From: Promethearchaeota archaeon
Lineage (GTDB): Archaea; Asgardarchaeota; Lokiarchaeia; Sigyniarchaeales; SOKP01
Length of the DNA stretch: 64,000 nt
NCBI GenBank assembly: GCA_048939995.1
Contig: JBHLOY010000006.1
Span: 1 to 64,000 of the forward strand
Direction: 5' to 3'
The position numbers were made by a program, and so were the translations under genes. Positions 1-64,000 of this stretch are shown one piece after another; position 1 is the stretch's first letter; each line of letters starts with the position of its first letter. The notes under the pieces are model-generated. The model was not told where the DNA came from and did no database searches. It saw only the letters and a list, made by a program, of their open reading frames with translations.

Positions 1-370
1 TTTTAATATTATTTTCTACCCATTCCCTACATTTTTCTAAGAATCGTTCCTTATCATCTTTGGATATTTTATAATTTCTTTGAACCGCAAGTTCAACTGG
101 AAGACCATGGCAATCCCAACCCTGAGGAAAGTATACGAGATCTTCTTTCATTCTATGATAACGAGCCACAAAATCAATCCATGCATAATTCAAAAATTGT
201 CCAATGTGTAATACGCCACTTACAAATGGAGGAGGAGTATCGATTGTAAATATTTCACCCTTCCTCTCTTTATCGAACTTGTAAATTTCGTTATCTTTCC
301 AAAACGAAATCCATTTCTTTTGGATTTCCTTAAATTTAAATCTTTTTGGGTAACTACTTTCTTGTGTCAT
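1..370 (-). CDS. valS: Valyl-tRNA synthetase, N-terminal part (runs off window start; absent from ORF track)
   Basis: Manual translation from ATG at 370: MTQESSYPKRFKFKEIQKKWISFW...FTIDTPPPFVSGVLHIGQ...PQGWDCHGLPVE, the class Ia IDTPPP, HIGH-region and GWDCHGLP motifs. Confidence 0.85.
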   Translation of the reverse strand, partial: MTQESSYPKRFKFKEIQKKWISFWKDNEIYKFDKERKGEIFTIDTPPPFVSGVLHIGQFLNYAWIDFVARYHRMKEDLVYFPQGWDCHGLPVELAVQRNYKISKDDKERFLEKCREWVENNIK

Positions 371-485
371 ATTAATTCCGATTCCAAATTAGGGTTAGTA
401 TTAAAATTTTTGATGATATTTGAAATTGTTAGTTTTTCCAATAAAAATGATAATTCTTGTTATTTAAAAGCGATAATATCATATA

Positions 486-585
486 TGGACCTGGCGGGAA
501 TTGAACCCGCGGCCTCTTGAATGCGAATCAAATAATCTGTAATTTTCATCGAATTACACGTGATCTGCGACTAATCTACAGGCCC
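486..585 (-). tRNA. tRNA-Ala(CGC) with 28-nt intron (532..559) at position 27/28
   Basis: Minus strand GGGCCTG...CAGGTCC-A acceptor stem with G3:U70 Ala identity pair; T arm GCGGG-TTCAATT-CCCGC; spliced anticodon arm CTTGA-TTCGCAT-TCAAG; 72 nt after intron removal; CCA not encoded. Confidence 0.92.
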
Positions 586-675
586 ATTTTTTAACTATGT
601 CAATGATTAATAAAAATCAATATCTCTAATAATTTTTATGATTTTAGAATAGAAATCAAGGGAAATTATTTTTAA

Positions 676-3054
676 TCAATATTGTGTTCTTGCTATTATA
701 TCATCTTGAGCTGATTTTGTTAGTTCTGTAAATAACACTGAATAGCCAGCAATCCTTACAACTAAACCGCGATAACTTTCGGGGTTTTTTTGTGCTTCAC
801 ATAGAATATTTTTTCCAATAACATTAAATTGAAGATGATAACCTCCTTTGGGTTCAAAATATGATTTTATTAGTGGAATAAAAATATCTTCTCTTATAGA
901 GTTCGGATGGAAGTCAAGAATTAAGGAAGTTCCATTGGTTATAAGAGAGTTATCTAACTTTTTTGCTGAATTTAAAATTGCTGTTGGTCCGTTCTTATCT
1001 CTTCCGTTGGTAGGCCCCACTCCATTTGAAAGGGGATCTCTAGACTTTCGACCATTAGGTGAGGCGCCTGTAAATGCTCCAAATCCTAAATGAAAGGAAG
1101 TTGAGTATACTCCCGGATTAAATTTACCGTGACGAAAATTATTATACTTGAAGATTTCTTCACAATAATTTTTAACAATATCTTTAGCAATTTGATCAAC
1201 ATACTCAACATCATTTCCAAATTTCGGAATTTTATTAATAAAGTATTCTCTCCATTCAGAACCCTTTTTTCCATGATAACTTCCTCTATAGTTTTTTGTT
1301 AGAATTTGTACCATTTCATCAAAGGATAGTATTTTTTCTTCAAAAACTACTTTCTTTAGTACGACTAAGCTATCTGTTACAGTTGCTAAACCAATTAACT
1401 GCGGCCCAGTATAATTATAGATTGCACCACCATTAGTTACATCTAAACCACGTTCTATGCAATCACTAACCGATCCAGATAAGAATGGTTGAGGTTTAAT
1501 TTCAGAAATAGTTTTATCAAGTGAATTCATAGTCAGAATCATATTTTTTATAAAGAACTTCATTTGTTTTAAAAAAAATTCCCATAATTCATCAAAAGAA
1601 GTGATTGGTGTTTCCCTTTTAAGACCTACTTCCCTTCTGCTAAACATATCAAACCCATTCGTTAATGCCAATTCTAAACATTTCACAATATTAATTTGGC
1701 ATGCGTTGGTTGAACCAAATGATTTAGTAGGGTGCTGTGGTTCTACACATCCAATTGGGGCATATTCTCTCGCATCTTCAATAGAAAATCCTCGGTTTAC
1801 GAGTCCTGGTATCATCACATCATCATTAAATAAAGCTAAACTAGTGCCTTTTTTAATTGACATAGCAACTTTGATTAAAAAATCTTCTGGAGTGTTCTGA
1901 TGAATTCTTATAGAAAAAGTGGGTTGAACAGTTTGGATATGAGTATAAGCATCCAAAATGATGTCAGATAGGTCATTAGTTGCATCGAGGCCTCTTCTAT
2001 CAAGACCTCCAATTGTAAGGTTTTCTGTAATTGGAGGGCCTTCAGCAAGATTAATACCTAAATAAAGAACATAATTCCATAAGGTTGTCAATTTGAGAAA
2101 AAAACATTCTAATAAAAATTGTACCTCTCCTCTCGAAATATATCCTTTTTCAATGTCATTAGAATAATAAGGAAAAAGTAACTGATCAAGACGCCCAATA
2201 CTAATAGCAAAGCCACCATCTTCTATGCCACAGATAAGATGATTGAAATAGATCAATTGAAGTGCCTCTTTAAAATTATTTGGCGGATTCTCTGATATAT
2301 TCATACAAATTTTGGAAATCTCTAAAAGTTCATCATGTCTATTAGAGTTTGTCTCATCGTTAGCTAATTTTTTAGCTAAAGAAGAAAATCTTTTTATAAA
2401 TGATTTTCCTGCTTCATATAGAATGATAACTGACTTTAAGAAAATCAACTTTTCTGTATTACTAGAATATTCTTCTAGCTTTTTTTTAGCATTTTTAATC
2501 AAACCATTTAACCCATATTTTAAAATATTTTCATGTCCAGGAAAGAAATGACCAATACCATTCGTAAATTCAGCCTCAACTAAAAAAACTAGTGTATCCA
2601 TTATATCTTTTAGTTCGGGATCTAAATTTTTTAAAAAAAGTTCCTTTAGAGTGTGATCCTCATATTTCCAGTAAGGTATAATTTCCTCTTTAAGAATTCG
2701 TCTTTCCTCCTCTGAAATGAATAACTTTTGTGCTGGACGATTTTCAAAAGTATCGACATCTTGTTCAAGAGTGTCAACTCTTACTTCTGGATATAAAGGG
2801 GTCCCGATAAGTTTACTACATCTATTTCCTACAACAAATTCATCATCCCAGATTCTTATAGTCATATTCAATAATACGGCTTGCATTGCTTTGGCAAAAC
2901 GAATAATATGGTTTTTCCCTTTAGTTTTTCTATATGAATTAGTAAATAATTTTGCTCTTTCAATGCAAATCTCATGAGGAGCGTTAATTAATTCATTTTT
3001 TATTTTAAAAAGTCTCTCCTCTCTATTTAAAAGAGTTGTTTGTTTCTGTTGCAT
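676..3054 (-). CDS. Glycyl radical enzyme (PFL-like family, single-Cys type), substrate unknown
   Basis: 792 aa; SIGRLDQ, IGCVEP thiyl-Cys loop, C-terminal LVVRIAGYS glycyl radical loop. Confidence 0.92.
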   Translation of the reverse strand: MQQKQTTLLNREERLFKIKNELINAPHEICIERAKLFTNSYRKTKGKNHIIRFAKAMQAVLLNMTIRIWDDEFVVGNRCSKLIGTPLYPEVRVDTLEQDVDTFENRPAQKLFISEEERRILKEEIIPYWKYEDHTLKELFLKNLDPELKDIMDTLVFLVEAEFTNGIGHFFPGHENILKYGLNGLIKNAKKKLEEYSSNTEKLIFLKSVIILYEAGKSFIKRFSSLAKKLANDETNSNRHDELLEISKICMNISENPPNNFKEALQLIYFNHLICGIEDGGFAISIGRLDQLLFPYYSNDIEKGYISRGEVQFLLECFFLKLTTLWNYVLYLGINLAEGPPITENLTIGGLDRRGLDATNDLSDIILDAYTHIQTVQPTFSIRIHQNTPEDFLIKVAMSIKKGTSLALFNDDVMIPGLVNRGFSIEDAREYAPIGCVEPQHPTKSFGSTNACQINIVKCLELALTNGFDMFSRREVGLKRETPITSFDELWEFFLKQMKFFIKNMILTMNSLDKTISEIKPQPFLSGSVSDCIERGLDVTNGGAIYNYTGPQLIGLATVTDSLVVLKKVVFEEKILSFDEMVQILTKNYRGSYHGKKGSEWREYFINKIPKFGNDVEYVDQIAKDIVKNYCEEIFKYNNFRHGKFNPGVYSTSFHLGFGAFTGASPNGRKSRDPLSNGVGPTNGRDKNGPTAILNSAKKLDNSLITNGTSLILDFHPNSIREDIFIPLIKSYFEPKGGYHLQFNVIGKNILCEAQKNPESYRGLVVRIAGYSVLFTELTKSAQDDIIARTQY

Positions 3055-3140
3055 TTTTAATCAATAAAATGAGATTTATAGATCTATTTAATAAAGAAAT
3101 TATAAATTTATAGGTTAAAAAATATTACAAGGAAAGAATA

Positions 3141-4070
3141 TCAATTTATAATAAGTACTTCATTTATCATTCCTCTCCTTGAAGAAATAGAATTAATAGC
3201 ACGCTTTGCTTTTAAAGTAATTATCCTATAATCTCTATACAAATTTAATATAAAATCACAATAAGAATTACTTAATAATAATTTACATCCCTTTTTATCT
3301 AGTTTTTTATAAATTTCATATAATTTTATTTGAGAATCTTCTCCGAAATCTTGTTTAGTATAGCTTGTAAACAATGCCGTTTCAGAGATAGGATAATATG
3401 GAGGATCAAAATAAATGAAATCGTTTTTCTCAGCATATTCTAAGCAAATTTCAAATGATCCATGAACAATTTTTACATTCTTTAAAACTCTATGAACTGC
3501 TCTTAAATTATCTTCATCGCATATGGTTGGGTTCTTATGTCTGCCAAATGGTACATTGAAATACCCCTTACTATTAACGCGATATAATCCATTGAATCCT
3601 GTTTTATTGAGATAAATTGTCCTTGAAGCTTTCTCAATATTAGACAGATTTGAATATAATTGCCTATTACGATCCATAGCACGGATTTTATAATAATAAT
3701 CTTTTTCATATTTGTGTTTCTTCAAAGATGTTATTAATTCCTCAACATTCTCTTGTATTACTTTAAAAATGTTTATTAATTCTAAATTACTATCAATTAA
3801 AATTGCCTTTGGAGGTAAAAGATAGAAAAATAATGCTCCTCCTCCAACAAAAGGTTCAATATAACGGTTATAATTCTTAGGAATAAATTGATTTAACTGT
3901 TGAATTAATTGTCTTTTACCCCCTGCCCACTTTAAGAAAGGATGAGGGTTTCCTATAATAGCCTTATTCTTTTTATTTTCATACCTTTTTGATGAAAGAC
4001 GCATTTCTATTTGATTTTTCGTTTCAAAAAATCCAATTAATGATTTCTGGGGACTCTTTTTATCAGTCAA
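3141..4070 (-). CDS. dam: Dam-family (D12 class) N6-adenine DNA methyltransferase
   Basis: FLKWAGGK, EPFVGGG SAM-binding motif, FNGLYRVN, DPPY catalytic motif; start uncertain (TTG 4070 or a later ATG). Confidence 0.9.
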   Translation of the reverse strand: MTDKKSPQKSLIGFFETKNQIEMRLSSKRYENKKNKAIIGNPHPFLKWAGGKRQLIQQLNQFIPKNYNRYIEPFVGGGALFFYLLPPKAILIDSNLELINIFKVIQENVEELITSLKKHKYEKDYYYKIRAMDRNRQLYSNLSNIEKASRTIYLNKTGFNGLYRVNSKGYFNVPFGRHKNPTICDEDNLRAVHRVLKNVKIVHGSFEICLEYAEKNDFIYFDPPYYPISETALFTSYTKQDFGEDSQIKLYEIYKKLDKKGCKLLLSNSYCDFILNLYRDYRIITLKAKRAINSISSRRGMINEVLIIN

Positions 4071-4340
4071 ATTTTGTTATAACCTTCATTTCTTATTATA
4101 ATAAATCATTTAAAACAATATAATTGTTAATCTTGATTATTATTACAAATTATTAGACACAAAATACTATTTAAAGTAATACTTAGTGGTTAGTTGAAAT
4201 ATTTAAGGGCTTATTTTTTTAGCCCTCTTTGGTTATTTGAACTTTTTAAAATATTAGGTTTAAAATTTTAAATTATCATTAACTTATTATTCCCATAAAG
4301 GAATACATATTTATCTCTATGATTCATTCGAGAAATTGGT

Positions 4341-5282
4341 ATGATTAATAAAGAAAAATTTGAGCAACTTTTTAGTCAACATCTTATAAAAGATATTACT
4401 GAGGAAAATATTAATATCGTCTTATCTGGCCAGTATGGAAAAGCATTAGAGCTTCTAAGAGATGCAGAGGCTACTGGTTTGTTTCCTGCTTTAGTAGGTC
4501 CACCAGGAGTTGGGAAAACTATTCTGTGCAGATATTTTGCAAGCTTAAGAGCTAAAGAGAATAAAAATAAGAGTTTTTATTGGATGACTATGGATGAAAG
4601 TATAAAACCCTCACATTTTATAGGATCTTTTGATCCAGCAATAACTTTGAAAAAAGGTTTTGTACTTGAAGCATTTAATCCAGGTCCATTACTCAATGCG
4701 ATGTTAGAAGGAGGTACTTTTCTAGCGAATGAAATCAATCGTGCTACAGAATATTCACAAAACACACTTTTAGAACCATTAGAAGAAGCATCGATAGGTA
4801 TTCCACATTTAGGTCGAATAAAAGCTGATGATGATTTCTTTTTTATTTCAGCAATGAATCCAGAGGAATTATCAGGAACTCATCGTCTTTCAGAAGCATT
4901 AAAAGACAGAATTAAGGTTTGGATAAGATTGACATACCCAGATAAAACCACTGAGTTAGATATTATAAGAATTAATCTTCCCGAGCATTTTATTATTGAG
5001 GAATCGGAATTAGAGTTAATTTATTCAATAATTGATGAAACCAGAAGAAATAAAATTGACATTGAGGTGCCTGCATCTATTAGAGCAGGAATAGCTATTG
5101 CTAAGATGTTGGCTAGAAGGCGTTTTCTGGAAAAAGAAGGAAAATTAGGAGAGGGTATTTCTGTTTATGAATATCTCTCTGAAATATCAAAATATGTATT
5201 ATTAGGAAGTATTAAACCAAAGCCGGGTATAAAGGTTGAAAATATTATTGATAATGTCATTCATAAAACACTAGGAGCATAG
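4341..5282 (+). CDS. MoxR-type AAA+ ATPase (CbbQ/NorQ/CoxD-like)
   Basis: Walker A GPPGVGKT, variant Walker B FLANEINR, AMNP sensor, LSEALKDR arginine finger region. Confidence 0.88.
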   Translation: MINKEKFEQLFSQHLIKDITEENINIVLSGQYGKALELLRDAEATGLFPALVGPPGVGKTILCRYFASLRAKENKNKSFYWMTMDESIKPSHFIGSFDPAITLKKGFVLEAFNPGPLLNAMLEGGTFLANEINRATEYSQNTLLEPLEEASIGIPHLGRIKADDDFFFISAMNPEELSGTHRLSEALKDRIKVWIRLTYPDKTTELDIIRINLPEHFIIEESELELIYSIIDETRRNKIDIEVPASIRAGIAIAKMLARRRFLEKEGKLGEGISVYEYLSEISKYVLLGSIKPKPGIKVENIIDNVIHKTLGA

Positions 5283-5296
5283 GAGGATATTTATAA

Positions 5297-7798
5297 ATGG
5301 GCGTATTCCCAGAAAATCCTTGTGAGTTCGCTGTGAATTTCATTAGAAAGATGAGAAATCATCCTGACATAATACAGGTTCCTTCATCACGACAAGTTCT
5401 TTCAATTCCAAGATTAATTCTATCTCGGTATTATAGAATCGGAAAAGTAACTCCAAATGATTACATTGAAATAAGCACTGTTACCTCATTCCCCGATAAT
5501 CAGCAATTAGCACAAGAGATTGCTTTTGAAATTCTTTTTCCTAATTATAAGAAAGACATGGTTGAGTCATTTTTTCCTATTAACGAAGAATTAAAAGAAG
5601 AATTAAAAAAAGAAATTGATTCTGATGAAATAAAATCTGAGCTAGATCAAATTCAAGATGAAATAGATGAAATAGAATTTTTGAAATCGATAGATCAAGA
5701 TTCGATTATAGAATTAGAAGAATTTTTTGATGATTTAAACCAAAAAAGAGATGAAGAACCATATAAATCAGCATTGCATTTTTTTGACGATGATTCTGAA
5801 TTATATAAGGAGGAGATTTCCTCTTTAGAGAAGCTGATTGAAGAAGCAAAAAATCGTTTAGAACAAAAAATTAATTCACTAGAACCAAATGATATAAAAG
5901 CAGGAGTTGAATTGGGTTTAAATGAATTAATTCAATCAAAATCCCTTCGAGAATGGGAGAAAATTACTGCTAAAGCACTTGAAAATCGAGATATTGCTTT
6001 AGAATTAGAAAATTTAATTAAAAACAATAAACTTGACGATCTTTTACAAACAATGAAGTATTTAAATGAAACTATTGATGATCAAAATATAAAAAGGCAA
6101 TTAAATAATATTAAAAATCAGCTTCAGAACCAAATCAAGAATTTAGATCAATTATTTAACGCTGCTAAAACTTTAGGGAAAACCCCTCAATTTGATCCCC
6201 AAAAAGTATTAACAAATTCTTTAAAAAATTCTTCCTTTGAGCACAATTTTAATTTAGCTAATTCCTTAGATCAATATTTTGGGACAAATATAAGAGCTGA
6301 ACTACTAAATAAAGTTCAAGAACAACTCCATAATTCTAAGATGAATTTATCTCTTGAAAATTTGACTAAAAGTGCATTTGCAGATAAATCATGGAATGAT
6401 TTGTTTAATCAATCACTCCAAAATGCCATAAGAGATGCTATGAAACAAAAAGTAAAACATGAAGCATTCAAAACACTCACTCATCAATTACAGCAATTAT
6501 CAAATAGTTGTGCAAATATTCATTGCAGTCAGAAAATGGCTCAACAAATGCCTAATCTAGTGAAACAGAGTCTAGAAGTATGTGAGACACCAGAACAATT
6601 AAGAAATACTATTGAATTTTTTAGGAAAATTGGATTAAACCCTGAATCAGATATAATAAAAGATATTGGAAAAAAACTCAATATGTCTGATGAAGAGATT
6701 TTTGAGTTAATTGAACCAAATTATCAATTATTAAAAAAGATGATTGATAAAAAAGTTGGAGATTTCCAAAGAATCTCAAATTTAATAGAGCAGATTAGAG
6801 ATCAACTCAATTATGATAGGGTTAAGGAATTAATCAGTAGTGCTATAGCTAATGATAATAGAGAAGCATTAGCTGCTTTAGGGCATTTTAATTTAGGTGA
6901 AACATTAAAAGCAGCCCACCAAGTTGGAGGAAATGAAGGTCAAGAAAAAGCGATTGCTTGTTTATCTGCTGGTAGTGGTGAGAATTTACTCAAACAATGG
7001 TTTATTCATCGTAAAAATCTTCCAGAACATACAAGACAGAAAGTTAAAGAGCTAGCAAAAAAAGTATTAGTAGAATTAGGGATATACTATTCTAGGGCTC
7101 GTTTAGGTTCTGCAACAACAGGACCTATACCAATTAACATCGTTAGACCCTATACTATAGGAGATGACTTTGAAAATATAGACTTAGAAGAAACAATTTT
7201 TAATCTGCTAGAAAAAGGAAAGGAATTAGATCACATCAATTATGACGATTTTTATGTTTTTGAGACTGCTAAAGGACTTCGATCTTGTTGTTTTGAATTA
7301 GATATTAGCGGTTCAATGTCAGGTGATAAATTAGCTTATATGACTATTTGTGTGACAATGCTTTGCTACGGTATGCGAAAAGATGAATTTGGAGTAACCT
7401 TTTTCGAATCAGATACCCATGTTCTAAAGGAATTGAATGAAAAAGTTGATTTAGAAAAATTAGCAGATGAATTACTCTCTGTTAGCGCACGAGGAGGGAC
7501 AAGAATTCAGAGCGCTCTCAAATGGGCAAATAAACAGTTTAAGGAACATTCAAATTCTCGTGAAAAATTGAATGTGTTGTTTACAGATGCGGAAATCTTC
7601 GATATCCGTGAAGGTATTGAAGAAATTAGAATATTGCGTTCTTTAGGAGTGGATTTTATCTTAATATGCCCTGAAACCTCTTACAACTTAAAAGAAGCTA
7701 GGAAAATGGTTAAAGTAGCTGGAGGACAACTTCTTACTATAAAAGATTGGAATGAATTTCCTAAATTAATATCTGAAATTATAAAGTCAAGATTTTAA
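5297..7798 (+). CDS. Large vWA-domain protein, probable partner of the upstream AAA+
   Basis: C-terminal vWA with MIDAS LDISGSM, GGT, FTD; acidic and helical middle; GGAGG SD just upstream. Confidence 0.85.
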   Translation: MGVFPENPCEFAVNFIRKMRNHPDIIQVPSSRQVLSIPRLILSRYYRIGKVTPNDYIEISTVTSFPDNQQLAQEIAFEILFPNYKKDMVESFFPINEELKEELKKEIDSDEIKSELDQIQDEIDEIEFLKSIDQDSIIELEEFFDDLNQKRDEEPYKSALHFFDDDSELYKEEISSLEKLIEEAKNRLEQKINSLEPNDIKAGVELGLNELIQSKSLREWEKITAKALENRDIALELENLIKNNKLDDLLQTMKYLNETIDDQNIKRQLNNIKNQLQNQIKNLDQLFNAAKTLGKTPQFDPQKVLTNSLKNSSFEHNFNLANSLDQYFGTNIRAELLNKVQEQLHNSKMNLSLENLTKSAFADKSWNDLFNQSLQNAIRDAMKQKVKHEAFKTLTHQLQQLSNSCANIHCSQKMAQQMPNLVKQSLEVCETPEQLRNTIEFFRKIGLNPESDIIKDIGKKLNMSDEEIFELIEPNYQLLKKMIDKKVGDFQRISNLIEQIRDQLNYDRVKELISSAIANDNREALAALGHFNLGETLKAAHQVGGNEGQEKAIACLSAGSGENLLKQWFIHRKNLPEHTRQKVKELAKKVLVELGIYYSRARLGSATTGPIPINIVRPYTIGDDFENIDLEETIFNLLEKGKELDHINYDDFYVFETAKGLRSCCFELDISGSMSGDKLAYMTICVTMLCYGMRKDEFGVTFFESDTHVLKELNEKVDLEKLADELLSVSARGGTRIQSALKWANKQFKEHSNSREKLNVLFTDAEIFDIREGIEEIRILRSLGVDFILICPETSYNLKEARKMVKVAGGQLLTIKDWNEFPKLISEIIKSRF

Positions 7799-7802
7799 GA
7801 CG

Positions 7803-10181
7803 ATGGATAAAAAAACTTTATCCGAATTATTAAAAGATAAATTTGGATCAAATTTATACAAAAAAGCAGATGAATTTCCAACTAATAAGATAACTATAAT
7901 TCAATTAGAAGAGAACCCATTACTTATAAAAGCTATTATTTCAGATGAGGATCGCGAATTTCATGTGATAATAGACGAACATAATTATGAAATATATCAT
8001 GATTGCCCTGTATTCTTGATACACACCGAGCTAGATGATAAAGTATGTATCCATTTATTAAAATTATTACTTATTTTAAAGGAAAAGTTATCTTTAAAGA
8101 TTTTAGATGAGATTAAAAAATATAACTTAACTTCTGAAGATTTGGGTTCCAGAAGAAAAAGTGATAACTTTTTAATCTTAGCAAATTCTTGTTTGGAAGA
8201 TAATAATTATGTAGAAGGCTTAAATTATTTAAATAAAGCGATTATCAATCAGAATGGATGCGAGCCAATAATTGAGAAGTATCTCAAAACAGCTCTAGAA
8301 AATAATTTATTCGTCGAATTATTTGAATTCCTAAAAAATTGCTATGAAAATGGTTTATCAGAATATTTAGCCAAATATGATGATTATATTGAAAAAGGTT
8401 TCAAATTGATTTTAGAACAAGTGTCATTGTATTCTTTTTATGACATACTTCGTATTATTGAATTTATAGATAAGATCCTAAAGTATTACAAATTTAATAA
8501 AACCTCATCTTTAACTTCACTAATTGATAGGTTAATAGAAATGACTAAATCGAACGATTTTAATGAGAAATATTGTTCTAACTTTTTTATAATGAAAAAT
8601 ATTGAAGCATTAAGTTCCTTTAGTCCTTCATTTAAGCAAATAAAGACAAGTATGGATAAAGAATTATTTAAAAAAGAGATTCTTGACTACTTTTTAAATG
8701 AAATTGAGAGTTTTTCTGTAATCGAAAAAATTAAGTTAATGAAAAACCAGTTTGAAATATTTAACATTCCCAAAACAGAATATATTGATGCTTATAAAAA
8801 ATATAAAAATGAAATAAGAGAATTAAAGAGAAAAGTTTATTTAAAGAAATTTGCATATTTAAAGCTTCTCATGGATCATCATCGTATAAAAAAAACAAAT
8901 ATTAATTTTAGAAAGAAGAGAAATACTTATATCGTAAGTCATGATAAAAATAATTCTAATATTCCAGTTTATAATTATATTATTAAGCATATTGGCTTTT
9001 ATGGATTAGATGAATCCACAATTAAGTCATCTGAGATTGGAATTAATTATCATATCATGAAAGAATTATTCCTAGATGATCTAACTAATTTTCCTGATGT
9101 TTTTTATTATAAAAATCAATTTTGGGGAGAACAAGAAGAGTACTATATCAATCTTACTGAAGGTTTTTCTTTAATGTCTAAACCAACCAATAGTTATGAA
9201 ACCTTTCAAGCTTTTTTAAATACAAATGAGATAATCATAATTGAATGGGACTTAGCGAGTAAACCTCAACATACTAATATTGTAAATGCATATGGATCGC
9301 AAGTCATAATTCCCGATCAAAACAATCCCTTATTTCATGATTTAAAGCCTTTCGATCTATGTTATTGTCAGAAAAATCCCGCTAAAATTGAGGGCAATAT
9401 TATTAAAACTATAAATATAATAACAAAATGCTCAATAAAAGATGCAATTAATAGTGTCTCCAAAGGTATGGAATTTATTGAAGGTTACTATCCTCTATCT
9501 GTTGTAAATTTAGTTCTAAAGAAAAAAATCACCCCTTTTGAAGCTGATATAATTGTATCTAATAACCCTAATAAATCATTTGTCCCAAATTATAATCAGT
9601 TTATAAAGGCTTTCAGACAATTTCTATTTAATTTCATCAATCAAGAAAGAGATTATATTTTTAATCAATTAAAATTAAATCCAGAGGAAAGAACTAATCA
9701 AATCTTATCTTTATTAAATTTAACAACAGAATTGGCAGGTTTGGACATAAATTATACTGAAATTATTAAAAAATTATTGTTGGAAGATCTTTCTCTTAAG
9801 AAATTTAAAGTAGAGTTTTTAGAAAAAATTCATTCTTTCATAAAAAAGAAATTAAATCAAAAAGAAGTTGGTGCAACTGACTTATTTAATTTAAAAAAAA
9901 TGAGAAATACTTCTTTTATGAAATATTCAGATGAAATCGTAAAGATAAGAAAAGAGGAATTGGAAAATTCAAAAATATATAAATCATTTAAGGAAGGAAT
10001 TATGCAGTATGACATTTCAAATCTTAAAAAAACCTATTATGGTAGAAAATTCGTTAAAATCTTGAATATAGCGAATAAAGATCTTGTGAATCAGGATCTT
10101 TTGAATAAGATAGAAAGATTTGCTAAAAAATTAAACTTAAAATTGTCTATTTTCAACCTTAACCACATTTCAGAAAAGTAG
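7803..10181 (+). CDS. Large helical protein with N-terminal SWIM-like zinc finger
   Basis: HDC-x14-CIH motif (YHDCPVFLIHTELDDKVCIHLLKLLL); 4 bp after the vWA gene. Confidence 0.6.
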   Translation: MDKKTLSELLKDKFGSNLYKKADEFPTNKITIIQLEENPLLIKAIISDEDREFHVIIDEHNYEIYHDCPVFLIHTELDDKVCIHLLKLLLILKEKLSLKILDEIKKYNLTSEDLGSRRKSDNFLILANSCLEDNNYVEGLNYLNKAIINQNGCEPIIEKYLKTALENNLFVELFEFLKNCYENGLSEYLAKYDDYIEKGFKLILEQVSLYSFYDILRIIEFIDKILKYYKFNKTSSLTSLIDRLIEMTKSNDFNEKYCSNFFIMKNIEALSSFSPSFKQIKTSMDKELFKKEILDYFLNEIESFSVIEKIKLMKNQFEIFNIPKTEYIDAYKKYKNEIRELKRKVYLKKFAYLKLLMDHHRIKKTNINFRKKRNTYIVSHDKNNSNIPVYNYIIKHIGFYGLDESTIKSSEIGINYHIMKELFLDDLTNFPDVFYYKNQFWGEQEEYYINLTEGFSLMSKPTNSYETFQAFLNTNEIIIIEWDLASKPQHTNIVNAYGSQVIIPDQNNPLFHDLKPFDLCYCQKNPAKIEGNIIKTINIITKCSIKDAINSVSKGMEFIEGYYPLSVVNLVLKKKITPFEADIIVSNNPNKSFVPNYNQFIKAFRQFLFNFINQERDYIFNQLKLNPEERTNQILSLLNLTTELAGLDINYTEIIKKLLLEDLSLKKFKVEFLEKIHSFIKKKLNQKEVGATDLFNLKKMRNTSFMKYSDEIVKIRKEELENSKIYKSFKEGIMQYDISNLKKTYYGRKFVKILNIANKDLVNQDLLNKIERFAKKLNLKLSIFNLNHISEK

Positions 10182-10199
10182 TTTAAATTAATTGATTAA

Positions 10200-10385
10200 A
10201 ATATCTTAATATTCTTCCCTTTCATTTATGATATAAACATTGAAAACTCAAAAATTTCAATAAAGTTTCTATCCTATGAGGATAAAGGTATTGAAATTGG
10301 TCGCAATGGAGCGTATATAAAAGCTATAAATCAATTTCAATATTGCAATTTGATAATAAAAATTGAATGTAGTTTGAATACGTAA
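10200..10385 (+). pseudogene. Start-less remnant of a KH-domain (NusA-like) gene
   Basis: Stop-to-stop frame without ATG reads ...ISIKFLSYEDKGIEIGRNGAYIKAINQF..., a KH-type IGxxG loop between helices. Confidence 0.5.
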
Positions 10386-10501
10386 AAATAGTCTCTATTA
10401 ACTTTTCTATATTTATGTATAAATCATCACACTCTATTCTTTTTATTGAAAGATATATGCTAAATTGAATTACAACATTCAATATTCAAAAAAAATAGAA
10501 A

Positions 10502-11260
10502 ATGACCATTAAAGAACAAACGCTTATTGATAGAAATAAGAATAAGAACCATCTATCTAACATAGAAAAAATTTTAGTTGATTCTGCCTATAATTCAAAA
10601 AATTTTGACAAAACCCCTCCAATAGTAGGCATTGTACTTGCAGACCAATATGGGAACACCCTTATGATACTTGAATATGATTCAAAAGAAAATTATAGAC
10701 CTATTAAAACTTTCATTACTCAAGAAACTTCATTTCTTGAAGTTGATCTCATTTCAATGTATTTTAGTTCATTTAAAGTTTTTGCCACTCAGACGAATAT
10801 CCAGAATTTATCTCATTTAGAGATTTATGGTTCAAATCTCAAGATTCAAATTCATTTCTTGTTTGATAACTACATGATAATTCTTTTTCTTAATTCTAAT
10901 ACAAATTTAAACTCAGTTGATAAGGAACAGATTATGAAGTACTTTAAAAAAATCTTAATCATACATAAATTTGAATTTCTTAACTTTAATGCCTCAAGTT
11001 CTCTAAAAGTTATAAGAACTCTAGAGAGAAAAGGTAAAAAGTGGCTTGAAAATCTAAATCGCGCTTATACACAGACTTATAAAAATTTGTATTTTAGAAA
11101 ACATCAAATTATTGAAAAATTTATTAGGACTTTAGGTCCAATAATAGAAAGAGAATTAATTGAATATTTAGAAAATATTCCTGAGGAAACCTTAGATAAT
11201 CTATCAAAAGAAATTAAGAATAAAATTCAAGATCAATTATTTGAATTTTCTTTCAAATGA
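10502..11260 (+). CDS. Hypothetical protein, possible longin/roadblock-like domain
   Basis: 252 aa; IVGIVLADQYGNTL hairpin, helix, then beta strands, suggestive of a profilin-like fold. Confidence 0.45.
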   Translation: MTIKEQTLIDRNKNKNHLSNIEKILVDSAYNSKNFDKTPPIVGIVLADQYGNTLMILEYDSKENYRPIKTFITQETSFLEVDLISMYFSSFKVFATQTNIQNLSHLEIYGSNLKIQIHFLFDNYMIILFLNSNTNLNSVDKEQIMKYFKKILIIHKFEFLNFNASSSLKVIRTLERKGKKWLENLNRAYTQTYKNLYFRKHQIIEKFIRTLGPIIERELIEYLENIPEETLDNLSKEIKNKIQDQLFEFSFK

Positions 11261-11341
11261 AAAAAAATTGCATCATTGATTATTTTTATATTAAAGAGAT
11301 AATTCTAATAGATATAAATCTTAATTAGTAGATGTTGTAAT

Positions 11342-12619
11342 ATGGAGAAAAAGAAATTTCATCACCCTTCAAAGGATATTATTGAAACAAAAGGCACAAT
11401 TCTAAGAGGAAAAACGATATGTATGTGTTTAACTGGTTCGGTTGCCATCATAAATGCTCCAATAATAGCAAGAGAGTTAATGCGATTAGGTGCTGAAGTA
11501 ATTTCTGTTTTATCTAAATCAGCAACCGAATTAATAAATCCCTCATTAATGCATTGGGCAACAGGCAATCCCACTATTACTAAACTAACCGGTAAAGTAG
11601 AGCATGTGCTCTTAGCGGGTTATAGACCAAATGCGGTAGGAAAAGCAGATTTAGTATTAGTATGTCCTGCTACTGCTAACACAATTTCGAAAATAGCCAA
11701 TGGAATAGATGATACTCCTGTAACAACAGTTGTATCAACAGCCTTAGGATCTTCAATACCAATTGTAATTGTACCAGCGATGCATGAAAGTATGTTTCAT
11801 CCAATTATAGAAAAAAACATAATTAAACTAAAAAAATACGGTATAGACATACTTGGTCCAAGAATCTCTGAAGGGAAGGCTAAAATTGCAAAGTTAGATG
11901 ATATTATTGATCGCGTTATTGATTTATTGGTAGCCAAAAAGGATTTTGAAGGTATTAAAGTGTTAATTACTGCTGGGCCAACAAGAGAACCAATAGATAA
12001 AGTAAGGTTTGTATCAAATAGATCATCGGGGCGAATGGGTATTGAGTTGGCTAAAGAAGCTGCCGCAAGGGGTGCTGATGTATTATTAATTGCAGGGGAA
12101 TGTATGGTAAAAATTCCTGAATATATAACAACCTTAAACGTAGAAACCACAGATGATTTTATCAGTGCTGTGAAAAGCGAACTATCATCTAAAGATTATA
12201 ATATTTTCATATCAGCGGCAGCAATTAGTGACTATAAACCCATTGAACGAATTGAAGGAAAAATTTCTTCGGATGAGGTTAAGGAATTACAAGTGAATAT
12301 GAGGTTGACTCCAAAAATAATTGATGAAGCTAGGAGAAAAAACTATAAAGTTTATATTATAGGATTTAAGGCAGAAACTAATGTATCAAGAAGTCAATTA
12401 ATTGAAAGAGCTTATAATAGATTATTAAAATCCGAGATTGAATTAATTGTGGCAAATGATATCGGTAGAGACGATATTGGATTTGGTAGCAAAGATAATG
12501 AAGTATATATCATTGATAAAGAAAAACATATTACCCATGTTGAAAAATCTACTAAAAGATATGTCGCTTCAAGAATTTTGGATGTTGCTATTGAAAATTA
12601 TCATAAAATGCATATCTAA
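11342..12619 (+). CDS. coaBC: Bifunctional phosphopantothenoylcysteine decarboxylase/synthetase
   Basis: TGSVA, PATANTISKIANGIDD, PAMHESM, TAGPTREPIDKVRFVSNRSSGRMG, AAISDY, GFKAET, VANDI. Confidence 0.96.
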   Translation: MEKKKFHHPSKDIIETKGTILRGKTICMCLTGSVAIINAPIIARELMRLGAEVISVLSKSATELINPSLMHWATGNPTITKLTGKVEHVLLAGYRPNAVGKADLVLVCPATANTISKIANGIDDTPVTTVVSTALGSSIPIVIVPAMHESMFHPIIEKNIIKLKKYGIDILGPRISEGKAKIAKLDDIIDRVIDLLVAKKDFEGIKVLITAGPTREPIDKVRFVSNRSSGRMGIELAKEAAARGADVLLIAGECMVKIPEYITTLNVETTDDFISAVKSELSSKDYNIFISAAAISDYKPIERIEGKISSDEVKELQVNMRLTPKIIDEARRKNYKVYIIGFKAETNVSRSQLIERAYNRLLKSEIELIVANDIGRDDIGFGSKDNEVYIIDKEKHITHVEKSTKRYVASRILDVAIENYHKMHI

Positions 12620-12729
12620 TCTTTAAATTTCTTTTTCGTTTTTTTGATCTATTCATAAAAATATTTAAATAGTAATTCAATTACTTTTCAAAATGAAAGA
12701 AAAAATAGATGTTAAATAGATAACCGGGA

Positions 12730-12750
12730 TTATTAGATAAACTCTAATAA
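12730..12750. promoter_or_regulatory. Perfect inverted repeat TTATTAGA-N5-TCTAATAA upstream of top6B
   Basis: Seen directly; extendable imperfectly to 12721..12761; TATA-like sequence follows. Confidence 0.35.
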
Positions 12751-12838
12751 CCTTGGGGTTAAATATTATTATTTTCTTATATATAACAAATGTGTAAGTA
12801 TATATATAAGATTTCTATATTCATTTATTGAAAATTAA

Positions 12839-15800
12839 GTGGTGAAGGAAAAGGTGAGTTCTGAAGAGGATGGGAGAATAACTCAAGGAACTATTGCTCA
12901 GTTCATGCGTAAACGAACGCAATTAGTTGGATTCGAATTTGGGTACTGGAAGCATACACAATATATAGCTGAATTTTTAGATAACGCATTAGACGCAATT
13001 GAAACATTCCAATGGAGTGAATTGGATACAGATGATTCTAAAATCAAATTTTCTTTAGATCAAGAACTATCTTTAGAAAACCTTTCAATTATTCAGGAAA
13101 TAAGAGAAGATGAAAAAATTCAGCCATTAAATAACGAGGCAAAACAAGCATTAATGCAAGAGATTGGGGTTAACCAATTAAAATTAGCTGAAGAAACTGA
13201 GCACTCTATCGCGGACAAGGAAGAAACATCTGGAGAAATTGCTGATAAAGCTCAATTGGAAGTTGAAGAAGAAGTTAGAAGAGTCATAGTTGACATGAAT
13301 GAAATCATAAAACCAGTTACGAATATTGTCGATATTGAACCAATTGTGTTAATTCGCTTAAGGGAATATGAGGCTCCCTCTTTTTTAACTTCTGAATTAA
13401 GTCAGAAAAATGTAATGAATTATACTTTCGAGATTTTTGATAATGGAATAGGTATGGGTAAGGCAGATTTACGAAAATTCGGAAAGTATTTAGCGTCTTC
13501 TAAAAGTGTTGAGTTAAAACAAACTAGAGGAAGTCAAGGTTTTGGAGCGCCTAGTGCTTTTAGCGATGCCCAAAATACGACCGGAAAACCAATTATTGCG
13601 GTATCGAAAACGTCAGATATGATCTATAGTACAGTCTCCGAATTTTTTACAACATCTAAAAATGAGAAAAAGTATTTAGTTCACCCAACAGAGGTGGATA
13701 GTCCTTTCCTTCATGGAACATATATCAAATTAAATTATTTAAATGTCAAATATGTTAGAGGGTATGTTGATACTTATATCAAAGAAACAGCATTAATGAA
13801 TCCTCATGTAACAATAATTTTCATTGATCCTTATGGAGAAGAATTTATATATCGAAGATTGGTATCATCCTTCCCGAGAGAACCCAAATATGCTAAACCG
13901 CACCCATCCTCAACTAATATCGGAGATTTGCAAGATTTACTATCAAAGTCAGAAAATTTAACAGTTTCCGCTTTTTTACAGGAAAATTTTGTTAGAGTAA
14001 GTTCCAGAACAGCAAAAGAGATTATTGCCATTGCTGAAGCAGACCTACAAGAAAAATTAAATCTATTTATTCTTAAAGATGGATATCTTAAAAAGACAAC
14101 AAAAGATTCCGCAATATTTTATCTCAAGTTTGAAAAAAAAATTTACGGAAAATCAACTAAGCTAAGGGATAAATTAATTATTTATCAAATAGAATCCGAG
14201 AAACTCAAAGAAAGTTATTTTTCTAAGATCACAGAATATGACAAACTTAATAAAGATCTTGAGAAAATTGAAAAAGAAATTAAGAAATATAATAATGAAA
14301 TTGAAAAAAGTGACACCAAAAAAGACATTAAAACAATTGAGTCAAAAATTTCTAAACTATTAAAAGATGTAAATATTGCTACCGAAGAAAAGGAAAAGAT
14401 TAAATCAAAATTAGATCAAATTATACAAACTAATACCGATGGTTTAGTAGAAGTAAAAAAAATACCAAATAGGACTGAATTGGAGGATCTAATAAGAGAA
14501 GTAAATTTATCAAAGAAGAAACCTTCAGAGTTGACAACAGAGCAATTCAATTCTTTATTCCACGCTTTCAAATCTGTTAAATATATGGCCCCTCCAACCG
14601 ATACGGCAATTCCTGTTGGTGAACAGGTTCTAGAAAATACACTAATAAAAGAAATTGGTTTGAAAGTGTCTGAGAATATTGATGATTTTGAAGATCCAAC
14701 TGAGACTATTAATCAATTATTCTATGAAGTATCACAAGCTAAAAAAAGAGCTAAAATTAAAGAAAATTCTTCTGGAACTGATGAAATATTAAAGAATATT
14801 ACAGTTAGTGAGCAAGAATTAATCGATCTTAATTCCCAGATACTAACAAACTTGGTTGTTCAAAATGAAATTGATTTAGCTCAATCAACTATTATTGGTT
14901 TAGAAGATGACACAAATACGAATTATCAAGATGTGTTTGAGTTTTTTATTGAAAACTACACTAAAGATGACGATTTTGTGTCTGCTGAAACAAGATCTCC
15001 TACAAGTGGAAAAGGTTTAGCATATGTTGTTGAAGCAGGATTAGCTTATTGTAATGATCCCACTAAACTTGAAACTCCTAAGAGATCTAGAGATGTACTT
15101 TCTAGATTTGTAAATAGAACCCCAAAATTAAGAGACAGTGCAGATTGTGCTATAACAAAAGCAGTTCAATCAGTAAATTGGAAAAATTATAAATTAGATA
15201 CTTATGATAATAACCTTCCAAAGGGACCTATTAAATTAATAATCAATGTATCTGGTCCTTATGTCCATCTGATGTTTAAATCTCAGTCAAAAAATGCTTT
15301 AGCAGATGATGAGGATTTAATCAAAGAAATAAAGTATTGTCTTGAGGCAATTGGAAGGAGATTAAGGATATATCTTAATAGAAAGCATGCTATTCATAAA
15401 AAGGAAAAAAGAGCAAGTTTAATCGAGAAGTATATTCCTCAATTTGTTGAAAGTCTTTACAATATTAGTACTAAAGGGGAGACTAAGTATAAAAGTCAAT
15501 TGAATAAGGAAGATTTAATAGATTTAATGAAGAATGCTATTGGAGTAAAACCAAAAATATCCACACCTATAAAGGATATAAAACTCCCAGAAGAAACTAA
15601 AATATCAAAGGTTCAAGAAATAGAGAAAATTAAAGAAGTACCTCTTCCAGTTGATTCTTCGAAAGATATAGAAACAGAAGAACAAAAAGAAATGATAAGT
15701 AAACCTAAAACTTCAGTAGTAGTTAAAACTCAAAAAGTAGATAAGAAAACGGCAGAAGATAAAAAACAGGAATTACCAATAATAACAACAGAAAAGATAT

Positions 15801-15973
15801 TAAAAGCAATGTCTAATGAGGATTGGCAACCAATAACTCATCTTATTTTTAAATTAAAAATTCAAGATATGATGGATGCTCGTTTCTTACAGCTTAAAAT
15901 GAAAGAGTTAGTGAGGAAAGAGCTGGTGGAAGAAAAAATAATTAAAACTAAAAAAAATTGGAAATTAAAGTGA
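12839..15973 (+). CDS. top6B: DNA topoisomerase VI subunit B with large insertions and C-terminal extension
   Basis: GHKL motifs EFLDNALDA, DNGIG, RGSQGFG, HGT; TALMNPH, AKPHP, RFVNRTP, VNWKNY transducer motifs; adjacent to top6A. Confidence 0.93.
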   Translation: MVKEKVSSEEDGRITQGTIAQFMRKRTQLVGFEFGYWKHTQYIAEFLDNALDAIETFQWSELDTDDSKIKFSLDQELSLENLSIIQEIREDEKIQPLNNEAKQALMQEIGVNQLKLAEETEHSIADKEETSGEIADKAQLEVEEEVRRVIVDMNEIIKPVTNIVDIEPIVLIRLREYEAPSFLTSELSQKNVMNYTFEIFDNGIGMGKADLRKFGKYLASSKSVELKQTRGSQGFGAPSAFSDAQNTTGKPIIAVSKTSDMIYSTVSEFFTTSKNEKKYLVHPTEVDSPFLHGTYIKLNYLNVKYVRGYVDTYIKETALMNPHVTIIFIDPYGEEFIYRRLVSSFPREPKYAKPHPSSTNIGDLQDLLSKSENLTVSAFLQENFVRVSSRTAKEIIAIAEADLQEKLNLFILKDGYLKKTTKDSAIFYLKFEKKIYGKSTKLRDKLIIYQIESEKLKESYFSKITEYDKLNKDLEKIEKEIKKYNNEIEKSDTKKDIKTIESKISKLLKDVNIATEEKEKIKSKLDQIIQTNTDGLVEVKKIPNRTELEDLIREVNLSKKKPSELTTEQFNSLFHAFKSVKYMAPPTDTAIPVGEQVLENTLIKEIGLKVSENIDDFEDPTETINQLFYEVSQAKKRAKIKENSSGTDEILKNITVSEQELIDLNSQILTNLVVQNEIDLAQSTIIGLEDDTNTNYQDVFEFFIENYTKDDDFVSAETRSPTSGKGLAYVVEAGLAYCNDPTKLETPKRSRDVLSRFVNRTPKLRDSADCAITKAVQSVNWKNYKLDTYDNNLPKGPIKLIINVSGPYVHLMFKSQSKNALADDEDLIKEIKYCLEAIGRRLRIYLNRKHAIHKKEKRASLIEKYIPQFVESLYNISTKGETKYKSQLNKEDLIDLMKNAIGVKPKISTPIKDIKLPEETKISKVQEIEKIKEVPLPVDSSKDIETEEQKEMISKPKTSVVVKTQKVDKKTAEDKKQELPIITTEKILKAMSNEDWQPITHLIFKLKIQDMMDARFLQLKMKELVRKELVEEKIIKTKKNWKLK

Positions 15974-15980
15974 TTTTAAA

Positions 15981-17159
15981 GTGTCAAAAAAAAGAGATTA
16001 CGATTTAAAAGCTACTAAACAATTATATTATGATTATTTAGAGAGCGGTAAACAGATTAAAGAATTTACACAACCTGAAGCTACAATTAAAATTGAAGAT
16101 CTCAGCAGAAAGAAAATTCTTAACAGAATCTATAGATTAGTAGATAACATTATTGAACAAATCTATAAGTCTGGCAGACCTTCAATTGAATTACCTTCTA
16201 GATCATCATCAAATATAATCTGGGATGAGGATAATGATTTGTTATTACTTGGTAAACAAATTATGGAAAAACAATTTCACTCACTCACTAGCGTCGCTGA
16301 TATTACGCGTTTAATGAGAGTCCTTGAAGTTGTAAACGAATTATTAAACGAAGATATTCATGCAACAAAAAGAGAGGTATTTTACACGGATGTCAATTTA
16401 TTTGCTGAGCAAAAAAATAGTGATAAGAGCATTGAGGATGTTTCAACTATGCTATATACTTCTAGAAATTCTACCCATATCGTTGCTGCTCCAAGAGGTT
16501 CATGTGTAGGCAGGTTAAGGATTAGAGATAGGACGGATATTATAGATCTTGAAGCACAAGGAAGTGGAGGATGGACAATATCACCTTTTTTAGATCAAAT
16601 TGAAATTATCGAATCTGATGCTGAATTTATTTTAGTTATTGAAAAAAATGCTGCTATGATGAGGCTTGCTGAGGATAGATTTTGGCGAAAATATCCTTGC
16701 ATTCTATTAACTGCTCAGGGTGTAGGAAATGTTGCGACGCGTATGTTTTTAAAGAGATTAAATAAAGAATTGAATCTCCCAACCTTTACTCTAGTTGATA
16801 GTGATCCTTATGGACACTATATTCATTCAGTCTATTTAAGAGGTTCAAAAAGGTTAAGCTATGAGTCACCCTTTCTGGCAACTCCAAACATTAAACTATT
16901 AGGAGTTTTAACCAGAGATTTAGATAAATACCAAATTCCTAAGGCTGCGAGAATCAAAATGAATAAACAAGACGAAAAACGGACAAAAGATTTGTTAAAT
17001 GAGGATTTTGTAAAAAAAAACAAGGCATGGGAAGCAGATTTAAAACTTGCCCTCAAATTAAGAGAAAAAGCAGAAATTCAAGCTTTTGCAACTCATGGTT
17101 TTAAATTTCTAACAGATGAATATCTACCAGAAAAATTAACCACAGGTGATTGGATATGA
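15981..17159 (+). CDS. top6A: DNA topoisomerase VI subunit A (Spo11 family)
   Basis: TKREVFY catalytic Tyr, TOPRIM VIEK and DSDPYG, KAEIQA. Confidence 0.96.
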   Translation: MSKKRDYDLKATKQLYYDYLESGKQIKEFTQPEATIKIEDLSRKKILNRIYRLVDNIIEQIYKSGRPSIELPSRSSSNIIWDEDNDLLLLGKQIMEKQFHSLTSVADITRLMRVLEVVNELLNEDIHATKREVFYTDVNLFAEQKNSDKSIEDVSTMLYTSRNSTHIVAAPRGSCVGRLRIRDRTDIIDLEAQGSGGWTISPFLDQIEIIESDAEFILVIEKNAAMMRLAEDRFWRKYPCILLTAQGVGNVATRMFLKRLNKELNLPTFTLVDSDPYGHYIHSVYLRGSKRLSYESPFLATPNIKLLGVLTRDLDKYQIPKAARIKMNKQDEKRTKDLLNEDFVKKNKAWEADLKLALKLREKAEIQAFATHGFKFLTDEYLPEKLTTGDWI

Positions 17160-17674
17160 GATTATTTCATAAGAAAGATGGTGGAGTAATTCAATTAATT
17201 GATAAAGAACAAATGAATGATTGGCCAGTAGAATTGCCCCTTATATTTATTGAATATATTCGTGAAAAAAAATTAGACACTTATGAAGACAAAATTGTTA
17301 GAAAAGAGGTAGAAGATTATCTTAATGAAATTATGAAAGATATCGCAATTCCGCGATTAATCAGTGTAATAGAAAGTGAAAATACGGAAGAAATAATCCT
17401 CGCTCTTACCCGTATCGAAGATATCGCAAAAAAAAATATTGAAATGGTTAAACCTATTCAGAAATATCTTACTAATCTCCAAAAGAGTAAAAATAAAAAA
17501 GTTACAGCTATATCAGAAAGCATTTCGGAAATGTTTGTGAAAGCTGAAAGAAGAAAAGAATTATCAAAAAAAAGAAAAATTATGCTGCAAAAGGAAAAAG
17601 AATTTTTAGCGGGAAAAATTAATGGAGAAGAATATGCAAAATTTAGAAAAGAATATCTACTTTTAAAAGAATAA
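17156..17674 (+). CDS. Hypothetical helical protein translationally coupled to top6A
   Basis: ATG at 17156 overlaps top6A stop (ATGA); charged helical sequence. Confidence 0.75.
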   Translation: MRLFHKKDGGVIQLIDKEQMNDWPVELPLIFIEYIREKKLDTYEDKIVRKEVEDYLNEIMKDIAIPRLISVIESENTEEIILALTRIEDIAKKNIEMVKPIQKYLTNLQKSKNKKVTAISESISEMFVKAERRKELSKKRKIMLQKEKEFLAGKINGEEYAKFRKEYLLLKE

Positions 17675-17675
17675 A

Positions 17676-18338
17676 ATGAATTGGGAAATTGAAAAAGAAT
17701 CATTCTATGATTTTATTGTTCAGAATAATGTAATTGGATTTTATAAGAAACCTGTAAAACTAAAATCAGGAAGATTATCTCCTTTTTATGTTAATTGGAG
17801 AAATGTATCTGAGGATGTCTATCTAATAGATAGATTGACTGATTATATGATTTCGTACATAGAATATCTAAAATTAAATCCAGATTGTTTTTTTGGTGTA
17901 CCTGAAGGAGCTACTAAATTAGGTATTATCATGCAGTTTAAATGGGCGAGAAAGAATCCAAATTATGGACCTGAAAAATTTGTATTATCAATGGGCAGAG
18001 GAAAAATAAAGAATCACGGTGAATTAAAAGATCGGCTGTATTTAGGAATGCCTAGAGGCAGAGTCGTAATTCTAGAAGATGTAACTACAACTGGGGAGTC
18101 CCTAGTTCAGTGTATAGAAGGATTACAGCATAATAAGGTAAATGTAATAGCTGCAATTAGTTTAACAAATAGGGATGAAGTAAGAGATGATGATAAAACA
18201 GTCGAAGATGTAGTTCAAGAAAAGAGAGTAGAGTATTTTTCTATGAGCATAATTACTGAACTGATTACTAGACTAAATCTTTCTGAGGAATTATCCTTTT
18301 TAGTGGATAAATATTTTAAAAAATATGGTGTTAAATAA
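17676..18338 (+). CDS. pyrE: Orotate phosphoribosyltransferase
   Basis: LKSGRLSPFYVN and PRPP-binding VVILEDVTTTGES. Confidence 0.88.
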   Translation: MNWEIEKESFYDFIVQNNVIGFYKKPVKLKSGRLSPFYVNWRNVSEDVYLIDRLTDYMISYIEYLKLNPDCFFGVPEGATKLGIIMQFKWARKNPNYGPEKFVLSMGRGKIKNHGELKDRLYLGMPRGRVVILEDVTTTGESLVQCIEGLQHNKVNVIAAISLTNRDEVRDDDKTVEDVVQEKRVEYFSMSIITELITRLNLSEELSFLVDKYFKKYGVK

Positions 18339-18343
18339 TCTAA

Positions 18344-18931
18344 TTAAGAGTTTAAGAGAAGGAAATCCCTCCATGCTTTAATAATTTTGTATAATTCTCT
18401 ATACAAGATTTTCTCTAATGATGTAAGGCGTTGTTCATCATCCAAAGATAAATCTGCTTTAGACAAGCGCAATAATTTCAATAATCTGCTATCAATGATA
18501 TTACTAGCGTATGAAATATATCTATCTAAATCCATTTTCGGCTTTATGTTATTTTGCACCTCATATTCCATAATAGATTTAAACTCTTTAATCCTATTCA
18601 AAAAATATGGTTTCTGTTGATGAAATAATTTTTGATCATCACGTTCGCTTATCGCATATCTCTGAACATCAACATTATCGCATTTTTCATCAGATGTTAG
18701 TTTCAAGATTTTATTTTGAATAAAGGGTAATGCTTTAAAGAATTTTAATCTATATTTGTGCCCTTTCTCAAATGGTCCAAATGGTTCTCCAAAAAAACTA
18801 ACTGGCTTAAAATTCTTTATACATTCTGTCATCAACTCTTCATGTTTAAAGATGAAATTAACTCGCTTTAAATTTAAAAGTAAGTTATTTCTTTTTAAAT
18901 TTAAAAATAACTTATCTTCCATCTGTACCAC
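18344..18931 (-). CDS. GINS complex subunit, B-A domain order (Gins23 / Psf2-Psf3 type)
   Basis: N-terminal beta domain FGPFEKG...FFKALPF, then helical domain RLLKLLRL...LTSLEKILY...W; close to mcm. Confidence 0.65.
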   Translation of the reverse strand: MVQMEDKLFLNLKRNNLLLNLKRVNFIFKHEELMTECIKNFKPVSFFGEPFGPFEKGHKYRLKFFKALPFIQNKILKLTSDEKCDNVDVQRYAISERDDQKLFHQQKPYFLNRIKEFKSIMEYEVQNNIKPKMDLDRYISYASNIIDSRLLKLLRLSKADLSLDDEQRLTSLEKILYRELYKIIKAWRDFLLLNS

Positions 18932-19021
18932 ACTATAATTTAAAAATAAAAATGCTTTTATATACTAATTAAAATGATCTACAATTGAAATTAAATATTA
19001 TTATTTATACATAAAGACTCT

Positions 19022-22000
19022 GTGGTTATATTGATTGTCGAACTTATTTTACTTGGTGTTTTTATAATTCTCTTTTTCTTCGGTTTTTATATTATATATA
19101 GACAAGTGGCCTTAGTGAAAAGAGGAGAATTTAAAATGAAAGATCGCCTTCAATGCACCATTTATGGGATTCTTTTTAGTCTAGCAACTATGATTGTTAT
19201 TTCAATGGGAGTCATTTTTACTATTGAAAACGTGAATCCACTTGTTCTATTAATTCCTTTCATCATATGCTTGATTTATATGTCAATTTACCCCCTAATT
19301 GACTTTTTATTTATTGCTTTGAGCAAAGAATCTGATGAGGGTCTTACACCGTTTCATAAATTTATTAGTGAGAATATTATTAATAAGTCAAAAAATAAAA
19401 TAGTATCATTTATTATAGCTTTATTATTATATTCATTATTTATTATTCCCCCTATATTGTTATCCTTAGCAGGATTACCTTTTTTACTGATCTGGATTTC
19501 TTCAATGTTAATTTATCCCCTTTTAAACCTCATTCTTTATGGAACTAAAGGTTATATAGCTGGAATTTCAAATGAGTATTACCATATCCCCGCAATAAAA
19601 AGATCAGTCTTTTTAAATTTTGAAGATAGTAAACGGGGTGTCAAGCAATTTTTATCTTACCCCAAGCCATATATTATTTTAGGATTTATGATCTTTGTAT
19701 TTGTATGGGCTTGGATCTCATTATTTCAAACAATAGGATTTTATTTCACAGGATCATTTGCTATCTCCACCATGTCTTCTTATTTTGCTTATGTAACCTT
19801 ATTTTTTGGGATTATTGGATACTTCACACGGTTCTGGGGAAGAAAAATCAAATACAGAGCAATAGATATCTATTTTGCAGCATATTTAATGGCAGCCATC
19901 GGGATAAATGTATTCGTAAACTTTTTACTAGTCAATATTAACGTTTTATCTATTTCCTTGAATTTCTGGGCTTTAACTCAAGAAATTCAACCAAATTATA
20001 TATTATTTTCATGGCCATCAGCTTTCGAAGAAATAATACTCATAATTTTTACAAGTTATTATTTGATCTCAAAAACAAATGAATTCAAATTTAATATTAA
20101 GTTTTCAAAAATTACTCAATGTGGCCAAACTTTTGATCCTATACCTCTTTTTAACTTCATAAAAAATCCCAATCCAGAATTAAGAACTCATGCTGAAAAT
20201 ACAATCCTCCTGATGTTTGAAAGGATTCCTATAAAAAGTGAAATCTCTCCCGATGTATGGAAATTTAAAGATATGTTAATTGATGGTTTATGTGATTCTA
20301 ATCTTAATTCTAAACGGGTATGTTATAAAATATTAAGTCAGTTGGAAAAAGACATTCCAAAAACAGTTCTCCCATGGATAATCGATGGTATTCAATCCCC
20401 TAACTATGATAAAATATATCCTTTTACTCGATCCTTATTACAAGCAAATATAGAATTGTTGGAAAAAGTTCCAAAAACATTACTTTTAAAACTAATAAAC
20501 GATTTTGAGTGGCGTATTAAACTTATTGGACTAAAGTTATATTCAAGGTTAATCAAACACAATGAAGAATCACTTTTAAACTTAAACATTGAAAAGTTAA
20601 TGAAAGATCCAAATAGTACTGTAATAATTGAATTATTTAATATTATCCAAGATTCTGGATTCTCTCTTCCAAGTAATATCATATTGAATAAATTTAATCA
20701 TCCTAATAGAAATGTGAGAGCTGCTGCTATTAGAAACTTGAAAAATATATCTTTAGATAAAATAAACTCAGAAATAATCACTCAACTTATTGCTTATATG
20801 GCCGATCCAACTGCAAGTGTGAGAGCTTCTGTTTTTGAAATCATTGCTTGGATAGGGAATTTTGAGGAGTTTTCATTTCCAGTTGAACCTTTATATGATG
20901 GATTAATCGATATTAATGACGATGTAAGAAAATCTTCTGTAAAAGCTTTGAAAAAATATTTCGATGAGAATCCTAAATCATTAGATATAGATTTAATAAT
21001 AAATAAAATTGACCCGACCAATATATCTATTTTAAAAAATACTTTAGATCTTCTTAGTGATTTATGGGAAAAAGATCCAGAAAAGATTCTAACAATTTTA
21101 TTAATTTTCATAAAATTTGAGGATAATGAATTAAAAAATGAGATTTCGAGAATTCTTAGAAAAAAATATGAACTCTCCCCAAATTTAATCTTTGAAAATT
21201 TAATTAAAGTCAAGGATCAATCAAAATATATATTAAAGGGTATAATCTCAAGTACTTTAATTGAAATTGCTAAGTTAGATCCGTTAGTTGTAATCCCAAA
21301 ATTACTCATAAATCTTGAAAGTGATAACGATGATGTTGTTTTAAACTCATTAGTATCTCTTGAAGGCTTAATCGAAGATCACCTTAATAAAATTGAATTA
21401 AGAAGAATAATTTCGATATTTCAGAAACCTTATGGTTTACAGATAAAGAAAGAAGGTTCTCAACTGATTTTAAGTATAGCAAACAAAAAACCTTTATCCT
21501 TAAAACCTGTTATCAATGATTTATTAGAATTAGAAAAGAGTCAAGATCTGTCAGTTCGAATAATTTTATCTAAATCCATATTAGAATTAGCCAAGAGTGA
21601 ACCTAAGTTAATACCGATATCTAATATAATAAATTTAGTCTCTGATAATGATGCCTTTATTCGTGAGACTGCTGTCAAAACTCTAGGTTTTATTGGACAC
21701 AATTTTCCCTCAGAAGTAATAGAAATTTTGTTGAAAAAAACCCTTATAGATAATGAGTGGATAGTACGAGATGCTACAATCTCAAGTTTAGGTAAAATTA
21801 TTCCGAAACTTGATGATAAACAAAAGATAGTGCAAAAACTAGCATCTTTGATGGAAGACAAGAATACTTGGGTTCGAAAATCTTCAATGAATTTAATCGC
21901 ATCAATTAAAGATATATCTCCTTCGACTATTCCATTTAATAAATTAACAGAAAATTTAATCCATTCTAATCCGAAAGTTCGAGAAGGAGCGGCTAATCTA

Positions 22001-22339
22001 CTAAAAATTTATGACTTTAATATTATTAATGATAATTTTGAAAAGATCCTTCTCCTCTTAGGTGATGAATCTGAGGAAGTAAGAAGATCTATAATAAATA
22101 CTATAATTGAATTGATAAAAAATGTAGGGCTTTCTAAACTGCTAAATATCTTGTTGAAAAATTTAAGTGATTCTGGCTCTTTACTAACTCAGCAATCTAT
22201 AGCTATAATTTTAGGTAGAACTGCTAAATATGAAGAAGAAACAATTAAAAAGAGAATTATTGCATTACTAAAAGTTCGATGTGAAATGTCACAAGATCCA
22301 ATAATCTGCGAAAATTTAACAAAATTAAAGGAACATTAG
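19022..22339 (+). CDS. Multi-pass membrane protein with long C-terminal HEAT-repeat region
   Basis: About 9 hydrophobic segments in the first ~350 aa; many HEAT-like units (DPTASVRAS, DDVRKSS, DNDAFIRETA, DNEWIVRDA, DKNTWVRKS, NPKVREGA, DESEEVRRS). Confidence 0.85.
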   Translation: MVILIVELILLGVFIILFFFGFYIIYRQVALVKRGEFKMKDRLQCTIYGILFSLATMIVISMGVIFTIENVNPLVLLIPFIICLIYMSIYPLIDFLFIALSKESDEGLTPFHKFISENIINKSKNKIVSFIIALLLYSLFIIPPILLSLAGLPFLLIWISSMLIYPLLNLILYGTKGYIAGISNEYYHIPAIKRSVFLNFEDSKRGVKQFLSYPKPYIILGFMIFVFVWAWISLFQTIGFYFTGSFAISTMSSYFAYVTLFFGIIGYFTRFWGRKIKYRAIDIYFAAYLMAAIGINVFVNFLLVNINVLSISLNFWALTQEIQPNYILFSWPSAFEEIILIIFTSYYLISKTNEFKFNIKFSKITQCGQTFDPIPLFNFIKNPNPELRTHAENTILLMFERIPIKSEISPDVWKFKDMLIDGLCDSNLNSKRVCYKILSQLEKDIPKTVLPWIIDGIQSPNYDKIYPFTRSLLQANIELLEKVPKTLLLKLINDFEWRIKLIGLKLYSRLIKHNEESLLNLNIEKLMKDPNSTVIIELFNIIQDSGFSLPSNIILNKFNHPNRNVRAAAIRNLKNISLDKINSEIITQLIAYMADPTASVRASVFEIIAWIGNFEEFSFPVEPLYDGLIDINDDVRKSSVKALKKYFDENPKSLDIDLIINKIDPTNISILKNTLDLLSDLWEKDPEKILTILLIFIKFEDNELKNEISRILRKKYELSPNLIFENLIKVKDQSKYILKGIISSTLIEIAKLDPLVVIPKLLINLESDNDDVVLNSLVSLEGLIEDHLNKIELRRIISIFQKPYGLQIKKEGSQLILSIANKKPLSLKPVINDLLELEKSQDLSVRIILSKSILELAKSEPKLIPISNIINLVSDNDAFIRETAVKTLGFIGHNFPSEVIEILLKKTLIDNEWIVRDATISSLGKIIPKLDDKQKIVQKLASLMEDKNTWVRKSSMNLIASIKDISPSTIPFNKLTENLIHSNPKVREGAANLLKIYDFNIINDNFEKILLLLGDESEEVRRSIINTIIELIKNVGLSKLLNILLKNLSDSGSLLTQQSIAIILGRTAKYEEETIKKRIIALLKVRCEMSQDPIICENLTKLKEH

Positions 22340-22509
22340 TCAATATATTCTTCCTAAATTAAAATTCTATCACTAAATCTTATCTCTCTGCCTACTTTTT
22401 TCCTAACAATTTTATTTACACTTTAATAAGCTTAAATCGTTAATAAAGCAGATTAAAATATCATTAAAAATAAATGGGGTATATATAATATATTTTAAGG
22501 TGATTTTTA

Positions 22510-24636
22510 TTGGCAACCCCAGCATCTAGCCCTAGTATTCCTATTCATCAAGTTCAACGTTTTGAGGATTTCCTAAGATTATTTGAAGATAGACCTGGGA
22601 TATTTAAGTATCAAGATCAAATTAATGATATTATCTCTAAAGGTAGTAATACTCTTATTATTTTATATGAAGATTTGTTAGCTTTTGATTCTCAAATCGC
22701 TGAAATGTTGAAAAAAGATCCAGAATCAATAATAAAAGATGCTGTTGAAGCCTTTGAAAATGTAATGAAATTCCAAGGAGGTAAAACTAAAGATTTAGAA
22801 TATTTCGTTAGGATTGCTACAAAGGATGAGAAAAGCCCTTTAATGGTGCCATTAAGAGGTCTAAGAGCAAAGCATATTGATAATTTAGTGGGTTTTAAAG
22901 CGATCGTTGTACGAAGCTCTACAATAAGACCTAAATTGATTAAAGCAACTTTCGAATGTAATATTTGTAATCTCCAATTTGAGGTAATTCAACTCTCATC
23001 AAAAATAAAATGGCCTAAATTTTGCATTAATAAAAGATGCAAAGCTAAAGCTCAATCAGATTTTAGATTAATCTCTAAAAGTTCAACATTTATTGATTGG
23101 CAAAGTATTATGATCCAAGAGATTCCTGAAGATTTACCTCCTGGTAGAATTCCTAGATCAACCCAATCAATTTTAATACAAGATTTAGTCGATTTGGTGA
23201 AACCAGGAGATAGAGTTAAAATTATCGGTATTTTCAAGTCAGTAATAGCTCAATCAATTAAAAACATTAACAGTACTTTATTTAAAACATTTATTGAAGT
23301 AAATTTTATTGATCCTGAAGATAAATCAGAGGAGATCATAGAATTATCAAAGGAAGATCTAAAGGAGATTGAGGAGTTATCAAAAGAACCTATGATCCAA
23401 AAAAAAATTGCTCGATCTATCGCTCCTACGATTTATGGAAGAGATGACCTTAAAATGGCATGTGCTTTATCTCTATTTGCAGGAACTAGAAAATTAAAAC
23501 CTGATGGGAGTTATAAAAGGGGAGATATACATATTTTGTTTGTTGGAGATCCTGGAACAGGAAAATCTGAAATCCTTAAGAGTGCAATTGAAATATCACC
23601 ACGGGCTCTCTATACTTCAGGAAAAGGATCAACAGCAGTAGGTTTAACTGCTGCTGTGATTAAAGACTCTGATACGGGACAAATGAATTTAGAAGCTGGA
23701 GCTGTAGTATTAGCTAATGGAGGTGTAGCGGCCATTGATGAATTTGATAAAATGAATCCAGCTGATAGATCAGCTTTACATGAAGCAATGGAACAGCAAA
23801 CTGTAAGTATAGCTAAAGCAGGTATCGTTGCAACCTTGAAAGCGCAAACAGCAATTATTGCCGCAGCAAATCCACGCTCTGGAAGATATGATAGATATAA
23901 AACACCTACACAAAACATAAATTTACCCCCTTCTCTGCTTTCTAGATTTGATCTTATTTTTGTTGTAATTGATAAGCCAGATCCCACTGAGGACGCTCAA
24001 ATGGCTGAATTTATACTCCAGAATTCAATGCTAGATTCAGGTCAAATAGGAAAAGATGAAAGCACAAATACAGCTCCAATATCTGGAGATTTGTTAAAAA
24101 AATATATTAAACATGCAAGAAAAACTAGTCATCCATTGTTAACTGAGGAGGCCAAAGAACATATCAAAGATTTTTATTTGGACTTAAGAAGTCAATATGA
24201 AAGTGAAGATGCTGTTGTATCGATATTAGCAAGGAATTTAGACGCTCTAGTTAGATTAAGCGAAGCTTATGCTAAAATGACTTTAAGAAATAGGGTTTTA
24301 AAGGATGATGTTGATGAAATAATTAAACTATTTAAAAGATACCTTAAAGATACGGGTTATGATGAGACAACTGGGAAAATAGATATGGACAGAATTTTAG
24401 TTGGGCAATCTAGAAGTTCAATTAATAAACTTGATAAATTATTAAATAGATTAAAGGAAATATTTGAAGAAAATAATTGGAAAGCTATGGAGAGAAAAAA
24501 TTTGGTACAAATCCTTGATCTCGAAGAAGATCTAGATGAAAAATGGATTAATGATGCTCTTAAAGAATTAATTAAAGAAGGCACTCTATATGAACCCAAA
24601 ACTAACTTTTTAAGATTCACAAACAGAGAAGATTAA
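22510..24636 (+). CDS. mcm: Replicative helicase MCM (no intein)
   Basis: Zn finger CNIC/CINKRC, GDPGTGKS, IDEFDKM, ALHEAMEQQTVSIAKAG, LLSRFDL; GGTGA SD before TTG. Confidence 0.98.
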   Translation: MATPASSPSIPIHQVQRFEDFLRLFEDRPGIFKYQDQINDIISKGSNTLIILYEDLLAFDSQIAEMLKKDPESIIKDAVEAFENVMKFQGGKTKDLEYFVRIATKDEKSPLMVPLRGLRAKHIDNLVGFKAIVVRSSTIRPKLIKATFECNICNLQFEVIQLSSKIKWPKFCINKRCKAKAQSDFRLISKSSTFIDWQSIMIQEIPEDLPPGRIPRSTQSILIQDLVDLVKPGDRVKIIGIFKSVIAQSIKNINSTLFKTFIEVNFIDPEDKSEEIIELSKEDLKEIEELSKEPMIQKKIARSIAPTIYGRDDLKMACALSLFAGTRKLKPDGSYKRGDIHILFVGDPGTGKSEILKSAIEISPRALYTSGKGSTAVGLTAAVIKDSDTGQMNLEAGAVVLANGGVAAIDEFDKMNPADRSALHEAMEQQTVSIAKAGIVATLKAQTAIIAAANPRSGRYDRYKTPTQNINLPPSLLSRFDLIFVVIDKPDPTEDAQMAEFILQNSMLDSGQIGKDESTNTAPISGDLLKKYIKHARKTSHPLLTEEAKEHIKDFYLDLRSQYESEDAVVSILARNLDALVRLSEAYAKMTLRNRVLKDDVDEIIKLFKRYLKDTGYDETTGKIDMDRILVGQSRSSINKLDKLLNRLKEIFEENNWKAMERKNLVQILDLEEDLDEKWINDALKELIKEGTLYEPKTNFLRFTNRED

Positions 24637-24652
24637 ATCTAATTCATCAACT

Positions 24653-25156
24653 CTAGGTTTCTAAAGCTAATTTTGATATTAATTTGAATGCATCTTCTAC
24701 ATGCTCTCCATATTTCGCTGAAGTATATAATATCGAATTAGCATTTATATTGTTCCCAATCTCTTCAATCTCAATTCTAGAACAATTTGATTTAAGATCG
24801 GTTTTATTTGCTATTAAAATAAATGGAATATTAGTACAATTTTTTTTAAGGTCTGGTATCCAAAAACCAATTATTTGTTTGAATGTGTTCTTCCTTGTAA
24901 GATCTCCAACAACTAAGGCTCCATTAGAACCTCTATAATATAGATTTCTCATTTTCAACCAACGTTCTTGACCTGCTATATCCCAAATTTGAAATAAAAC
25001 TTCTTTATTAGAATTTAACATAATTTTTTTTGTGAATATATTAGTGCCTATTGAGGCTTTATAATCTTCAGAGAAATAACCTGAAACAAATTTTTTCACA
25101 AGACTTGTCTTACCTACTCCAGGTTCTCCAATAATTATAACTTTAATTTTAAACAT
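24653..25156 (-). CDS. Small Rab/Ras-like GTPase
   Basis: G1 GEPGVGKTS, G3 WDIAGQE, G4 NKTD, G5 SAK; no C-terminal prenylation Cys. Confidence 0.93.
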   Translation of the reverse strand: MFKIKVIIIGEPGVGKTSLVKKFVSGYFSEDYKASIGTNIFTKKIMLNSNKEVLFQIWDIAGQERWLKMRNLYYRGSNGALVVGDLTRKNTFKQIIGFWIPDLKKNCTNIPFILIANKTDLKSNCSRIEIEEIGNNINANSILYTSAKYGEHVEDAFKLISKLALET

Positions 25157-25290
25157 TTATAAACCAAATCTTTTATCTTTTCATAATTCATTACATAATC
25201 GAACCTAAATAAAAATATGTTAATATTAAATAAATTAAAACCTAAAATTAAACTAATAAAAGATTCTTAAACATTTGAGAGGATTTATTC

Positions 25291-26382
25291 ATGACAACTG
25301 GAATTGTATATGATGATGTTTATCTTCAACATAGGATTGGTACACATGTGGAAAGCCATGAGAGACTTATTGCGATAATGAAATTTTTAAAAGAAAAGGG
25401 AACCCTAGAAGATCCAGAATTTAGACTTATAAAACCAAGGAAAGCTAATCTTAACCAGATAAAATACGTACATAGAGAGAGACTCATAACAGAAATTCAA
25501 AATATGTGCGAATTAGCTGAAAGAACCAATCGTATTCAATATCTTGATATGGATACTGCTGTATCACCTAAGACTTATGAAGCGTCTTTATATGCTGTTG
25601 GGGGCAATTTACAAGCTGCAGATGAAATATTGAATGGAAACTTAAAAAATGCATTTGCTTTAGTAAGACCCCCAGGGCATCACTCTAATTCTCATCGATT
25701 TGCTGGCTTCTGTATATTTAATAATATTGCTATAACTTCTGAATATCTATTTAGGGAAAAAAACATAAAAAGAATAATAATTATTGACTGGGATTGCCAT
25801 CATGGAAATGGTACACAAGATATATTTTTCCAAGGATCCAAATCAGAATCGGGTGAATTAGTTATGTTCAATTCTCATCAGTATGGTTACTTTTATCCTG
25901 GAACTGGAAATTTTGATGAAATCGGTTCACATAAGGGAACAGGTAAAATAATTAATTATCCCTTGCCAGCTGGGTCTGCTGATGATGTTATACCTTTATA
26001 TTTTGATGAAATAATTGCTCCAATATGTGAAATATTTAAACCAGAGTTTATACTTATTTCAGCTGGTTTTGATACTCACTGGACTGATGAATTGACAAAT
26101 ATGAATTGGACATATCAAGCGCCAGCCCATTATTTAAAAAGAATAAAAACTCTAGCTCAAAAATTTGCTAATGAAAGGATTCTTATTACATTAGAGGGAG
26201 GATACAATGTAGATAAACAAGCTCGGGCGGTCTATAATTGTTTACAAGTATTAAATGGAAAGGATGATCAATTAATTGAGGAAACCCCTAGAACCTCAGA
26301 TAAGGCTATATTAAGTTATTTAAAGGATAAGTTAATTCCAAAATTAAAGGAGAAATTGAACCCCTACTGGAATTGTTTCTAA
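25291..26382 (+). CDS. Zn-dependent histone deacetylase family protein
   Basis: RPPGHH, GFCIFN, DWDCHHGNGTQ, SAGFD, LEGGY. Confidence 0.95.
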   Translation: MTTGIVYDDVYLQHRIGTHVESHERLIAIMKFLKEKGTLEDPEFRLIKPRKANLNQIKYVHRERLITEIQNMCELAERTNRIQYLDMDTAVSPKTYEASLYAVGGNLQAADEILNGNLKNAFALVRPPGHHSNSHRFAGFCIFNNIAITSEYLFREKNIKRIIIIDWDCHHGNGTQDIFFQGSKSESGELVMFNSHQYGYFYPGTGNFDEIGSHKGTGKIINYPLPAGSADDVIPLYFDEIIAPICEIFKPEFILISAGFDTHWTDELTNMNWTYQAPAHYLKRIKTLAQKFANERILITLEGGYNVDKQARAVYNCLQVLNGKDDQLIEETPRTSDKAILSYLKDKLIPKLKEKLNPYWNCF

Positions 26383-26503
26383 TTTTTTTCATCCCTAAGT
26401 CTTGTTACTTAAAGATTGTGCGATAATTTATAAAGTTAGTTCGCTATTAAAGTTACAAATTAGATCATTTTTTGTAAATAATATATATTAATTAATCATA
26501 AAG

Positions 26504-27367
26504 GTGAATATAATTTCTTACGAATATGAAAAAGATGAGGATGAGGAACCAAAGAAACCTACACCGCCTCCTCTAAGACCTCCTTCTATGCCTCCGCCCT
26601 CAGTACCGCCTCCATCCATACCGCCTCCTCAAGCTCCCACACCTCAACAAGTCCCTTCGTATCCAAAATATGAATCTGAACCTTCAATACCAAGTGGACC
26701 TTCACAAGTAGAATATAACGCCGCAGTAAGTCAAATCCAGGCTAGTGAATCGCGAATTACACAATTAACAGCACAAATCCAAGACGCTAATAGTAAATTA
26801 GCAAATTTTAATGCCCAACTTTACGATAGGGATAATCAAATAAATCAATTATCATCTAAAGTTCAAAATCTTCAAGCAACAATAGAAACGTATCAAAATC
26901 AAATTACGCAACTAAATAATGAGAAAGCTCAATTACAAACTCAAATACCTCAGTTACAAGGGCAACTCCAACGCGTTCAACAAGAGAATATGAACTTACA
27001 ACAACAAATAGGACCTCTCCAATCCCAAATTGGTAAGTTGCAAGAAGAATTATCCTACAAAGAAAAGAGAATTCAAGAATTAAAAGAACCCAAACCTGTC
27101 ATGCCTTCGAGCCTTGCTCAAGGAATTACCTCGCAAACCTCAACATTGGGAAGTAGTCCTTCTTTTGGAACATCCTTAAAGCCATCTCCTGCACCATCAG
27201 CAGATATAGGTGCCGGACTTGGTGGAATTAGACGATTGTGCCCAAATTGTGGAGCATCTGGTTTTGCAATAAAGGAAGTTGAGGATCGAACAAAAATAAT
27301 CAGTTATATACCGAAACCGCAATATGCTAAGAAGTATGTCTGTACTAAATGTGGATTCGAGTTTTAA
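26504..27367 (+). CDS. Proline-rich / Gln-rich coiled-coil / C-terminal Zn-ribbon protein
   Basis: PPPS(M/V/I) repeats, ~120 aa heptad region, CPNC...CTKC; start codon uncertain. Confidence 0.8.
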   Translation: MNIISYEYEKDEDEEPKKPTPPPLRPPSMPPPSVPPPSIPPPQAPTPQQVPSYPKYESEPSIPSGPSQVEYNAAVSQIQASESRITQLTAQIQDANSKLANFNAQLYDRDNQINQLSSKVQNLQATIETYQNQITQLNNEKAQLQTQIPQLQGQLQRVQQENMNLQQQIGPLQSQIGKLQEELSYKEKRIQELKEPKPVMPSSLAQGITSQTSTLGSSPSFGTSLKPSPAPSADIGAGLGGIRRLCPNCGASGFAIKEVEDRTKIISYIPKPQYAKKYVCTKCGFEF

Positions 27368-27556
27368 ATAATTTTTATTTTCCAAAATTTTATTAAACTT
27401 AATAAAATTTAACTTGGGTTATTTTAGAATAAGTTTAAAAACTCATTTTTAGATATTACATATCATAATAATTCCTAGGGAAAATTATTTATATAATAAT
27501 TTTAATTAGTATTGCAAATTTGATTGGGTAATAGTTAAGGGAATATTTGATTTTTT

Positions 27557-30500
27557 ATGTCAGAATTTCGTGAGGATTTATTAATATCTCCTATTAATAA
27601 AAAACGAATAATTGGAATATTTTTGGTTTCAATTCTATTAATCTCACTATTTGCTTTTTCTGTATTGTTTTATAGTTTCCTTTTCGAGAGTCAAAGACCT
27701 TTTCCAAGTGATCAACTTTCAGAGGCGGAATGGGAAGATGCTGATTTGACCTTACCACCATCTCCTTATAATTTCTCTGGAGATGATTTTAACGATTTAA
27801 ATTTAACATTAGACCAACTTCAAGATTTATTAGATACCATCCAAGATATGTTTGATGGAGATATTGATGATTTTGATCAAGTGAATTTCTCACAAAGCCA
27901 ATTAGCTTTACTTGCTTCTGAAGCTGAAGTATTTAGACTTTATGAATATGATTTTTTTGATGATATGACAAATAAATTATGGAAATACGAATGTTTTGAT
28001 GAATATACTGGCGATGGTTGGCACTCTACAGCAGCCACGCAACTATCTGATTTTTATCCTTACAGTAACTACTCTTATTATCATTGGGATAAGGATCTAT
28101 TTAGAATTAGAATGCCTTTGTCCCCCACTATTGGAGTAAATTCTTTTGTAATTCCAACTCTTTTTCCAAGACCTCTTATTATAGAAAGTGGAATTTATTC
28201 AATCCCTCCAAATTTAAATTTCGGTTCTGAAGATTTGTATATTGATGATTTAAATAGCTCTATATTGGAAGTGGATTTTATTAGTTCCGAGGATACAAAT
28301 CTCTCATATTATTTATTTGGTCTAGACTTACCAGATAATAATCAAATTAATAATACTGCGGCGCAAGCTCAATATACACCTCTTTCTATTCAAAGTAGAT
28401 ATTTACAACTTCCCCCATCTATAAATGTATATTTAGCTAATAACCCTTATGTTTATAATCACTTCATTATCTTAAATAATACTATAAATCAAAATGATAA
28501 CGCATTTGTAGTAGCTAATAAAATAAGAAATTATTTCCAAACATATTTTACATTCCCTCTTGATCCAGATGATTATGTTCCTGCCCCGGATGGAAGAGAT
28601 GTAGTAGATTGGTTTTGTGAAACGCAAATAGGTACTTGGGCGGATTTTGCTTCCGCTTTTTGTGTGTTTACAAGACTCTTCGGAATTGCAAGTAGATTTG
28701 TTGATGGATTCAATAGTTTTGGTATTGAAGAATTTTGGGATCCGTTAGAAATGATGAATACCTCTGCCATTAAATATAGGAATCTTTACAACTGGGCTGA
28801 AATTTTTATTCCTACTGATACCTTAGGAAATGGTCTATGGGTACAAATGGATATTTTATTTGATAGCTTTGGAGCAGGGGGGAATCCAATAATAGGGGGT
28901 GACTATAGAATCTCTGCCAGCTCTGATAATTTTATTTATAATAGAGGAGATTCAGCAAACTTAACAGCTTATTTGAGTTCGAGTACAGAGCCTATAGATA
29001 ATAAGCGAATTACTTTTAGAGATGTAAGTAATGGAGAAATTCTAGGTTCTAGCTTTACAGACATTAATGGACAGGCTTCTATCTTAACCAATATTAATAA
29101 TTCAAAAATAGTTGGCCCCCATGTAATTGAAGCACGTTTTGATTTTTTCATCGCAAATTATACTTTCCTTATCATTGAAGGAGAAATTCAAGTAAGACTA
29201 ACTAATGTTTATCCAACCACAGTTAATACCTCAGGTTTCACAGATATACAAGGATATTTATACGATCCTATAAAAACAGAGGCAGTGAAGGATGCTCAAG
29301 TAAATTTTATATTATTTCAAAATGGTACAAATAATAAGATATTTAATGCATTTATCCCTCCCTTCCGAGATACTGATCTTAATGGTAATTTTGATGATAC
29401 TCTAAATCTCAATCCTAGTGTAGATTCAGGCCTGTATGAAATAAGAGTTGATTTTAATGGTACCTTTAGTTTACCTAACTATCCTAATTTACCTCCTAGT
29501 TTCACATATAATCCAATTACGAATTCCAGTCAAAGAGTTGGACTTAATGTAACAAAACCACCATCCGTTTTATTTTATATCAATAATCTTCCTATTCAAG
29601 ATGTAAATAATCCTAAAGTTTATAGATACAACGTTTTAAATCTTACCGCAAAAGTTTTAGTTGAAAATGTTGGGCCACTTCAAGGACAAAGAGTCTATTT
29701 TTACGATCATACACAAGGAGGTATTGAAATAGGTTATAATATAACAGATGTGAACGGAATAGCATCAATTAATTACTTTATTGGAGATAATAGCATAACT
29801 GGTCCAAATTTGTTGTACGCAAGACACTATTCACAAGAAAATTATTCTTATTTCATTTTAAATGAAGAGCCTTTGATAAACATTATCTCTGGACCAAACC
29901 CGAGAGAAATTAATCGAACAGCAACAGGGGCTACAAATACACAGTTTTCTATTGAAGGGGAAATCTTAGATACTACTAATTTTAATCGTATAAACAATTG
30001 TGAATTAACATTGAAGTTACTGAGGTTTGGGTTAGATTATTCTTCTTACTTAATTCCAAGCGAATATATTTGGACAAGCGATGGTTATTTTAATTTACCA
30101 TTTGAAGTTGCTCCAAATATTCCAACGGGAAATTATACTTTAAGGTTAGATTTTAATGGTACATTTGATCGCTTTGGTGAACCTTATCCATATTATTTTA
30201 CTCTCCCCATTATAAATACTTCCTCAGCTTTTCCATATGAATTGCTTATTTCTACCCCTACAACATTATCATTTAATTTCTGGATAAATGGAACTACTTC
30301 TAACGATTATAATCAGCCTGTGGTTAATCGAAATGGAGATTTAGATCTCACAGTATATTTAACTTATGGTGGGGTTCCAATTGCTGATGGAGAAATTATT
30401 TACTTTTATGATATTACCCAAGAATTCTTAATTGGAACAGCATCGACTACTTTAGGATTTGCTCAACTGATATATTCCACAAACCCTTCTACTGTAGCGG

Positions 30501-31987
30501 GACCACATCTATTAAGAGCAAGGTGGGGGTCTAACTACAATTATTCATATTTCATTTTAGATGAGCCAATAATTTTAAACCTTGCAAGTGGACCTATACC
30601 TCGAGAAATTAATAGAGGACAAACAAACTTTAATTTGCATGGTTATGTAAATGATATATTTAATGGACTTCCTATAAAATTCGCGAGAATCTCAGTTTAT
30701 ATGGTTGATGGAGGAACCGATTATACTTCTTATCTTAGGTTAATTGGGGGATCCTATCAACTAGGTATTAATGGTGAATTTGATCTTACTTTTTCAGTGT
30801 TAAGTTCCACCCCTGATAAAAATTTTACCTTACAAATTGAATTTAACGGGATTTTTTCTTATTCAAGCCCCCGAAATTACAATAATGAACATGATTTTTA
30901 TTTAGCTTTCCCGAACTTTTATGATCTTATAAACTGTACTAATGAATTAAAAGTGATTGATCCCGAAAATCTTAATATTAATTTAGCTGTTGAGGGAAAT
31001 CCAACCTTACCCTTTTATGATAATGCATTCCCTCCAGAAAGTTACTATTTTGGAGAAATTGCTCATGTCCAAGTCCAAATTATACATGCATTACCAAAAG
31101 CGGGAAATACTGTATATCTTTATGATGATTTTACCAACAATCTTATTTCTTCTTCTACTTTTCCAGACGAATCCGGATTTACGCAATTTGATATTCCAAC
31201 TAACACATTACATGCTGGATTAATAAGGTTCCGAGTAAACTATCATACTTATAGCACGTTTAATACTACTTATATTGTAATTAATGAGACAATCAGTATT
31301 TCTATTAACTCAAATAGAAATAATATTCAAAGAAATATACAATTATTTAATGTTAATGGCAATCTGCAGCAAAATGGAACCAATCTAGATGGTTTAACTA
31401 TTGGTATGCTCTTATTAGATGATGTATTTACAGATGTTTCAGCATATGTAAATTTTAATGGTCCTCAATTCAGAGTGGTTTCTAATGGTAACTATTTTTA
31501 CATAGATAATTCTATATTTTTAAATTGCCCTCCTGGTAATTATTATTTACTGGTTTATTTCACTGGAAGTATTAGCGAATCTGGAATCTCATTAACAAAT
31601 TATATGATTCCTTCAATGAGTATGCTTGTTCCTATAAATATAACAGCTGGCACTAGCATAATTGGGAACTATGACACGAGAGTTGTTAAAGACCAATTCT
31701 ATGAAGGAGATGATCTTTATGCCTGGGGGTACTTAAGATGGGATAATGGTAGTGCCTTAGCTTTTAATGAAGTTAATGTAACAATCCGGGATAGTTTGGG
31801 AAATATTATTTCAAGTGGGATTGGTTTTACAGATATTAATGGATTTTTCAATATCACAATCCCTGTAGGGGCAGGTTGGCCTGATAACGCCCAGGTATGG
31901 GTGAATTTTTATCCTAAAGATAACTTTGGTGCTCCATTTTATTACTTTATTAAAGCAATTGAACAGCAGTTATTTAGACAACCATAA
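27557..31987 (+). CDS. Membrane-anchored transglutaminase-like protein (catalytic residues lost) with Ig-like repeats
   Basis: N-terminal TM; DVVDWF...GTWADFASAF...GIASRFVDGF...YNWAEIF...WVQMD transglutaminase scaffold; repeated beta-rich units after aa ~450; many N-x-S/T sequons. Confidence 0.85.
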   Translation: MSEFREDLLISPINKKRIIGIFLVSILLISLFAFSVLFYSFLFESQRPFPSDQLSEAEWEDADLTLPPSPYNFSGDDFNDLNLTLDQLQDLLDTIQDMFDGDIDDFDQVNFSQSQLALLASEAEVFRLYEYDFFDDMTNKLWKYECFDEYTGDGWHSTAATQLSDFYPYSNYSYYHWDKDLFRIRMPLSPTIGVNSFVIPTLFPRPLIIESGIYSIPPNLNFGSEDLYIDDLNSSILEVDFISSEDTNLSYYLFGLDLPDNNQINNTAAQAQYTPLSIQSRYLQLPPSINVYLANNPYVYNHFIILNNTINQNDNAFVVANKIRNYFQTYFTFPLDPDDYVPAPDGRDVVDWFCETQIGTWADFASAFCVFTRLFGIASRFVDGFNSFGIEEFWDPLEMMNTSAIKYRNLYNWAEIFIPTDTLGNGLWVQMDILFDSFGAGGNPIIGGDYRISASSDNFIYNRGDSANLTAYLSSSTEPIDNKRITFRDVSNGEILGSSFTDINGQASILTNINNSKIVGPHVIEARFDFFIANYTFLIIEGEIQVRLTNVYPTTVNTSGFTDIQGYLYDPIKTEAVKDAQVNFILFQNGTNNKIFNAFIPPFRDTDLNGNFDDTLNLNPSVDSGLYEIRVDFNGTFSLPNYPNLPPSFTYNPITNSSQRVGLNVTKPPSVLFYINNLPIQDVNNPKVYRYNVLNLTAKVLVENVGPLQGQRVYFYDHTQGGIEIGYNITDVNGIASINYFIGDNSITGPNLLYARHYSQENYSYFILNEEPLINIISGPNPREINRTATGATNTQFSIEGEILDTTNFNRINNCELTLKLLRFGLDYSSYLIPSEYIWTSDGYFNLPFEVAPNIPTGNYTLRLDFNGTFDRFGEPYPYYFTLPIINTSSAFPYELLISTPTTLSFNFWINGTTSNDYNQPVVNRNGDLDLTVYLTYGGVPIADGEIIYFYDITQEFLIGTASTTLGFAQLIYSTNPSTVAGPHLLRARWGSNYNYSYFILDEPIILNLASGPIPREINRGQTNFNLHGYVNDIFNGLPIKFARISVYMVDGGTDYTSYLRLIGGSYQLGINGEFDLTFSVLSSTPDKNFTLQIEFNGIFSYSSPRNYNNEHDFYLAFPNFYDLINCTNELKVIDPENLNINLAVEGNPTLPFYDNAFPPESYYFGEIAHVQVQIIHALPKAGNTVYLYDDFTNNLISSSTFPDESGFTQFDIPTNTLHAGLIRFRVNYHTYSTFNTTYIVINETISISINSNRNNIQRNIQLFNVNGNLQQNGTNLDGLTIGMLLLDDVFTDVSAYVNFNGPQFRVVSNGNYFYIDNSIFLNCPPGNYYLLVYFTGSISESGISLTNYMIPSMSMLVPINITAGTSIIGNYDTRVVKDQFYEGDDLYAWGYLRWDNGSALAFNEVNVTIRDSLGNIISSGIGFTDINGFFNITIPVGAGWPDNAQVWVNFYPKDNFGAPFYYFIKAIEQQLFRQP

Positions 31988-32003
31988 TGGAAGATCAATT
32001 TTT

Positions 32004-33569
32004 ATGAAAGATAAGGATAGAAAGAAGAATAACGGAAAATTTCAGCGGAAAAAACACAAATTAGGATTTTTTTTAATAATTTCGACTCTCTTCTTAATTA
32101 GTCTAAATTGTAATACTAATATTATAAAGCACACAGAAAGTAAAACTTTAAAGACCTCTGGTATTTGGGCAACTCTAGATTTAATAGATGTATTCGGAGT
32201 TAATAATTCTCGGCATCCACATGATTCTACTATACAAATCTACGGAAGATTATATAATAGAATAACTGATGAGGGAAAAGCAGGGTTTACTATAGCTCTA
32301 AAAATCAATAGCATAATGTATCCAAGTATAAACGATGACACAGATATAAGTGGGTATTTTTTAATCAATTATGTTGTTGATTCGGCTCTTGATGTTTACT
32401 TCAGCCATATAATCGAAGCTGAAGTTATTGATCCTACACCAGATAATGTAGAATATCGTACACATTTATTAATCTTTACAAATACTGCTTCTTATTTTAA
32501 CGTACAAGACCCTCCATCTGCATCTTTACATGGAGAATTTTTTAATTTTGAAGGATATTTAAACTTTCAAAGCGGAACAGGAATCCCTAATAAGCTTGTT
32601 AGTTATTATTGGTATGATGGCTCAAATATCGTAGATTCGAATATCATTTTTACAGATAGTTCAGGCAAAATCCCCTATAATAATATATTCATACCTTTTG
32701 TTCCACAAGATGACTTGATTTTAAAACTGAATTTTTCTGATTATCCATACGTAGATTACTCTGAAATTATAGTAAGCAATACAAAGATTTTTTCAGATAT
32801 ATCATGTGTATGGAATTTACCATCTACTATTACGGAAAATAATGATTTAAATATCGCTGGAACATTAATATCAAGCACAGATTCGAATCTTAAAATTAAC
32901 AATCGCAATATAGAAATATTTTATAATGCAACATATATTGGTACAGATACTACAGATAATAATGGAGATTTTTCGTTTATTTACAGCCTTCCTATTGGAG
33001 TTGGGGTTAGTAGTATAAGAATAGTTTTAGGAGGGACTGGAATAGATACAATTCGGTATATTGATGTAGAAGCTGAAACGCCAAGTGCGCCAATACCACC
33101 AGGTCAGACACCATACTTGCTATTTTTAACAATTTTTTTACCAATTTTAGCCAGTATAATTATAGGATTAGCAATCTATGGTTATCGTTATTACAAAAAA
33201 CAAGATAAGCTTTCAAGAGTAGTAAATTTACCTCTTGAAAGTAAAATCATAAATCTTAAAATTCTTAAAGATTCTGGAAGATTAGAGGAATCTTTATCAT
33301 ACCTTTTTAATGCAATCTATATGGATTTAATAAATGCAAAATATGGTAGATCAAGAAATGTAAATGAAACTATAAGGGATTTTGCAATAGTTAGCGTAAA
33401 AGATTTAAAGTTAAATCCTACAACTATTTACCCATTTATTCAAAAAATTGAAGAAATAATTTATGCAAAACCATTTCAGATAGGTGAAAATGATTTTTAT
33501 AAAACAATAGAATTATTTTCACCGATTTACTTTCAATTAACAGGATATAACTTCATATTGAATTTTTAA
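32004..33569 (+). CDS. Ig-like surface protein with C-terminal TM and cytoplasmic DUF4129-like domain
   Basis: Likely start MKDKD (ATG 32004); signal/TM, Ig-like TDxxGxF motifs, TM near aa 400-420 of the listed ORF, then ETIRDFA...IEEIIYA. Confidence 0.75.
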   Translation: MKDKDRKKNNGKFQRKKHKLGFFLIISTLFLISLNCNTNIIKHTESKTLKTSGIWATLDLIDVFGVNNSRHPHDSTIQIYGRLYNRITDEGKAGFTIALKINSIMYPSINDDTDISGYFLINYVVDSALDVYFSHIIEAEVIDPTPDNVEYRTHLLIFTNTASYFNVQDPPSASLHGEFFNFEGYLNFQSGTGIPNKLVSYYWYDGSNIVDSNIIFTDSSGKIPYNNIFIPFVPQDDLILKLNFSDYPYVDYSEIIVSNTKIFSDISCVWNLPSTITENNDLNIAGTLISSTDSNLKINNRNIEIFYNATYIGTDTTDNNGDFSFIYSLPIGVGVSSIRIVLGGTGIDTIRYIDVEAETPSAPIPPGQTPYLLFLTIFLPILASIIIGLAIYGYRYYKKQDKLSRVVNLPLESKIINLKILKDSGRLEESLSYLFNAIYMDLINAKYGRSRNVNETIRDFAIVSVKDLKLNPTTIYPFIQKIEEIIYAKPFQIGENDFYKTIELFSPIYFQLTGYNFILNF

Positions 33570-33674
33570 AAGAAATATTATAAATATAAACAAATTTGAT
33601 GAAAAAGAATTACAAAAAAATAAAAACTCGTAAAAAATAATTTATTAAAAAAAAATTAAGTAGAAGGTTTTAGT

Positions 33675-34055
33675 ATGGCAAAAGTAAAGAAAAGGAAAAA
33701 ACAACAAGAACCCGAGCTAGATGTATCCCAAAGTTTTGAAAATGTAAAGGTTTTAGTTCAATCGGAAAGAGCTAAAGAAGCTATAGCTTATATCTATCTT
33801 GTTTATAACGATCTCGTTAGAAGAAAATACAAGAAACCGAGATTAGCTCATCAAACGATTCGGGAATATGCTATTACTTGCGTTAACGAATTAGGTCAGA
33901 AGCCTGAATCAGTATATCCATTTATAAGAAAGATAGAGGATATAATTTATGGGGGAGTGGAACCAACAAGTAAAGAATTAAATTTTACAATAGAATTATT
34001 TTCAAATCTTTATAATGAAATGACGGGAAAGAAGTTGCATGCTGTAAGCTTTTAG
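33675..34055 (+). CDS. Stand-alone DUF4129-like protein
   Basis: AIAYIY...QTIREYA...IEDIIYGG; similar to the C-terminal domain of the preceding gene. Confidence 0.7.
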   Translation: MAKVKKRKKQQEPELDVSQSFENVKVLVQSERAKEAIAYIYLVYNDLVRRKYKKPRLAHQTIREYAITCVNELGQKPESVYPFIRKIEDIIYGGVEPTSKELNFTIELFSNLYNEMTGKKLHAVSF

Positions 34056-34095
34056 AATTAAAAAAAACCAAAATAATTTAATCTAAAATAAGAAG

Positions 34096-35859
34096 ATGGC
34101 TATCAGTGGAAAAAATAAAGGAAAAAATGTAAATTTATCAAAGGGAATAATTTTTGTGTTTTTTACCATATTTCTGATATTCTATGGTATTTTCATGTCA
34201 GATTTTATGGATATTTTTGAAGAAAACAATCCTGGAGAGGCATTACCTTCATACTTAAGCTATATTCCTTTTGTCTGTTATGTTGGAGCTATCTTTCTCG
34301 GTATTAGTTTCATAATTTTTCTTCGAAATATAACTGCTCAAAAGTCAAGAGAAGTACTTTCCCGTAAAAAAGTTCAAACGGGTTCTATTTATAAAGAAGC
34401 CTTATTACTCACAATCTTTATCTTTGCTTTTGTCCCATTAATTGGTCCTATCTTCGATCGAGGAGAGAATGACCAGAATTTTTCGATATATAATGATGAT
34501 TGGAATGGAGCTTCAGATTTTAAATATACCCTTGAACAAGAAGGTTATGATATTATGGCAATTCAAACTAGCCTTAGTGCAACCGAACGCCTTAATAAAC
34601 TAAATAAGTCAATTCTATTAATACTATTAGGAACAAATCAGTTTTATAATCCTATTAACGAAATACCATATTTTATAAACTTTTTTAAAAGTACTGTCCC
34701 AAACTCTCTTTTAATATGCCATGATCATGGCAGTACAAGTACTTTACTTTGGGAGATATTTATTGCTAGTGCCTTAGATCCGGACATTCAAGGTGCTCTA
34801 CCTGTCACTATATTTCCAAATGGAATCTTAAGAGATAATGGGTCCTATGAGTTAAGGCCTGATTTTCCAGTTATTGAATCTTTTCCAGGACATCCAACTA
34901 CAGCAGGAACCAATCCACCTTCAACAAACATTGATAGAATTATCCTATCTGAAGCCTCTGCCGTCGTTGGAGGACCTTTTGTAACTTATTTTGGATGGGA
35001 TGTTGTGGGATCCACTACTGACTACTCTTATGTTGATGTAAATGGAGATTATATGTATAAAGAAGTGGATGATTATGTGGATTTAAGTATGATATCTGCA
35101 GTAATACCTGTCTTTCCTGATAGATTAGGATTAGGAAGGGCACAAACAGTATTTGTAGCAAAAGATACTGGTATCGGGAGAATTTTTTTATCAGCAGATG
35201 CTAGCTTATTCAATAATGAATTAATTAATCAACCAGGTTTTGATAATCGCCAATTTGGAATTAATATCGTAAATTGGCTAACATTTAATCATCCTAAAGA
35301 AGATTGGGTCATTGCTTTTGATGAGGCTCATATTCGGCCAGAATATTCAAGAGATTTGACTTCTGCTGGAATTTTTGGTTTTATTATACAGTATATTATA
35401 CACCTTTCGACAAATCCGATCACAGCTTGGATATATCCTCTCCTCGCAGTCTATACCCTGAGAAAATATTTACCAAAGAAGGATGAAAAAGCTCAGAAAA
35501 AGAAAGCTAAAAAGCAAGAACAAAAAGAAGAGCATGAAAGATTTAGAACATCTTCCTATTTTGCCCAAAAAATAGAATGGTTCAGAAGTAAAAATGAATA
35601 TAGCAAGGCTCTAAAACTATTATACAGAAGATTAGAGCGTAAATTAAATACTCAATTAGGAGATCGCCTTATCTCAACTAAAAATGTGGTTGACTTAGCA
35701 ATAGCTAAAGAACCAAATATATCAAAAGTAAAAACAAAACGAATATCAAAATTCATAGACAGAATGCTGTCTATTAAAGAAGGAAAATCTAAAGTAAAAA
35801 ATGAACAAGATTTTGAGAACCTATTCTTTGAGATGGAATGGGTTGTTAATAATATATAA
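34096..35859 (+). CDS. DUF4350-like membrane protein
   Basis: Three N-terminal TMs, FSIYNDDWNGASDF, GRIFLSADASLFNNELI...DNRQFGINIVNWL...FDEAH, TM, cytoplasmic helical tail. Confidence 0.75.
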   Translation: MAISGKNKGKNVNLSKGIIFVFFTIFLIFYGIFMSDFMDIFEENNPGEALPSYLSYIPFVCYVGAIFLGISFIIFLRNITAQKSREVLSRKKVQTGSIYKEALLLTIFIFAFVPLIGPIFDRGENDQNFSIYNDDWNGASDFKYTLEQEGYDIMAIQTSLSATERLNKLNKSILLILLGTNQFYNPINEIPYFINFFKSTVPNSLLICHDHGSTSTLLWEIFIASALDPDIQGALPVTIFPNGILRDNGSYELRPDFPVIESFPGHPTTAGTNPPSTNIDRIILSEASAVVGGPFVTYFGWDVVGSTTDYSYVDVNGDYMYKEVDDYVDLSMISAVIPVFPDRLGLGRAQTVFVAKDTGIGRIFLSADASLFNNELINQPGFDNRQFGINIVNWLTFNHPKEDWVIAFDEAHIRPEYSRDLTSAGIFGFIIQYIIHLSTNPITAWIYPLLAVYTLRKYLPKKDEKAQKKKAKKQEQKEEHERFRTSSYFAQKIEWFRSKNEYSKALKLLYRRLERKLNTQLGDRLISTKNVVDLAIAKEPNISKVKTKRISKFIDRMLSIKEGKSKVKNEQDFENLFFEMEWVVNNI

Positions 35860-35908
35860 AATAATCATGATCACCAATTAAATTAAGAATAAAATAAAAA
35901 ATAAAAAT

Positions 35909-36910
35909 GTGAAAAATATGGAAGTCCCAGAAAAAGGCCCGGATAAAGCAAAATATTATGAGAGAGAGGAACTTGATGTAGCTCCAATCCGAGAAATGGC
36001 TCAAGAGGTCTTAAGTGAAGTTTCACGCGTAATTGTGGGTTATGGGGAAACTTTGCAACAACTCTTTATAGCACTTCTCGTGAATGGCCATGTACTCTTA
36101 GAAGGAGTACCTGGTCTCGGTAAAACTGTTATGGCAAAGACATTTGCAAAAACATTAGGAATCTCATTTAGACGAGTACAATTTACCCCAGATCTACTAC
36201 CAGCGGATATTACAGGTACAAAAATATTTTCTCAAGAAGAAGGTAGTTTCGTTCTTCAAAAAGGTCCAATTTTTGCAAATGTTGTATTAGCAGATGAAAT
36301 AAATAGAAGTGCGCCAAAAACACAAGCAGCTTTATTAGAAGCCATGGCAGAACGACAAGTCACAATAGAAGGCCAGACCCTAGTATTAGATAAACCATTC
36401 ATTGTGCTTGCTACTGAAAATCCTATAGAAATGGAAGGTACATATCCTCTTCCTGAAGCCCAATTAGATAGATTTTTAATGAAGTTATGGTTAGATTATC
36501 CCGAAGAGGATGGAGAAGTGGAAATTATGAGAAGACAAATCTCCGGAGAGTCTCCTTCAGTTGAACAAATTACTAGTGCCCAAGAAATACTTGCTGCTCA
36601 AACGCTGATGAATCTTGTCTATATTGATGATAGAATATTAAAATATATAAGAGACATAATCTTAAAAACACGTAATCATCCACAATTAAGCATGGGGGCT
36701 GGTCCAAGAGCTAGTTTAGTATTAATGAAATGTGCTAAAGCTCGAGCATCTATTTTAGGACGTCAATACGTAACTCCTGATGATGTTCGTGCCTTAGTGT
36801 TCCCTGCATTGAATCATCGCATTCTATTAAAGCCAGAAGCGGAATTAGAAGGTCTAGATGTTAAATCAGTGATTAAAAATATCATCGAAGAAATTCCTAT
36901 ACCAATTTAA
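35909..36910 (+). CDS. moxR: MoxR family AAA+ ATPase (MoxR proper type)
   Basis: GHVLLEGVPGLGKT, RVQFTPDLLPADITG, LADEINR, ENPIEMEGTYPLPEAQLDRF. Confidence 0.96.
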   Translation: MKNMEVPEKGPDKAKYYEREELDVAPIREMAQEVLSEVSRVIVGYGETLQQLFIALLVNGHVLLEGVPGLGKTVMAKTFAKTLGISFRRVQFTPDLLPADITGTKIFSQEEGSFVLQKGPIFANVVLADEINRSAPKTQAALLEAMAERQVTIEGQTLVLDKPFIVLATENPIEMEGTYPLPEAQLDRFLMKLWLDYPEEDGEVEIMRRQISGESPSVEQITSAQEILAAQTLMNLVYIDDRILKYIRDIILKTRNHPQLSMGAGPRASLVLMKCAKARASILGRQYVTPDDVRALVFPALNHRILLKPEAELEGLDVKSVIKNIIEEIPIPI

Positions 36911-36979
36911 AGCAGCCTCTCTAAAAATAAAGCATAATATTTGTATAAGAAGAATAATTAAAAGGATGGTAAAATAAAA

Positions 36980-38308
36980 ATGTTTGGAGGAAAAGGAAGG
37001 ACATTAATTCTCTTTTCAGTTTTTTTCCTTACAGCCGGATTTGCATTTGTAAATTATTATTTAATATATTTTGCCATTCTCTTATTATTTAGCACAATAA
37101 TTAGTTTACCAATTTTTTATTGGAAAATGAATGTAGAGGAATTGCGTGTATATCGCGAGCTGGAAAAAGAAAAAGTATTCAAAGATGATTTTGTGCACGT
37201 GAAGGTAGTTGTTGAGAATACAGGAAAAAATAGCTTTGAATTTCTCGAGATTCGAGATTATTATAATCCAGAGCTCTTTCGGCTAGTCCTAGGTGAAAAT
37301 TTTATTTCTACTCGTATAGGTCCCAAAGGGTTAATTAAATTTTCTTATGTTCTAGAACCAAAAGTGAGAGGAGAGTATCCTCTTGGGCCTCTCTCAATTA
37401 CAATAAAAGACAGACTTGGCTTTAATTCAGAAGAAAGAATAGTTCCTAATAGTGTTTCGGACATATTAGTTTATCCTCCATATGAAGATATTAAAAGAAT
37501 TGAAATTTTAGGGTCTAAAAGATCACTGCAGCTAAATTATGGCCTTGAAAGATCTAAACAAAAAGGATTAGGCTCAGAATTTTATGGCATGAGAAAGTAT
37601 GTATTTGGAGATCAATTTAGATTAATAGATTGGAAGGCGAGTGCGCGTTCTCAACAACTAATTGTAAAGGAATTCGAAAGTGAACGAGATATCACAGTAA
37701 TGGTTATTGTCGACTCATCAAATTCTATGGCTGGAGGTGCCATTGAAAATACAAAGTTTGAATACGCTATAAGAGCTTGTATGCTTTTAACTAAAGTAGC
37801 ATTAACACGTAGAGATAGCATTGGTGTGTTTACCTTTTCAGATAAAAAAAATATGCAATTCTTAAAACCTGGAAAAGGAGAAGATCACTTTTATCAAGTA
37901 TTAGATTTTGTGGCTAGGATTAAACCTCAAGGAAAAAGCCGGATGGTTGAAGCTATGGATCATTTTATAAGACGATTTCAAAAGCGTAGTTTAATCTTCT
38001 TTATCTCGGATTTGGAATTGGATGTGAAAGAAATTGGACAGGCATTGAGAAAATTGATCCCCTTTAATCATACAGTTATAGTTGTTAATCCTTTTAGCCC
38101 ATGGTTTGAGATTCATGAAATTGATTTATCTTCTACTGATAAAGCTTTAGCAGAAGCCATAAGTGAAGAGATGATGGAGCATATTCTTAAAGTAAAACAA
38201 AATCTTCGAAATCTTGGAGTTAATATTATCACAGTAGGTCCTGATGATATGATGAATCAAGTATTAGGTAATTATATGGAGGCAAAGAAAAAAGGGAGGG
38301 CATTTTAA
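36980..38308 (+). CDS. DUF58 / vWA membrane protein
   Basis: Two N-terminal TMs, RGEYPLGP...DRLGF, GSEFYGMRKYVFGDQFRLIDWKASAR, VDSSNSM MIDAS, FISD. Confidence 0.92.
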   Translation: MFGGKGRTLILFSVFFLTAGFAFVNYYLIYFAILLLFSTIISLPIFYWKMNVEELRVYRELEKEKVFKDDFVHVKVVVENTGKNSFEFLEIRDYYNPELFRLVLGENFISTRIGPKGLIKFSYVLEPKVRGEYPLGPLSITIKDRLGFNSEERIVPNSVSDILVYPPYEDIKRIEILGSKRSLQLNYGLERSKQKGLGSEFYGMRKYVFGDQFRLIDWKASARSQQLIVKEFESERDITVMVIVDSSNSMAGGAIENTKFEYAIRACMLLTKVALTRRDSIGVFTFSDKKNMQFLKPGKGEDHFYQVLDFVARIKPQGKSRMVEAMDHFIRRFQKRSLIFFISDLELDVKEIGQALRKLIPFNHTVIVVNPFSPWFEIHEIDLSSTDKALAEAISEEMMEHILKVKQNLRNLGVNIITVGPDDMMNQVLGNYMEAKKKGRAF

Positions 38309-38310
38309 TT

Positions 38311-39759
38311 ATGACAAGATCTTATTTACTTATGTTGAAGATAGTCAATGTAATATTATATATTTGGTTAATCTTAGTTTTCCTCACAATATTCCAATTT
38401 AATGAGGTACTTTTTACCCCAGATGGAGAATTTGCTTTATTATCATTTTTCAATAGTTTGAAAAACATTTTTACTTTTATTATTTTTGGAGGTGCTTATC
38501 TAATAGCAATAGCTTGCGCTTTTCTAGTATCTACAGCTTTTTTTTCATTTATTAATCGTGATTTCATGTTTACGTTTATCGAAGGATTTTTTAAAAACTT
38601 AATAAGCCTTTGGTTCACTTTTCCATCTGGGACTCCACCAACTATCGATCAAATTCCAAATTTAATTTTTAATGAAATTTCAATCTTTTTTGGCGATTTT
38701 TATTTAATTACTTTTCAGTTGCTATTTGTGATTTCAATATTTTACGCAATCAGGACTTTCTTTAAAACAAACCCTAAGCATGACTTATTAGCTGTAGGTG
38801 CGTTAGTCTTGATGATCGTTGTACCTCTAATTTTAACTGGATATAACAACATGATGGATTTATTCCATGCTTCAAGTAGCTATTTAGAAGACTTACCAAT
38901 ACCTTTAAGTGACTCTCTTAGCAGTATTCCATTAGAAAATTTCTTTCTTTTTCTATCAAGCCCTGTTATATTGCTTGCAATTATTTCATATATGTATATT
39001 GAATTAGCTTTTCAAATTAACTATACAGAAACAGTAACTAGACCCTCTTTAGAAAGGAGTAGCAGATTGGAAACCCAATTAAGCATCTTACGAAGTGAAT
39101 CACACTATATTATTGCTAATGTTGATAAAATCAAAGAAGAGGCCAAAAAGAGAATGGAAGAGCTAGATATGGGAGAAAAAACGACACTCAGCAAATTTTT
39201 TGCCAAAACGAGTGAAAAATTTTCTTATGTCAAAGAAATGATTGAAAAGAAAAAGCTAGAGGAAGAAGAAAAAAAATTAGTATCAGCAGCATCAAAGACA
39301 AGACGTTTAGGTAGGTATGTAGAAAGGCTTTTTCGTGAAGATTCTGAAGCTCAAGATACTTTAACAGCTAGATCATCTGCCCCAAAATCGAAAAGTTTAG
39401 CAATTTCTACTTTTATAAATATTATTATCCGTCTTGTAGTACTTATCATAATTAGCTTTATCATTATCCACCCACGATGGTTTTTAGAAGAAGTTTTTAA
39501 CTTACCACCAGCAATTACTGAAAGTGTGGCAATGTATTCACCAGAAGTTATTATTATTTTATTACTACCTATAATGTTAATCTTTCCAATAATTTCAAAA
39601 ATAGTATCCTATATAAAACACAGAAATTTGATTATTAAACTGCAACAAGAAGGAAGAATCAAAGAAATTTTAACATCTGTTGGAGATTACGTAAAAAAGG
39701 AAGAAATAAAAGAAGAAAAGGTTAAGGAAGAAGTTAAAGTAGAGGGAGCAGTGACTTAA
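38311..39759 (+). CDS. Multi-pass membrane protein with charged coiled-coil loop
   Basis: About 7-8 hydrophobic segments, large charged loop at aa ~240-360; 2 bp after DUF58 gene. Confidence 0.8.
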   Translation: MTRSYLLMLKIVNVILYIWLILVFLTIFQFNEVLFTPDGEFALLSFFNSLKNIFTFIIFGGAYLIAIACAFLVSTAFFSFINRDFMFTFIEGFFKNLISLWFTFPSGTPPTIDQIPNLIFNEISIFFGDFYLITFQLLFVISIFYAIRTFFKTNPKHDLLAVGALVLMIVVPLILTGYNNMMDLFHASSSYLEDLPIPLSDSLSSIPLENFFLFLSSPVILLAIISYMYIELAFQINYTETVTRPSLERSSRLETQLSILRSESHYIIANVDKIKEEAKKRMEELDMGEKTTLSKFFAKTSEKFSYVKEMIEKKKLEEEEKKLVSAASKTRRLGRYVERLFREDSEAQDTLTARSSAPKSKSLAISTFINIIIRLVVLIIISFIIIHPRWFLEEVFNLPPAITESVAMYSPEVIIILLLPIMLIFPIISKIVSYIKHRNLIIKLQQEGRIKEILTSVGDYVKKEEIKEEKVKEEVKVEGAVT

Positions 39760-40691
39760 TCATTTAAACTTAAAACAAATTGCGCTAAATTCTTTTTTTT
39801 ATCTAAATTTTCCATAATTGTGTTAAAACAATAAGCCTTTATACCTAAGTCTTGTATTTCAGGTTTTAAATGACAATCCTTATTATCGATTATTAAATGA
39901 CCTAAAAACTCTTGGTAATATTTTGCTACTCCTAAGCATGATATTTCTAAGTTTAGGAAGTTCATCAATTTATCTGCTGGTCCTTTAATAGGTTTTCCTT
40001 CAATAATGGGTGATATAGCAAACACTTTTTCCTTTGCTTCCTTTAATGCACTTCTGATTCCTTTAACTTGGAGAATAGTCCCTATTGAAACTACTGGATT
40101 TGATGGACAAATGATTATCTTTTTAGCCTTCTTAATATATCTTAATACCTCTTTTATTGGTTTTGCTTCTCCAATCCCTTTAAACTTCAATCCCTTAATT
40201 TCTGGTTCACAATTATACTTAATGTAATATTCCTCAAAATGTAGAGAGTTATTTTCCGTGATGATAGTTGTTTGAACATCTTCATTACACATTGGGAAGA
40301 GTTCAGCTTTTACATTTAATCTCTTACATATAATCGAAGTAATTTCTGCTTTATTAAATCCTTGCTTAAATAAATCAGTTCGAAATAAATGAGTTGCTAA
40401 GTCTTTATCTCCAAGATTAAACCATCCGTAATGATAATACTTTTTTAAGACATTTAAACAATTAAAAGTTTCATTTTTAAAACCCCATCCTTTTTGTTCA
40501 TCAATTTCACCTGCTAAAGTATAAGTTATTATGTCTATATCTGGACTAATTCTTAAACCAAACAATTCAATATCATCACCAGTATTTATTACAATTTTAA
40601 GGCTTTCCTGACTTATTACATGAGCTAATCCATCAATAAATTTTGCGGCGCCAACTCCACCAGCTAATACTACGTAACTAGTTTCTACCAT
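39756..40691 (-). CDS. cofD: 2-phospho-L-lactate transferase (F420 biosynthesis)
   Basis: LAGGVGAAKF, NTGDD, SPDID, WFNLGDKDLATH, PSNPVVSIG, KGPADKLM. Confidence 0.96.
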   Translation of the reverse strand: MVETSYVVLAGGVGAAKFIDGLAHVISQESLKIVINTGDDIELFGLRISPDIDIITYTLAGEIDEQKGWGFKNETFNCLNVLKKYYHYGWFNLGDKDLATHLFRTDLFKQGFNKAEITSIICKRLNVKAELFPMCNEDVQTTIITENNSLHFEEYYIKYNCEPEIKGLKFKGIGEAKPIKEVLRYIKKAKKIIICPSNPVVSIGTILQVKGIRSALKEAKEKVFAISPIIEGKPIKGPADKLMNFLNLEISCLGVAKYYQEFLGHLIIDNKDCHLKPEIQDLGIKAYCFNTIMENLDKKKNLAQFVLSLND

Positions 40692-42114
40692 ATTTAGATA
40701 ATTCTTTCTTTTCTAATTTATATATAACTTCATCTAAAGATATCCTTCTTGGTTTTATAGCCTTTCTTGTTGGATAACCAACGGTGAAGAATGCAAATGG
40801 ATAATAAGAATCTGGTAAATTCAATACATTCTTTACTATATTTTCAGTAAATAAGGGAGCACAATACCAACAAGCAGCCAACTTGTTTAATTCAAGACTA
40901 AGTAAAAAATATACTGCTGAGGCGCTCACGCTCTGAATTCCCATAATAAATTCATTTCGTTTACGTTCTTTATCAAAATAATTATCAAAACAATCTTTAT
41001 CCAAACATAAGAGAATAAGATAAGGAGCATTTAAGAATTGAGATCTTGTCTTTTCAATTTTTTTAATTATATAAGACTCAGATTTGCCGTCATTTAATAA
41101 ATCTATGCGTAATTTCTCATTCATTTTATTAATTAATCTTTCTCGAAGCTTATCTCTTTCTAGTATTATATAACGCCAATGTTGTCTATTATGGGCACTT
41201 GGTGCCCATCTAGCTATATCAATGCAATCTTCAATGATTTTTCTATCAACTAATTTAGAACTAAATTTTAATTTATAACTTCTTCGAGATTTTAAAATTT
41301 CGGTAAAATAAATATCTGAACTATCCACTCTGAATAAATCTGAAGCTTTTTCTCTCAAAATTAATGAGATAGAAGCCTTCTCTTTAATTTCAAATTTATA
41401 ACCTCTTATTAGTATAATAGGTAAACCTTCATCAGCTTCTCCCATAATTAATTGAGCTGCTGATGCTAAATTATCGACTTGACCTATAATTGTACTTTGT
41501 AATTCATATCCAAATAAATCTTGAGAACCTCGTTTATCTAGAATTGGATTAATACCTGAGACTCCTATTGCGACTCCTATTGCTCCATTTCTAAAAGGGC
41601 GACCGAAAGAATCGGAAATTATTATTGCTACATCCCTGCCAGTTAATCCCTTAAGGGAATCTCGAATCTTTTTAGCTTCTTTATCGGGATGTTCTGGTAA
41701 TAGGGTAACAATATTATCCCCTTTAACGTTAGATTTATCAATTCCAGCGTTTGCACAAATGAAACCATGTTTAGTTTCGACTATTAGAACATGTTCACTC
41801 CTCAAAATTGAATTTGATTCATCTAATATTACTTGAATAAGTTTTGGATCTTTAATGGGTAAATTGAATTCTTTTGCTTTAGGAAGTATTTTATCATAAA
41901 TCTGAATTGCTTTCTTGCTTGGTTTAACTTCTTTTAAATCTCTAGTTCTACCTATACTTTTTGACACTATAGTTTGTGCTATAACAAATATATCTTCATC
42001 CAGTAAGGAAATATTATTTTCAGTTAGTTTTTCTACAATTATTTTTGCAATATCATCCCCTTCTTTTATAAGAGGAATACCTTTCAACCCTATTAATTCG
42101 ACTTTATTATTCAT
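40678..42114 (-). CDS. cofE: F420-0:gamma-glutamyl ligase fused to C-terminal nitroreductase (FbiB architecture)
   Basis: Likely start MNNKVEL; IVSKSIG, CANAGIDKSN, DSFGRPFRNG; then RRSY...ARWAPSAHNRQHW...ACWYCAP nitroreductase domain. Confidence 0.92.
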   Translation of the reverse strand: MNNKVELIGLKGIPLIKEGDDIAKIIVEKLTENNISLLDEDIFVIAQTIVSKSIGRTRDLKEVKPSKKAIQIYDKILPKAKEFNLPIKDPKLIQVILDESNSILRSEHVLIVETKHGFICANAGIDKSNVKGDNIVTLLPEHPDKEAKKIRDSLKGLTGRDVAIIISDSFGRPFRNGAIGVAIGVSGINPILDKRGSQDLFGYELQSTIIGQVDNLASAAQLIMGEADEGLPIILIRGYKFEIKEKASISLILREKASDLFRVDSSDIYFTEILKSRRSYKLKFSSKLVDRKIIEDCIDIARWAPSAHNRQHWRYIILERDKLRERLINKMNEKLRIDLLNDGKSESYIIKKIEKTRSQFLNAPYLILLCLDKDCFDNYFDKERKRNEFIMGIQSVSASAVYFLLSLELNKLAACWYCAPLFTENIVKNVLNLPDSYYPFAFFTVGYPTRKAIKPRRISLDEVIYKLEKKELSKYGRN

Positions 42115-43177
42115 AATTAGAAATAAATTCAATATATTTTTTCAAATCGGAATTTTTACTTTTCGCATATTCTTCAAACTGCGTGGGAATAGCGCAACAT
42201 GCAGAATAAAATTTAAATGATACATCTGGCGATCTACCCTTTAACCATTTCAAAGTCTGAATTGAAGGAATTTCGATTCGAGTGATTCCAGCTAAAATAG
42301 AATACTTTTCAATTTGCAATTTGACTTTTCCTCTTGGTCTCATACAACCCAGGGAAATTTCCGTATTAGGGAATACAAATCTAATTATAGCAATTATCTT
42401 AGCAATATCAATCGGGTTTGGATGAAGAAATTTCTTCTTTGACTCTTTAGGAGGTATTAATGCAATTAATACGATTAATGATGGATTTATCCCTGATTCT
42501 TTAATATATTTTATAGCTTCTAATTCTTTATTTAATTTTCCGTAATATAAGCCAACACAAATATGAGGAACAATATTTAAATTATATTTCCTTAAATAAT
42601 CAACGGAATTCTTATAATCTTCAAGATTCTTATTTAAATGATATATATCTCTAACAATTTCCTCGTCCATGCTTATATCAAAAGAAACTATATCCACTTT
42701 TGATTCAGCTAACTTTTTTGCGGTACTTTCATTTAATAGTCCTGTGTGAGTATTTATTATTAAATTTGTTTTGCTTTTAATTAGTTTAATTGTGTCTAAA
42801 AACTCTAATAAAGGCACTGATCCATCCGGTTCACACCCTCCAGATATTAATGCTCCAATACCGCCATTTTTGTAATGAGTTAACAAAAAATCTTCTAAAT
42901 CCTCTTTAGAAAGTATTCCCTTCATTCCATTGAGATACTTCTTATTGCAATGTTCACATTGTAAAGCGCAATCAGAGCCAGTAATGCTAATTGCGGGAAA
43001 CTTCATATTAGGAATATATACTTTCAATTGTTTCCCAAAGTTCTTGATCTTCAAGCCATAGGCAACTTTCAGAAAAGAATCTATATCTCTTGGTTTTAAC
43101 TGGATTAACTTCGAGTATTCTGACCAAGAAGACAACCCTTCTTTAAATTTCTGTAATAACCGCTTTAATTCATTCAT
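42107..43177 (-). CDS. lipS1: Radical SAM lipoyl synthase subunit LipS1
   Basis: CALQCEHC; GCMR and C-terminal CC motifs; next to a lipoate ligase; likely start ATG 43177 overlapping the ligase stop. Confidence 0.82.
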   Translation of the reverse strand: MNELKRLLQKFKEGLSSWSEYSKLIQLKPRDIDSFLKVAYGLKIKNFGKQLKVYIPNMKFPAISITGSDCALQCEHCNKKYLNGMKGILSKEDLEDFLLTHYKNGGIGALISGGCEPDGSVPLLEFLDTIKLIKSKTNLIINTHTGLLNESTAKKLAESKVDIVSFDISMDEEIVRDIYHLNKNLEDYKNSVDYLRKYNLNIVPHICVGLYYGKLNKELEAIKYIKESGINPSLIVLIALIPPKESKKKFLHPNPIDIAKIIAIIRFVFPNTEISLGCMRPRGKVKLQIEKYSILAGITRIEIPSIQTLKWLKGRSPDVSFKFYSACCAIPTQFEEYAKSKNSDLKKYIEFISNYE

Positions 43178-43949
43178 ATTTCGCTGTCCATTTTTCATTT
43201 GAATATTTATCAATCATTAAAGACCTTGCTGTATCCATTTCATATTCAGAAAAATTACCATCTTCTAATTTGATGTATAAAGCAGACTCAAAACCTTGTT
43301 TTAATGACTGTAAAAAATTGTCTTCATCATAAATAATAAGTTGTTCTTTGATCCCTATACATTTGGAATAGACAGATCTTACCATTTTTGATTTTGATAC
43401 GTTACTGGGTGCTTTTAATACAGAATACATTAGTTCTGGATTAATTTCTAATAATATTGTACCATGTTGAAGAAGATAACCTTGCTTCCTAATTTGGGCA
43501 TTCCCTGAGAATTTTTTACCATTTAAAAATATAGCTGGACAATGTATAACTCCTTTTTCTGGCTTTAAACCATAATTGGTTAATCCTTTAATAATACCAG
43601 TTTCAATTAACTCAAATTGCTCAATTACTGTCTTAGCATTAAGATTTTCAAGAAATTTTAGGGAACATACAATTGAATATGTGATTTCGCCAGTCTCATC
43701 ATGAAAAACTGCTCCTCCTCCAGTAATTCTTCTTACAATATTAAAATCCTTCTGTTTAACTATCTGTAAATGTACCTCTGTTGAAAGACTTTGATTCCTA
43801 CCTATTGATATTGTTGATGGTTTCCATTTATAGAATCTAATTGTAAAAGGAGATATTCTATTAGTAACTGATCTTAAAATAGCTTCATCTAAAGCCATAT
43901 TCCAGTAACCATTTTCTGTCCGTAAAGGTATAAATCGCCAACTTTCCAT
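43170..43949 (-). CDS. Lipoate/octanoate-protein ligase catalytic domain (LplA/LipM family)
   Basis: NMALDEAI, SIGRNQ, VRRITGGGAVFHD, KFSGNAQ, LQHGT. Confidence 0.93.
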   Translation of the reverse strand: MESWRFIPLRTENGYWNMALDEAILRSVTNRISPFTIRFYKWKPSTISIGRNQSLSTEVHLQIVKQKDFNIVRRITGGGAVFHDETGEITYSIVCSLKFLENLNAKTVIEQFELIETGIIKGLTNYGLKPEKGVIHCPAIFLNGKKFSGNAQIRKQGYLLQHGTILLEINPELMYSVLKAPSNVSKSKMVRSVYSKCIGIKEQLIIYDEDNFLQSLKQGFESALYIKLEDGNFSEYEMDTARSLMIDKYSNEKWTAKYE

Positions 43950-43968
43950 GATTCTTCACAAAATCTTA

Positions 43969-44967
43969 TTATAGGAATTTTAAAAGTGACTGATAAATCT
44001 CTTCTTGCTCCATTATCATTAATTTCCGTGGAAAATTATACATTGGTCCTGAAGGTGTAGATGTATAATAAGGACGATTACAACCTGGACATCCAGTAGT
44101 CATGAATGCATCAGAATTTTCAATAATATTCAATAAATCATATCGATTTAAATTAAATTTGATAAGATCGCCTTTTATATTGAATGTAAAATCGCTAGCT
44201 TTTTTGATCTCATTCATTATTAAATATCTACCAAGCTGAATTTTCCTGAATCCGATAAGATCTGGTCTTAATTTATTTTGAAGCTTTGTTCCCTTAATTG
44301 GAGTGAATGCAAATAAACTAACTTTAATTTTTAAATTAAATAAATCTTGAATTAGTTCTAAAATTTGTTGTTGGGTTTCTCCTAAACCTATTATCAAATG
44401 AGTAGTAACTTGACCCTCCGAGAAAATCTCTAATGCCCCTTTTAAACTTTGAAGGTGCTTATTCCAATTATAGGGACCGCTCACCCCTTTTCCCTTTATC
44501 GCTTCAAAGATCTCTTCAGTTGACCCATCTAATGCGATTCCTATTCTATCAACACCAATCAATTTCAATTCTTTTAATCTACTCTTCTCCATTGGTGGTA
44601 TAGCTGTAGAAATGGGTATATTTGAATTTGTTCTAATTTGTGATATAATCTCAACTAAATCACTAAAATTTTGTTTATAATTTAATGTTTGTATACATAT
44701 TCTCTTAAATCTTTTAGGAGGAGGCATATAATTTAATTTTGTCAAAAATTCCTTAAATTCAAATATAGGCCATGTAATTCGAGATAAAAACTCAGTAGAT
44801 CCTTCAGAATCTCTAGCTTGAGGACAAAATCCACAATTTGCGACACAATGCCCTTCAATATAGGTCATACAATAGCATGTAGTTGGAATTTCTTCATAGC
44901 CTTTATTCTTAATTAATCCCAATACTGCTGCACTCCCTATAGAAACTCTGATTTTTTCAACAGTCAT
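43969..44967 (-). CDS. lipS2: Radical SAM lipoyl synthase subunit LipS2
   Basis: CVANCGFCPQAR and C-terminal TTGCPGCNRP (TxGCPxCNRP signature). Confidence 0.85.
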   Translation of the reverse strand: MTVEKIRVSIGSAAVLGLIKNKGYEEIPTTCYCMTYIEGHCVANCGFCPQARDSEGSTEFLSRITWPIFEFKEFLTKLNYMPPPKRFKRICIQTLNYKQNFSDLVEIISQIRTNSNIPISTAIPPMEKSRLKELKLIGVDRIGIALDGSTEEIFEAIKGKGVSGPYNWNKHLQSLKGALEIFSEGQVTTHLIIGLGETQQQILELIQDLFNLKIKVSLFAFTPIKGTKLQNKLRPDLIGFRKIQLGRYLIMNEIKKASDFTFNIKGDLIKFNLNRYDLLNIIENSDAFMTTGCPGCNRPYYTSTPSGPMYNFPRKLMIMEQEEIYQSLLKFL

Positions 44968-45102
44968 TATGCTTTCTTAGGTTTTTAATTAAGTTAAGTT
45001 TTATCCAATTAATTTAATTTCTATTTCAAAAAAAATTTATTGAATTAATTATTCAAAATAATATTTAATTGAAGAATTTTGTATTGATTAGGTCTTAATT
45101 GT

Positions 45103-47889
45103 ATGGTTGAATACGATCCTCACAAAATCGAGAAAAAATGGCAACAGAAATGGGAAAACAGTAAAATTTTTGAAGTTACGGAGAATCTAGCAAAAAAAGA
45201 ATCTAAATACTATGTTCTTGAAATGTATCCGTATCCTTCTTCAGAATTACACATGGGCCATCTCCGAAATTATTCAATTGGAGATTCATTTGCACGGTAT
45301 AAAAGAATGTGTGGATTCAATATATTATATCCTATGGGATATGATTCTTTTGGGCTACCTGCTGAAAATGCTGCGATTGAACATGGACTTGATCCAAGAA
45401 AATGGACAGATTCTAATATCAAAGCAATTCAAAAACAGCAAAAACGCATCGGGCTTTCATATGATTGGACACGAATGATATTTAGTCATGATCCTAATTA
45501 CTATAAATGGGATCAATGGTTCTTTTTGAAAATGCTTGAAAAAGGGTTGGCTTATAGAGAAAATTCATATGTAAATTGGTGTCCAGATTGTGCAACAGTT
45601 CTTGCAAACGAACAAGTTCAAGCTGGTAAATGCTGGAGATGTGATACAGAAGTCGAGCAAAAATTTCTAACTCAATGGTTTTTAAAAATAAGAGAATATG
45701 CCGAAGAACTTCTTGATGGATTAAAAATTGTTGATTGGCCTGAAAAAGTAAAGATAATGCAGAGCAACTGGATAGGAAAATCAGAAGGTTCAATCATTAA
45801 ATTTAGAATTGAAGGAGAGGATCGTACAATTGATATTTTTACAACAAGAGCGGACACTTTATATGGAGTAACTTTTATGGTTTTTGCTCCTGAACATCCT
45901 TGGGTTAGAGAATGGGTAGATAACTCTGAATATAAAAATAAATTTGAAATTTTCTATTCAGAAGTAATGAAACAAAACAAGTTTGAAAGAACTAATATAG
46001 ATATTGAAAAGAAAGGGATGTTTATCGGAAAGTATGCTATAAATCCAATAAATAAAGAAAAAGTCCCTATTTATATAGGAAATTTTGTCATATACGAATA
46101 TGGCGCTGGAGCAGTAATGGCCGTTCCTGCCCACGATCAACGAGACTTCGAGTTTGCTAAAGCATTTAATATCCCAATTAAAGTTGTGATTCAACCCTAT
46201 GATTATGAATTAAATTCTGAAAAAATAACTAGAGCTTATGAAAGTGATGGGATTTTAACTAACTCAGATGAGTTTAATGGAATAGAAAATAAAAGTGCTA
46301 TTAATTCAATTACTAAAAAGTTAGAAGAGAAGGGAATGGGATTTAAAACCATAAACTTTAAATTAAGAGATTGGCTAATTTCACGTCAGAGGTATTGGGG
46401 GTGCCCAATCCCCATTATATATTGCAGTGACTGCGGAATTGTTCCCGTTCCTTATGATGATTTGCCCGTAGAATTACCAACGGATGTTAAATTTACTGGC
46501 AAGGGAAATCCACTAAAAACAAGTAAAAGTTTCATAAATGTAATTTGCCCAGAATGTGGGAAAGATGCTAAACGAGAAACCGATACAATGGACACATTCA
46601 TAGATAGTTCTTGGTATTTCTTTAGATATTGTGATCCAAAGTCTAAAGAAATACCATATAGAAAAGAAATTGTAGATTACTGGGGAAATGTTGATCAGTA
46701 TATCGGTGGGATTGAACATGCTGTTATGCACTTATTATATGCTAGATTTTTTACGAAAGTTGCTCGAGATTTAAATTTACATTCTCATGATGAGCCATTC
46801 CAAAAATTATTAACACAGGGTATGATAAATAAAGCTCATCCCTACTGTCAGACGTGTAATACATTCGCAATGAAATCAGATATGAAAAATAAGGAATGTA
46901 AACGCTGTGGTAGTAAATATATATTAAAAAGTGTAAAAATGAGTAAAAGTCTTGGTAATACTGTTGATCCAATTACTATAATGGATCAATATGGCGCTGA
47001 TGCCGCAAGATTTTTTATCCTTTTTGGCGCAAGTCCAAAATCAGGACTAGAATGGTCTGACGAAGGTGTTAATTTTGCGTTTAAGTTTATAACGAATTTT
47101 TTCATGTTGATGTGCGAAAAAAATGGTAAATTTAGAAATGAAATTACAATCAAGGATAATCTAGTTGACTATTACTTGAATAAGACTATCAAAAATGTTA
47201 CTGAAAGTCTAGAAGTGATTGATATAAGAAAGGCACTTAATGAGATTATACAATCTACATCAGAATTAACTAAATACAAAGTTGAAAGAGTGAATGAAAA
47301 AATTTTCACTACATGTAAGAAAAATTTAGTTCAATTGTTACATCCATTTATACCACATGTAACTGAAGAAATATGGCAGATTTTAGGAAATAATGATTTT
47401 TTAAGCCTTACTCAATGGCCATCTTATAAAGAAGAAGTTTTAACACTTGAAAATGAATACAAATGGAAGCTTTTAGATAATACCATCAATTCAATAAATC
47501 AGATTTTGCAAATAGTCAAGAAGAGAGATATTAAGAGTTTAATTATAATTATTGCAGCCGAATGGAAATATCGATTTGTCTCAGATTTATTAGATTTAAT
47601 TGAAAATCTAGAAGATCCTAAAATAATAATAAAAGAGCTACTAAAAAATGAAAAATATAAAGAACACACAAAAGTCATTCCTCAAATAGTAGGGAAAATA
47701 TTGAAAAAACGCGGTAAATTTGTAAAGTCCCCATTATCTTTTAATGAAGAATATCAATTTTTTATAAATTTGAAACAAATACTGGAAAAAAAATATTCTT
47801 GTACTATTAAGATCACCTCTGAATTAAAATCTCTCGAACAAAAAGCAACACAAGCTTTACCTGGAAGACCTGCTATTATCTTAAAATAA
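45103..47889 (+). CDS. leuS: Leucyl-tRNA synthetase, bacterial-type core with archaeal-type C-terminal domain
   Basis: MYPYPS..LHMGH, GLPAENAA, TVLANEQV, RDWLISRQRYWG, RETDTMDTF, YIGGIEHA, KMSKS; ends ALPGRPAII. Confidence 0.97.
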   Translation: MVEYDPHKIEKKWQQKWENSKIFEVTENLAKKESKYYVLEMYPYPSSELHMGHLRNYSIGDSFARYKRMCGFNILYPMGYDSFGLPAENAAIEHGLDPRKWTDSNIKAIQKQQKRIGLSYDWTRMIFSHDPNYYKWDQWFFLKMLEKGLAYRENSYVNWCPDCATVLANEQVQAGKCWRCDTEVEQKFLTQWFLKIREYAEELLDGLKIVDWPEKVKIMQSNWIGKSEGSIIKFRIEGEDRTIDIFTTRADTLYGVTFMVFAPEHPWVREWVDNSEYKNKFEIFYSEVMKQNKFERTNIDIEKKGMFIGKYAINPINKEKVPIYIGNFVIYEYGAGAVMAVPAHDQRDFEFAKAFNIPIKVVIQPYDYELNSEKITRAYESDGILTNSDEFNGIENKSAINSITKKLEEKGMGFKTINFKLRDWLISRQRYWGCPIPIIYCSDCGIVPVPYDDLPVELPTDVKFTGKGNPLKTSKSFINVICPECGKDAKRETDTMDTFIDSSWYFFRYCDPKSKEIPYRKEIVDYWGNVDQYIGGIEHAVMHLLYARFFTKVARDLNLHSHDEPFQKLLTQGMINKAHPYCQTCNTFAMKSDMKNKECKRCGSKYILKSVKMSKSLGNTVDPITIMDQYGADAARFFILFGASPKSGLEWSDEGVNFAFKFITNFFMLMCEKNGKFRNEITIKDNLVDYYLNKTIKNVTESLEVIDIRKALNEIIQSTSELTKYKVERVNEKIFTTCKKNLVQLLHPFIPHVTEEIWQILGNNDFLSLTQWPSYKEEVLTLENEYKWKLLDNTINSINQILQIVKKRDIKSLIIIIAAEWKYRFVSDLLDLIENLEDPKIIIKELLKNEKYKEHTKVIPQIVGKILKKRGKFVKSPLSFNEEYQFFINLKQILEKKYSCTIKITSELKSLEQKATQALPGRPAIILK

Positions 47890-48029
47890 TTTTTTGAAAT
47901 TTCTTTTTTTTGTCACATTTATATTAACTCAATTAATTTAAATATTTTAAGTTAAATCATTATTATAAGCTATTATAAATTGATAATCTAAAAATTTTTG
48001 AATAAATATTACAGTTAAGATCTAAAATC

Positions 48030-48887
48030 ATGACTTTCTATGAGTTTTCAGTCATAACTAATACGGGATTTCCTTATTATCACATAAACGTAAAAGATCC
48101 GCCCAAGGACGCGAAATTATTTTTAAGATTTTTTGATTTTGCTGAAAATAAAGCCAATCAAAATCTGGATTTTGACCCTATCAGTTCATTTGAACTAAAT
48201 GCTGGCTTAGTCTCTGCTCTATTCGAATTTGCGCGAAATTTGAATAAGAAAATTGAAATTCTCGAATTTAATTCAAAAGAACTCATAAAAGATTCTGAAG
48301 AGGAATCCAAATATAATGGTGATGTATTAATAACTACACAGACCGAATCATATCTATTACATGAAGCAGTACATCAGAAAATTAAATTAATTTATGATTT
48401 GATAATTTCAGAAAAGATTCCTCTTGATTCCGCTTTGGAAATATTACAAAATGAGGAAGATCAAATAATGTATATTTTACTTGATAAAGAAGCTAAAAAC
48501 CGTATAAATAATAATAAGAATGAGATAACCAAAGTAGCAAATAACTTTCTCAATGAAATGAAAAATTATGGACTAAATGGATTATGTATCACCTCTTTTG
48601 ATTTATCACCACTTTTAGTATTTGGAAAAACTACTAATTTAAATGATATTAACGTAATTTTAAGGCATATAGGAAATTTTCCAGAAATTTCACCAATGGA
48701 ATGGATTTATCGACAATCTTATATTTTAGAACAACAAATATGGGTTTATATCATTAATTCAGGTGTAGGTCCAACTACTAATGGTTTATTTGAACCTTAT
48801 TATTATCTTTTATTCGCTGAACCGCAATCCTATCTAGGAGAATTTCCTGGAAAAGTAGCTGTAAAAATGAATCAAATTCTTGGATAG
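48030..48887 (+). CDS. Hypothetical protein, possible tandem longin/roadblock-like domains
   Basis: 285 aa; FSVITNTGFPYY start, AGLVSALFEFA helix, second unit GLCITSFDLSPL. Confidence 0.5.
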   Translation: MTFYEFSVITNTGFPYYHINVKDPPKDAKLFLRFFDFAENKANQNLDFDPISSFELNAGLVSALFEFARNLNKKIEILEFNSKELIKDSEEESKYNGDVLITTQTESYLLHEAVHQKIKLIYDLIISEKIPLDSALEILQNEEDQIMYILLDKEAKNRINNNKNEITKVANNFLNEMKNYGLNGLCITSFDLSPLLVFGKTTNLNDINVILRHIGNFPEISPMEWIYRQSYILEQQIWVYIINSGVGPTTNGLFEPYYYLLFAEPQSYLGEFPGKVAVKMNQILG

Positions 48888-48895
48888 AATCTTTT

Positions 48896-49666
48896 TTAAG
48901 TAATACTCCCTTCTGCTGCCTTAATTATTTTGAAAAGAGATTTTGCTTCTAATGATGCCCCTCCCACTAATCCACCATCAATATTTTCTTTTTTAAATAA
49001 GGCTTCCGCATTATCTGGTTTAATCGACCCCCCATATTGAATTCTTACTTTTTGAGCAGTCTCTTTATCGTATATTTTTTCTAAGACTTCACGAATATAG
49101 ATATGGATCTCTTCAGCTTGTTCTGGTGTTGCCGTTTTACCTGTTCCTATTGCCCATATTGGCTCATAAGCAATAATGGTCTTAATAATCTCTTTTTTAT
49201 TAAGATTTCTAAAAGTATTAGTGAATTGATTAAGAATGAAATCCTTAGTATTGCCCAATTCTCTATCATTGAGGTGTTCTCCTATACATACAATTGCATT
49301 TAATCCAATCTCTAATGCTTTTTTTAGCTTTTTATTTACTAATTCATCAGTTTCATGGAAAACATCTCTTCTTTCACTGTGACCTAAAATAACATATTGA
49401 CATCCAATTTCTTTTAGAAAATTAGGAGAAATCTCCCCTGTAAAAGCACCTTTCTCTTCAAAATACATGTTTTGAGCTCCTATTTTTATTTGAGTCTTCT
49501 CAACGGCATCTAATATAGTAGCTAATACTGTGTATGGTGGGAAAATAACTATATCAACGGAATCTATTTTCTTTATTAATGATTTAAACTCACGAATCAT
49601 ATCTAATGCTTCCATAGGAGTTCCATAATTCATTTTCCAATTTGCTCCAATAACTGGTTTTCTCAT
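48896..49666 (-). CDS. tpiA: Triosephosphate isomerase, bacterial/eukaryotic type
   Basis: ANWKMN, GAFTGEIS, GHSERR, AYEPIWAIGTG, YGGS, LVGGASL; likely start MRKP. Confidence 0.97.
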   Translation of the reverse strand: MRKPVIGANWKMNYGTPMEALDMIREFKSLIKKIDSVDIVIFPPYTVLATILDAVEKTQIKIGAQNMYFEEKGAFTGEISPNFLKEIGCQYVILGHSERRDVFHETDELVNKKLKKALEIGLNAIVCIGEHLNDRELGNTKDFILNQFTNTFRNLNKKEIIKTIIAYEPIWAIGTGKTATPEQAEEIHIYIREVLEKIYDKETAQKVRIQYGGSIKPDNAEALFKKENIDGGLVGGASLEAKSLFKIIKAAEGSIT

Positions 49667-49760
49667 AAAAAACACATTTGTGTGCGATGATTTTTGACCA
49701 AAACTCCATCAAGTTTAAAAAATTTTAAAAATAAAACTAACTTTAAATGTAAAAAAAAGA

Positions 49761-50264
49761 TTACTCTGATTTCTTAACTTTTTCAGTTAAACCTGAAGTC
49801 TCTAATAGCTTCTTTACTTCATCTACATCTGGGGCTATAACTTTTGGTAATCCTAGTTGATCTCTTCTTCTCTCAATAGCAGGTTGCATTGGAATGGCTT
49901 TTCCATGCTCTAATATAGTGAATGCTTGAGTAGTATAATAATCTGGAGCTTCTCCTCTTATTACGCTCATATTTTTTAAAATAGTAAAAATCTCGGTTAA
50001 TTCAACCTTTTGAGGGCAAACCTCATCACAAGTGTCACAGACTGTACATCCCCAGATATTAAATGCATTTTCTTTTCCAAAAATCTTTTCTTTTAATCCA
50101 AGGAGAGCATCCAAAATAAGTCTTCTTGGATTATAGCGACCATTAGTAACTTGTGCTACTGGGCATGCTCCACTACAAGTAGCACATTGATAACAATAAG
50201 CAAGTGTACTTCCAATATCAGATTGAATAATCTGATTTCTAAAATTAAAATCTATTGTTGCCAT
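49761..50264 (-). CDS. hdrC: Heterodisulfide reductase subunit C-like 2[4Fe-4S] protein
   Basis: CYQCATCSGACP, NPRRLI, IWGCTVCDTCDEVCP, RDQLGLP. Confidence 0.88.
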   Translation of the reverse strand: MATIDFNFRNQIIQSDIGSTLAYCYQCATCSGACPVAQVTNGRYNPRRLILDALLGLKEKIFGKENAFNIWGCTVCDTCDEVCPQKVELTEIFTILKNMSVIRGEAPDYYTTQAFTILEHGKAIPMQPAIERRRDQLGLPKVIAPDVDEVKKLLETSGLTEKVKKSE

Positions 50265-50447
50265 TTTTTTTCTTCTTGGGCTATCTTAGACTTATATATT
50301 ATAACTTTTTCTCTATTTTAAAATTAATTCTTTTATTCTTCAAGCAAAACCATCTTTAGTAAGATAGTTTAATGCAATTAAAGGAATTGAAATTAATAAA
50401 TTTTAAATGAAAATAAAAGGGTACAAATTTGAATTTATGCTTCATAC

Positions 50448-50813
50448 TTAGTTATTATTTATTTTCGAGATTATTTCTTTAATAATAGTCTCTCCTGCTG
50501 CACCTACCATTATCCCGTCTTTAACTAATGGTTGTCCTTGAATTTCAATAATACCATTAACCATTTCACCATTGTTGAAAAATAGAAGTGTGGGTATAGC
50601 TGTTACACCGAACCTTTCTCCTAAAGGTCTATTTTGATCTAAATCTACTTTTATCAATCGTATTAGTCCTTCATCTTTAAGTTTTTCTAAGATAGGGCTT
50701 AGAAACTTACAAGGTCCACACCAAACAGTATAGATATCACATACAAGAACTCCTTGTTTCATATCCTCGGTTATTTCGATACCATACTTCTTTAAATCCT
50801 CGACATTTATCAT
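50448..50813 (-). CDS. trxA: Thioredoxin
   Basis: WCGPC, IPTLLFF. Confidence 0.93.
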   Translation of the reverse strand: MINVEDLKKYGIEITEDMKQGVLVCDIYTVWCGPCKFLSPILEKLKDEGLIRLIKVDLDQNRPLGERFGVTAIPTLLFFNNGEMVNGIIEIQGQPLVKDGIMVGAAGETIIKEIISKINNN

Positions 50814-51087
50814 AAAATCTCAGCTTTTAATATGGGAATTTTTGATCAATTTACTTTTAATAGTATAATAAATAATAAATTATTTTGGTAAATATTAATG
50901 GCATTAATGAAAATGTGTTTATATTAATTTCACTTATAAAAAATCAAGAAGCTAATAAGAATAGTTGTGAGAATCAGTTCATAATAAAAGTCATCTGTAT
51001 AAAATTCGAATTCGTATCATAAATATTAAATTAGATTATCTTTTTTCAAATATTATTTAAATTTTGATTTTTCTGAGTTAACTAATT

Positions 51088-51594
51088 ATGAGTAATACAA
51101 GAAAAGATTTAGTCCAATCAGAAGCTACTATGAATCAAATGCGAAATGCAATTTATCATCTACAGCGGTTCATGAAAAATAATAACGTTTCTGAAATTAG
51201 ACGAAGGTTTCATAGAATGGGTCAAAATATTGCGCATACATATATAAAGAATTGGAAACCCATTGAAATAGTAAACATCACAAATATAAAAAATCTTATT
51301 GCTACTATTTATAAAAGTATCCTTAATAGCTCAGTTTCAATAGAAATTAATGAGAATGAGAAACATATTATAGTTAAAGATAGTGATTGTGCTCTCTGTA
51401 AGTATCATTTTGAGGATATTGAAATAGCTGGATGTGAAATTATCGCTGCGATGGTAGCTGAATTTATATTATTGATAAATAAGCAAAATAATGGTTATTC
51501 ATTTCTCATTCATCCTATTGAAATAAAGGAATCAAGAACCTTCGGGCAGAAGTCATGTGTTCAACAATTTGAATATACTAACGGAGGAAAATGA
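51088..51594 (+). CDS. V4R / Bet3(TRAPP)-like fold protein
   Basis: RMGQNIA helix, DCALC, AGCEIIAAMV, ESRTFGQKSC. Confidence 0.6.
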   Translation: MSNTRKDLVQSEATMNQMRNAIYHLQRFMKNNNVSEIRRRFHRMGQNIAHTYIKNWKPIEIVNITNIKNLIATIYKSILNSSVSIEINENEKHIIVKDSDCALCKYHFEDIEIAGCEIIAAMVAEFILLINKQNNGYSFLIHPIEIKESRTFGQKSCVQQFEYTNGGK

Positions 51595-51595
51595 A

Positions 51596-53071
51596 ATGGG
51601 TATTGTTCAATGGTTATTAAAAAAAATCTCCAAAGCTTTTGGTCAAAATACTAGTTCTCTTTTTTATACACTTCTTAATCGTGAAATTCTTAAAGAAATT
51701 AATGAAATTACTGAGAATGAAAAAGATAGCTTAATTATTTTAAGAGAAATTGGTAAGAAGGCGGCATTAGAATCTTGTGAACGCCATTCTAGCGTATTTA
51801 AATGGATGCCTGGAAGCCCAAAAAAAGTCCTAGAATATTTTGAATTATTATGGATAGTTGTATTTGGAAAAGAGATAGAAGAAGGAGATTTAATATATGA
51901 GGAAATACCCAAAGAAGGTTCAAAATACAATGACTATATTGTCACTATTAAAAATTGTCCAATTTGTACTCAATATGGTGATGATGAGATGGATACCTTT
52001 GATTTTCAAAAGCTTAAGGGTGAAGAAACAGAAGGGTTAGCTTGTGGATTATGTGGAATGCTAGAGGGTGTAGCTAATTTTATACTGAAAACTAAAAAAA
52101 ATGATTATCGAATTAACATAGTAGAACAGCAATGTAAGGCGAAAGGAGGCGATTCTCTTCAGTTCATATGTAAAATATATGATATTGCTGAATGGAAGAA
52201 ATTATCTACAATGCGAATTCAAGATCAGTTAACCTCCAGGGTAATTTTTGAATTAGAGATGGAAGAAGAACTTATTCAAGAGACAAAACTGGACATTATC
52301 GATAAATTACAAGATGCCCTTTCATTAGATAAAATTGAAGAATTACTTGATGAACCTTTAGAAGGTGTTAAAAAAAAAGTTGCAGAGCTTATTCAAGATA
52401 AATTAAATATGGAACCAACGCACTTTTTCGATTACTTTAAAAATTATGAAGATGATATGATTAGAATAATTGGATTTTTAACTGTGCACTTATTAAATGA
52501 GTATGGAGGATTAGTAGAGAAAATACTAAGTAATGAAACTTTCTCAAAAATTGTTGGATATATTTTTAAACAATTGAGAGAATTTGTCCTATTATTTGTA
52601 CCCATTGATGTAATAAATGATTATCATAAACTTTTAATTAGTTTTCTGGAAGGACTCGCTCCTGTTGACATGGTTGAGAATGTTAAGAAATATTCAGGCA
52701 AAGATGATTTGAATTTCTTATTTGAAGGTGCAGAGCTAGCTTTAGAAAATCTAGGAATTAACTTCTCAGAATTAAAAGATAATGTTTGGGAGGAATTGAG
52801 AAAAGAAAGAGAAGACGGATTAGTATCAACTGATCAAACTATGATTGAAAAAACAGAAGAAAGGTTCCCTAAGATAATCAGAATAATTCAAGAAATTTTT
52901 ATGCTTTTTAATGAAATACTGACTTTACCTATACGTATTATAGTATCCGAAAGTCATTATGGATTGAAAACAGCCATCAAATCAGTTGTTTCAGAAGAAG
53001 AAGGTTTATTTGGGAGCATAAAAGGACGAATTGATACCATTTTTGATTATTTACAAGAAATAAGAAAATAA
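51596..53071 (+). CDS. V4R-domain protein with long acidic helical C-terminal region
   Basis: Likely start MGIVQW after GGAGG; LREIGKKAA, NCPIC, ACGLCGMLEG, EQQCKAKGGDSLQF. Confidence 0.7.
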   Translation: MGIVQWLLKKISKAFGQNTSSLFYTLLNREILKEINEITENEKDSLIILREIGKKAALESCERHSSVFKWMPGSPKKVLEYFELLWIVVFGKEIEEGDLIYEEIPKEGSKYNDYIVTIKNCPICTQYGDDEMDTFDFQKLKGEETEGLACGLCGMLEGVANFILKTKKNDYRINIVEQQCKAKGGDSLQFICKIYDIAEWKKLSTMRIQDQLTSRVIFELEMEEELIQETKLDIIDKLQDALSLDKIEELLDEPLEGVKKKVAELIQDKLNMEPTHFFDYFKNYEDDMIRIIGFLTVHLLNEYGGLVEKILSNETFSKIVGYIFKQLREFVLLFVPIDVINDYHKLLISFLEGLAPVDMVENVKKYSGKDDLNFLFEGAELALENLGINFSELKDNVWEELRKEREDGLVSTDQTMIEKTEERFPKIIRIIQEIFMLFNEILTLPIRIIVSESHYGLKTAIKSVVSEEEGLFGSIKGRIDTIFDYLQEIRK

Positions 53072-53174
53072 GAAGCTTTACAAAAGCTATTTTTGACTTT
53101 TATTTATTTCTCTGTTCCTTAATAATCCATTTCTTCCAAAGAAGAAAATTAATAAAAAAAATAATAAATAAAAT

Positions 53175-53873
53175 TTAGGTTTTTATTCCAAGATATAATA
53201 AAATACTAGATATAATAATTCCAAACCTAACAATGGATACAGCAATTATAGGAGGAACTACTGAATCAAAAGCTACGATTATTGCAAAAACAATAAAACC
53301 AATGGCTAGATATAGAAATTTCTTTCTTAAAATCCCAGTTGCTTGCTTAGCTTTCACTAAGAACCCAATACCATTAAAAATTAAAATAGATAGTATAAAG
53401 ACAATTAAAAAGTAGGCAGTAGGATACCCATAATTACTAGAAGTATCAATTATATCTGTACCAGGTGCAGGTATAACATAATTAAAAGACTGTTGAGGAC
53501 TCAAAAAAAGAAAATATTCATAAGCAATACTTATAATAATGAAAATACCCACTAGAATCCATTTCTTTTTTGGTATTAATAATTCTCCACCAATATACAT
53601 TCCCAGAGTTATACCCAGAGCAGCCCACATATAACTGAGTAATGGATAAATATATTGATTGATATTAGTGTCATTTATAAGAATATTGATAAAATCTGTA
53701 GTTGGGCCTAGCCACAATAATCCAATGGAAATAATTGTCAATGCGGTAACAGTAAGAAGTTTTGCCTTCAACTTTCCTGCTTTGAATAAACCATAAATAC
53801 CTATTATTATATTTATTGTAAGTACGCCAAAAGCAGAAATCCCATTTAACCATCCTGCGATGTCAGTGAACAA
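53175..53873 (-). CDS. Stand-alone ~7-TM membrane protein
   Basis: 232 aa with seven hydrophobic segments; GGTGA SD before TTG. Confidence 0.75.
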   Translation of the reverse strand: MFTDIAGWLNGISAFGVLTINIIIGIYGLFKAGKLKAKLLTVTALTIISIGLLWLGPTTDFINILINDTNINQYIYPLLSYMWAALGITLGMYIGGELLIPKKKWILVGIFIIISIAYEYFLFLSPQQSFNYVIPAPGTDIIDTSSNYGYPTAYFLIVFILSILIFNGIGFLVKAKQATGILRKKFLYLAIGFIVFAIIVAFDSVVPPIIAVSIVRFGIIISSILLYLGIKT

Positions 53874-54135
53874 TTTTATGATTCACCTTTTTATAATTTA
53901 TTTTTTAAAAATTCATTTTTAATACTTTAAATATTTTAGAATTATTTTTGTTTAAAATATATAATAATATACTCATATGCAGTATTTATAATTACTCAAA
54001 ATTTTAAAGAATCATTCCTAGCCTTTCCTTACAAAAAAATAACGCTTTAAATAATAAATTAACATACTTATTATTAAATTAAATCAATATCAAGAAAGAT
54101 TAAGATAAAAAACATGAGAATTCCAGAAAGTTATT

Positions 54136-55425
54136 CTACTTAGAATTCTCTATTAAATATAACTCATAAAACCATTTAATAATATACTGAAGAAAAAAAC
54201 GTTCTCTAAGCACATCATAATTAGATTTTTCTCTCAGGCTGGTCAATTTTGCTACATCCTCAGATTTTAACTTGTTTTTAGCAATTAAATCCATTCTTAC
54301 TTTAAATTGATCAATTAGTTTTATGGGTCTTAAAATTTTAGCTACAAACTTCGAAATTTCAGGAAGTAGTTTCTGAACTTTATCCAAAGATACATTCAAG
54401 TTATTATCATAAAAATCCTTAATTTTCTGTATAATAATGTCTTTTTCATAATAGTCAATTTGATTTTTAGATTTTAATAAATCTAATAGATACAAAATTA
54501 ATTTATCTATAACAGAATCAGGAAATTTAATGCTTACTAAATCTTCTTTTAACTTAAAGAGAAATTGCTCAGTGAGAAATTGTTTGTACTTTATTATCAT
54601 GGCTTCATTTTGTTTTACATCAGTGCAAATCTCAATAACTTCACCTCTAGGAGTAGAAAAAGTAAAACCAAGCCCTTGAGGGCCGATTCCATAGAGAATA
54701 ACCATTGACAAACTATAAAATTTATATTCTTTTCGAGAGACTATCTTCTCTAAATTCTTACGGAGATTTTTAGGTGAAACTAAATGAAATTTATTTGCAA
54801 ATCTAATTTGTATAAATTTCGCATTTTCATTTGTTACCTTACGTTGAAATGATTTAAGAAAATCTTCTAAGTTGCCTAATAGTTTGACGTTTAAACCATA
54901 AGCATTATAATCATCTAAATAATTTAGTATTAAATCAATATCATTAACTTCATTAGAATAATACTGAAAACTATATTCTCTAAAATAATTATTATAATAA
55001 TATAATAAGTTTAATGGCATTTCTTTTCTGACATATATGATAAAGGAGTTAGAGATATTTCCAAATAAATCTATTAAATTAGCGATAAATAAATAATCTT
55101 TTCTAATATCGTTGATTAATTCTATTTCTGATTTTGTTAAATCTTTGTCGACTAAATTAAATTTATTAACAAACTTCAAAATTTTAAATATCTCTCCCAA
55201 ATTTAGAGTTTGAATACAATCAATTAATAATTCTGAGATTATTTCAAATCTATTAGGAATTTTCCTAGGATCAATGAAGATATCTAAATCTATTGATTTA
55301 TCAATTAGACCTTCTACTTCTTTAAATTCCTTCTTTTCTAAATGTTGAGATAGTTTGTTATAATAATTATCTTCAAAATCTCTTCCTTTTAAATCCTTTT
55401 GCTCATACAATATGGATTCAACCAT
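54136..55425 (-). CDS. Hypothetical protein
   Basis: 429 aa ORF; conserved-looking core GIGPQGLGFTFSTPRGEVIEICTD; family not recognised. Confidence 0.75.
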   Translation of the reverse strand: MVESILYEQKDLKGRDFEDNYYNKLSQHLEKKEFKEVEGLIDKSIDLDIFIDPRKIPNRFEIISELLIDCIQTLNLGEIFKILKFVNKFNLVDKDLTKSEIELINDIRKDYLFIANLIDLFGNISNSFIIYVRKEMPLNLLYYYNNYFREYSFQYYSNEVNDIDLILNYLDDYNAYGLNVKLLGNLEDFLKSFQRKVTNENAKFIQIRFANKFHLVSPKNLRKNLEKIVSRKEYKFYSLSMVILYGIGPQGLGFTFSTPRGEVIEICTDVKQNEAMIIKYKQFLTEQFLFKLKEDLVSIKFPDSVIDKLILYLLDLLKSKNQIDYYEKDIIIQKIKDFYDNNLNVSLDKVQKLLPEISKFVAKILRPIKLIDQFKVRMDLIAKNKLKSEDVAKLTSLREKSNYDVLRERFFLQYIIKWFYELYLIENSK

Positions 55426-55476
55426 AAATATCTTATTGTTAACTTTTTCCTAAAAAAAGTTCTAATCTTCTTAGAA

Positions 55477-55848
55477 TTAATCTAATAAATCAGCAATTCT
55501 TTTTGCAACACTCTGGATATTGAGGAAAACCATGCCTAAACTTGCATTAGCATGACATAAAGTACAAAGAATTGCATTTTCCCCAGCTTTAGAAAGAATA
55601 ATGATACCACTCACACCTTCAATGAGTATCCTTTTAAGCTCGCCTCTATCAAGTTCTTCCACCGCACGCTCCGAAACACTTTGTATAGCTGCCGACATGG
55701 CCGAAACTATCCCATCATTAACATCTCGACTCAAAACAGAGCAGATCGGAAGTCCCTGTACACTAACAATCGCAGACCCTTCTATATCAGAATTGACAGC
55801 AGATAATTTTCTTAGGAGATCTGTAAGTTCACTGATATTTTCAGACAA
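55477..55848 (-). CDS. Roadblock/LC7 (MglB-like) protein
   Basis: IEGSAIVSVQGLPICS, SAMSAA, ELDRGELKRILIEG, LGMVF; GGAGG SD before TTG. Confidence 0.92.
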   Translation of the reverse strand: MSENISELTDLLRKLSAVNSDIEGSAIVSVQGLPICSVLSRDVNDGIVSAMSAAIQSVSERAVEELDRGELKRILIEGVSGIIILSKAGENAILCTLCHANASLGMVFLNIQSVAKRIADLLD

Positions 55849-56044
55849 GATTTATTTCCTCCATATCTTCAAATGTGATAGAATTAAATTTCCTAATTTT
55901 ATCCTCAACAATAAATCAAATTAAATGAGCGATAAATTAAATCATTATATGATCTATTAAAATTAACTTTATTTAATTATTAATATTTACTTTATTTATT
56001 TTTATTTATCTTCTCAATCTGAAATAGTTGTTTTTTAAAAAAAA

Positions 56045-57049
56045 TTGAGTGAAAATCAGAAATTAAAAATGAGTGAAAATCAGAAATTAAAAACTAAAAT
56101 TGAAGGAAAGAAAAGTAAAGAGGAATTAGAAAAAGAGGCTGAGGAAAAGCAATATAAGATTGAATCACTTAGAAAAGCGGGAAAAATTGCTCAAGATGTT
56201 AAAAACTTTATCAAACCTAAGATTAAAGTAGAAACAAAAATTTTAGATATAATTGAAACAGCAGAATCAAGAATTGTTGAATTAGGAGGCCAAAGTGCTT
56301 TTCCAGTAAATATTGGAATAAATAATATTGCTGCTCATTATACAGCTCCATTAAAAGAAGACGATCTTGTAATAAGAAATGGCGATATAGTAAAAGTAGA
56401 TTTGGGAGTTCATGTTGATGGATATCTTGTTGATACTGCTTTCACTATAAGTTTCAACGATGAAAAGTTACTTGAAAATATAATTCAATCAACAGAGGTA
56501 GCATTAGAAGCAGCAAAGATGATGGTTAAACCTAAGGTCAATACAAAAGATATTGGTAAAAAAATTGAAGATATTGTAAGAGGATTTAAATATAATCCTA
56601 TAAAAGAGCTTGGTGGACACCAGGTTGAGAGATGGATTGTTCATGGTAAAAAGCAATTACCAGAATTAGGCTCCCAAGGAGGCGATATTATTGAGGACGG
56701 GGATGTTTTTGCTATTGAAATATTTGCCTCAACAGGAAACGGGTCTGTTCATACAACAAATGCTTCATATATTTATGAGCTTAACCCTTATACTGGTAGA
56801 GTTCCATTAAGAAGAAAATTCTCCAAACAGATTCTAGGTTATGTTAATAAAAATTTTAAAACTTTACCCTTTGCTGAAAGATGGTTAGGTAAAGAATTTA
56901 GAATGGGGGTACTTTTTGGGATTCAAGAATTAGTCCAACAAGGAAAATTGAAGGCTCATTATGTCTTAGCAGAACAAAAAGGTGTTTATGTAGCTCAAAC
57001 TGAAGAAACTGTGTTAGTTAATGAAGATACTTTTGAGCAATTAACTTAA
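56045..57049 (+). CDS. map: Methionine aminopeptidase type 2
   Basis: AFPVN, AAHYT, KVDLGVHVDG..VDTA, GGH, FAIE, type 2 insertion TLPFAERWL. Confidence 0.96.
   Translation: MSENQKLKMSENQKLKTKIEGKKSKEELEKEAEEKQYKIESLRKAGKIAQDVKNFIKPKIKVETKILDIIETAESRIVELGGQSAFPVNIGINNIAAHYTAPLKEDDLVIRNGDIVKVDLGVHVDGYLVDTAFTISFNDEKLLENIIQSTEVALEAAKMMVKPKVNTKDIGKKIEDIVRGFKYNPIKELGGHQVERWIVHGKKQLPELGSQGGDIIEDGDVFAIEIFASTGNGSVHTTNASYIYELNPYTGRVPLRRKFSKQILGYVNKNFKTLPFAERWLGKEFRMGVLFGIQELVQQGKLKAHYVLAEQKGVYVAQTEETVLVNEDTFEQLT
56046..56093 (+). repeat. Perfect 24-bp tandem duplication at the map start
   Basis: TGAGTGAAAATCAGAAATTAAAAA x2, encoding (MSENQKLK)2. Confidence 0.95.
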
Positions 57050-57086
57050 ATAAAAAATCGATAAATAAAAGAAGCTTTTCTCCAAA

Positions 57087-58193
57087 ATGAAAAGATTGAA
57101 AATTGCCCTAATTACACTAGCTATTTCTCCAGATAAGCAAGATGGTAGTGCAAAATTTTTTTCTGGAATCTATGAATACTTAAAAAGTAGAGGCCATAAC
57201 GTCCGAGTTATAACTGGAAGATGGAATTATAATCTAAATGATCCAAATATATCACAAATCAGAATCATGCGGAAGAGCTATTTATGGATTCCTCAATTTA
57301 TATCAAAAGTAGTTAATCTTTTAAGAACTAATGATTTTGATATTATCCATGGAAATGGTCCTAAAGGTACATTACCTCTTCTTTTTTCTAATAAAAAATT
57401 CCTCTCAACAATTCATGATTTAGGCCCTATTGAATCAAGCTTTTCGATGATCCCAATCGAAAAGTTAATTATTAATAAGGTTGTTAAAGAGGCTAAAATC
57501 ATTACAACATGTTCAGAATTTACTAAATGGCAATTAGAAAGTTATTTCCCTAAAATTGAACCTGGCAAAATCTATAACTTGTATTCTGCTATTGAAAGTA
57601 AATTTAAGCCTTATCCAATAAAAGCAAAAGAACTTCGAAAAAATTTAGGGTTAAAGGGGCCCGTGGTTTTATATATAGGCAGAATTGCTCTCTATAAAGA
57701 TGTTGAAAACATCATTAAAGCTTATACGTATGCAAAAAAAGAAATTAAAGATCTTGAATTGATAATTGGGGGATCTCCAGATTTTTATATGAAAGAAGCA
57801 TTCAAAAAGTGGAAGCAAAGTTATAAAGACGTTCACTTTATGGGATTTATTAAAGAACAAGAACTTCCTTATTATTATAGCATGGGAGATGTATTTATAA
57901 CATATTCATATTCTTCAGAAGGATTTGGATTAACTCCTATAGAAGCAATTGCATGCGGTACTCCTGTGATATCTTCCTCAATAGGGGCTTATAAGGAAGT
58001 TCTTCAAGATAATGCTATTTTTGTACCACCTAAAAATCCAAAACTCTTAAGTCAAGAAATCGTTGATTTACTTAACAACGATAATAAACGAATAAACTTA
58101 TTAAAAAAAGCTCAACATTTTATATCCCGATATTCTTGGAATTATGTTGGAAAAAAATTGGAAGAAGCTTATCAAAATTTCTTAAAAGCTTAG
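57087..58193 (+). CDS. GT4 family glycosyltransferase
   Basis: IHDL, YIGRI..YK, EGFGLTPIEAIACGTPV. Confidence 0.93.
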   Translation: MKRLKIALITLAISPDKQDGSAKFFSGIYEYLKSRGHNVRVITGRWNYNLNDPNISQIRIMRKSYLWIPQFISKVVNLLRTNDFDIIHGNGPKGTLPLLFSNKKFLSTIHDLGPIESSFSMIPIEKLIINKVVKEAKIITTCSEFTKWQLESYFPKIEPGKIYNLYSAIESKFKPYPIKAKELRKNLGLKGPVVLYIGRIALYKDVENIIKAYTYAKKEIKDLELIIGGSPDFYMKEAFKKWKQSYKDVHFMGFIKEQELPYYYSMGDVFITYSYSSEGFGLTPIEAIACGTPVISSSIGAYKEVLQDNAIFVPPKNPKLLSQEIVDLLNNDNKRINLLKKAQHFISRYSWNYVGKKLEEAYQNFLKA

Positions 58194-58319
58194 AAAATTC
58201 AAACTATAGAGATTAGCTATTGATACTAGTTAAAATATAAATTTAGTAATAAAAGAATATAAATTATGTTTAATTTCTTAATGTCAAATTTTATTTATTA
58301 TTACTAGAAAAATATACCA

Positions 58320-59684
58320 ATGATTCTAATAACGCAATTAAATTGGGGAATTTTTGAAATTATATCCTTAATCATAATTTTTGTTGGGGGATTTCTATTT
58401 ACTTATTTTATTATTCCATATATCATTAAACTGATGAAAAAAAAAGGATTTACTGGGATTGATATCCATAAAAATGACAAACCAGAAATCCCTGAATCGG
58501 GGGGTTTAAGTATTCTCTTTGGATTAACTTTAACTACAATATTATCATTCATTTTTTTTCCAATTCTATTTAATGAATTAATGATATTTTTATTAACAAT
58601 ACTATTATCGGGAGCAATTGGCTATATTGATGATCGAAAAAAGTTAAGATCCCGATACAAAATTCTACTCACAATTTTCACAGGGGTAGTAATTTTTGTA
58701 GCAAATTTCTTTGGTTATATTAATATTCAATCCCCTACAATACCAATCCTCGGAGAAACGAGATTAACTAGAATCTACCCTGTTATCGTTCCGTTAATTG
58801 TAGCTATTTTAACTAATACATCGAATATGTTAGAAGGTTATAACGGAGAAGGAGCCGGTACGTCTTTGATTGCACTAATTTTTTTGCTAATTTGTGCTTT
58901 TATATGGAATTCGTCTGAAGCATTAGTATTTATAATATCTGGAATCAGTGTTTTAATCCCATTCTTCCTATTTAATAAATACCCTGCAAAAATCTTCCCG
59001 GGTGATGTAGGTACTTTAACTATGGGGGCATTATTTGCTTGTATAGCATTATTGGGATCATTAGAAGTCGCTGTGTTTAGTGCATTATTGATTCATTTTT
59101 TTAATAGTTTTTTTGTTATTAGTTCTGTTAAAGGATTTCTAGAAAGTAGTGAAATACAAGGACAAAAGAGTGATATAATCCTCATGAATGATGATTTAAT
59201 TACAGCCTCCGAAGAAAAGAGGGCAGCGCTAACATTACCACGCTTAATTTTAGCCAAAGGGCCCTTAACAGAACCTCAATTAATAAAAAATTTTTTGATC
59301 ATTTCTGTCGTATGTGGGTTATTTTCAATTGTTTCAATGATATTTATCCATTGGACCTTAAATAATATAGATTTAGCACCATTAATTATATCTGTAATAA
59401 TTACTTTAGTTATAATCACTATTATATTATACATCTTCCCAAGAGTAAGGGGTATTGTCATGTTAATGATAACTTTTTTAGGAATCATTATCATACTTTT
59501 GATTTTTATTGATTCAATTATCATGGAGATTTTTTATCAAGATATTGATTTAGGATTTATAAGAATACCAACTAATATTATCTTCTCTATTATGTTTATA
59601 GTACCATGTCTAGCATTATGGTACTATTTAACAATCAGATATTTCTGGTCTCAAATCAAAAAAATAAAGTATAAAAAAGCCTGA
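58320..59684 (+). CDS. aglH: UDP-GlcNAc:dolichyl-phosphate GlcNAc-1-P transferase (AglH/Alg7, MraY family)
   Basis: GIDIHK...IPESGG, GYIDD, NMLEGYNG, FNKYPAKIFPGDVG. Confidence 0.88.
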   Translation: MILITQLNWGIFEIISLIIIFVGGFLFTYFIIPYIIKLMKKKGFTGIDIHKNDKPEIPESGGLSILFGLTLTTILSFIFFPILFNELMIFLLTILLSGAIGYIDDRKKLRSRYKILLTIFTGVVIFVANFFGYINIQSPTIPILGETRLTRIYPVIVPLIVAILTNTSNMLEGYNGEGAGTSLIALIFLLICAFIWNSSEALVFIISGISVLIPFFLFNKYPAKIFPGDVGTLTMGALFACIALLGSLEVAVFSALLIHFFNSFFVISSVKGFLESSEIQGQKSDIILMNDDLITASEEKRAALTLPRLILAKGPLTEPQLIKNFLIISVVCGLFSIVSMIFIHWTLNNIDLAPLIISVIITLVIITIILYIFPRVRGIVMLMITFLGIIIILLIFIDSIIMEIFYQDIDLGFIRIPTNIIFSIMFIVPCLALWYYLTIRYFWSQIKKIKYKKA

Positions 59685-59701
59685 ATTAAAAATCTTTATG
59701 A

Positions 59702-60805
59702 TTATTGGGGAATTCTTTCTGTTATGTTCTTAAAACATATTTCATTCGGATTTTCAAAATCTTTAAGTCTATTTCTAAAATTTCTCGAAAAATGATTAGG
59801 TTTTGGGTTAATTGATAAAATTTCAATTGCTTTTTCAGCAACTTTATTATATTGTTTAATATGAACTAACGGAAAATTGTTCCTCATTAAGAACAGTTCT
59901 TGGGGTGCTGAATCTCCGGGAAAAAATTCAATACTTGGTACATCTAATAGGCTTGATTCACGAACGATTGTTCCTCCCCCACTAATAACTAAAGCAGAAT
60001 AGAAACAAAGATTAGTCATATTAGGTAAATAACGTGTCAAAATAATGTTTTTATTTTGCAGATAATCTCTTAATCTAACTTTAAGATAATTTTCTTGCTG
60101 ATTTGTTCTAGTGATAATGAAGTATTTTAGGTTAGGAAATTCCTTAAAAATTTGAGGAAAAAAATCAGAAATTAATGTCTTTTCAGGTTCAAGTTTGGAT
60201 AAAAAATAACTTGCGAAACTAGGTTCGCTTCTGATAATAATATATTGTCCCTTTTCAATATCAAACTTTTTAAGTGCCTCAAAGTTAGGCTGAAATTCCA
60301 ATAACCATGCGATCTCATCAATTCCATTATATCTAATGAGTTTTTCTGGATTTGCATGAAGTTTTATATACCAATCTTTCGGTACACACTCAGGAGTTAT
60401 TATTTTATCTATATAGGGAAAAAGTAATTTACAAACATGAACATTCCTTGGTTCGTCATTATAGCCAATAGATGGGATATTTAAGCCATAAGAGATTCTT
60501 GCCCCTTCAAGAGAAGAAAAGGTTATAAAAAATTCTGGTTCAAATTCGGAAATATATGGATATAAACCTCCTAATCTCTCAATGTATGCTTTCAATTTCC
60601 CATTCAGCTTTGCACCTCCATGTCTCCCCACTTTTATATAATTTATTTCTAAATCGTCTAAGATTTGGAAAGTCGAGTCATAATCTCTAGCAGTGATTAA
60701 AAGGGAGGCTCCTTCATCCTCTAGTTTGGTGATTAGAGAATTAAACATTATTGCTGTTTTAGGTTCTTCAATATCAATCCAAATCTTTTTATTATCTAAG
60801 CTCAT
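59702..60805 (-). CDS. DUF354 family GT-B-like protein
   Basis: KIWIDI, ITARDY, VGRHGG, YNGIDE, IIRSEP..ASY, GGGTIVRES..LDVPSI; likely start MSLDN. Confidence 0.85.
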   Translation of the reverse strand: MSLDNKKIWIDIEEPKTAIMFNSLITKLEDEGASLLITARDYDSTFQILDDLEINYIKVGRHGGAKLNGKLKAYIERLGGLYPYISEFEPEFFITFSSLEGARISYGLNIPSIGYNDEPRNVHVCKLLFPYIDKIITPECVPKDWYIKLHANPEKLIRYNGIDEIAWLLEFQPNFEALKKFDIEKGQYIIIRSEPSFASYFLSKLEPEKTLISDFFPQIFKEFPNLKYFIITRTNQQENYLKVRLRDYLQNKNIILTRYLPNMTNLCFYSALVISGGGTIVRESSLLDVPSIEFFPGDSAPQELFLMRNNFPLVHIKQYNKVAEKAIEILSINPKPNHFSRNFRNRLKDFENPNEICFKNITERIPQ

Positions 60806-60840
60806 TAAATCAGCATTTAAATATTTATCCCATTTCAAAT

Positions 60841-61584
60841 TTAGGTAAATTTTTTTAAAAATTTTGCTGGATTACCTACTATCACATCATTCTCAGCAGT
60901 ATCTTTTACTACTACAGCTCCAGCTCCAACAATAGTTCCCTTTTTTAGAGTTATGTCCGGTAAAATTACAGAATTTGCCCCAATTGATACAAAATCTTCA
61001 ATATTTGCGCCTTTTAAACGAAAATCTTTACGTTTCATATATTTATCATTAGTTAATTTGCAATAAGGACCCATGAAAACATTATTTCCTATTTTAGAAA
61101 ATAATGGGATATATACCCCTGTTTGAATACTTACATCATTTCCAATATTTACATTACCATCGATGACGCAATTAGTCCCTACTAAAGAATTTTTCCCGAT
61201 TCGTGTTTTTTCTCGAATTAACACATTGTGCCCTGTCTGGCAATTATCACCAATTATAACCTCTGAGTATATTATTGAACTTGCTCTTATTGTGCAATCT
61301 GACCCTATAGATAACATCGGTCCTTCAAAATCATTAATTTGTTGTTTGCCTTCAATTATTTGCTTCAAAACATTCCTTTGGGGATGCCCTATAATGCAAT
61401 TCTCCCCTATATATGATCCTTTCTTTATGAATGCTTTTCCATAGATTTTTACACCCTTAGAAATATAAACATCTTTTTCTATCTTTACACCTTTTCCAAT
61501 CACAGTAAAATTATCTATAAATGCATCTTGGTGGATTTCTGCTTCAGAATGAATGATTGATAATTCTTGATTAGCCCTAATCAA
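60841..61584 (-). CDS. Hexapeptide-repeat (LbH) acetyltransferase, sugar-modifying type
   Basis: Repeated [IV]GxN/D hexapeptides, TNDKY, VGAGAVVVKD, VGNPAK. Confidence 0.9.
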   Translation of the reverse strand: MIRANQELSIIHSEAEIHQDAFIDNFTVIGKGVKIEKDVYISKGVKIYGKAFIKKGSYIGENCIIGHPQRNVLKQIIEGKQQINDFEGPMLSIGSDCTIRASSIIYSEVIIGDNCQTGHNVLIREKTRIGKNSLVGTNCVIDGNVNIGNDVSIQTGVYIPLFSKIGNNVFMGPYCKLTNDKYMKRKDFRLKGANIEDFVSIGANSVILPDITLKKGTIVGAGAVVVKDTAENDVIVGNPAKFLKKFT

Positions 61585-61756
61585 TGTATCTCATATATTC
61601 ATTTTTGTATTTAATTTATTTAAATAAAAATTATTTTATTAATTTTCACATAAAAATTTGTTCTGTAGATTTACTAAATTCTAAATTTTAGATAAACTAC
61701 CACGATCATTTGAGCGAATGATTAAAAGAGGTTAAATTGGTTTAATCATAAAATTG

Positions 61757-62050
61757 TTAGTTCTCACATTGACATGGATTTTTTCCACACTTATTACATT
61801 GATTAGGATATTTCTCAATTAAGGCTTCTTCTAAATCAATATCCAGTAAATTTGCGATTGAAATCGTCCATGCTACAATGTCTGCTAACTCTTCAGAAAT
61901 CTTTTTGACTGGCATTTCCTTCTCTTTTAACAGGTTGGCTAGTTCTCCAATTTCCTCAACTAACCAAATAAAACTGTTTCTAATTCCTCTTTTATAATCT
62001 TTTTTATAGTATAAGGTTCTTATCAAATTTTGAAAATCTGAGATCCTCAT
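61757..62050 (-). CDS. MazG-like nucleotide pyrophosphohydrolase
   Basis: WLVEEIGELA, EELADIVAW, C-terminal CxxC...CxC. Confidence 0.9.
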   Translation of the reverse strand: MRISDFQNLIRTLYYKKDYKRGIRNSFIWLVEEIGELANLLKEKEMPVKKISEELADIVAWTISIANLLDIDLEEALIEKYPNQCNKCGKNPCQCEN

Positions 62051-62097
62051 ATTAACACTTCTTTAAGAAAAACTGATAAGAATTCTTTGAACTTATC

Positions 62098-62316
62098 TTA
62101 CCCAAAACTGAATAACCAATTAAAAACACGCAACCAAGCAAGTATAACTATCAGTATTAAAGCAACAGCAAATATTATTGTTGAAATCGGACCTACTTTA
62201 ATTCCAATCGAACTGTCTTCAAAAAACCGCATTAATCCTGCTCCACCCATAGGCATAGGAGCGCTTCCACTTCGTCTTTTTCTACGTCTTGATTGAGATT
62301 TTCTTTTAGTTGACAT
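62098..62316 (-). CDS. secG: Preprotein translocase subunit Sec61beta (archaeal SecG)
   Basis: Basic N-terminus, AGLMRFFED..IKVGP, single C-terminal TM. Confidence 0.92.
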   Translation of the reverse strand: MSTKRKSQSRRRKRRSGSAPMPMGGAGLMRFFEDSSIGIKVGPISTIIFAVALILIVILAWLRVFNWLFSFG

Positions 62317-62465
62317 AATTAGATTTTATATTTTTAATTTATATTATTTAAAGATAAAATTCGAATTATATTAAGTTTTATTCCGAAATATAAAAAAAAA
62401 TTAAATAAATTTTTATTAATAATTTTAATTATTCTTAGTTAACTTTTGGAGTAAGTTAAAAATAA

Positions 62466-64000
62466 ATGTTTAGATTAAAAAAAATTTTTGTTGTAATTAT
62501 TGGACTTCTTATTCTTACACTTTTAATTTCATCAATTAACATAAATTCTAAGACTAATATTCAAAATAATAATCAAAATACAAATCTGGAATTATCAAAC
62601 AGCTTGGAAGGAGCTGAAAATGTATTAATTACTGAAATAATAAGAAACGTAAATATTAGTCGATATGGCTTGGTGCACATTGAAGATATATTAATTGTTT
62701 TAAATAAAAATAACAACCCTATAACTTCAATTTCAATTGGAATACCTAAGGAAAAGTTTTCTGATTTACTATACATCCAAGCTAAAGATTCCGGAGAAGA
62801 ATCTCTTCTAACTGAGAGAGCCAATTTTGAGATCAATGATTTTAGAATGGTTATAATCTATTTTGATACACCATTGTTGTATCAACAAGATACTACGATC
62901 TTTATCATGCAAACCTATAATTACTTAGTATCGTTTGAAACGTCTGGTTCAGAACAGAATATAAATCTTACCTCTTTTGTATTTCCAATTCTCCCCTATA
63001 AAGCAAATGGGGAAAATATTAAAACAATTGTTAGAACTCCTCAAGACTCAACGATTATTGAATTTGAGAAGATTGACACAATGGGGGGTGAAATTTCACC
63101 TGGGATTCTTTTATATGATTTAGCTTCAAGTCTGACAATTGAATATTTGGAACCATTTTTAGTTAATCTTCCTGATGAAAGTAAGGAAATTACAATTATT
63201 TTTCAGAACATTCAGTATATAAAATTAGAAATAGAAACAATCAATCGAGATATAAATATTCTACCATTAGGTATAATTAAGATTAAGGAAGTGCTTTTGA
63301 TTCAGAATACTGGAGCTGTTCCTATCTATAATTTTGATTTTAAGATTCCCTCTCACTCTAAAAATCTGCGTGTCTTTGATAATATTGGAAATCTGGCAAT
63401 AACGACAACAGAATCCAATTCAGATCACAAAAGCATTGAAATTAATCTATTACGAAACAGAGTAGGTATTTCACCCCTTTCTAAATTTGAATTTACTGTA
63501 GAATATAACTTACCTTTCGACGATTACATCTCTCTGAATTGGTTTCAACAATCATTTCAAATAGACTTAATGATAACTAGATATCCCTTTCTAGGAAATA
63601 ATGAATTTATTAATATAATTATTGAAGGTTGTGGTAATTTAGACTTCATCTCTTCCCTACCCGACGCGATTATAGATTCAGAAGGATCTAAAATTCTTAT
63701 TTATAACTTAAATGATGTGAGTCCATTGGAATCCAATTTAATCCAGATTACCTTTGCTATTGATTTATTTGACTTACTTCTTCGACCTATGATAATTGTG
63801 ATTATCATTACCTCTATCTCATCATTTTATGTAGTTTTCATAAAATTAAGTAAGAAAAAGGAGGGGGTCTCGATTATTGAAAGAGACGTGAAGGTTTTAA
63901 ATGAACTTAGAGAATTTTGCGCTTTATTTGAGGAAAAAAATGCTCTTATGTTAGAAATTAGAAAAGCAGAAGAGAATTTAAAGCGTAAAAAAGTTACAAA
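62466..64000 (+). CDS. Ribophorin I (RPN1/Ost1)-like protein, partial (runs off window end; absent from ORF track)
   Basis: Manual translation from ATG 62466: signal peptide MFRLKKIFVVIIGLLILTLL; IIRNVNISRYGLVHIEDILIVLN and INRDINILPLGIIKIKEVLLIQNTGA...IPSHSKNLRVFDNIGNL; TM LLRPMIIVIIITSISSFYVVF; cytoplasmic helical tail. Confidence 0.78.
   Translation, partial: MFRLKKIFVVIIGLLILTLLISSININSKTNIQNNNQNTNLELSNSLEGAENVLITEIIRNVNISRYGLVHIEDILIVLNKNNNPITSISIGIPKEKFSDLLYIQAKDSGEESLLTERANFEINDFRMVIIYFDTPLLYQQDTTIFIMQTYNYLVSFETSGSEQNINLTSFVFPILPYKANGENIKTIVRTPQDSTIIEFEKIDTMGGEISPGILLYDLASSLTIEYLEPFLVNLPDESKEITIIFQNIQYIKLEIETINRDINILPLGIIKIKEVLLIQNTGAVPIYNFDFKIPSHSKNLRVFDNIGNLAITTTESNSDHKSIEINLLRNRVGISPLSKFEFTVEYNLPFDDYISLNWFQQSFQIDLMITRYPFLGNNEFINIIIEGCGNLDFISSLPDAIIDSEGSKILIYNLNDVSPLESNLIQITFAIDLFDLLLRPMIIVIIITSISSFYVVFIKLSKKKEGVSIIERDVKVLNELREFCALFEEKNALMLEIRKAEENLKRKKVT

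Follow-up and report, generated by a model that had tools for sequence, protein, structure and literature searches.

Seven co-oriented ORFs were confirmed at positions 27557-39759 on the plus strand of the window, which comprises the entire 64,000-nt stretch of DNA analyzed here and derives from a Lokiarchaeia-type Asgard archaeon. In order, the genes g1 to g7 encode a giant transglutaminase-like protein, two DUF4129-like proteins, a DUF4350 membrane protein, a MoxR ATPase, a DUF58 protein, and a polytopic membrane protein. The intergenic gaps from g1 to g7 are 16, 105, 40, 49, 69 (between the MoxR and DUF58/vWA genes), and 2 nt, with the first value referring to a start of g2 at ATG 32004. 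In the mechanically called ORF, g2 begins at TTG 31926, which gives a 62-nt overlap with g1. Read from ATG 32004, the product has 521 aa, the length of its database orthologs. Position 32004 is most likely the correct start, and this is the sole correction to an earlier note on this DNA, which had reported seven close-set, co-directional genes. The domain calls of that note hold as well, with DUF4129 and DUF4350 resting on orthologs.

The first gene, g1 (27557..31987), encodes a 1476-aa protein with a single N-terminal TM helix (residues 19-37), a region of ~260 aa without an assigned fold, a transglutaminase-like core (residues 313-432; 28493..28852, plus strand), and a stalk of Ig/macroglobulin-like beta-sandwich repeats, whose motifs occur four times, every ~230 aa. 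It is a predicted type-II anchored surface protein. The core matched Transglut_core in Pfam (E 2.9e-8, 34.4 bits vs a cut-off of 23), and weak matches to Big_1/MG2 were also obtained. The closest solved relative of the core is TgpA (6g49; profile match, E 2.4e-7). An alignment of Asgard orthologs and the profile alignment to 6g49 indicate that the core is catalytically dead, as the earlier note had claimed: GTWADFA in place of G-x-C-x-x-F-A replaces the catalytic Cys by Trp, YNW in place of HAW replaces the catalytic His by Tyr, and the Asp of WVQMD is retained. The full Cys-His-Asp triad is thus absent from g1 of the window. According to the aligned residues, the loss does not extend to the whole phylum: L017, one of the Asgard families, retains the full triad, other Asgard lineages lost it through different substitutions, and in most lineages the triad is gone and the operon is retained. 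Pfam detected no multi-pass TgpA_N (DUF3488) domain in g1, which has its one N-terminal TM helix instead. A Thorarchaeial ortholog shows a weak TgpA_N match (29.6 bits), and the NCBI annotation of Thorarchaeial orthologs reads TgpA-type or "DUF4129 domain-containing transglutaminase family protein". In other families, too, g1 orthologs stand at the head of the operon. The protein contains 35 N-X-S/T sequons compared to 20 expected, a number reached by 1 of 2000 shuffles. This enrichment was found for g1 only. Glycosylation of the surface stalks, as proposed earlier, is a prediction.

The product of g2 (32004..33569) is a 521-aa bitopic protein. Its AlphaFold2 model (pLDDT 82) comprises a TM helix, three beta-sandwich domains, a second TM helix, and a DUF4129-like tail of five helices. 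From the model, the N-terminal helix is predicted to be a TM or signal anchor, with the beta-sandwich domains outside the cell and the tail in the cytoplasm. Foldseek matched the protein to the S-layer stalk protein SlaB, macroglobulin-domain arrays, and adhesins (E ~1e-11). The adjacent g3 (33675..34055) encodes a free DUF4129-like protein of 126 aa, predicted to be cytoplasmic, which shares 37% identity with the g2 tail (BLASTP, E 2e-22). Its 470 homologs are all hypothetical proteins of Asgard metagenome genomes, and identities among the listed Lokiarchaeia homologs range from 73 to 100%. The Pfam model of DUF4129 (PF13559) matched neither g2 nor g3 even at E 10. We assign both to DUF4129 because positional orthologs of g3 exceed the cut-off of 24.8 bits (49.6, 40.5, 37.8, 28.1, and 26.8 bits) and because the g3 family aligns with these orthologs in a profile-profile comparison (hhalign probability 99.2%, E 1.2e-19, 109 columns). 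A TxRE[YF]...Exxx[YF] motif is conserved in the DUF4129 domains.

The 587-aa membrane protein encoded by g4 (34096..35859) has three N-terminal TM helices, a DUF4350 domain of the GldG/GIFT type, further TM helices, and a charged helical tail; the sequence predicts an extracellular DUF4350 domain and a cytoplasmic tail. The DUF4350 (PF14258) score of g4 itself is 22.6 bits compared to a cut-off of 30.4, and orthologs at the same operon position reach 38.8, 56.4, and 53.9 bits. These orthologs also match ABC_transp_aux and, weakly, IFT52_GIFT, and the only match of their profile among solved structures is the GIFT domain of IFT52 (E 2e-4). The next gene, g5 (35909..36910), encodes a MoxR-family AAA+ ATPase of the MRP type (AAA_3, 218.3 bits; AAA_lid_2, 78.2 bits; bpMoxR, at 33.4 bits, far below AAA_3) with intact Walker A, Walker B, and sensor motifs (GVPGLGKT at 66, VVLADE at 125, and ATENP at 168). 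Its nearest solved structure is the bacterial MoxR-like protein 2r44 (E 2.5e-86), followed by midasin, and a genome search identified g5 as the sole strong AAA_3 gene of the genome. The protein encoded by g6 (36980..38308) consists of an N-terminal two-helix membrane hairpin, a beta-sandwich domain, and a vWA domain (DUF58, 116 bits; VWA_2, 45.8 bits; weak BatD match), and its MIDAS motif (DxSxS) is intact, reading DSSNS at residue 245.

The last gene, g7 (38311..39759), encodes a 482-aa polytopic membrane protein with 7-8 TM helices, an antiparallel coiled-coil hairpin of ~125 residues, and a K/E-rich C-terminal tail. It matched no Pfam family above threshold, and its AlphaFold2 model (pLDDT 90.5), a helical bundle plus the hairpin, resembled no known fold and no known channel. 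The hairpin carries 28 K+R and the outer loops are acidic; this charge distribution predicts that hairpin and tail lie inside the cell and the acidic loops outside. Relatives of g7 were present in 353 of 400 Asgard genomes and in 86 of the 90 high-quality ones, and invariably adjoin DUF58. The family forms 129 clusters among 1.84 billion representatives, all of its named members are Asgard, and a profile search retrieved only Asgard proteins, with no relative detected outside this group. Topologies throughout the locus were derived from hydrophobicity, the positive-inside rule, and single-chain models. The predicted arrangement agrees with the earlier picture of a cytoplasmic MoxR/vWA pair beside membrane proteins with large extracellular Ig-like parts.

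A gene-neighborhood comparison across Asgard genomes, which the earlier note had proposed as a check, revealed a conserved unit. The gene order is kept in at least nine Asgard families, and the succession (transglutaminase giant)/(DUF4129)/DUF4350/MoxR/DUF58/g7 recurs in families f1, f3, f13, f19, f21, f24, and f31. In a sister genus, however, g1-g2-g3 are located 770 kb apart from g4-MoxR-DUF58-g7, and in one Asgard family the Ig protein has no transglutaminase head. These two cases contradict the proposal that the system is built around the dead transglutaminase, and the 770-kb split implies that stalk and motor need not be linked in cis. The core that does not vary consists of DUF4350-MoxR-DUF58-g7 and a DUF4129 domain. 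This module is single-copy and occurs in nearly all Asgard archaea (~96% of the high-quality genomes), the seven genes being its Lokiarchaeia form. Identity to orthologs decreases from MoxR through DUF58, g3, g4, and g7 to g1 and g2, which fits a conserved cytoplasmic engine with exposed, fast-evolving outer parts. Its near-universal, single-copy distribution suggests that the module serves a housekeeping function in the cell envelope, and speaks against a conflict system. PADLOC found no match to known defense systems, and Pfam searches of the operon together with seven flanking genes revealed no Ser/Thr kinase, phosphatase, FHA, beta-propeller, FN3 sensor, or effector. A MoxR-vWA ternary conflict system (Kaur et al. 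2020) was considered and rejected, as a third sensor or effector is absent, the PADLOC result is empty, and the module is so widespread.

Such a gene module had been predicted in 2012 and 2015, and the seven genes represent its Asgard version. Their components bear out the view that the locus is an expanded relative of the MoxR-DUF58-DUF4350-DUF4129-transglutaminase clusters, but the system is not undescribed, as had been claimed: its kind was already described and modeled by Makarova et al. 2015 (PMC5898192) and Zhang and Aravind 2012 (PMC3495828), and experiments exist for a related actinobacterial pathway. Makarova, Galperin and Koonin predicted a secretion or membrane-remodeling complex for the arCOG01314 (DUF4350)/MoxR (COG0714)/vWA/Ig-like neighborhood of archaea. 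Like the Asgard operon, it combines a DUF4350 (GldG-like) membrane protein, MoxR, and Ig-like membrane/surface proteins in one predicted operon (Table 2 of that study), together with a vWA protein with an N-terminal Ig-like domain and additional small polytopic membrane proteins. Both are known from prediction only, and the 2015 study is older than the Asgard genomes. The neighborhood has no listed transglutaminase-like or DUF4129 component, whereas the Asgard operon has both. Its DUF4350 proteins carry a signal peptide and one C-terminal TM helix instead of the three N-terminal TM helices of g4, and its vWA domain is predicted to be secreted and that of the Asgard operon cytoplasmic. Its 5-TM families, such as arCOG07126 and arCOG11232, are candidate counterparts of g7, for which the profile search found relatives only in Asgard. 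The MoxR-vWA(DUF58)-YebA/TgpA operon of Zhang and Aravind likewise links MoxR, DUF58/vWA, and membrane-bound transglutaminase-like genes. TgpA has the multi-TM TgpA_N domain, in contrast to g1 with its one TM helix, missing catalytic Cys and His, and Ig-like stalk of ~1000 residues, and the Asgard operon adds DUF4350, split DUF4129 proteins, and g7.

The epibiont-sensing pathway Esr of Actinomycetales, which has experimental support (bioRxiv 10.64898/2026.09.08.750141), and the PFNA cluster (PMC8430577) share with the Asgard operon MoxR, vWA/DUF58, and a transglutaminase plus a long filamentous Ig/FN3-repeat surface protein. They also possess a Ser/Thr kinase, a phosphatase, an FHA protein, a beta-propeller sensor head, and a presumed-active transglutaminase, none of which occurs in the Asgard operon, whose DUF4350, DUF4129, and g7 components in turn are not reported for Esr/PFNA. 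The chaperone pairs RavA-ViaA, CbbQ-CbbO, and NorQ-NorD and eukaryotic midasin have in common with the locus a MoxR-clade AAA+ ring and a MIDAS-containing vWA partner. The clients of these systems are soluble or respiratory enzymes, while those of the Asgard operon would likely be membrane proteins with large extracellular parts.

Based on the predicted topology and these characterized MoxR-vWA pairs, we propose that MoxR and DUF58 work on the DUF4129 tails and the g7 hairpin and thereby assemble or remodel surface stalk proteins, a reading to which we give an even chance. MoxR, the vWA domain, the DUF4129 domains, and the g7 hairpin would all face the cytoplasm. The vWA metal site may capture an acidic residue of a membrane partner, the likeliest partners being the TxRE[YF]...Exxx[YF] motif of the DUF4129 domains or the g7 hairpin, and the MoxR ring would then pull on the captured partner by ATP hydrolysis. 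Such a pull could lead to assembly, conformational change, or turnover of the complex that anchors the stalk proteins on the cell surface, with the dead transglutaminase domain of g1 probably acting as a binding module and not as an enzyme. Which protein is the MoxR/vWA client is a guess, as are adhesion, surface remodeling, or partner contact as the role of the module. The mechanism is supported by the seven co-directional genes with gaps of 2-105 nt, the likeness of the g2 ectodomain to S-layer stalk proteins, macroglobulin arrays, and adhesins, the single strong MoxR gene with intact ATPase and the intact MIDAS motif, the gene order recurring across Asgard families, and the broad distribution of g7. 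The charge distribution of g7, the identity ranking, the sequons and lost catalytic residues of g1, the empty defense-system search, and the membrane-complex proposal for a similar neighborhood by Makarova et al. (2015) are also in line with it.

Fast-evolving outer parts would also suit a sensor under diversifying selection, and the outer proteins of the module indeed evolve far faster than the cytoplasmic ones. A trans-membrane sensing pathway resembling actinobacterial Esr or the bifidobacterial PFNA cluster is possible, though rather doubtful. In this case, a cue from outside, for example a partner cell, epibiont, or virus, would be bound by the long Ig-like stalk with the pseudo-transglutaminase at its head, and the TM helices and DUF4129 tails would relay the signal to vWA/MoxR, which would gate a cytoplasmic response. 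In the experimentally supported Esr, a filamentous sensor of Ig repeats goes together with MoxR, vWA, and a transglutaminase, the core is shared by PFNA, and inactive transglutaminase domains are considered peptide binders (Zhang and Aravind 2012). However, no gene for a kinase, phosphatase, FHA protein, beta-propeller, or effector lies in or beside the operon, the transglutaminase of Esr is proposed to be an active enzyme that anchors the sensor whereas the g1 core is dead, the single-copy, near-universal presence in Asgard differs from that of the patchy conflict systems, and PADLOC gave no match.

Distinctly less probable is a novel secretion system as suggested by Makarova et al. (2015) for the arCOG01314 neighborhood, with the GldG-like DUF4350 and polytopic proteins as conduit, MoxR as energy source, and the Ig-like proteins as substrates or outer parts. 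The relationship of DUF4350 to GldG of the gliding/type IX apparatus, the polytopic g7 always beside DUF58, and the large secreted or anchored Ig-like proteins encoded upstream would agree with such a function. Yet g1 and g2 have ordinary N-terminal signal anchors suited to Sec insertion, and the helical bundle and hairpin modeled for g7 are unlike known channels. Moreover, the characterized MoxR ATPases are chaperones and remodelers, not translocases. Membrane-proximal ATP-dependent protein degradation after Zhang and Aravind (2012), in which substrates recruited by vWA and unfolded by MoxR would be cleaved by the transglutaminase-like peptidase, is barely credible despite the MoxR-vWA-transglutaminase gene linkage and the full triad in L017. 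The missing nucleophile Cys and His of g1 already contradict it for this locus, and most Asgard lineages possess the operon but not the triad. Furthermore, g1 is rich in sequons and carries its transglutaminase domain behind just one TM helix at the N terminus, which predicts that the domain lies outside the cell, apart from the cytoplasmic MoxR.

Little has been identified of the cell surface of Asgard archaea, the closest known relatives of eukaryotes, or of what builds it. The proteins encoded by the module include some of the largest surface proteins predicted for Asgard cells, as well as a membrane-protein family found nowhere else. If it indeed assembles or controls the stalks, it would offer a direct handle on envelope building and contact with syntrophic partners, and would provide a first role for the MoxR-DUF58-DUF4350-DUF4129 module, whose wide occurrence among prokaryotes still lacks an explained function. 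Retention of the transglutaminase domain after its catalytic residues were repeatedly lost would represent a clear case of an enzyme turned into a binding module. Zhang and Aravind (2012) postulated a functional MoxR-transglutaminase-GIFT linkage for the origin of cilia. That the operon is the archaeal source of this linkage for the ancestor of eukaryotes, and/or accounts for the unidentified surface structures of Asgard, appears very unlikely. The near-universal Asgard operon unites prokaryotic counterparts of four linked eukaryotic parts: MoxR is the closest prokaryotic relative of the AAA domains of dynein and midasin, vWA is the counterpart of the midasin MIDAS domain, the inactive transglutaminase-like domain has a parallel in the ciliary protein CC2D2A/MKS6, and the GIFT-type domain has one in IFT52, the sole solved-structure match of the DUF4350 profile.

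The earlier note had described seven co-oriented genes at 27557-39759, and this was confirmed: all seven ORFs lie on the plus strand (G+C ~30%), with successive intergenic gaps from g1 to g7 of 16, 105, 40, 49, 69 and 2 nt if the ATG at 32004 is taken as the start of g2. A mechanical call starts g2 at TTG 31926 and results in a 62-nt overlap with g1; the database orthologs of g2 are 521-528 aa long. By the names of its homologs, the genome falls within Promethearchaeota/Lokiarchaeia. A promoter and terminator scan of the locus, a method unsuited to archaea, gave results indistinguishable from shuffled sequence.

The motor part of the operon consists of g5 (333 aa), a MoxR protein with intact motifs (AAA_3, 218 bits) and the sole strong AAA_3 gene in the 3.75-Mb genome, and g6 (442 aa), a DUF58/vWA protein with two N-terminal TM helices and the MIDAS motif DSSNS. 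No solved structure was found for DUF58 by sequence search. The preceding gene g4 encodes a 587-aa DUF4350-type membrane protein with three N-terminal TM helices, further hydrophobic helices and a charged C-terminal tail. Its own DUF4350 match is below threshold (22.6 bits); its orthologs score above the cut-off (38.8-56.4 bits) and also touch ABC_transp_aux (GldG) and IFT52_GIFT. When a profile of nine g4 orthologs was compared with all solved structures, IFT52 was the only match (E 2e-4 and 8e-4). The g4 tail was also compared as a candidate third copy of DUF4129, for which hhalign gave no support (probability 1%).

The beta-sandwich protein g2 (521 aa) was modeled by AlphaFold2 (pLDDT 82) as a TM helix, three beta-sandwich domains, a second TM helix and a five-helix tail. 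Foldseek matched it at E ~1e-11 to the Sulfolobus S-layer stalk protein SlaB, macroglobulin-domain arrays and adhesins. The tail shares 37% identity with the free protein g3 (126 aa). The Pfam DUF4129 model matched neither g2 nor g3 nor anything else in their genome region, and it matched their positional counterparts in other Asgard classes with 49.6, 40.5, 37.8, 28.1 and 26.8 bits (cut-off 24.8). A profile of the g3/g2-tail family aligned with these DUF4129-passing proteins over 109 columns (hhalign probability 99.2%, E 1.2e-19), and the motifs TxRE[YF] and Exxx[YF] are common to both.

The last gene, g7, encodes a polytopic membrane protein of 482 aa with 7-8 TM helices and no family match above threshold. 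Matches to DUF2207_C (16.9 bits, cut-off 33) and T7SS EssA (25.9 bits, cut-off 32.45), both spanning the coiled coil and one TM helix, were rejected as compositional because the g7 orthologs do not reproduce them. Eight orthologs align end to end, with invariant residues immediately after TM5 and in a D-x-E-A...L-T-A...P motif preceding TM6. The AlphaFold2 model based on 56 sequences (pLDDT 90.5, pTM 0.79) is all-helical and contains a hairpin formed by helices 218-295 and 303-343. The hairpin carries 28 Lys and Arg residues; from the distribution of charged residues we infer a cytoplasmic hairpin and C-terminal tail, with the acidic loops outside. Foldseek retrieved nothing at E <= 0.001 (TM-scores near 0.1), and the best score of an exhaustive VIA fold search (Z 8.6; talin, Sla2 and generic helical bundles) was under the meaningful level for helical models. 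A profile search against 1.84 billion representative proteins recovered only 129 clusters, and in the 20 clusters sampled all named members were Asgard (Hel-, Baldr-, Ran-, Frey/Jord-, Odin-, Thor- and Hodarchaeales). In the protein atlas, g7 likewise occurred in Promethearchaeota clusters only.

The first gene, g1, encodes a 1476-aa protein with one N-terminal TM helix, a Transglut_core domain at residues 313-432 (34.4 bits, cut-off 23) and weak Big_1/MG2 matches. Two motif types alternate four times with a period of ~230 aa; these repeats are visible from motif spacing only, and BLASTP found no internal repeats. The protein contains 35 N-X-S/T sequons vs 20 expected, a number equalled in 1 of 2000 shuffles. 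The best solved relative of the Asgard transglutaminase cores is TgpA of Pseudomonas (6g49; E 2.4e-7 with a profile of six cores), and this alignment fixed the catalytic positions of the g1 core: Cys is replaced by Trp (GTWADFA) and His by Tyr (YNW), while Asp is retained (WVQMD). Across the Asgard orthologs the Cys position is occupied by Trp, Phe, Ser, Pro (twice) or Gly, and the Odinarchaeum-type core reads Ser-His-Asp. The exception is family f21, whose g1 ortholog (L017:9435-13163, minus strand, genome G117) joins the transglutaminase core to Ig domains and DUF4129 in one chain of 1242 aa and retains Cys-His-Asp within canonical GICVHFA, HAW and FDPT motifs. Thus, the "dead" transglutaminase of the earlier note holds for the window, but f21 rules out a phylum-wide loss. 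In every other sampled Asgard lineage the Cys has been lost via differing substitutions. The intact f21 triad together with the varied substitutions elsewhere indicates an ancestral enzyme domain whose catalytic residues disappeared, apparently repeatedly, from an operon that itself persisted. The Thorarchaeial g1 orthologs are named TgpA-type or "DUF4129 domain-containing transglutaminase family protein" by NCBI, and a sequence search found no solved structure for the Thorarchaeial protein. Two other ORFs with Transglut_core matches elsewhere in the genome to which the window belongs, G000:C17:449745-450119 (98.3 bits, 455 aa) and G000:C18:3191-3538 (63.7 bits, 244 aa), outscore g1 by far and may be active enzymes.

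A single-protein search detected g7 in 353 of the phylum's 400 genomes; among the 90 high-quality ones the count was 86. Gene order was compared in 14 loci from nine families, scored by phmmer, the g7 profile and Pfam, and the order recurred in f1, f3, f13, f19, f21, f24 and f31. Family f1 (L007) has seven genes in a layout identical to that of the window, and one f3 locus (L009) encodes the transglutaminase giant, the DUF4129-tail protein, free DUF4129, DUF4350, MoxR, DUF58 and g7. The three-gene head also occurs in f13 (L018), with DUF4129 domains that pass Pfam. In f31 (L012, L014), transglutaminase giants of 2172 and 2377 aa are followed by free DUF4129, DUF4350, MoxR, DUF58 and g7. The Thorarchaeial family f19 (L013) and f21 (L017) possess a compact five-gene form with transglutaminase core, Ig and DUF4129 in one protein. 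In f24 (L015:8238-15580, genome G290), a 763-aa Ig-like protein without transglutaminase core is present, and DUF58 is followed by a divergent g7 of 400 aa that is detectable by the family profile only (E 7.6e-16). The f9 locus (L016) is reduced, and g7 is not detectable there. In genome G189, from a sister genus, the operon is split, with g1-g2-g3 (L019:5497-11722) located ~770 kb from g4-MoxR-DUF58-g7 (L006:10306-15309) on the same 3.3-Mb contig; its g4 ORF comprises only 358 aa. Insertions separate MoxR from DUF58 in two f3 genomes: in one (L008:8007-12113) the inserted genes are for an LRR protein and a TPR protein of 560 aa, and in the other (L010:6016-12714) the insertion resembles a mobile element, with genes for a serine resolvase and a DEAD-box helicase as well as four unknown ORFs. 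Based on the split, the insertions and the head variants, we conclude that DUF4129, DUF4350, MoxR, DUF58 and g7 form the invariant core, whereas the surface-protein head is variable. The outer proteins diverge much faster than the inner ones: in genomes G189, G149, G138 and G015, respectively, ortholog identities were 87, 75, 67 and 50% for MoxR, 86, 70, 53 and 37% for DUF58, 74, 57, 35 and 20% for g3, 64, 51, 40 and 29% for g4, 61, 47, 32 and 25% for g7, 50, 39, 29 and 26% for g1, and 51, 34, 29 and 25% for g2.

The distribution of such modules outside Asgard is taken from the literature. Archaeal operons that combine arCOG01314 (DUF4350, GldG-like) with a MoxR ATPase of COG0714, a vWA protein whose N-terminal domain is Ig-like, Ig-like proteins of the S-layer type and small polytopic membrane proteins were reported by Makarova, Galperin and Koonin 2015 (PMC5898192), who proposed a secretion or membrane-remodelling complex. 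In our literature search, no publication dealt with Asgard operons containing MoxR or transglutaminase genes. Compared with the known modules, the Asgard operon has g7 as an additional family of membrane proteins, a transglutaminase that is a pseudoenzyme, and DUF4129 in split form. The interpretation of the earlier note is thus partly supported: the expanded version of a known cluster type stands, but the candidate undescribed system does not, as the kind is known (PMC5898192, PMC3495828). The operon is a new Asgard-specific form of an already known, predicted kind of module.

The analysis shows directly which parts the operon has, that its ATPase and MIDAS motifs are intact and its transglutaminase is dead, that it is conserved, and that its proteins differ in evolutionary rate along a gradient. 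For the MoxR-vWA-YebA/TgpA transglutaminase operon, Zhang and Aravind 2012 (PMC3495828) proposed membrane-proximal proteolysis; they also connected dynein, midasin and ciliary proteins with MoxR and with transglutaminase-like domains. For this locus, the loss of catalytic residues in g1 and the predicted extracellular position of its transglutaminase domain contradict the proteolysis model. The main rival is a conflict sensor. An actinobacterial cluster with MoxR, vWA, transglutaminase, Ig-repeat sensor, kinase and FHA protein was identified by experiment as a threat-sensing pathway (2026 preprint, bioRxiv 10.64898/2026.09.08.750141), and the bifidobacterial PFNA cluster resembles it (PMC8430577). 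However, the Asgard module is near-universal and single-copy, and it lacks kinase, effector and defence signatures; we therefore favour an envelope housekeeping role.

In the predicted topology, the cytoplasmic side comprises MoxR, the vWA and DUF4129 domains and the hairpin of g7, and the parts exposed outside are g1, the ectodomain of g2 and the DUF4350 domain of g4. Characterised MoxR-vWA pairs and midasin suggest, by analogy, how the complex would work: an acidic residue on a membrane partner (a DUF4129 domain or the g7 hairpin) would be held by the metal site of the vWA domain, and the MoxR ring would pull this partner and thereby assemble, switch or recycle the complex bearing the stalk proteins. 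Free g3 may either compete with the tethered tail of g2 or complement it. This mechanism is a reasoned guess that has about an even chance of being correct.

The upstream flank contains genes for MCM, a Ras-like GTPase, a histone deacetylase and a coiled-coil protein. The Ras/Roc-family small GTPase gene (24653-25156, minus strand; 134.9 bits) adjoins the MCM helicase gene (22510-24636, plus strand); a small GTPase beside MCM is typical Asgard gene content. A weaker second AAA_3-like match (4494-4913, plus strand; 50.7 bits) lies inside a 319-aa ORF at a position unrelated to the operon. The coiled-coil protein gene (26504-27367, plus strand) is directly 5' of g1 on the same strand. One other genus has it at this place too (L007, E 3e-54); it was not found beside g1 in G189 (L019) and is probably outside the module. 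Downstream, on the opposite strand (39756-42132), cofD is convergent with g7, the final 4 nt (39756-39759) being common to both ORFs, and is followed by a CofE-nitroreductase fusion gene (FbiB-like) and a radical SAM gene.
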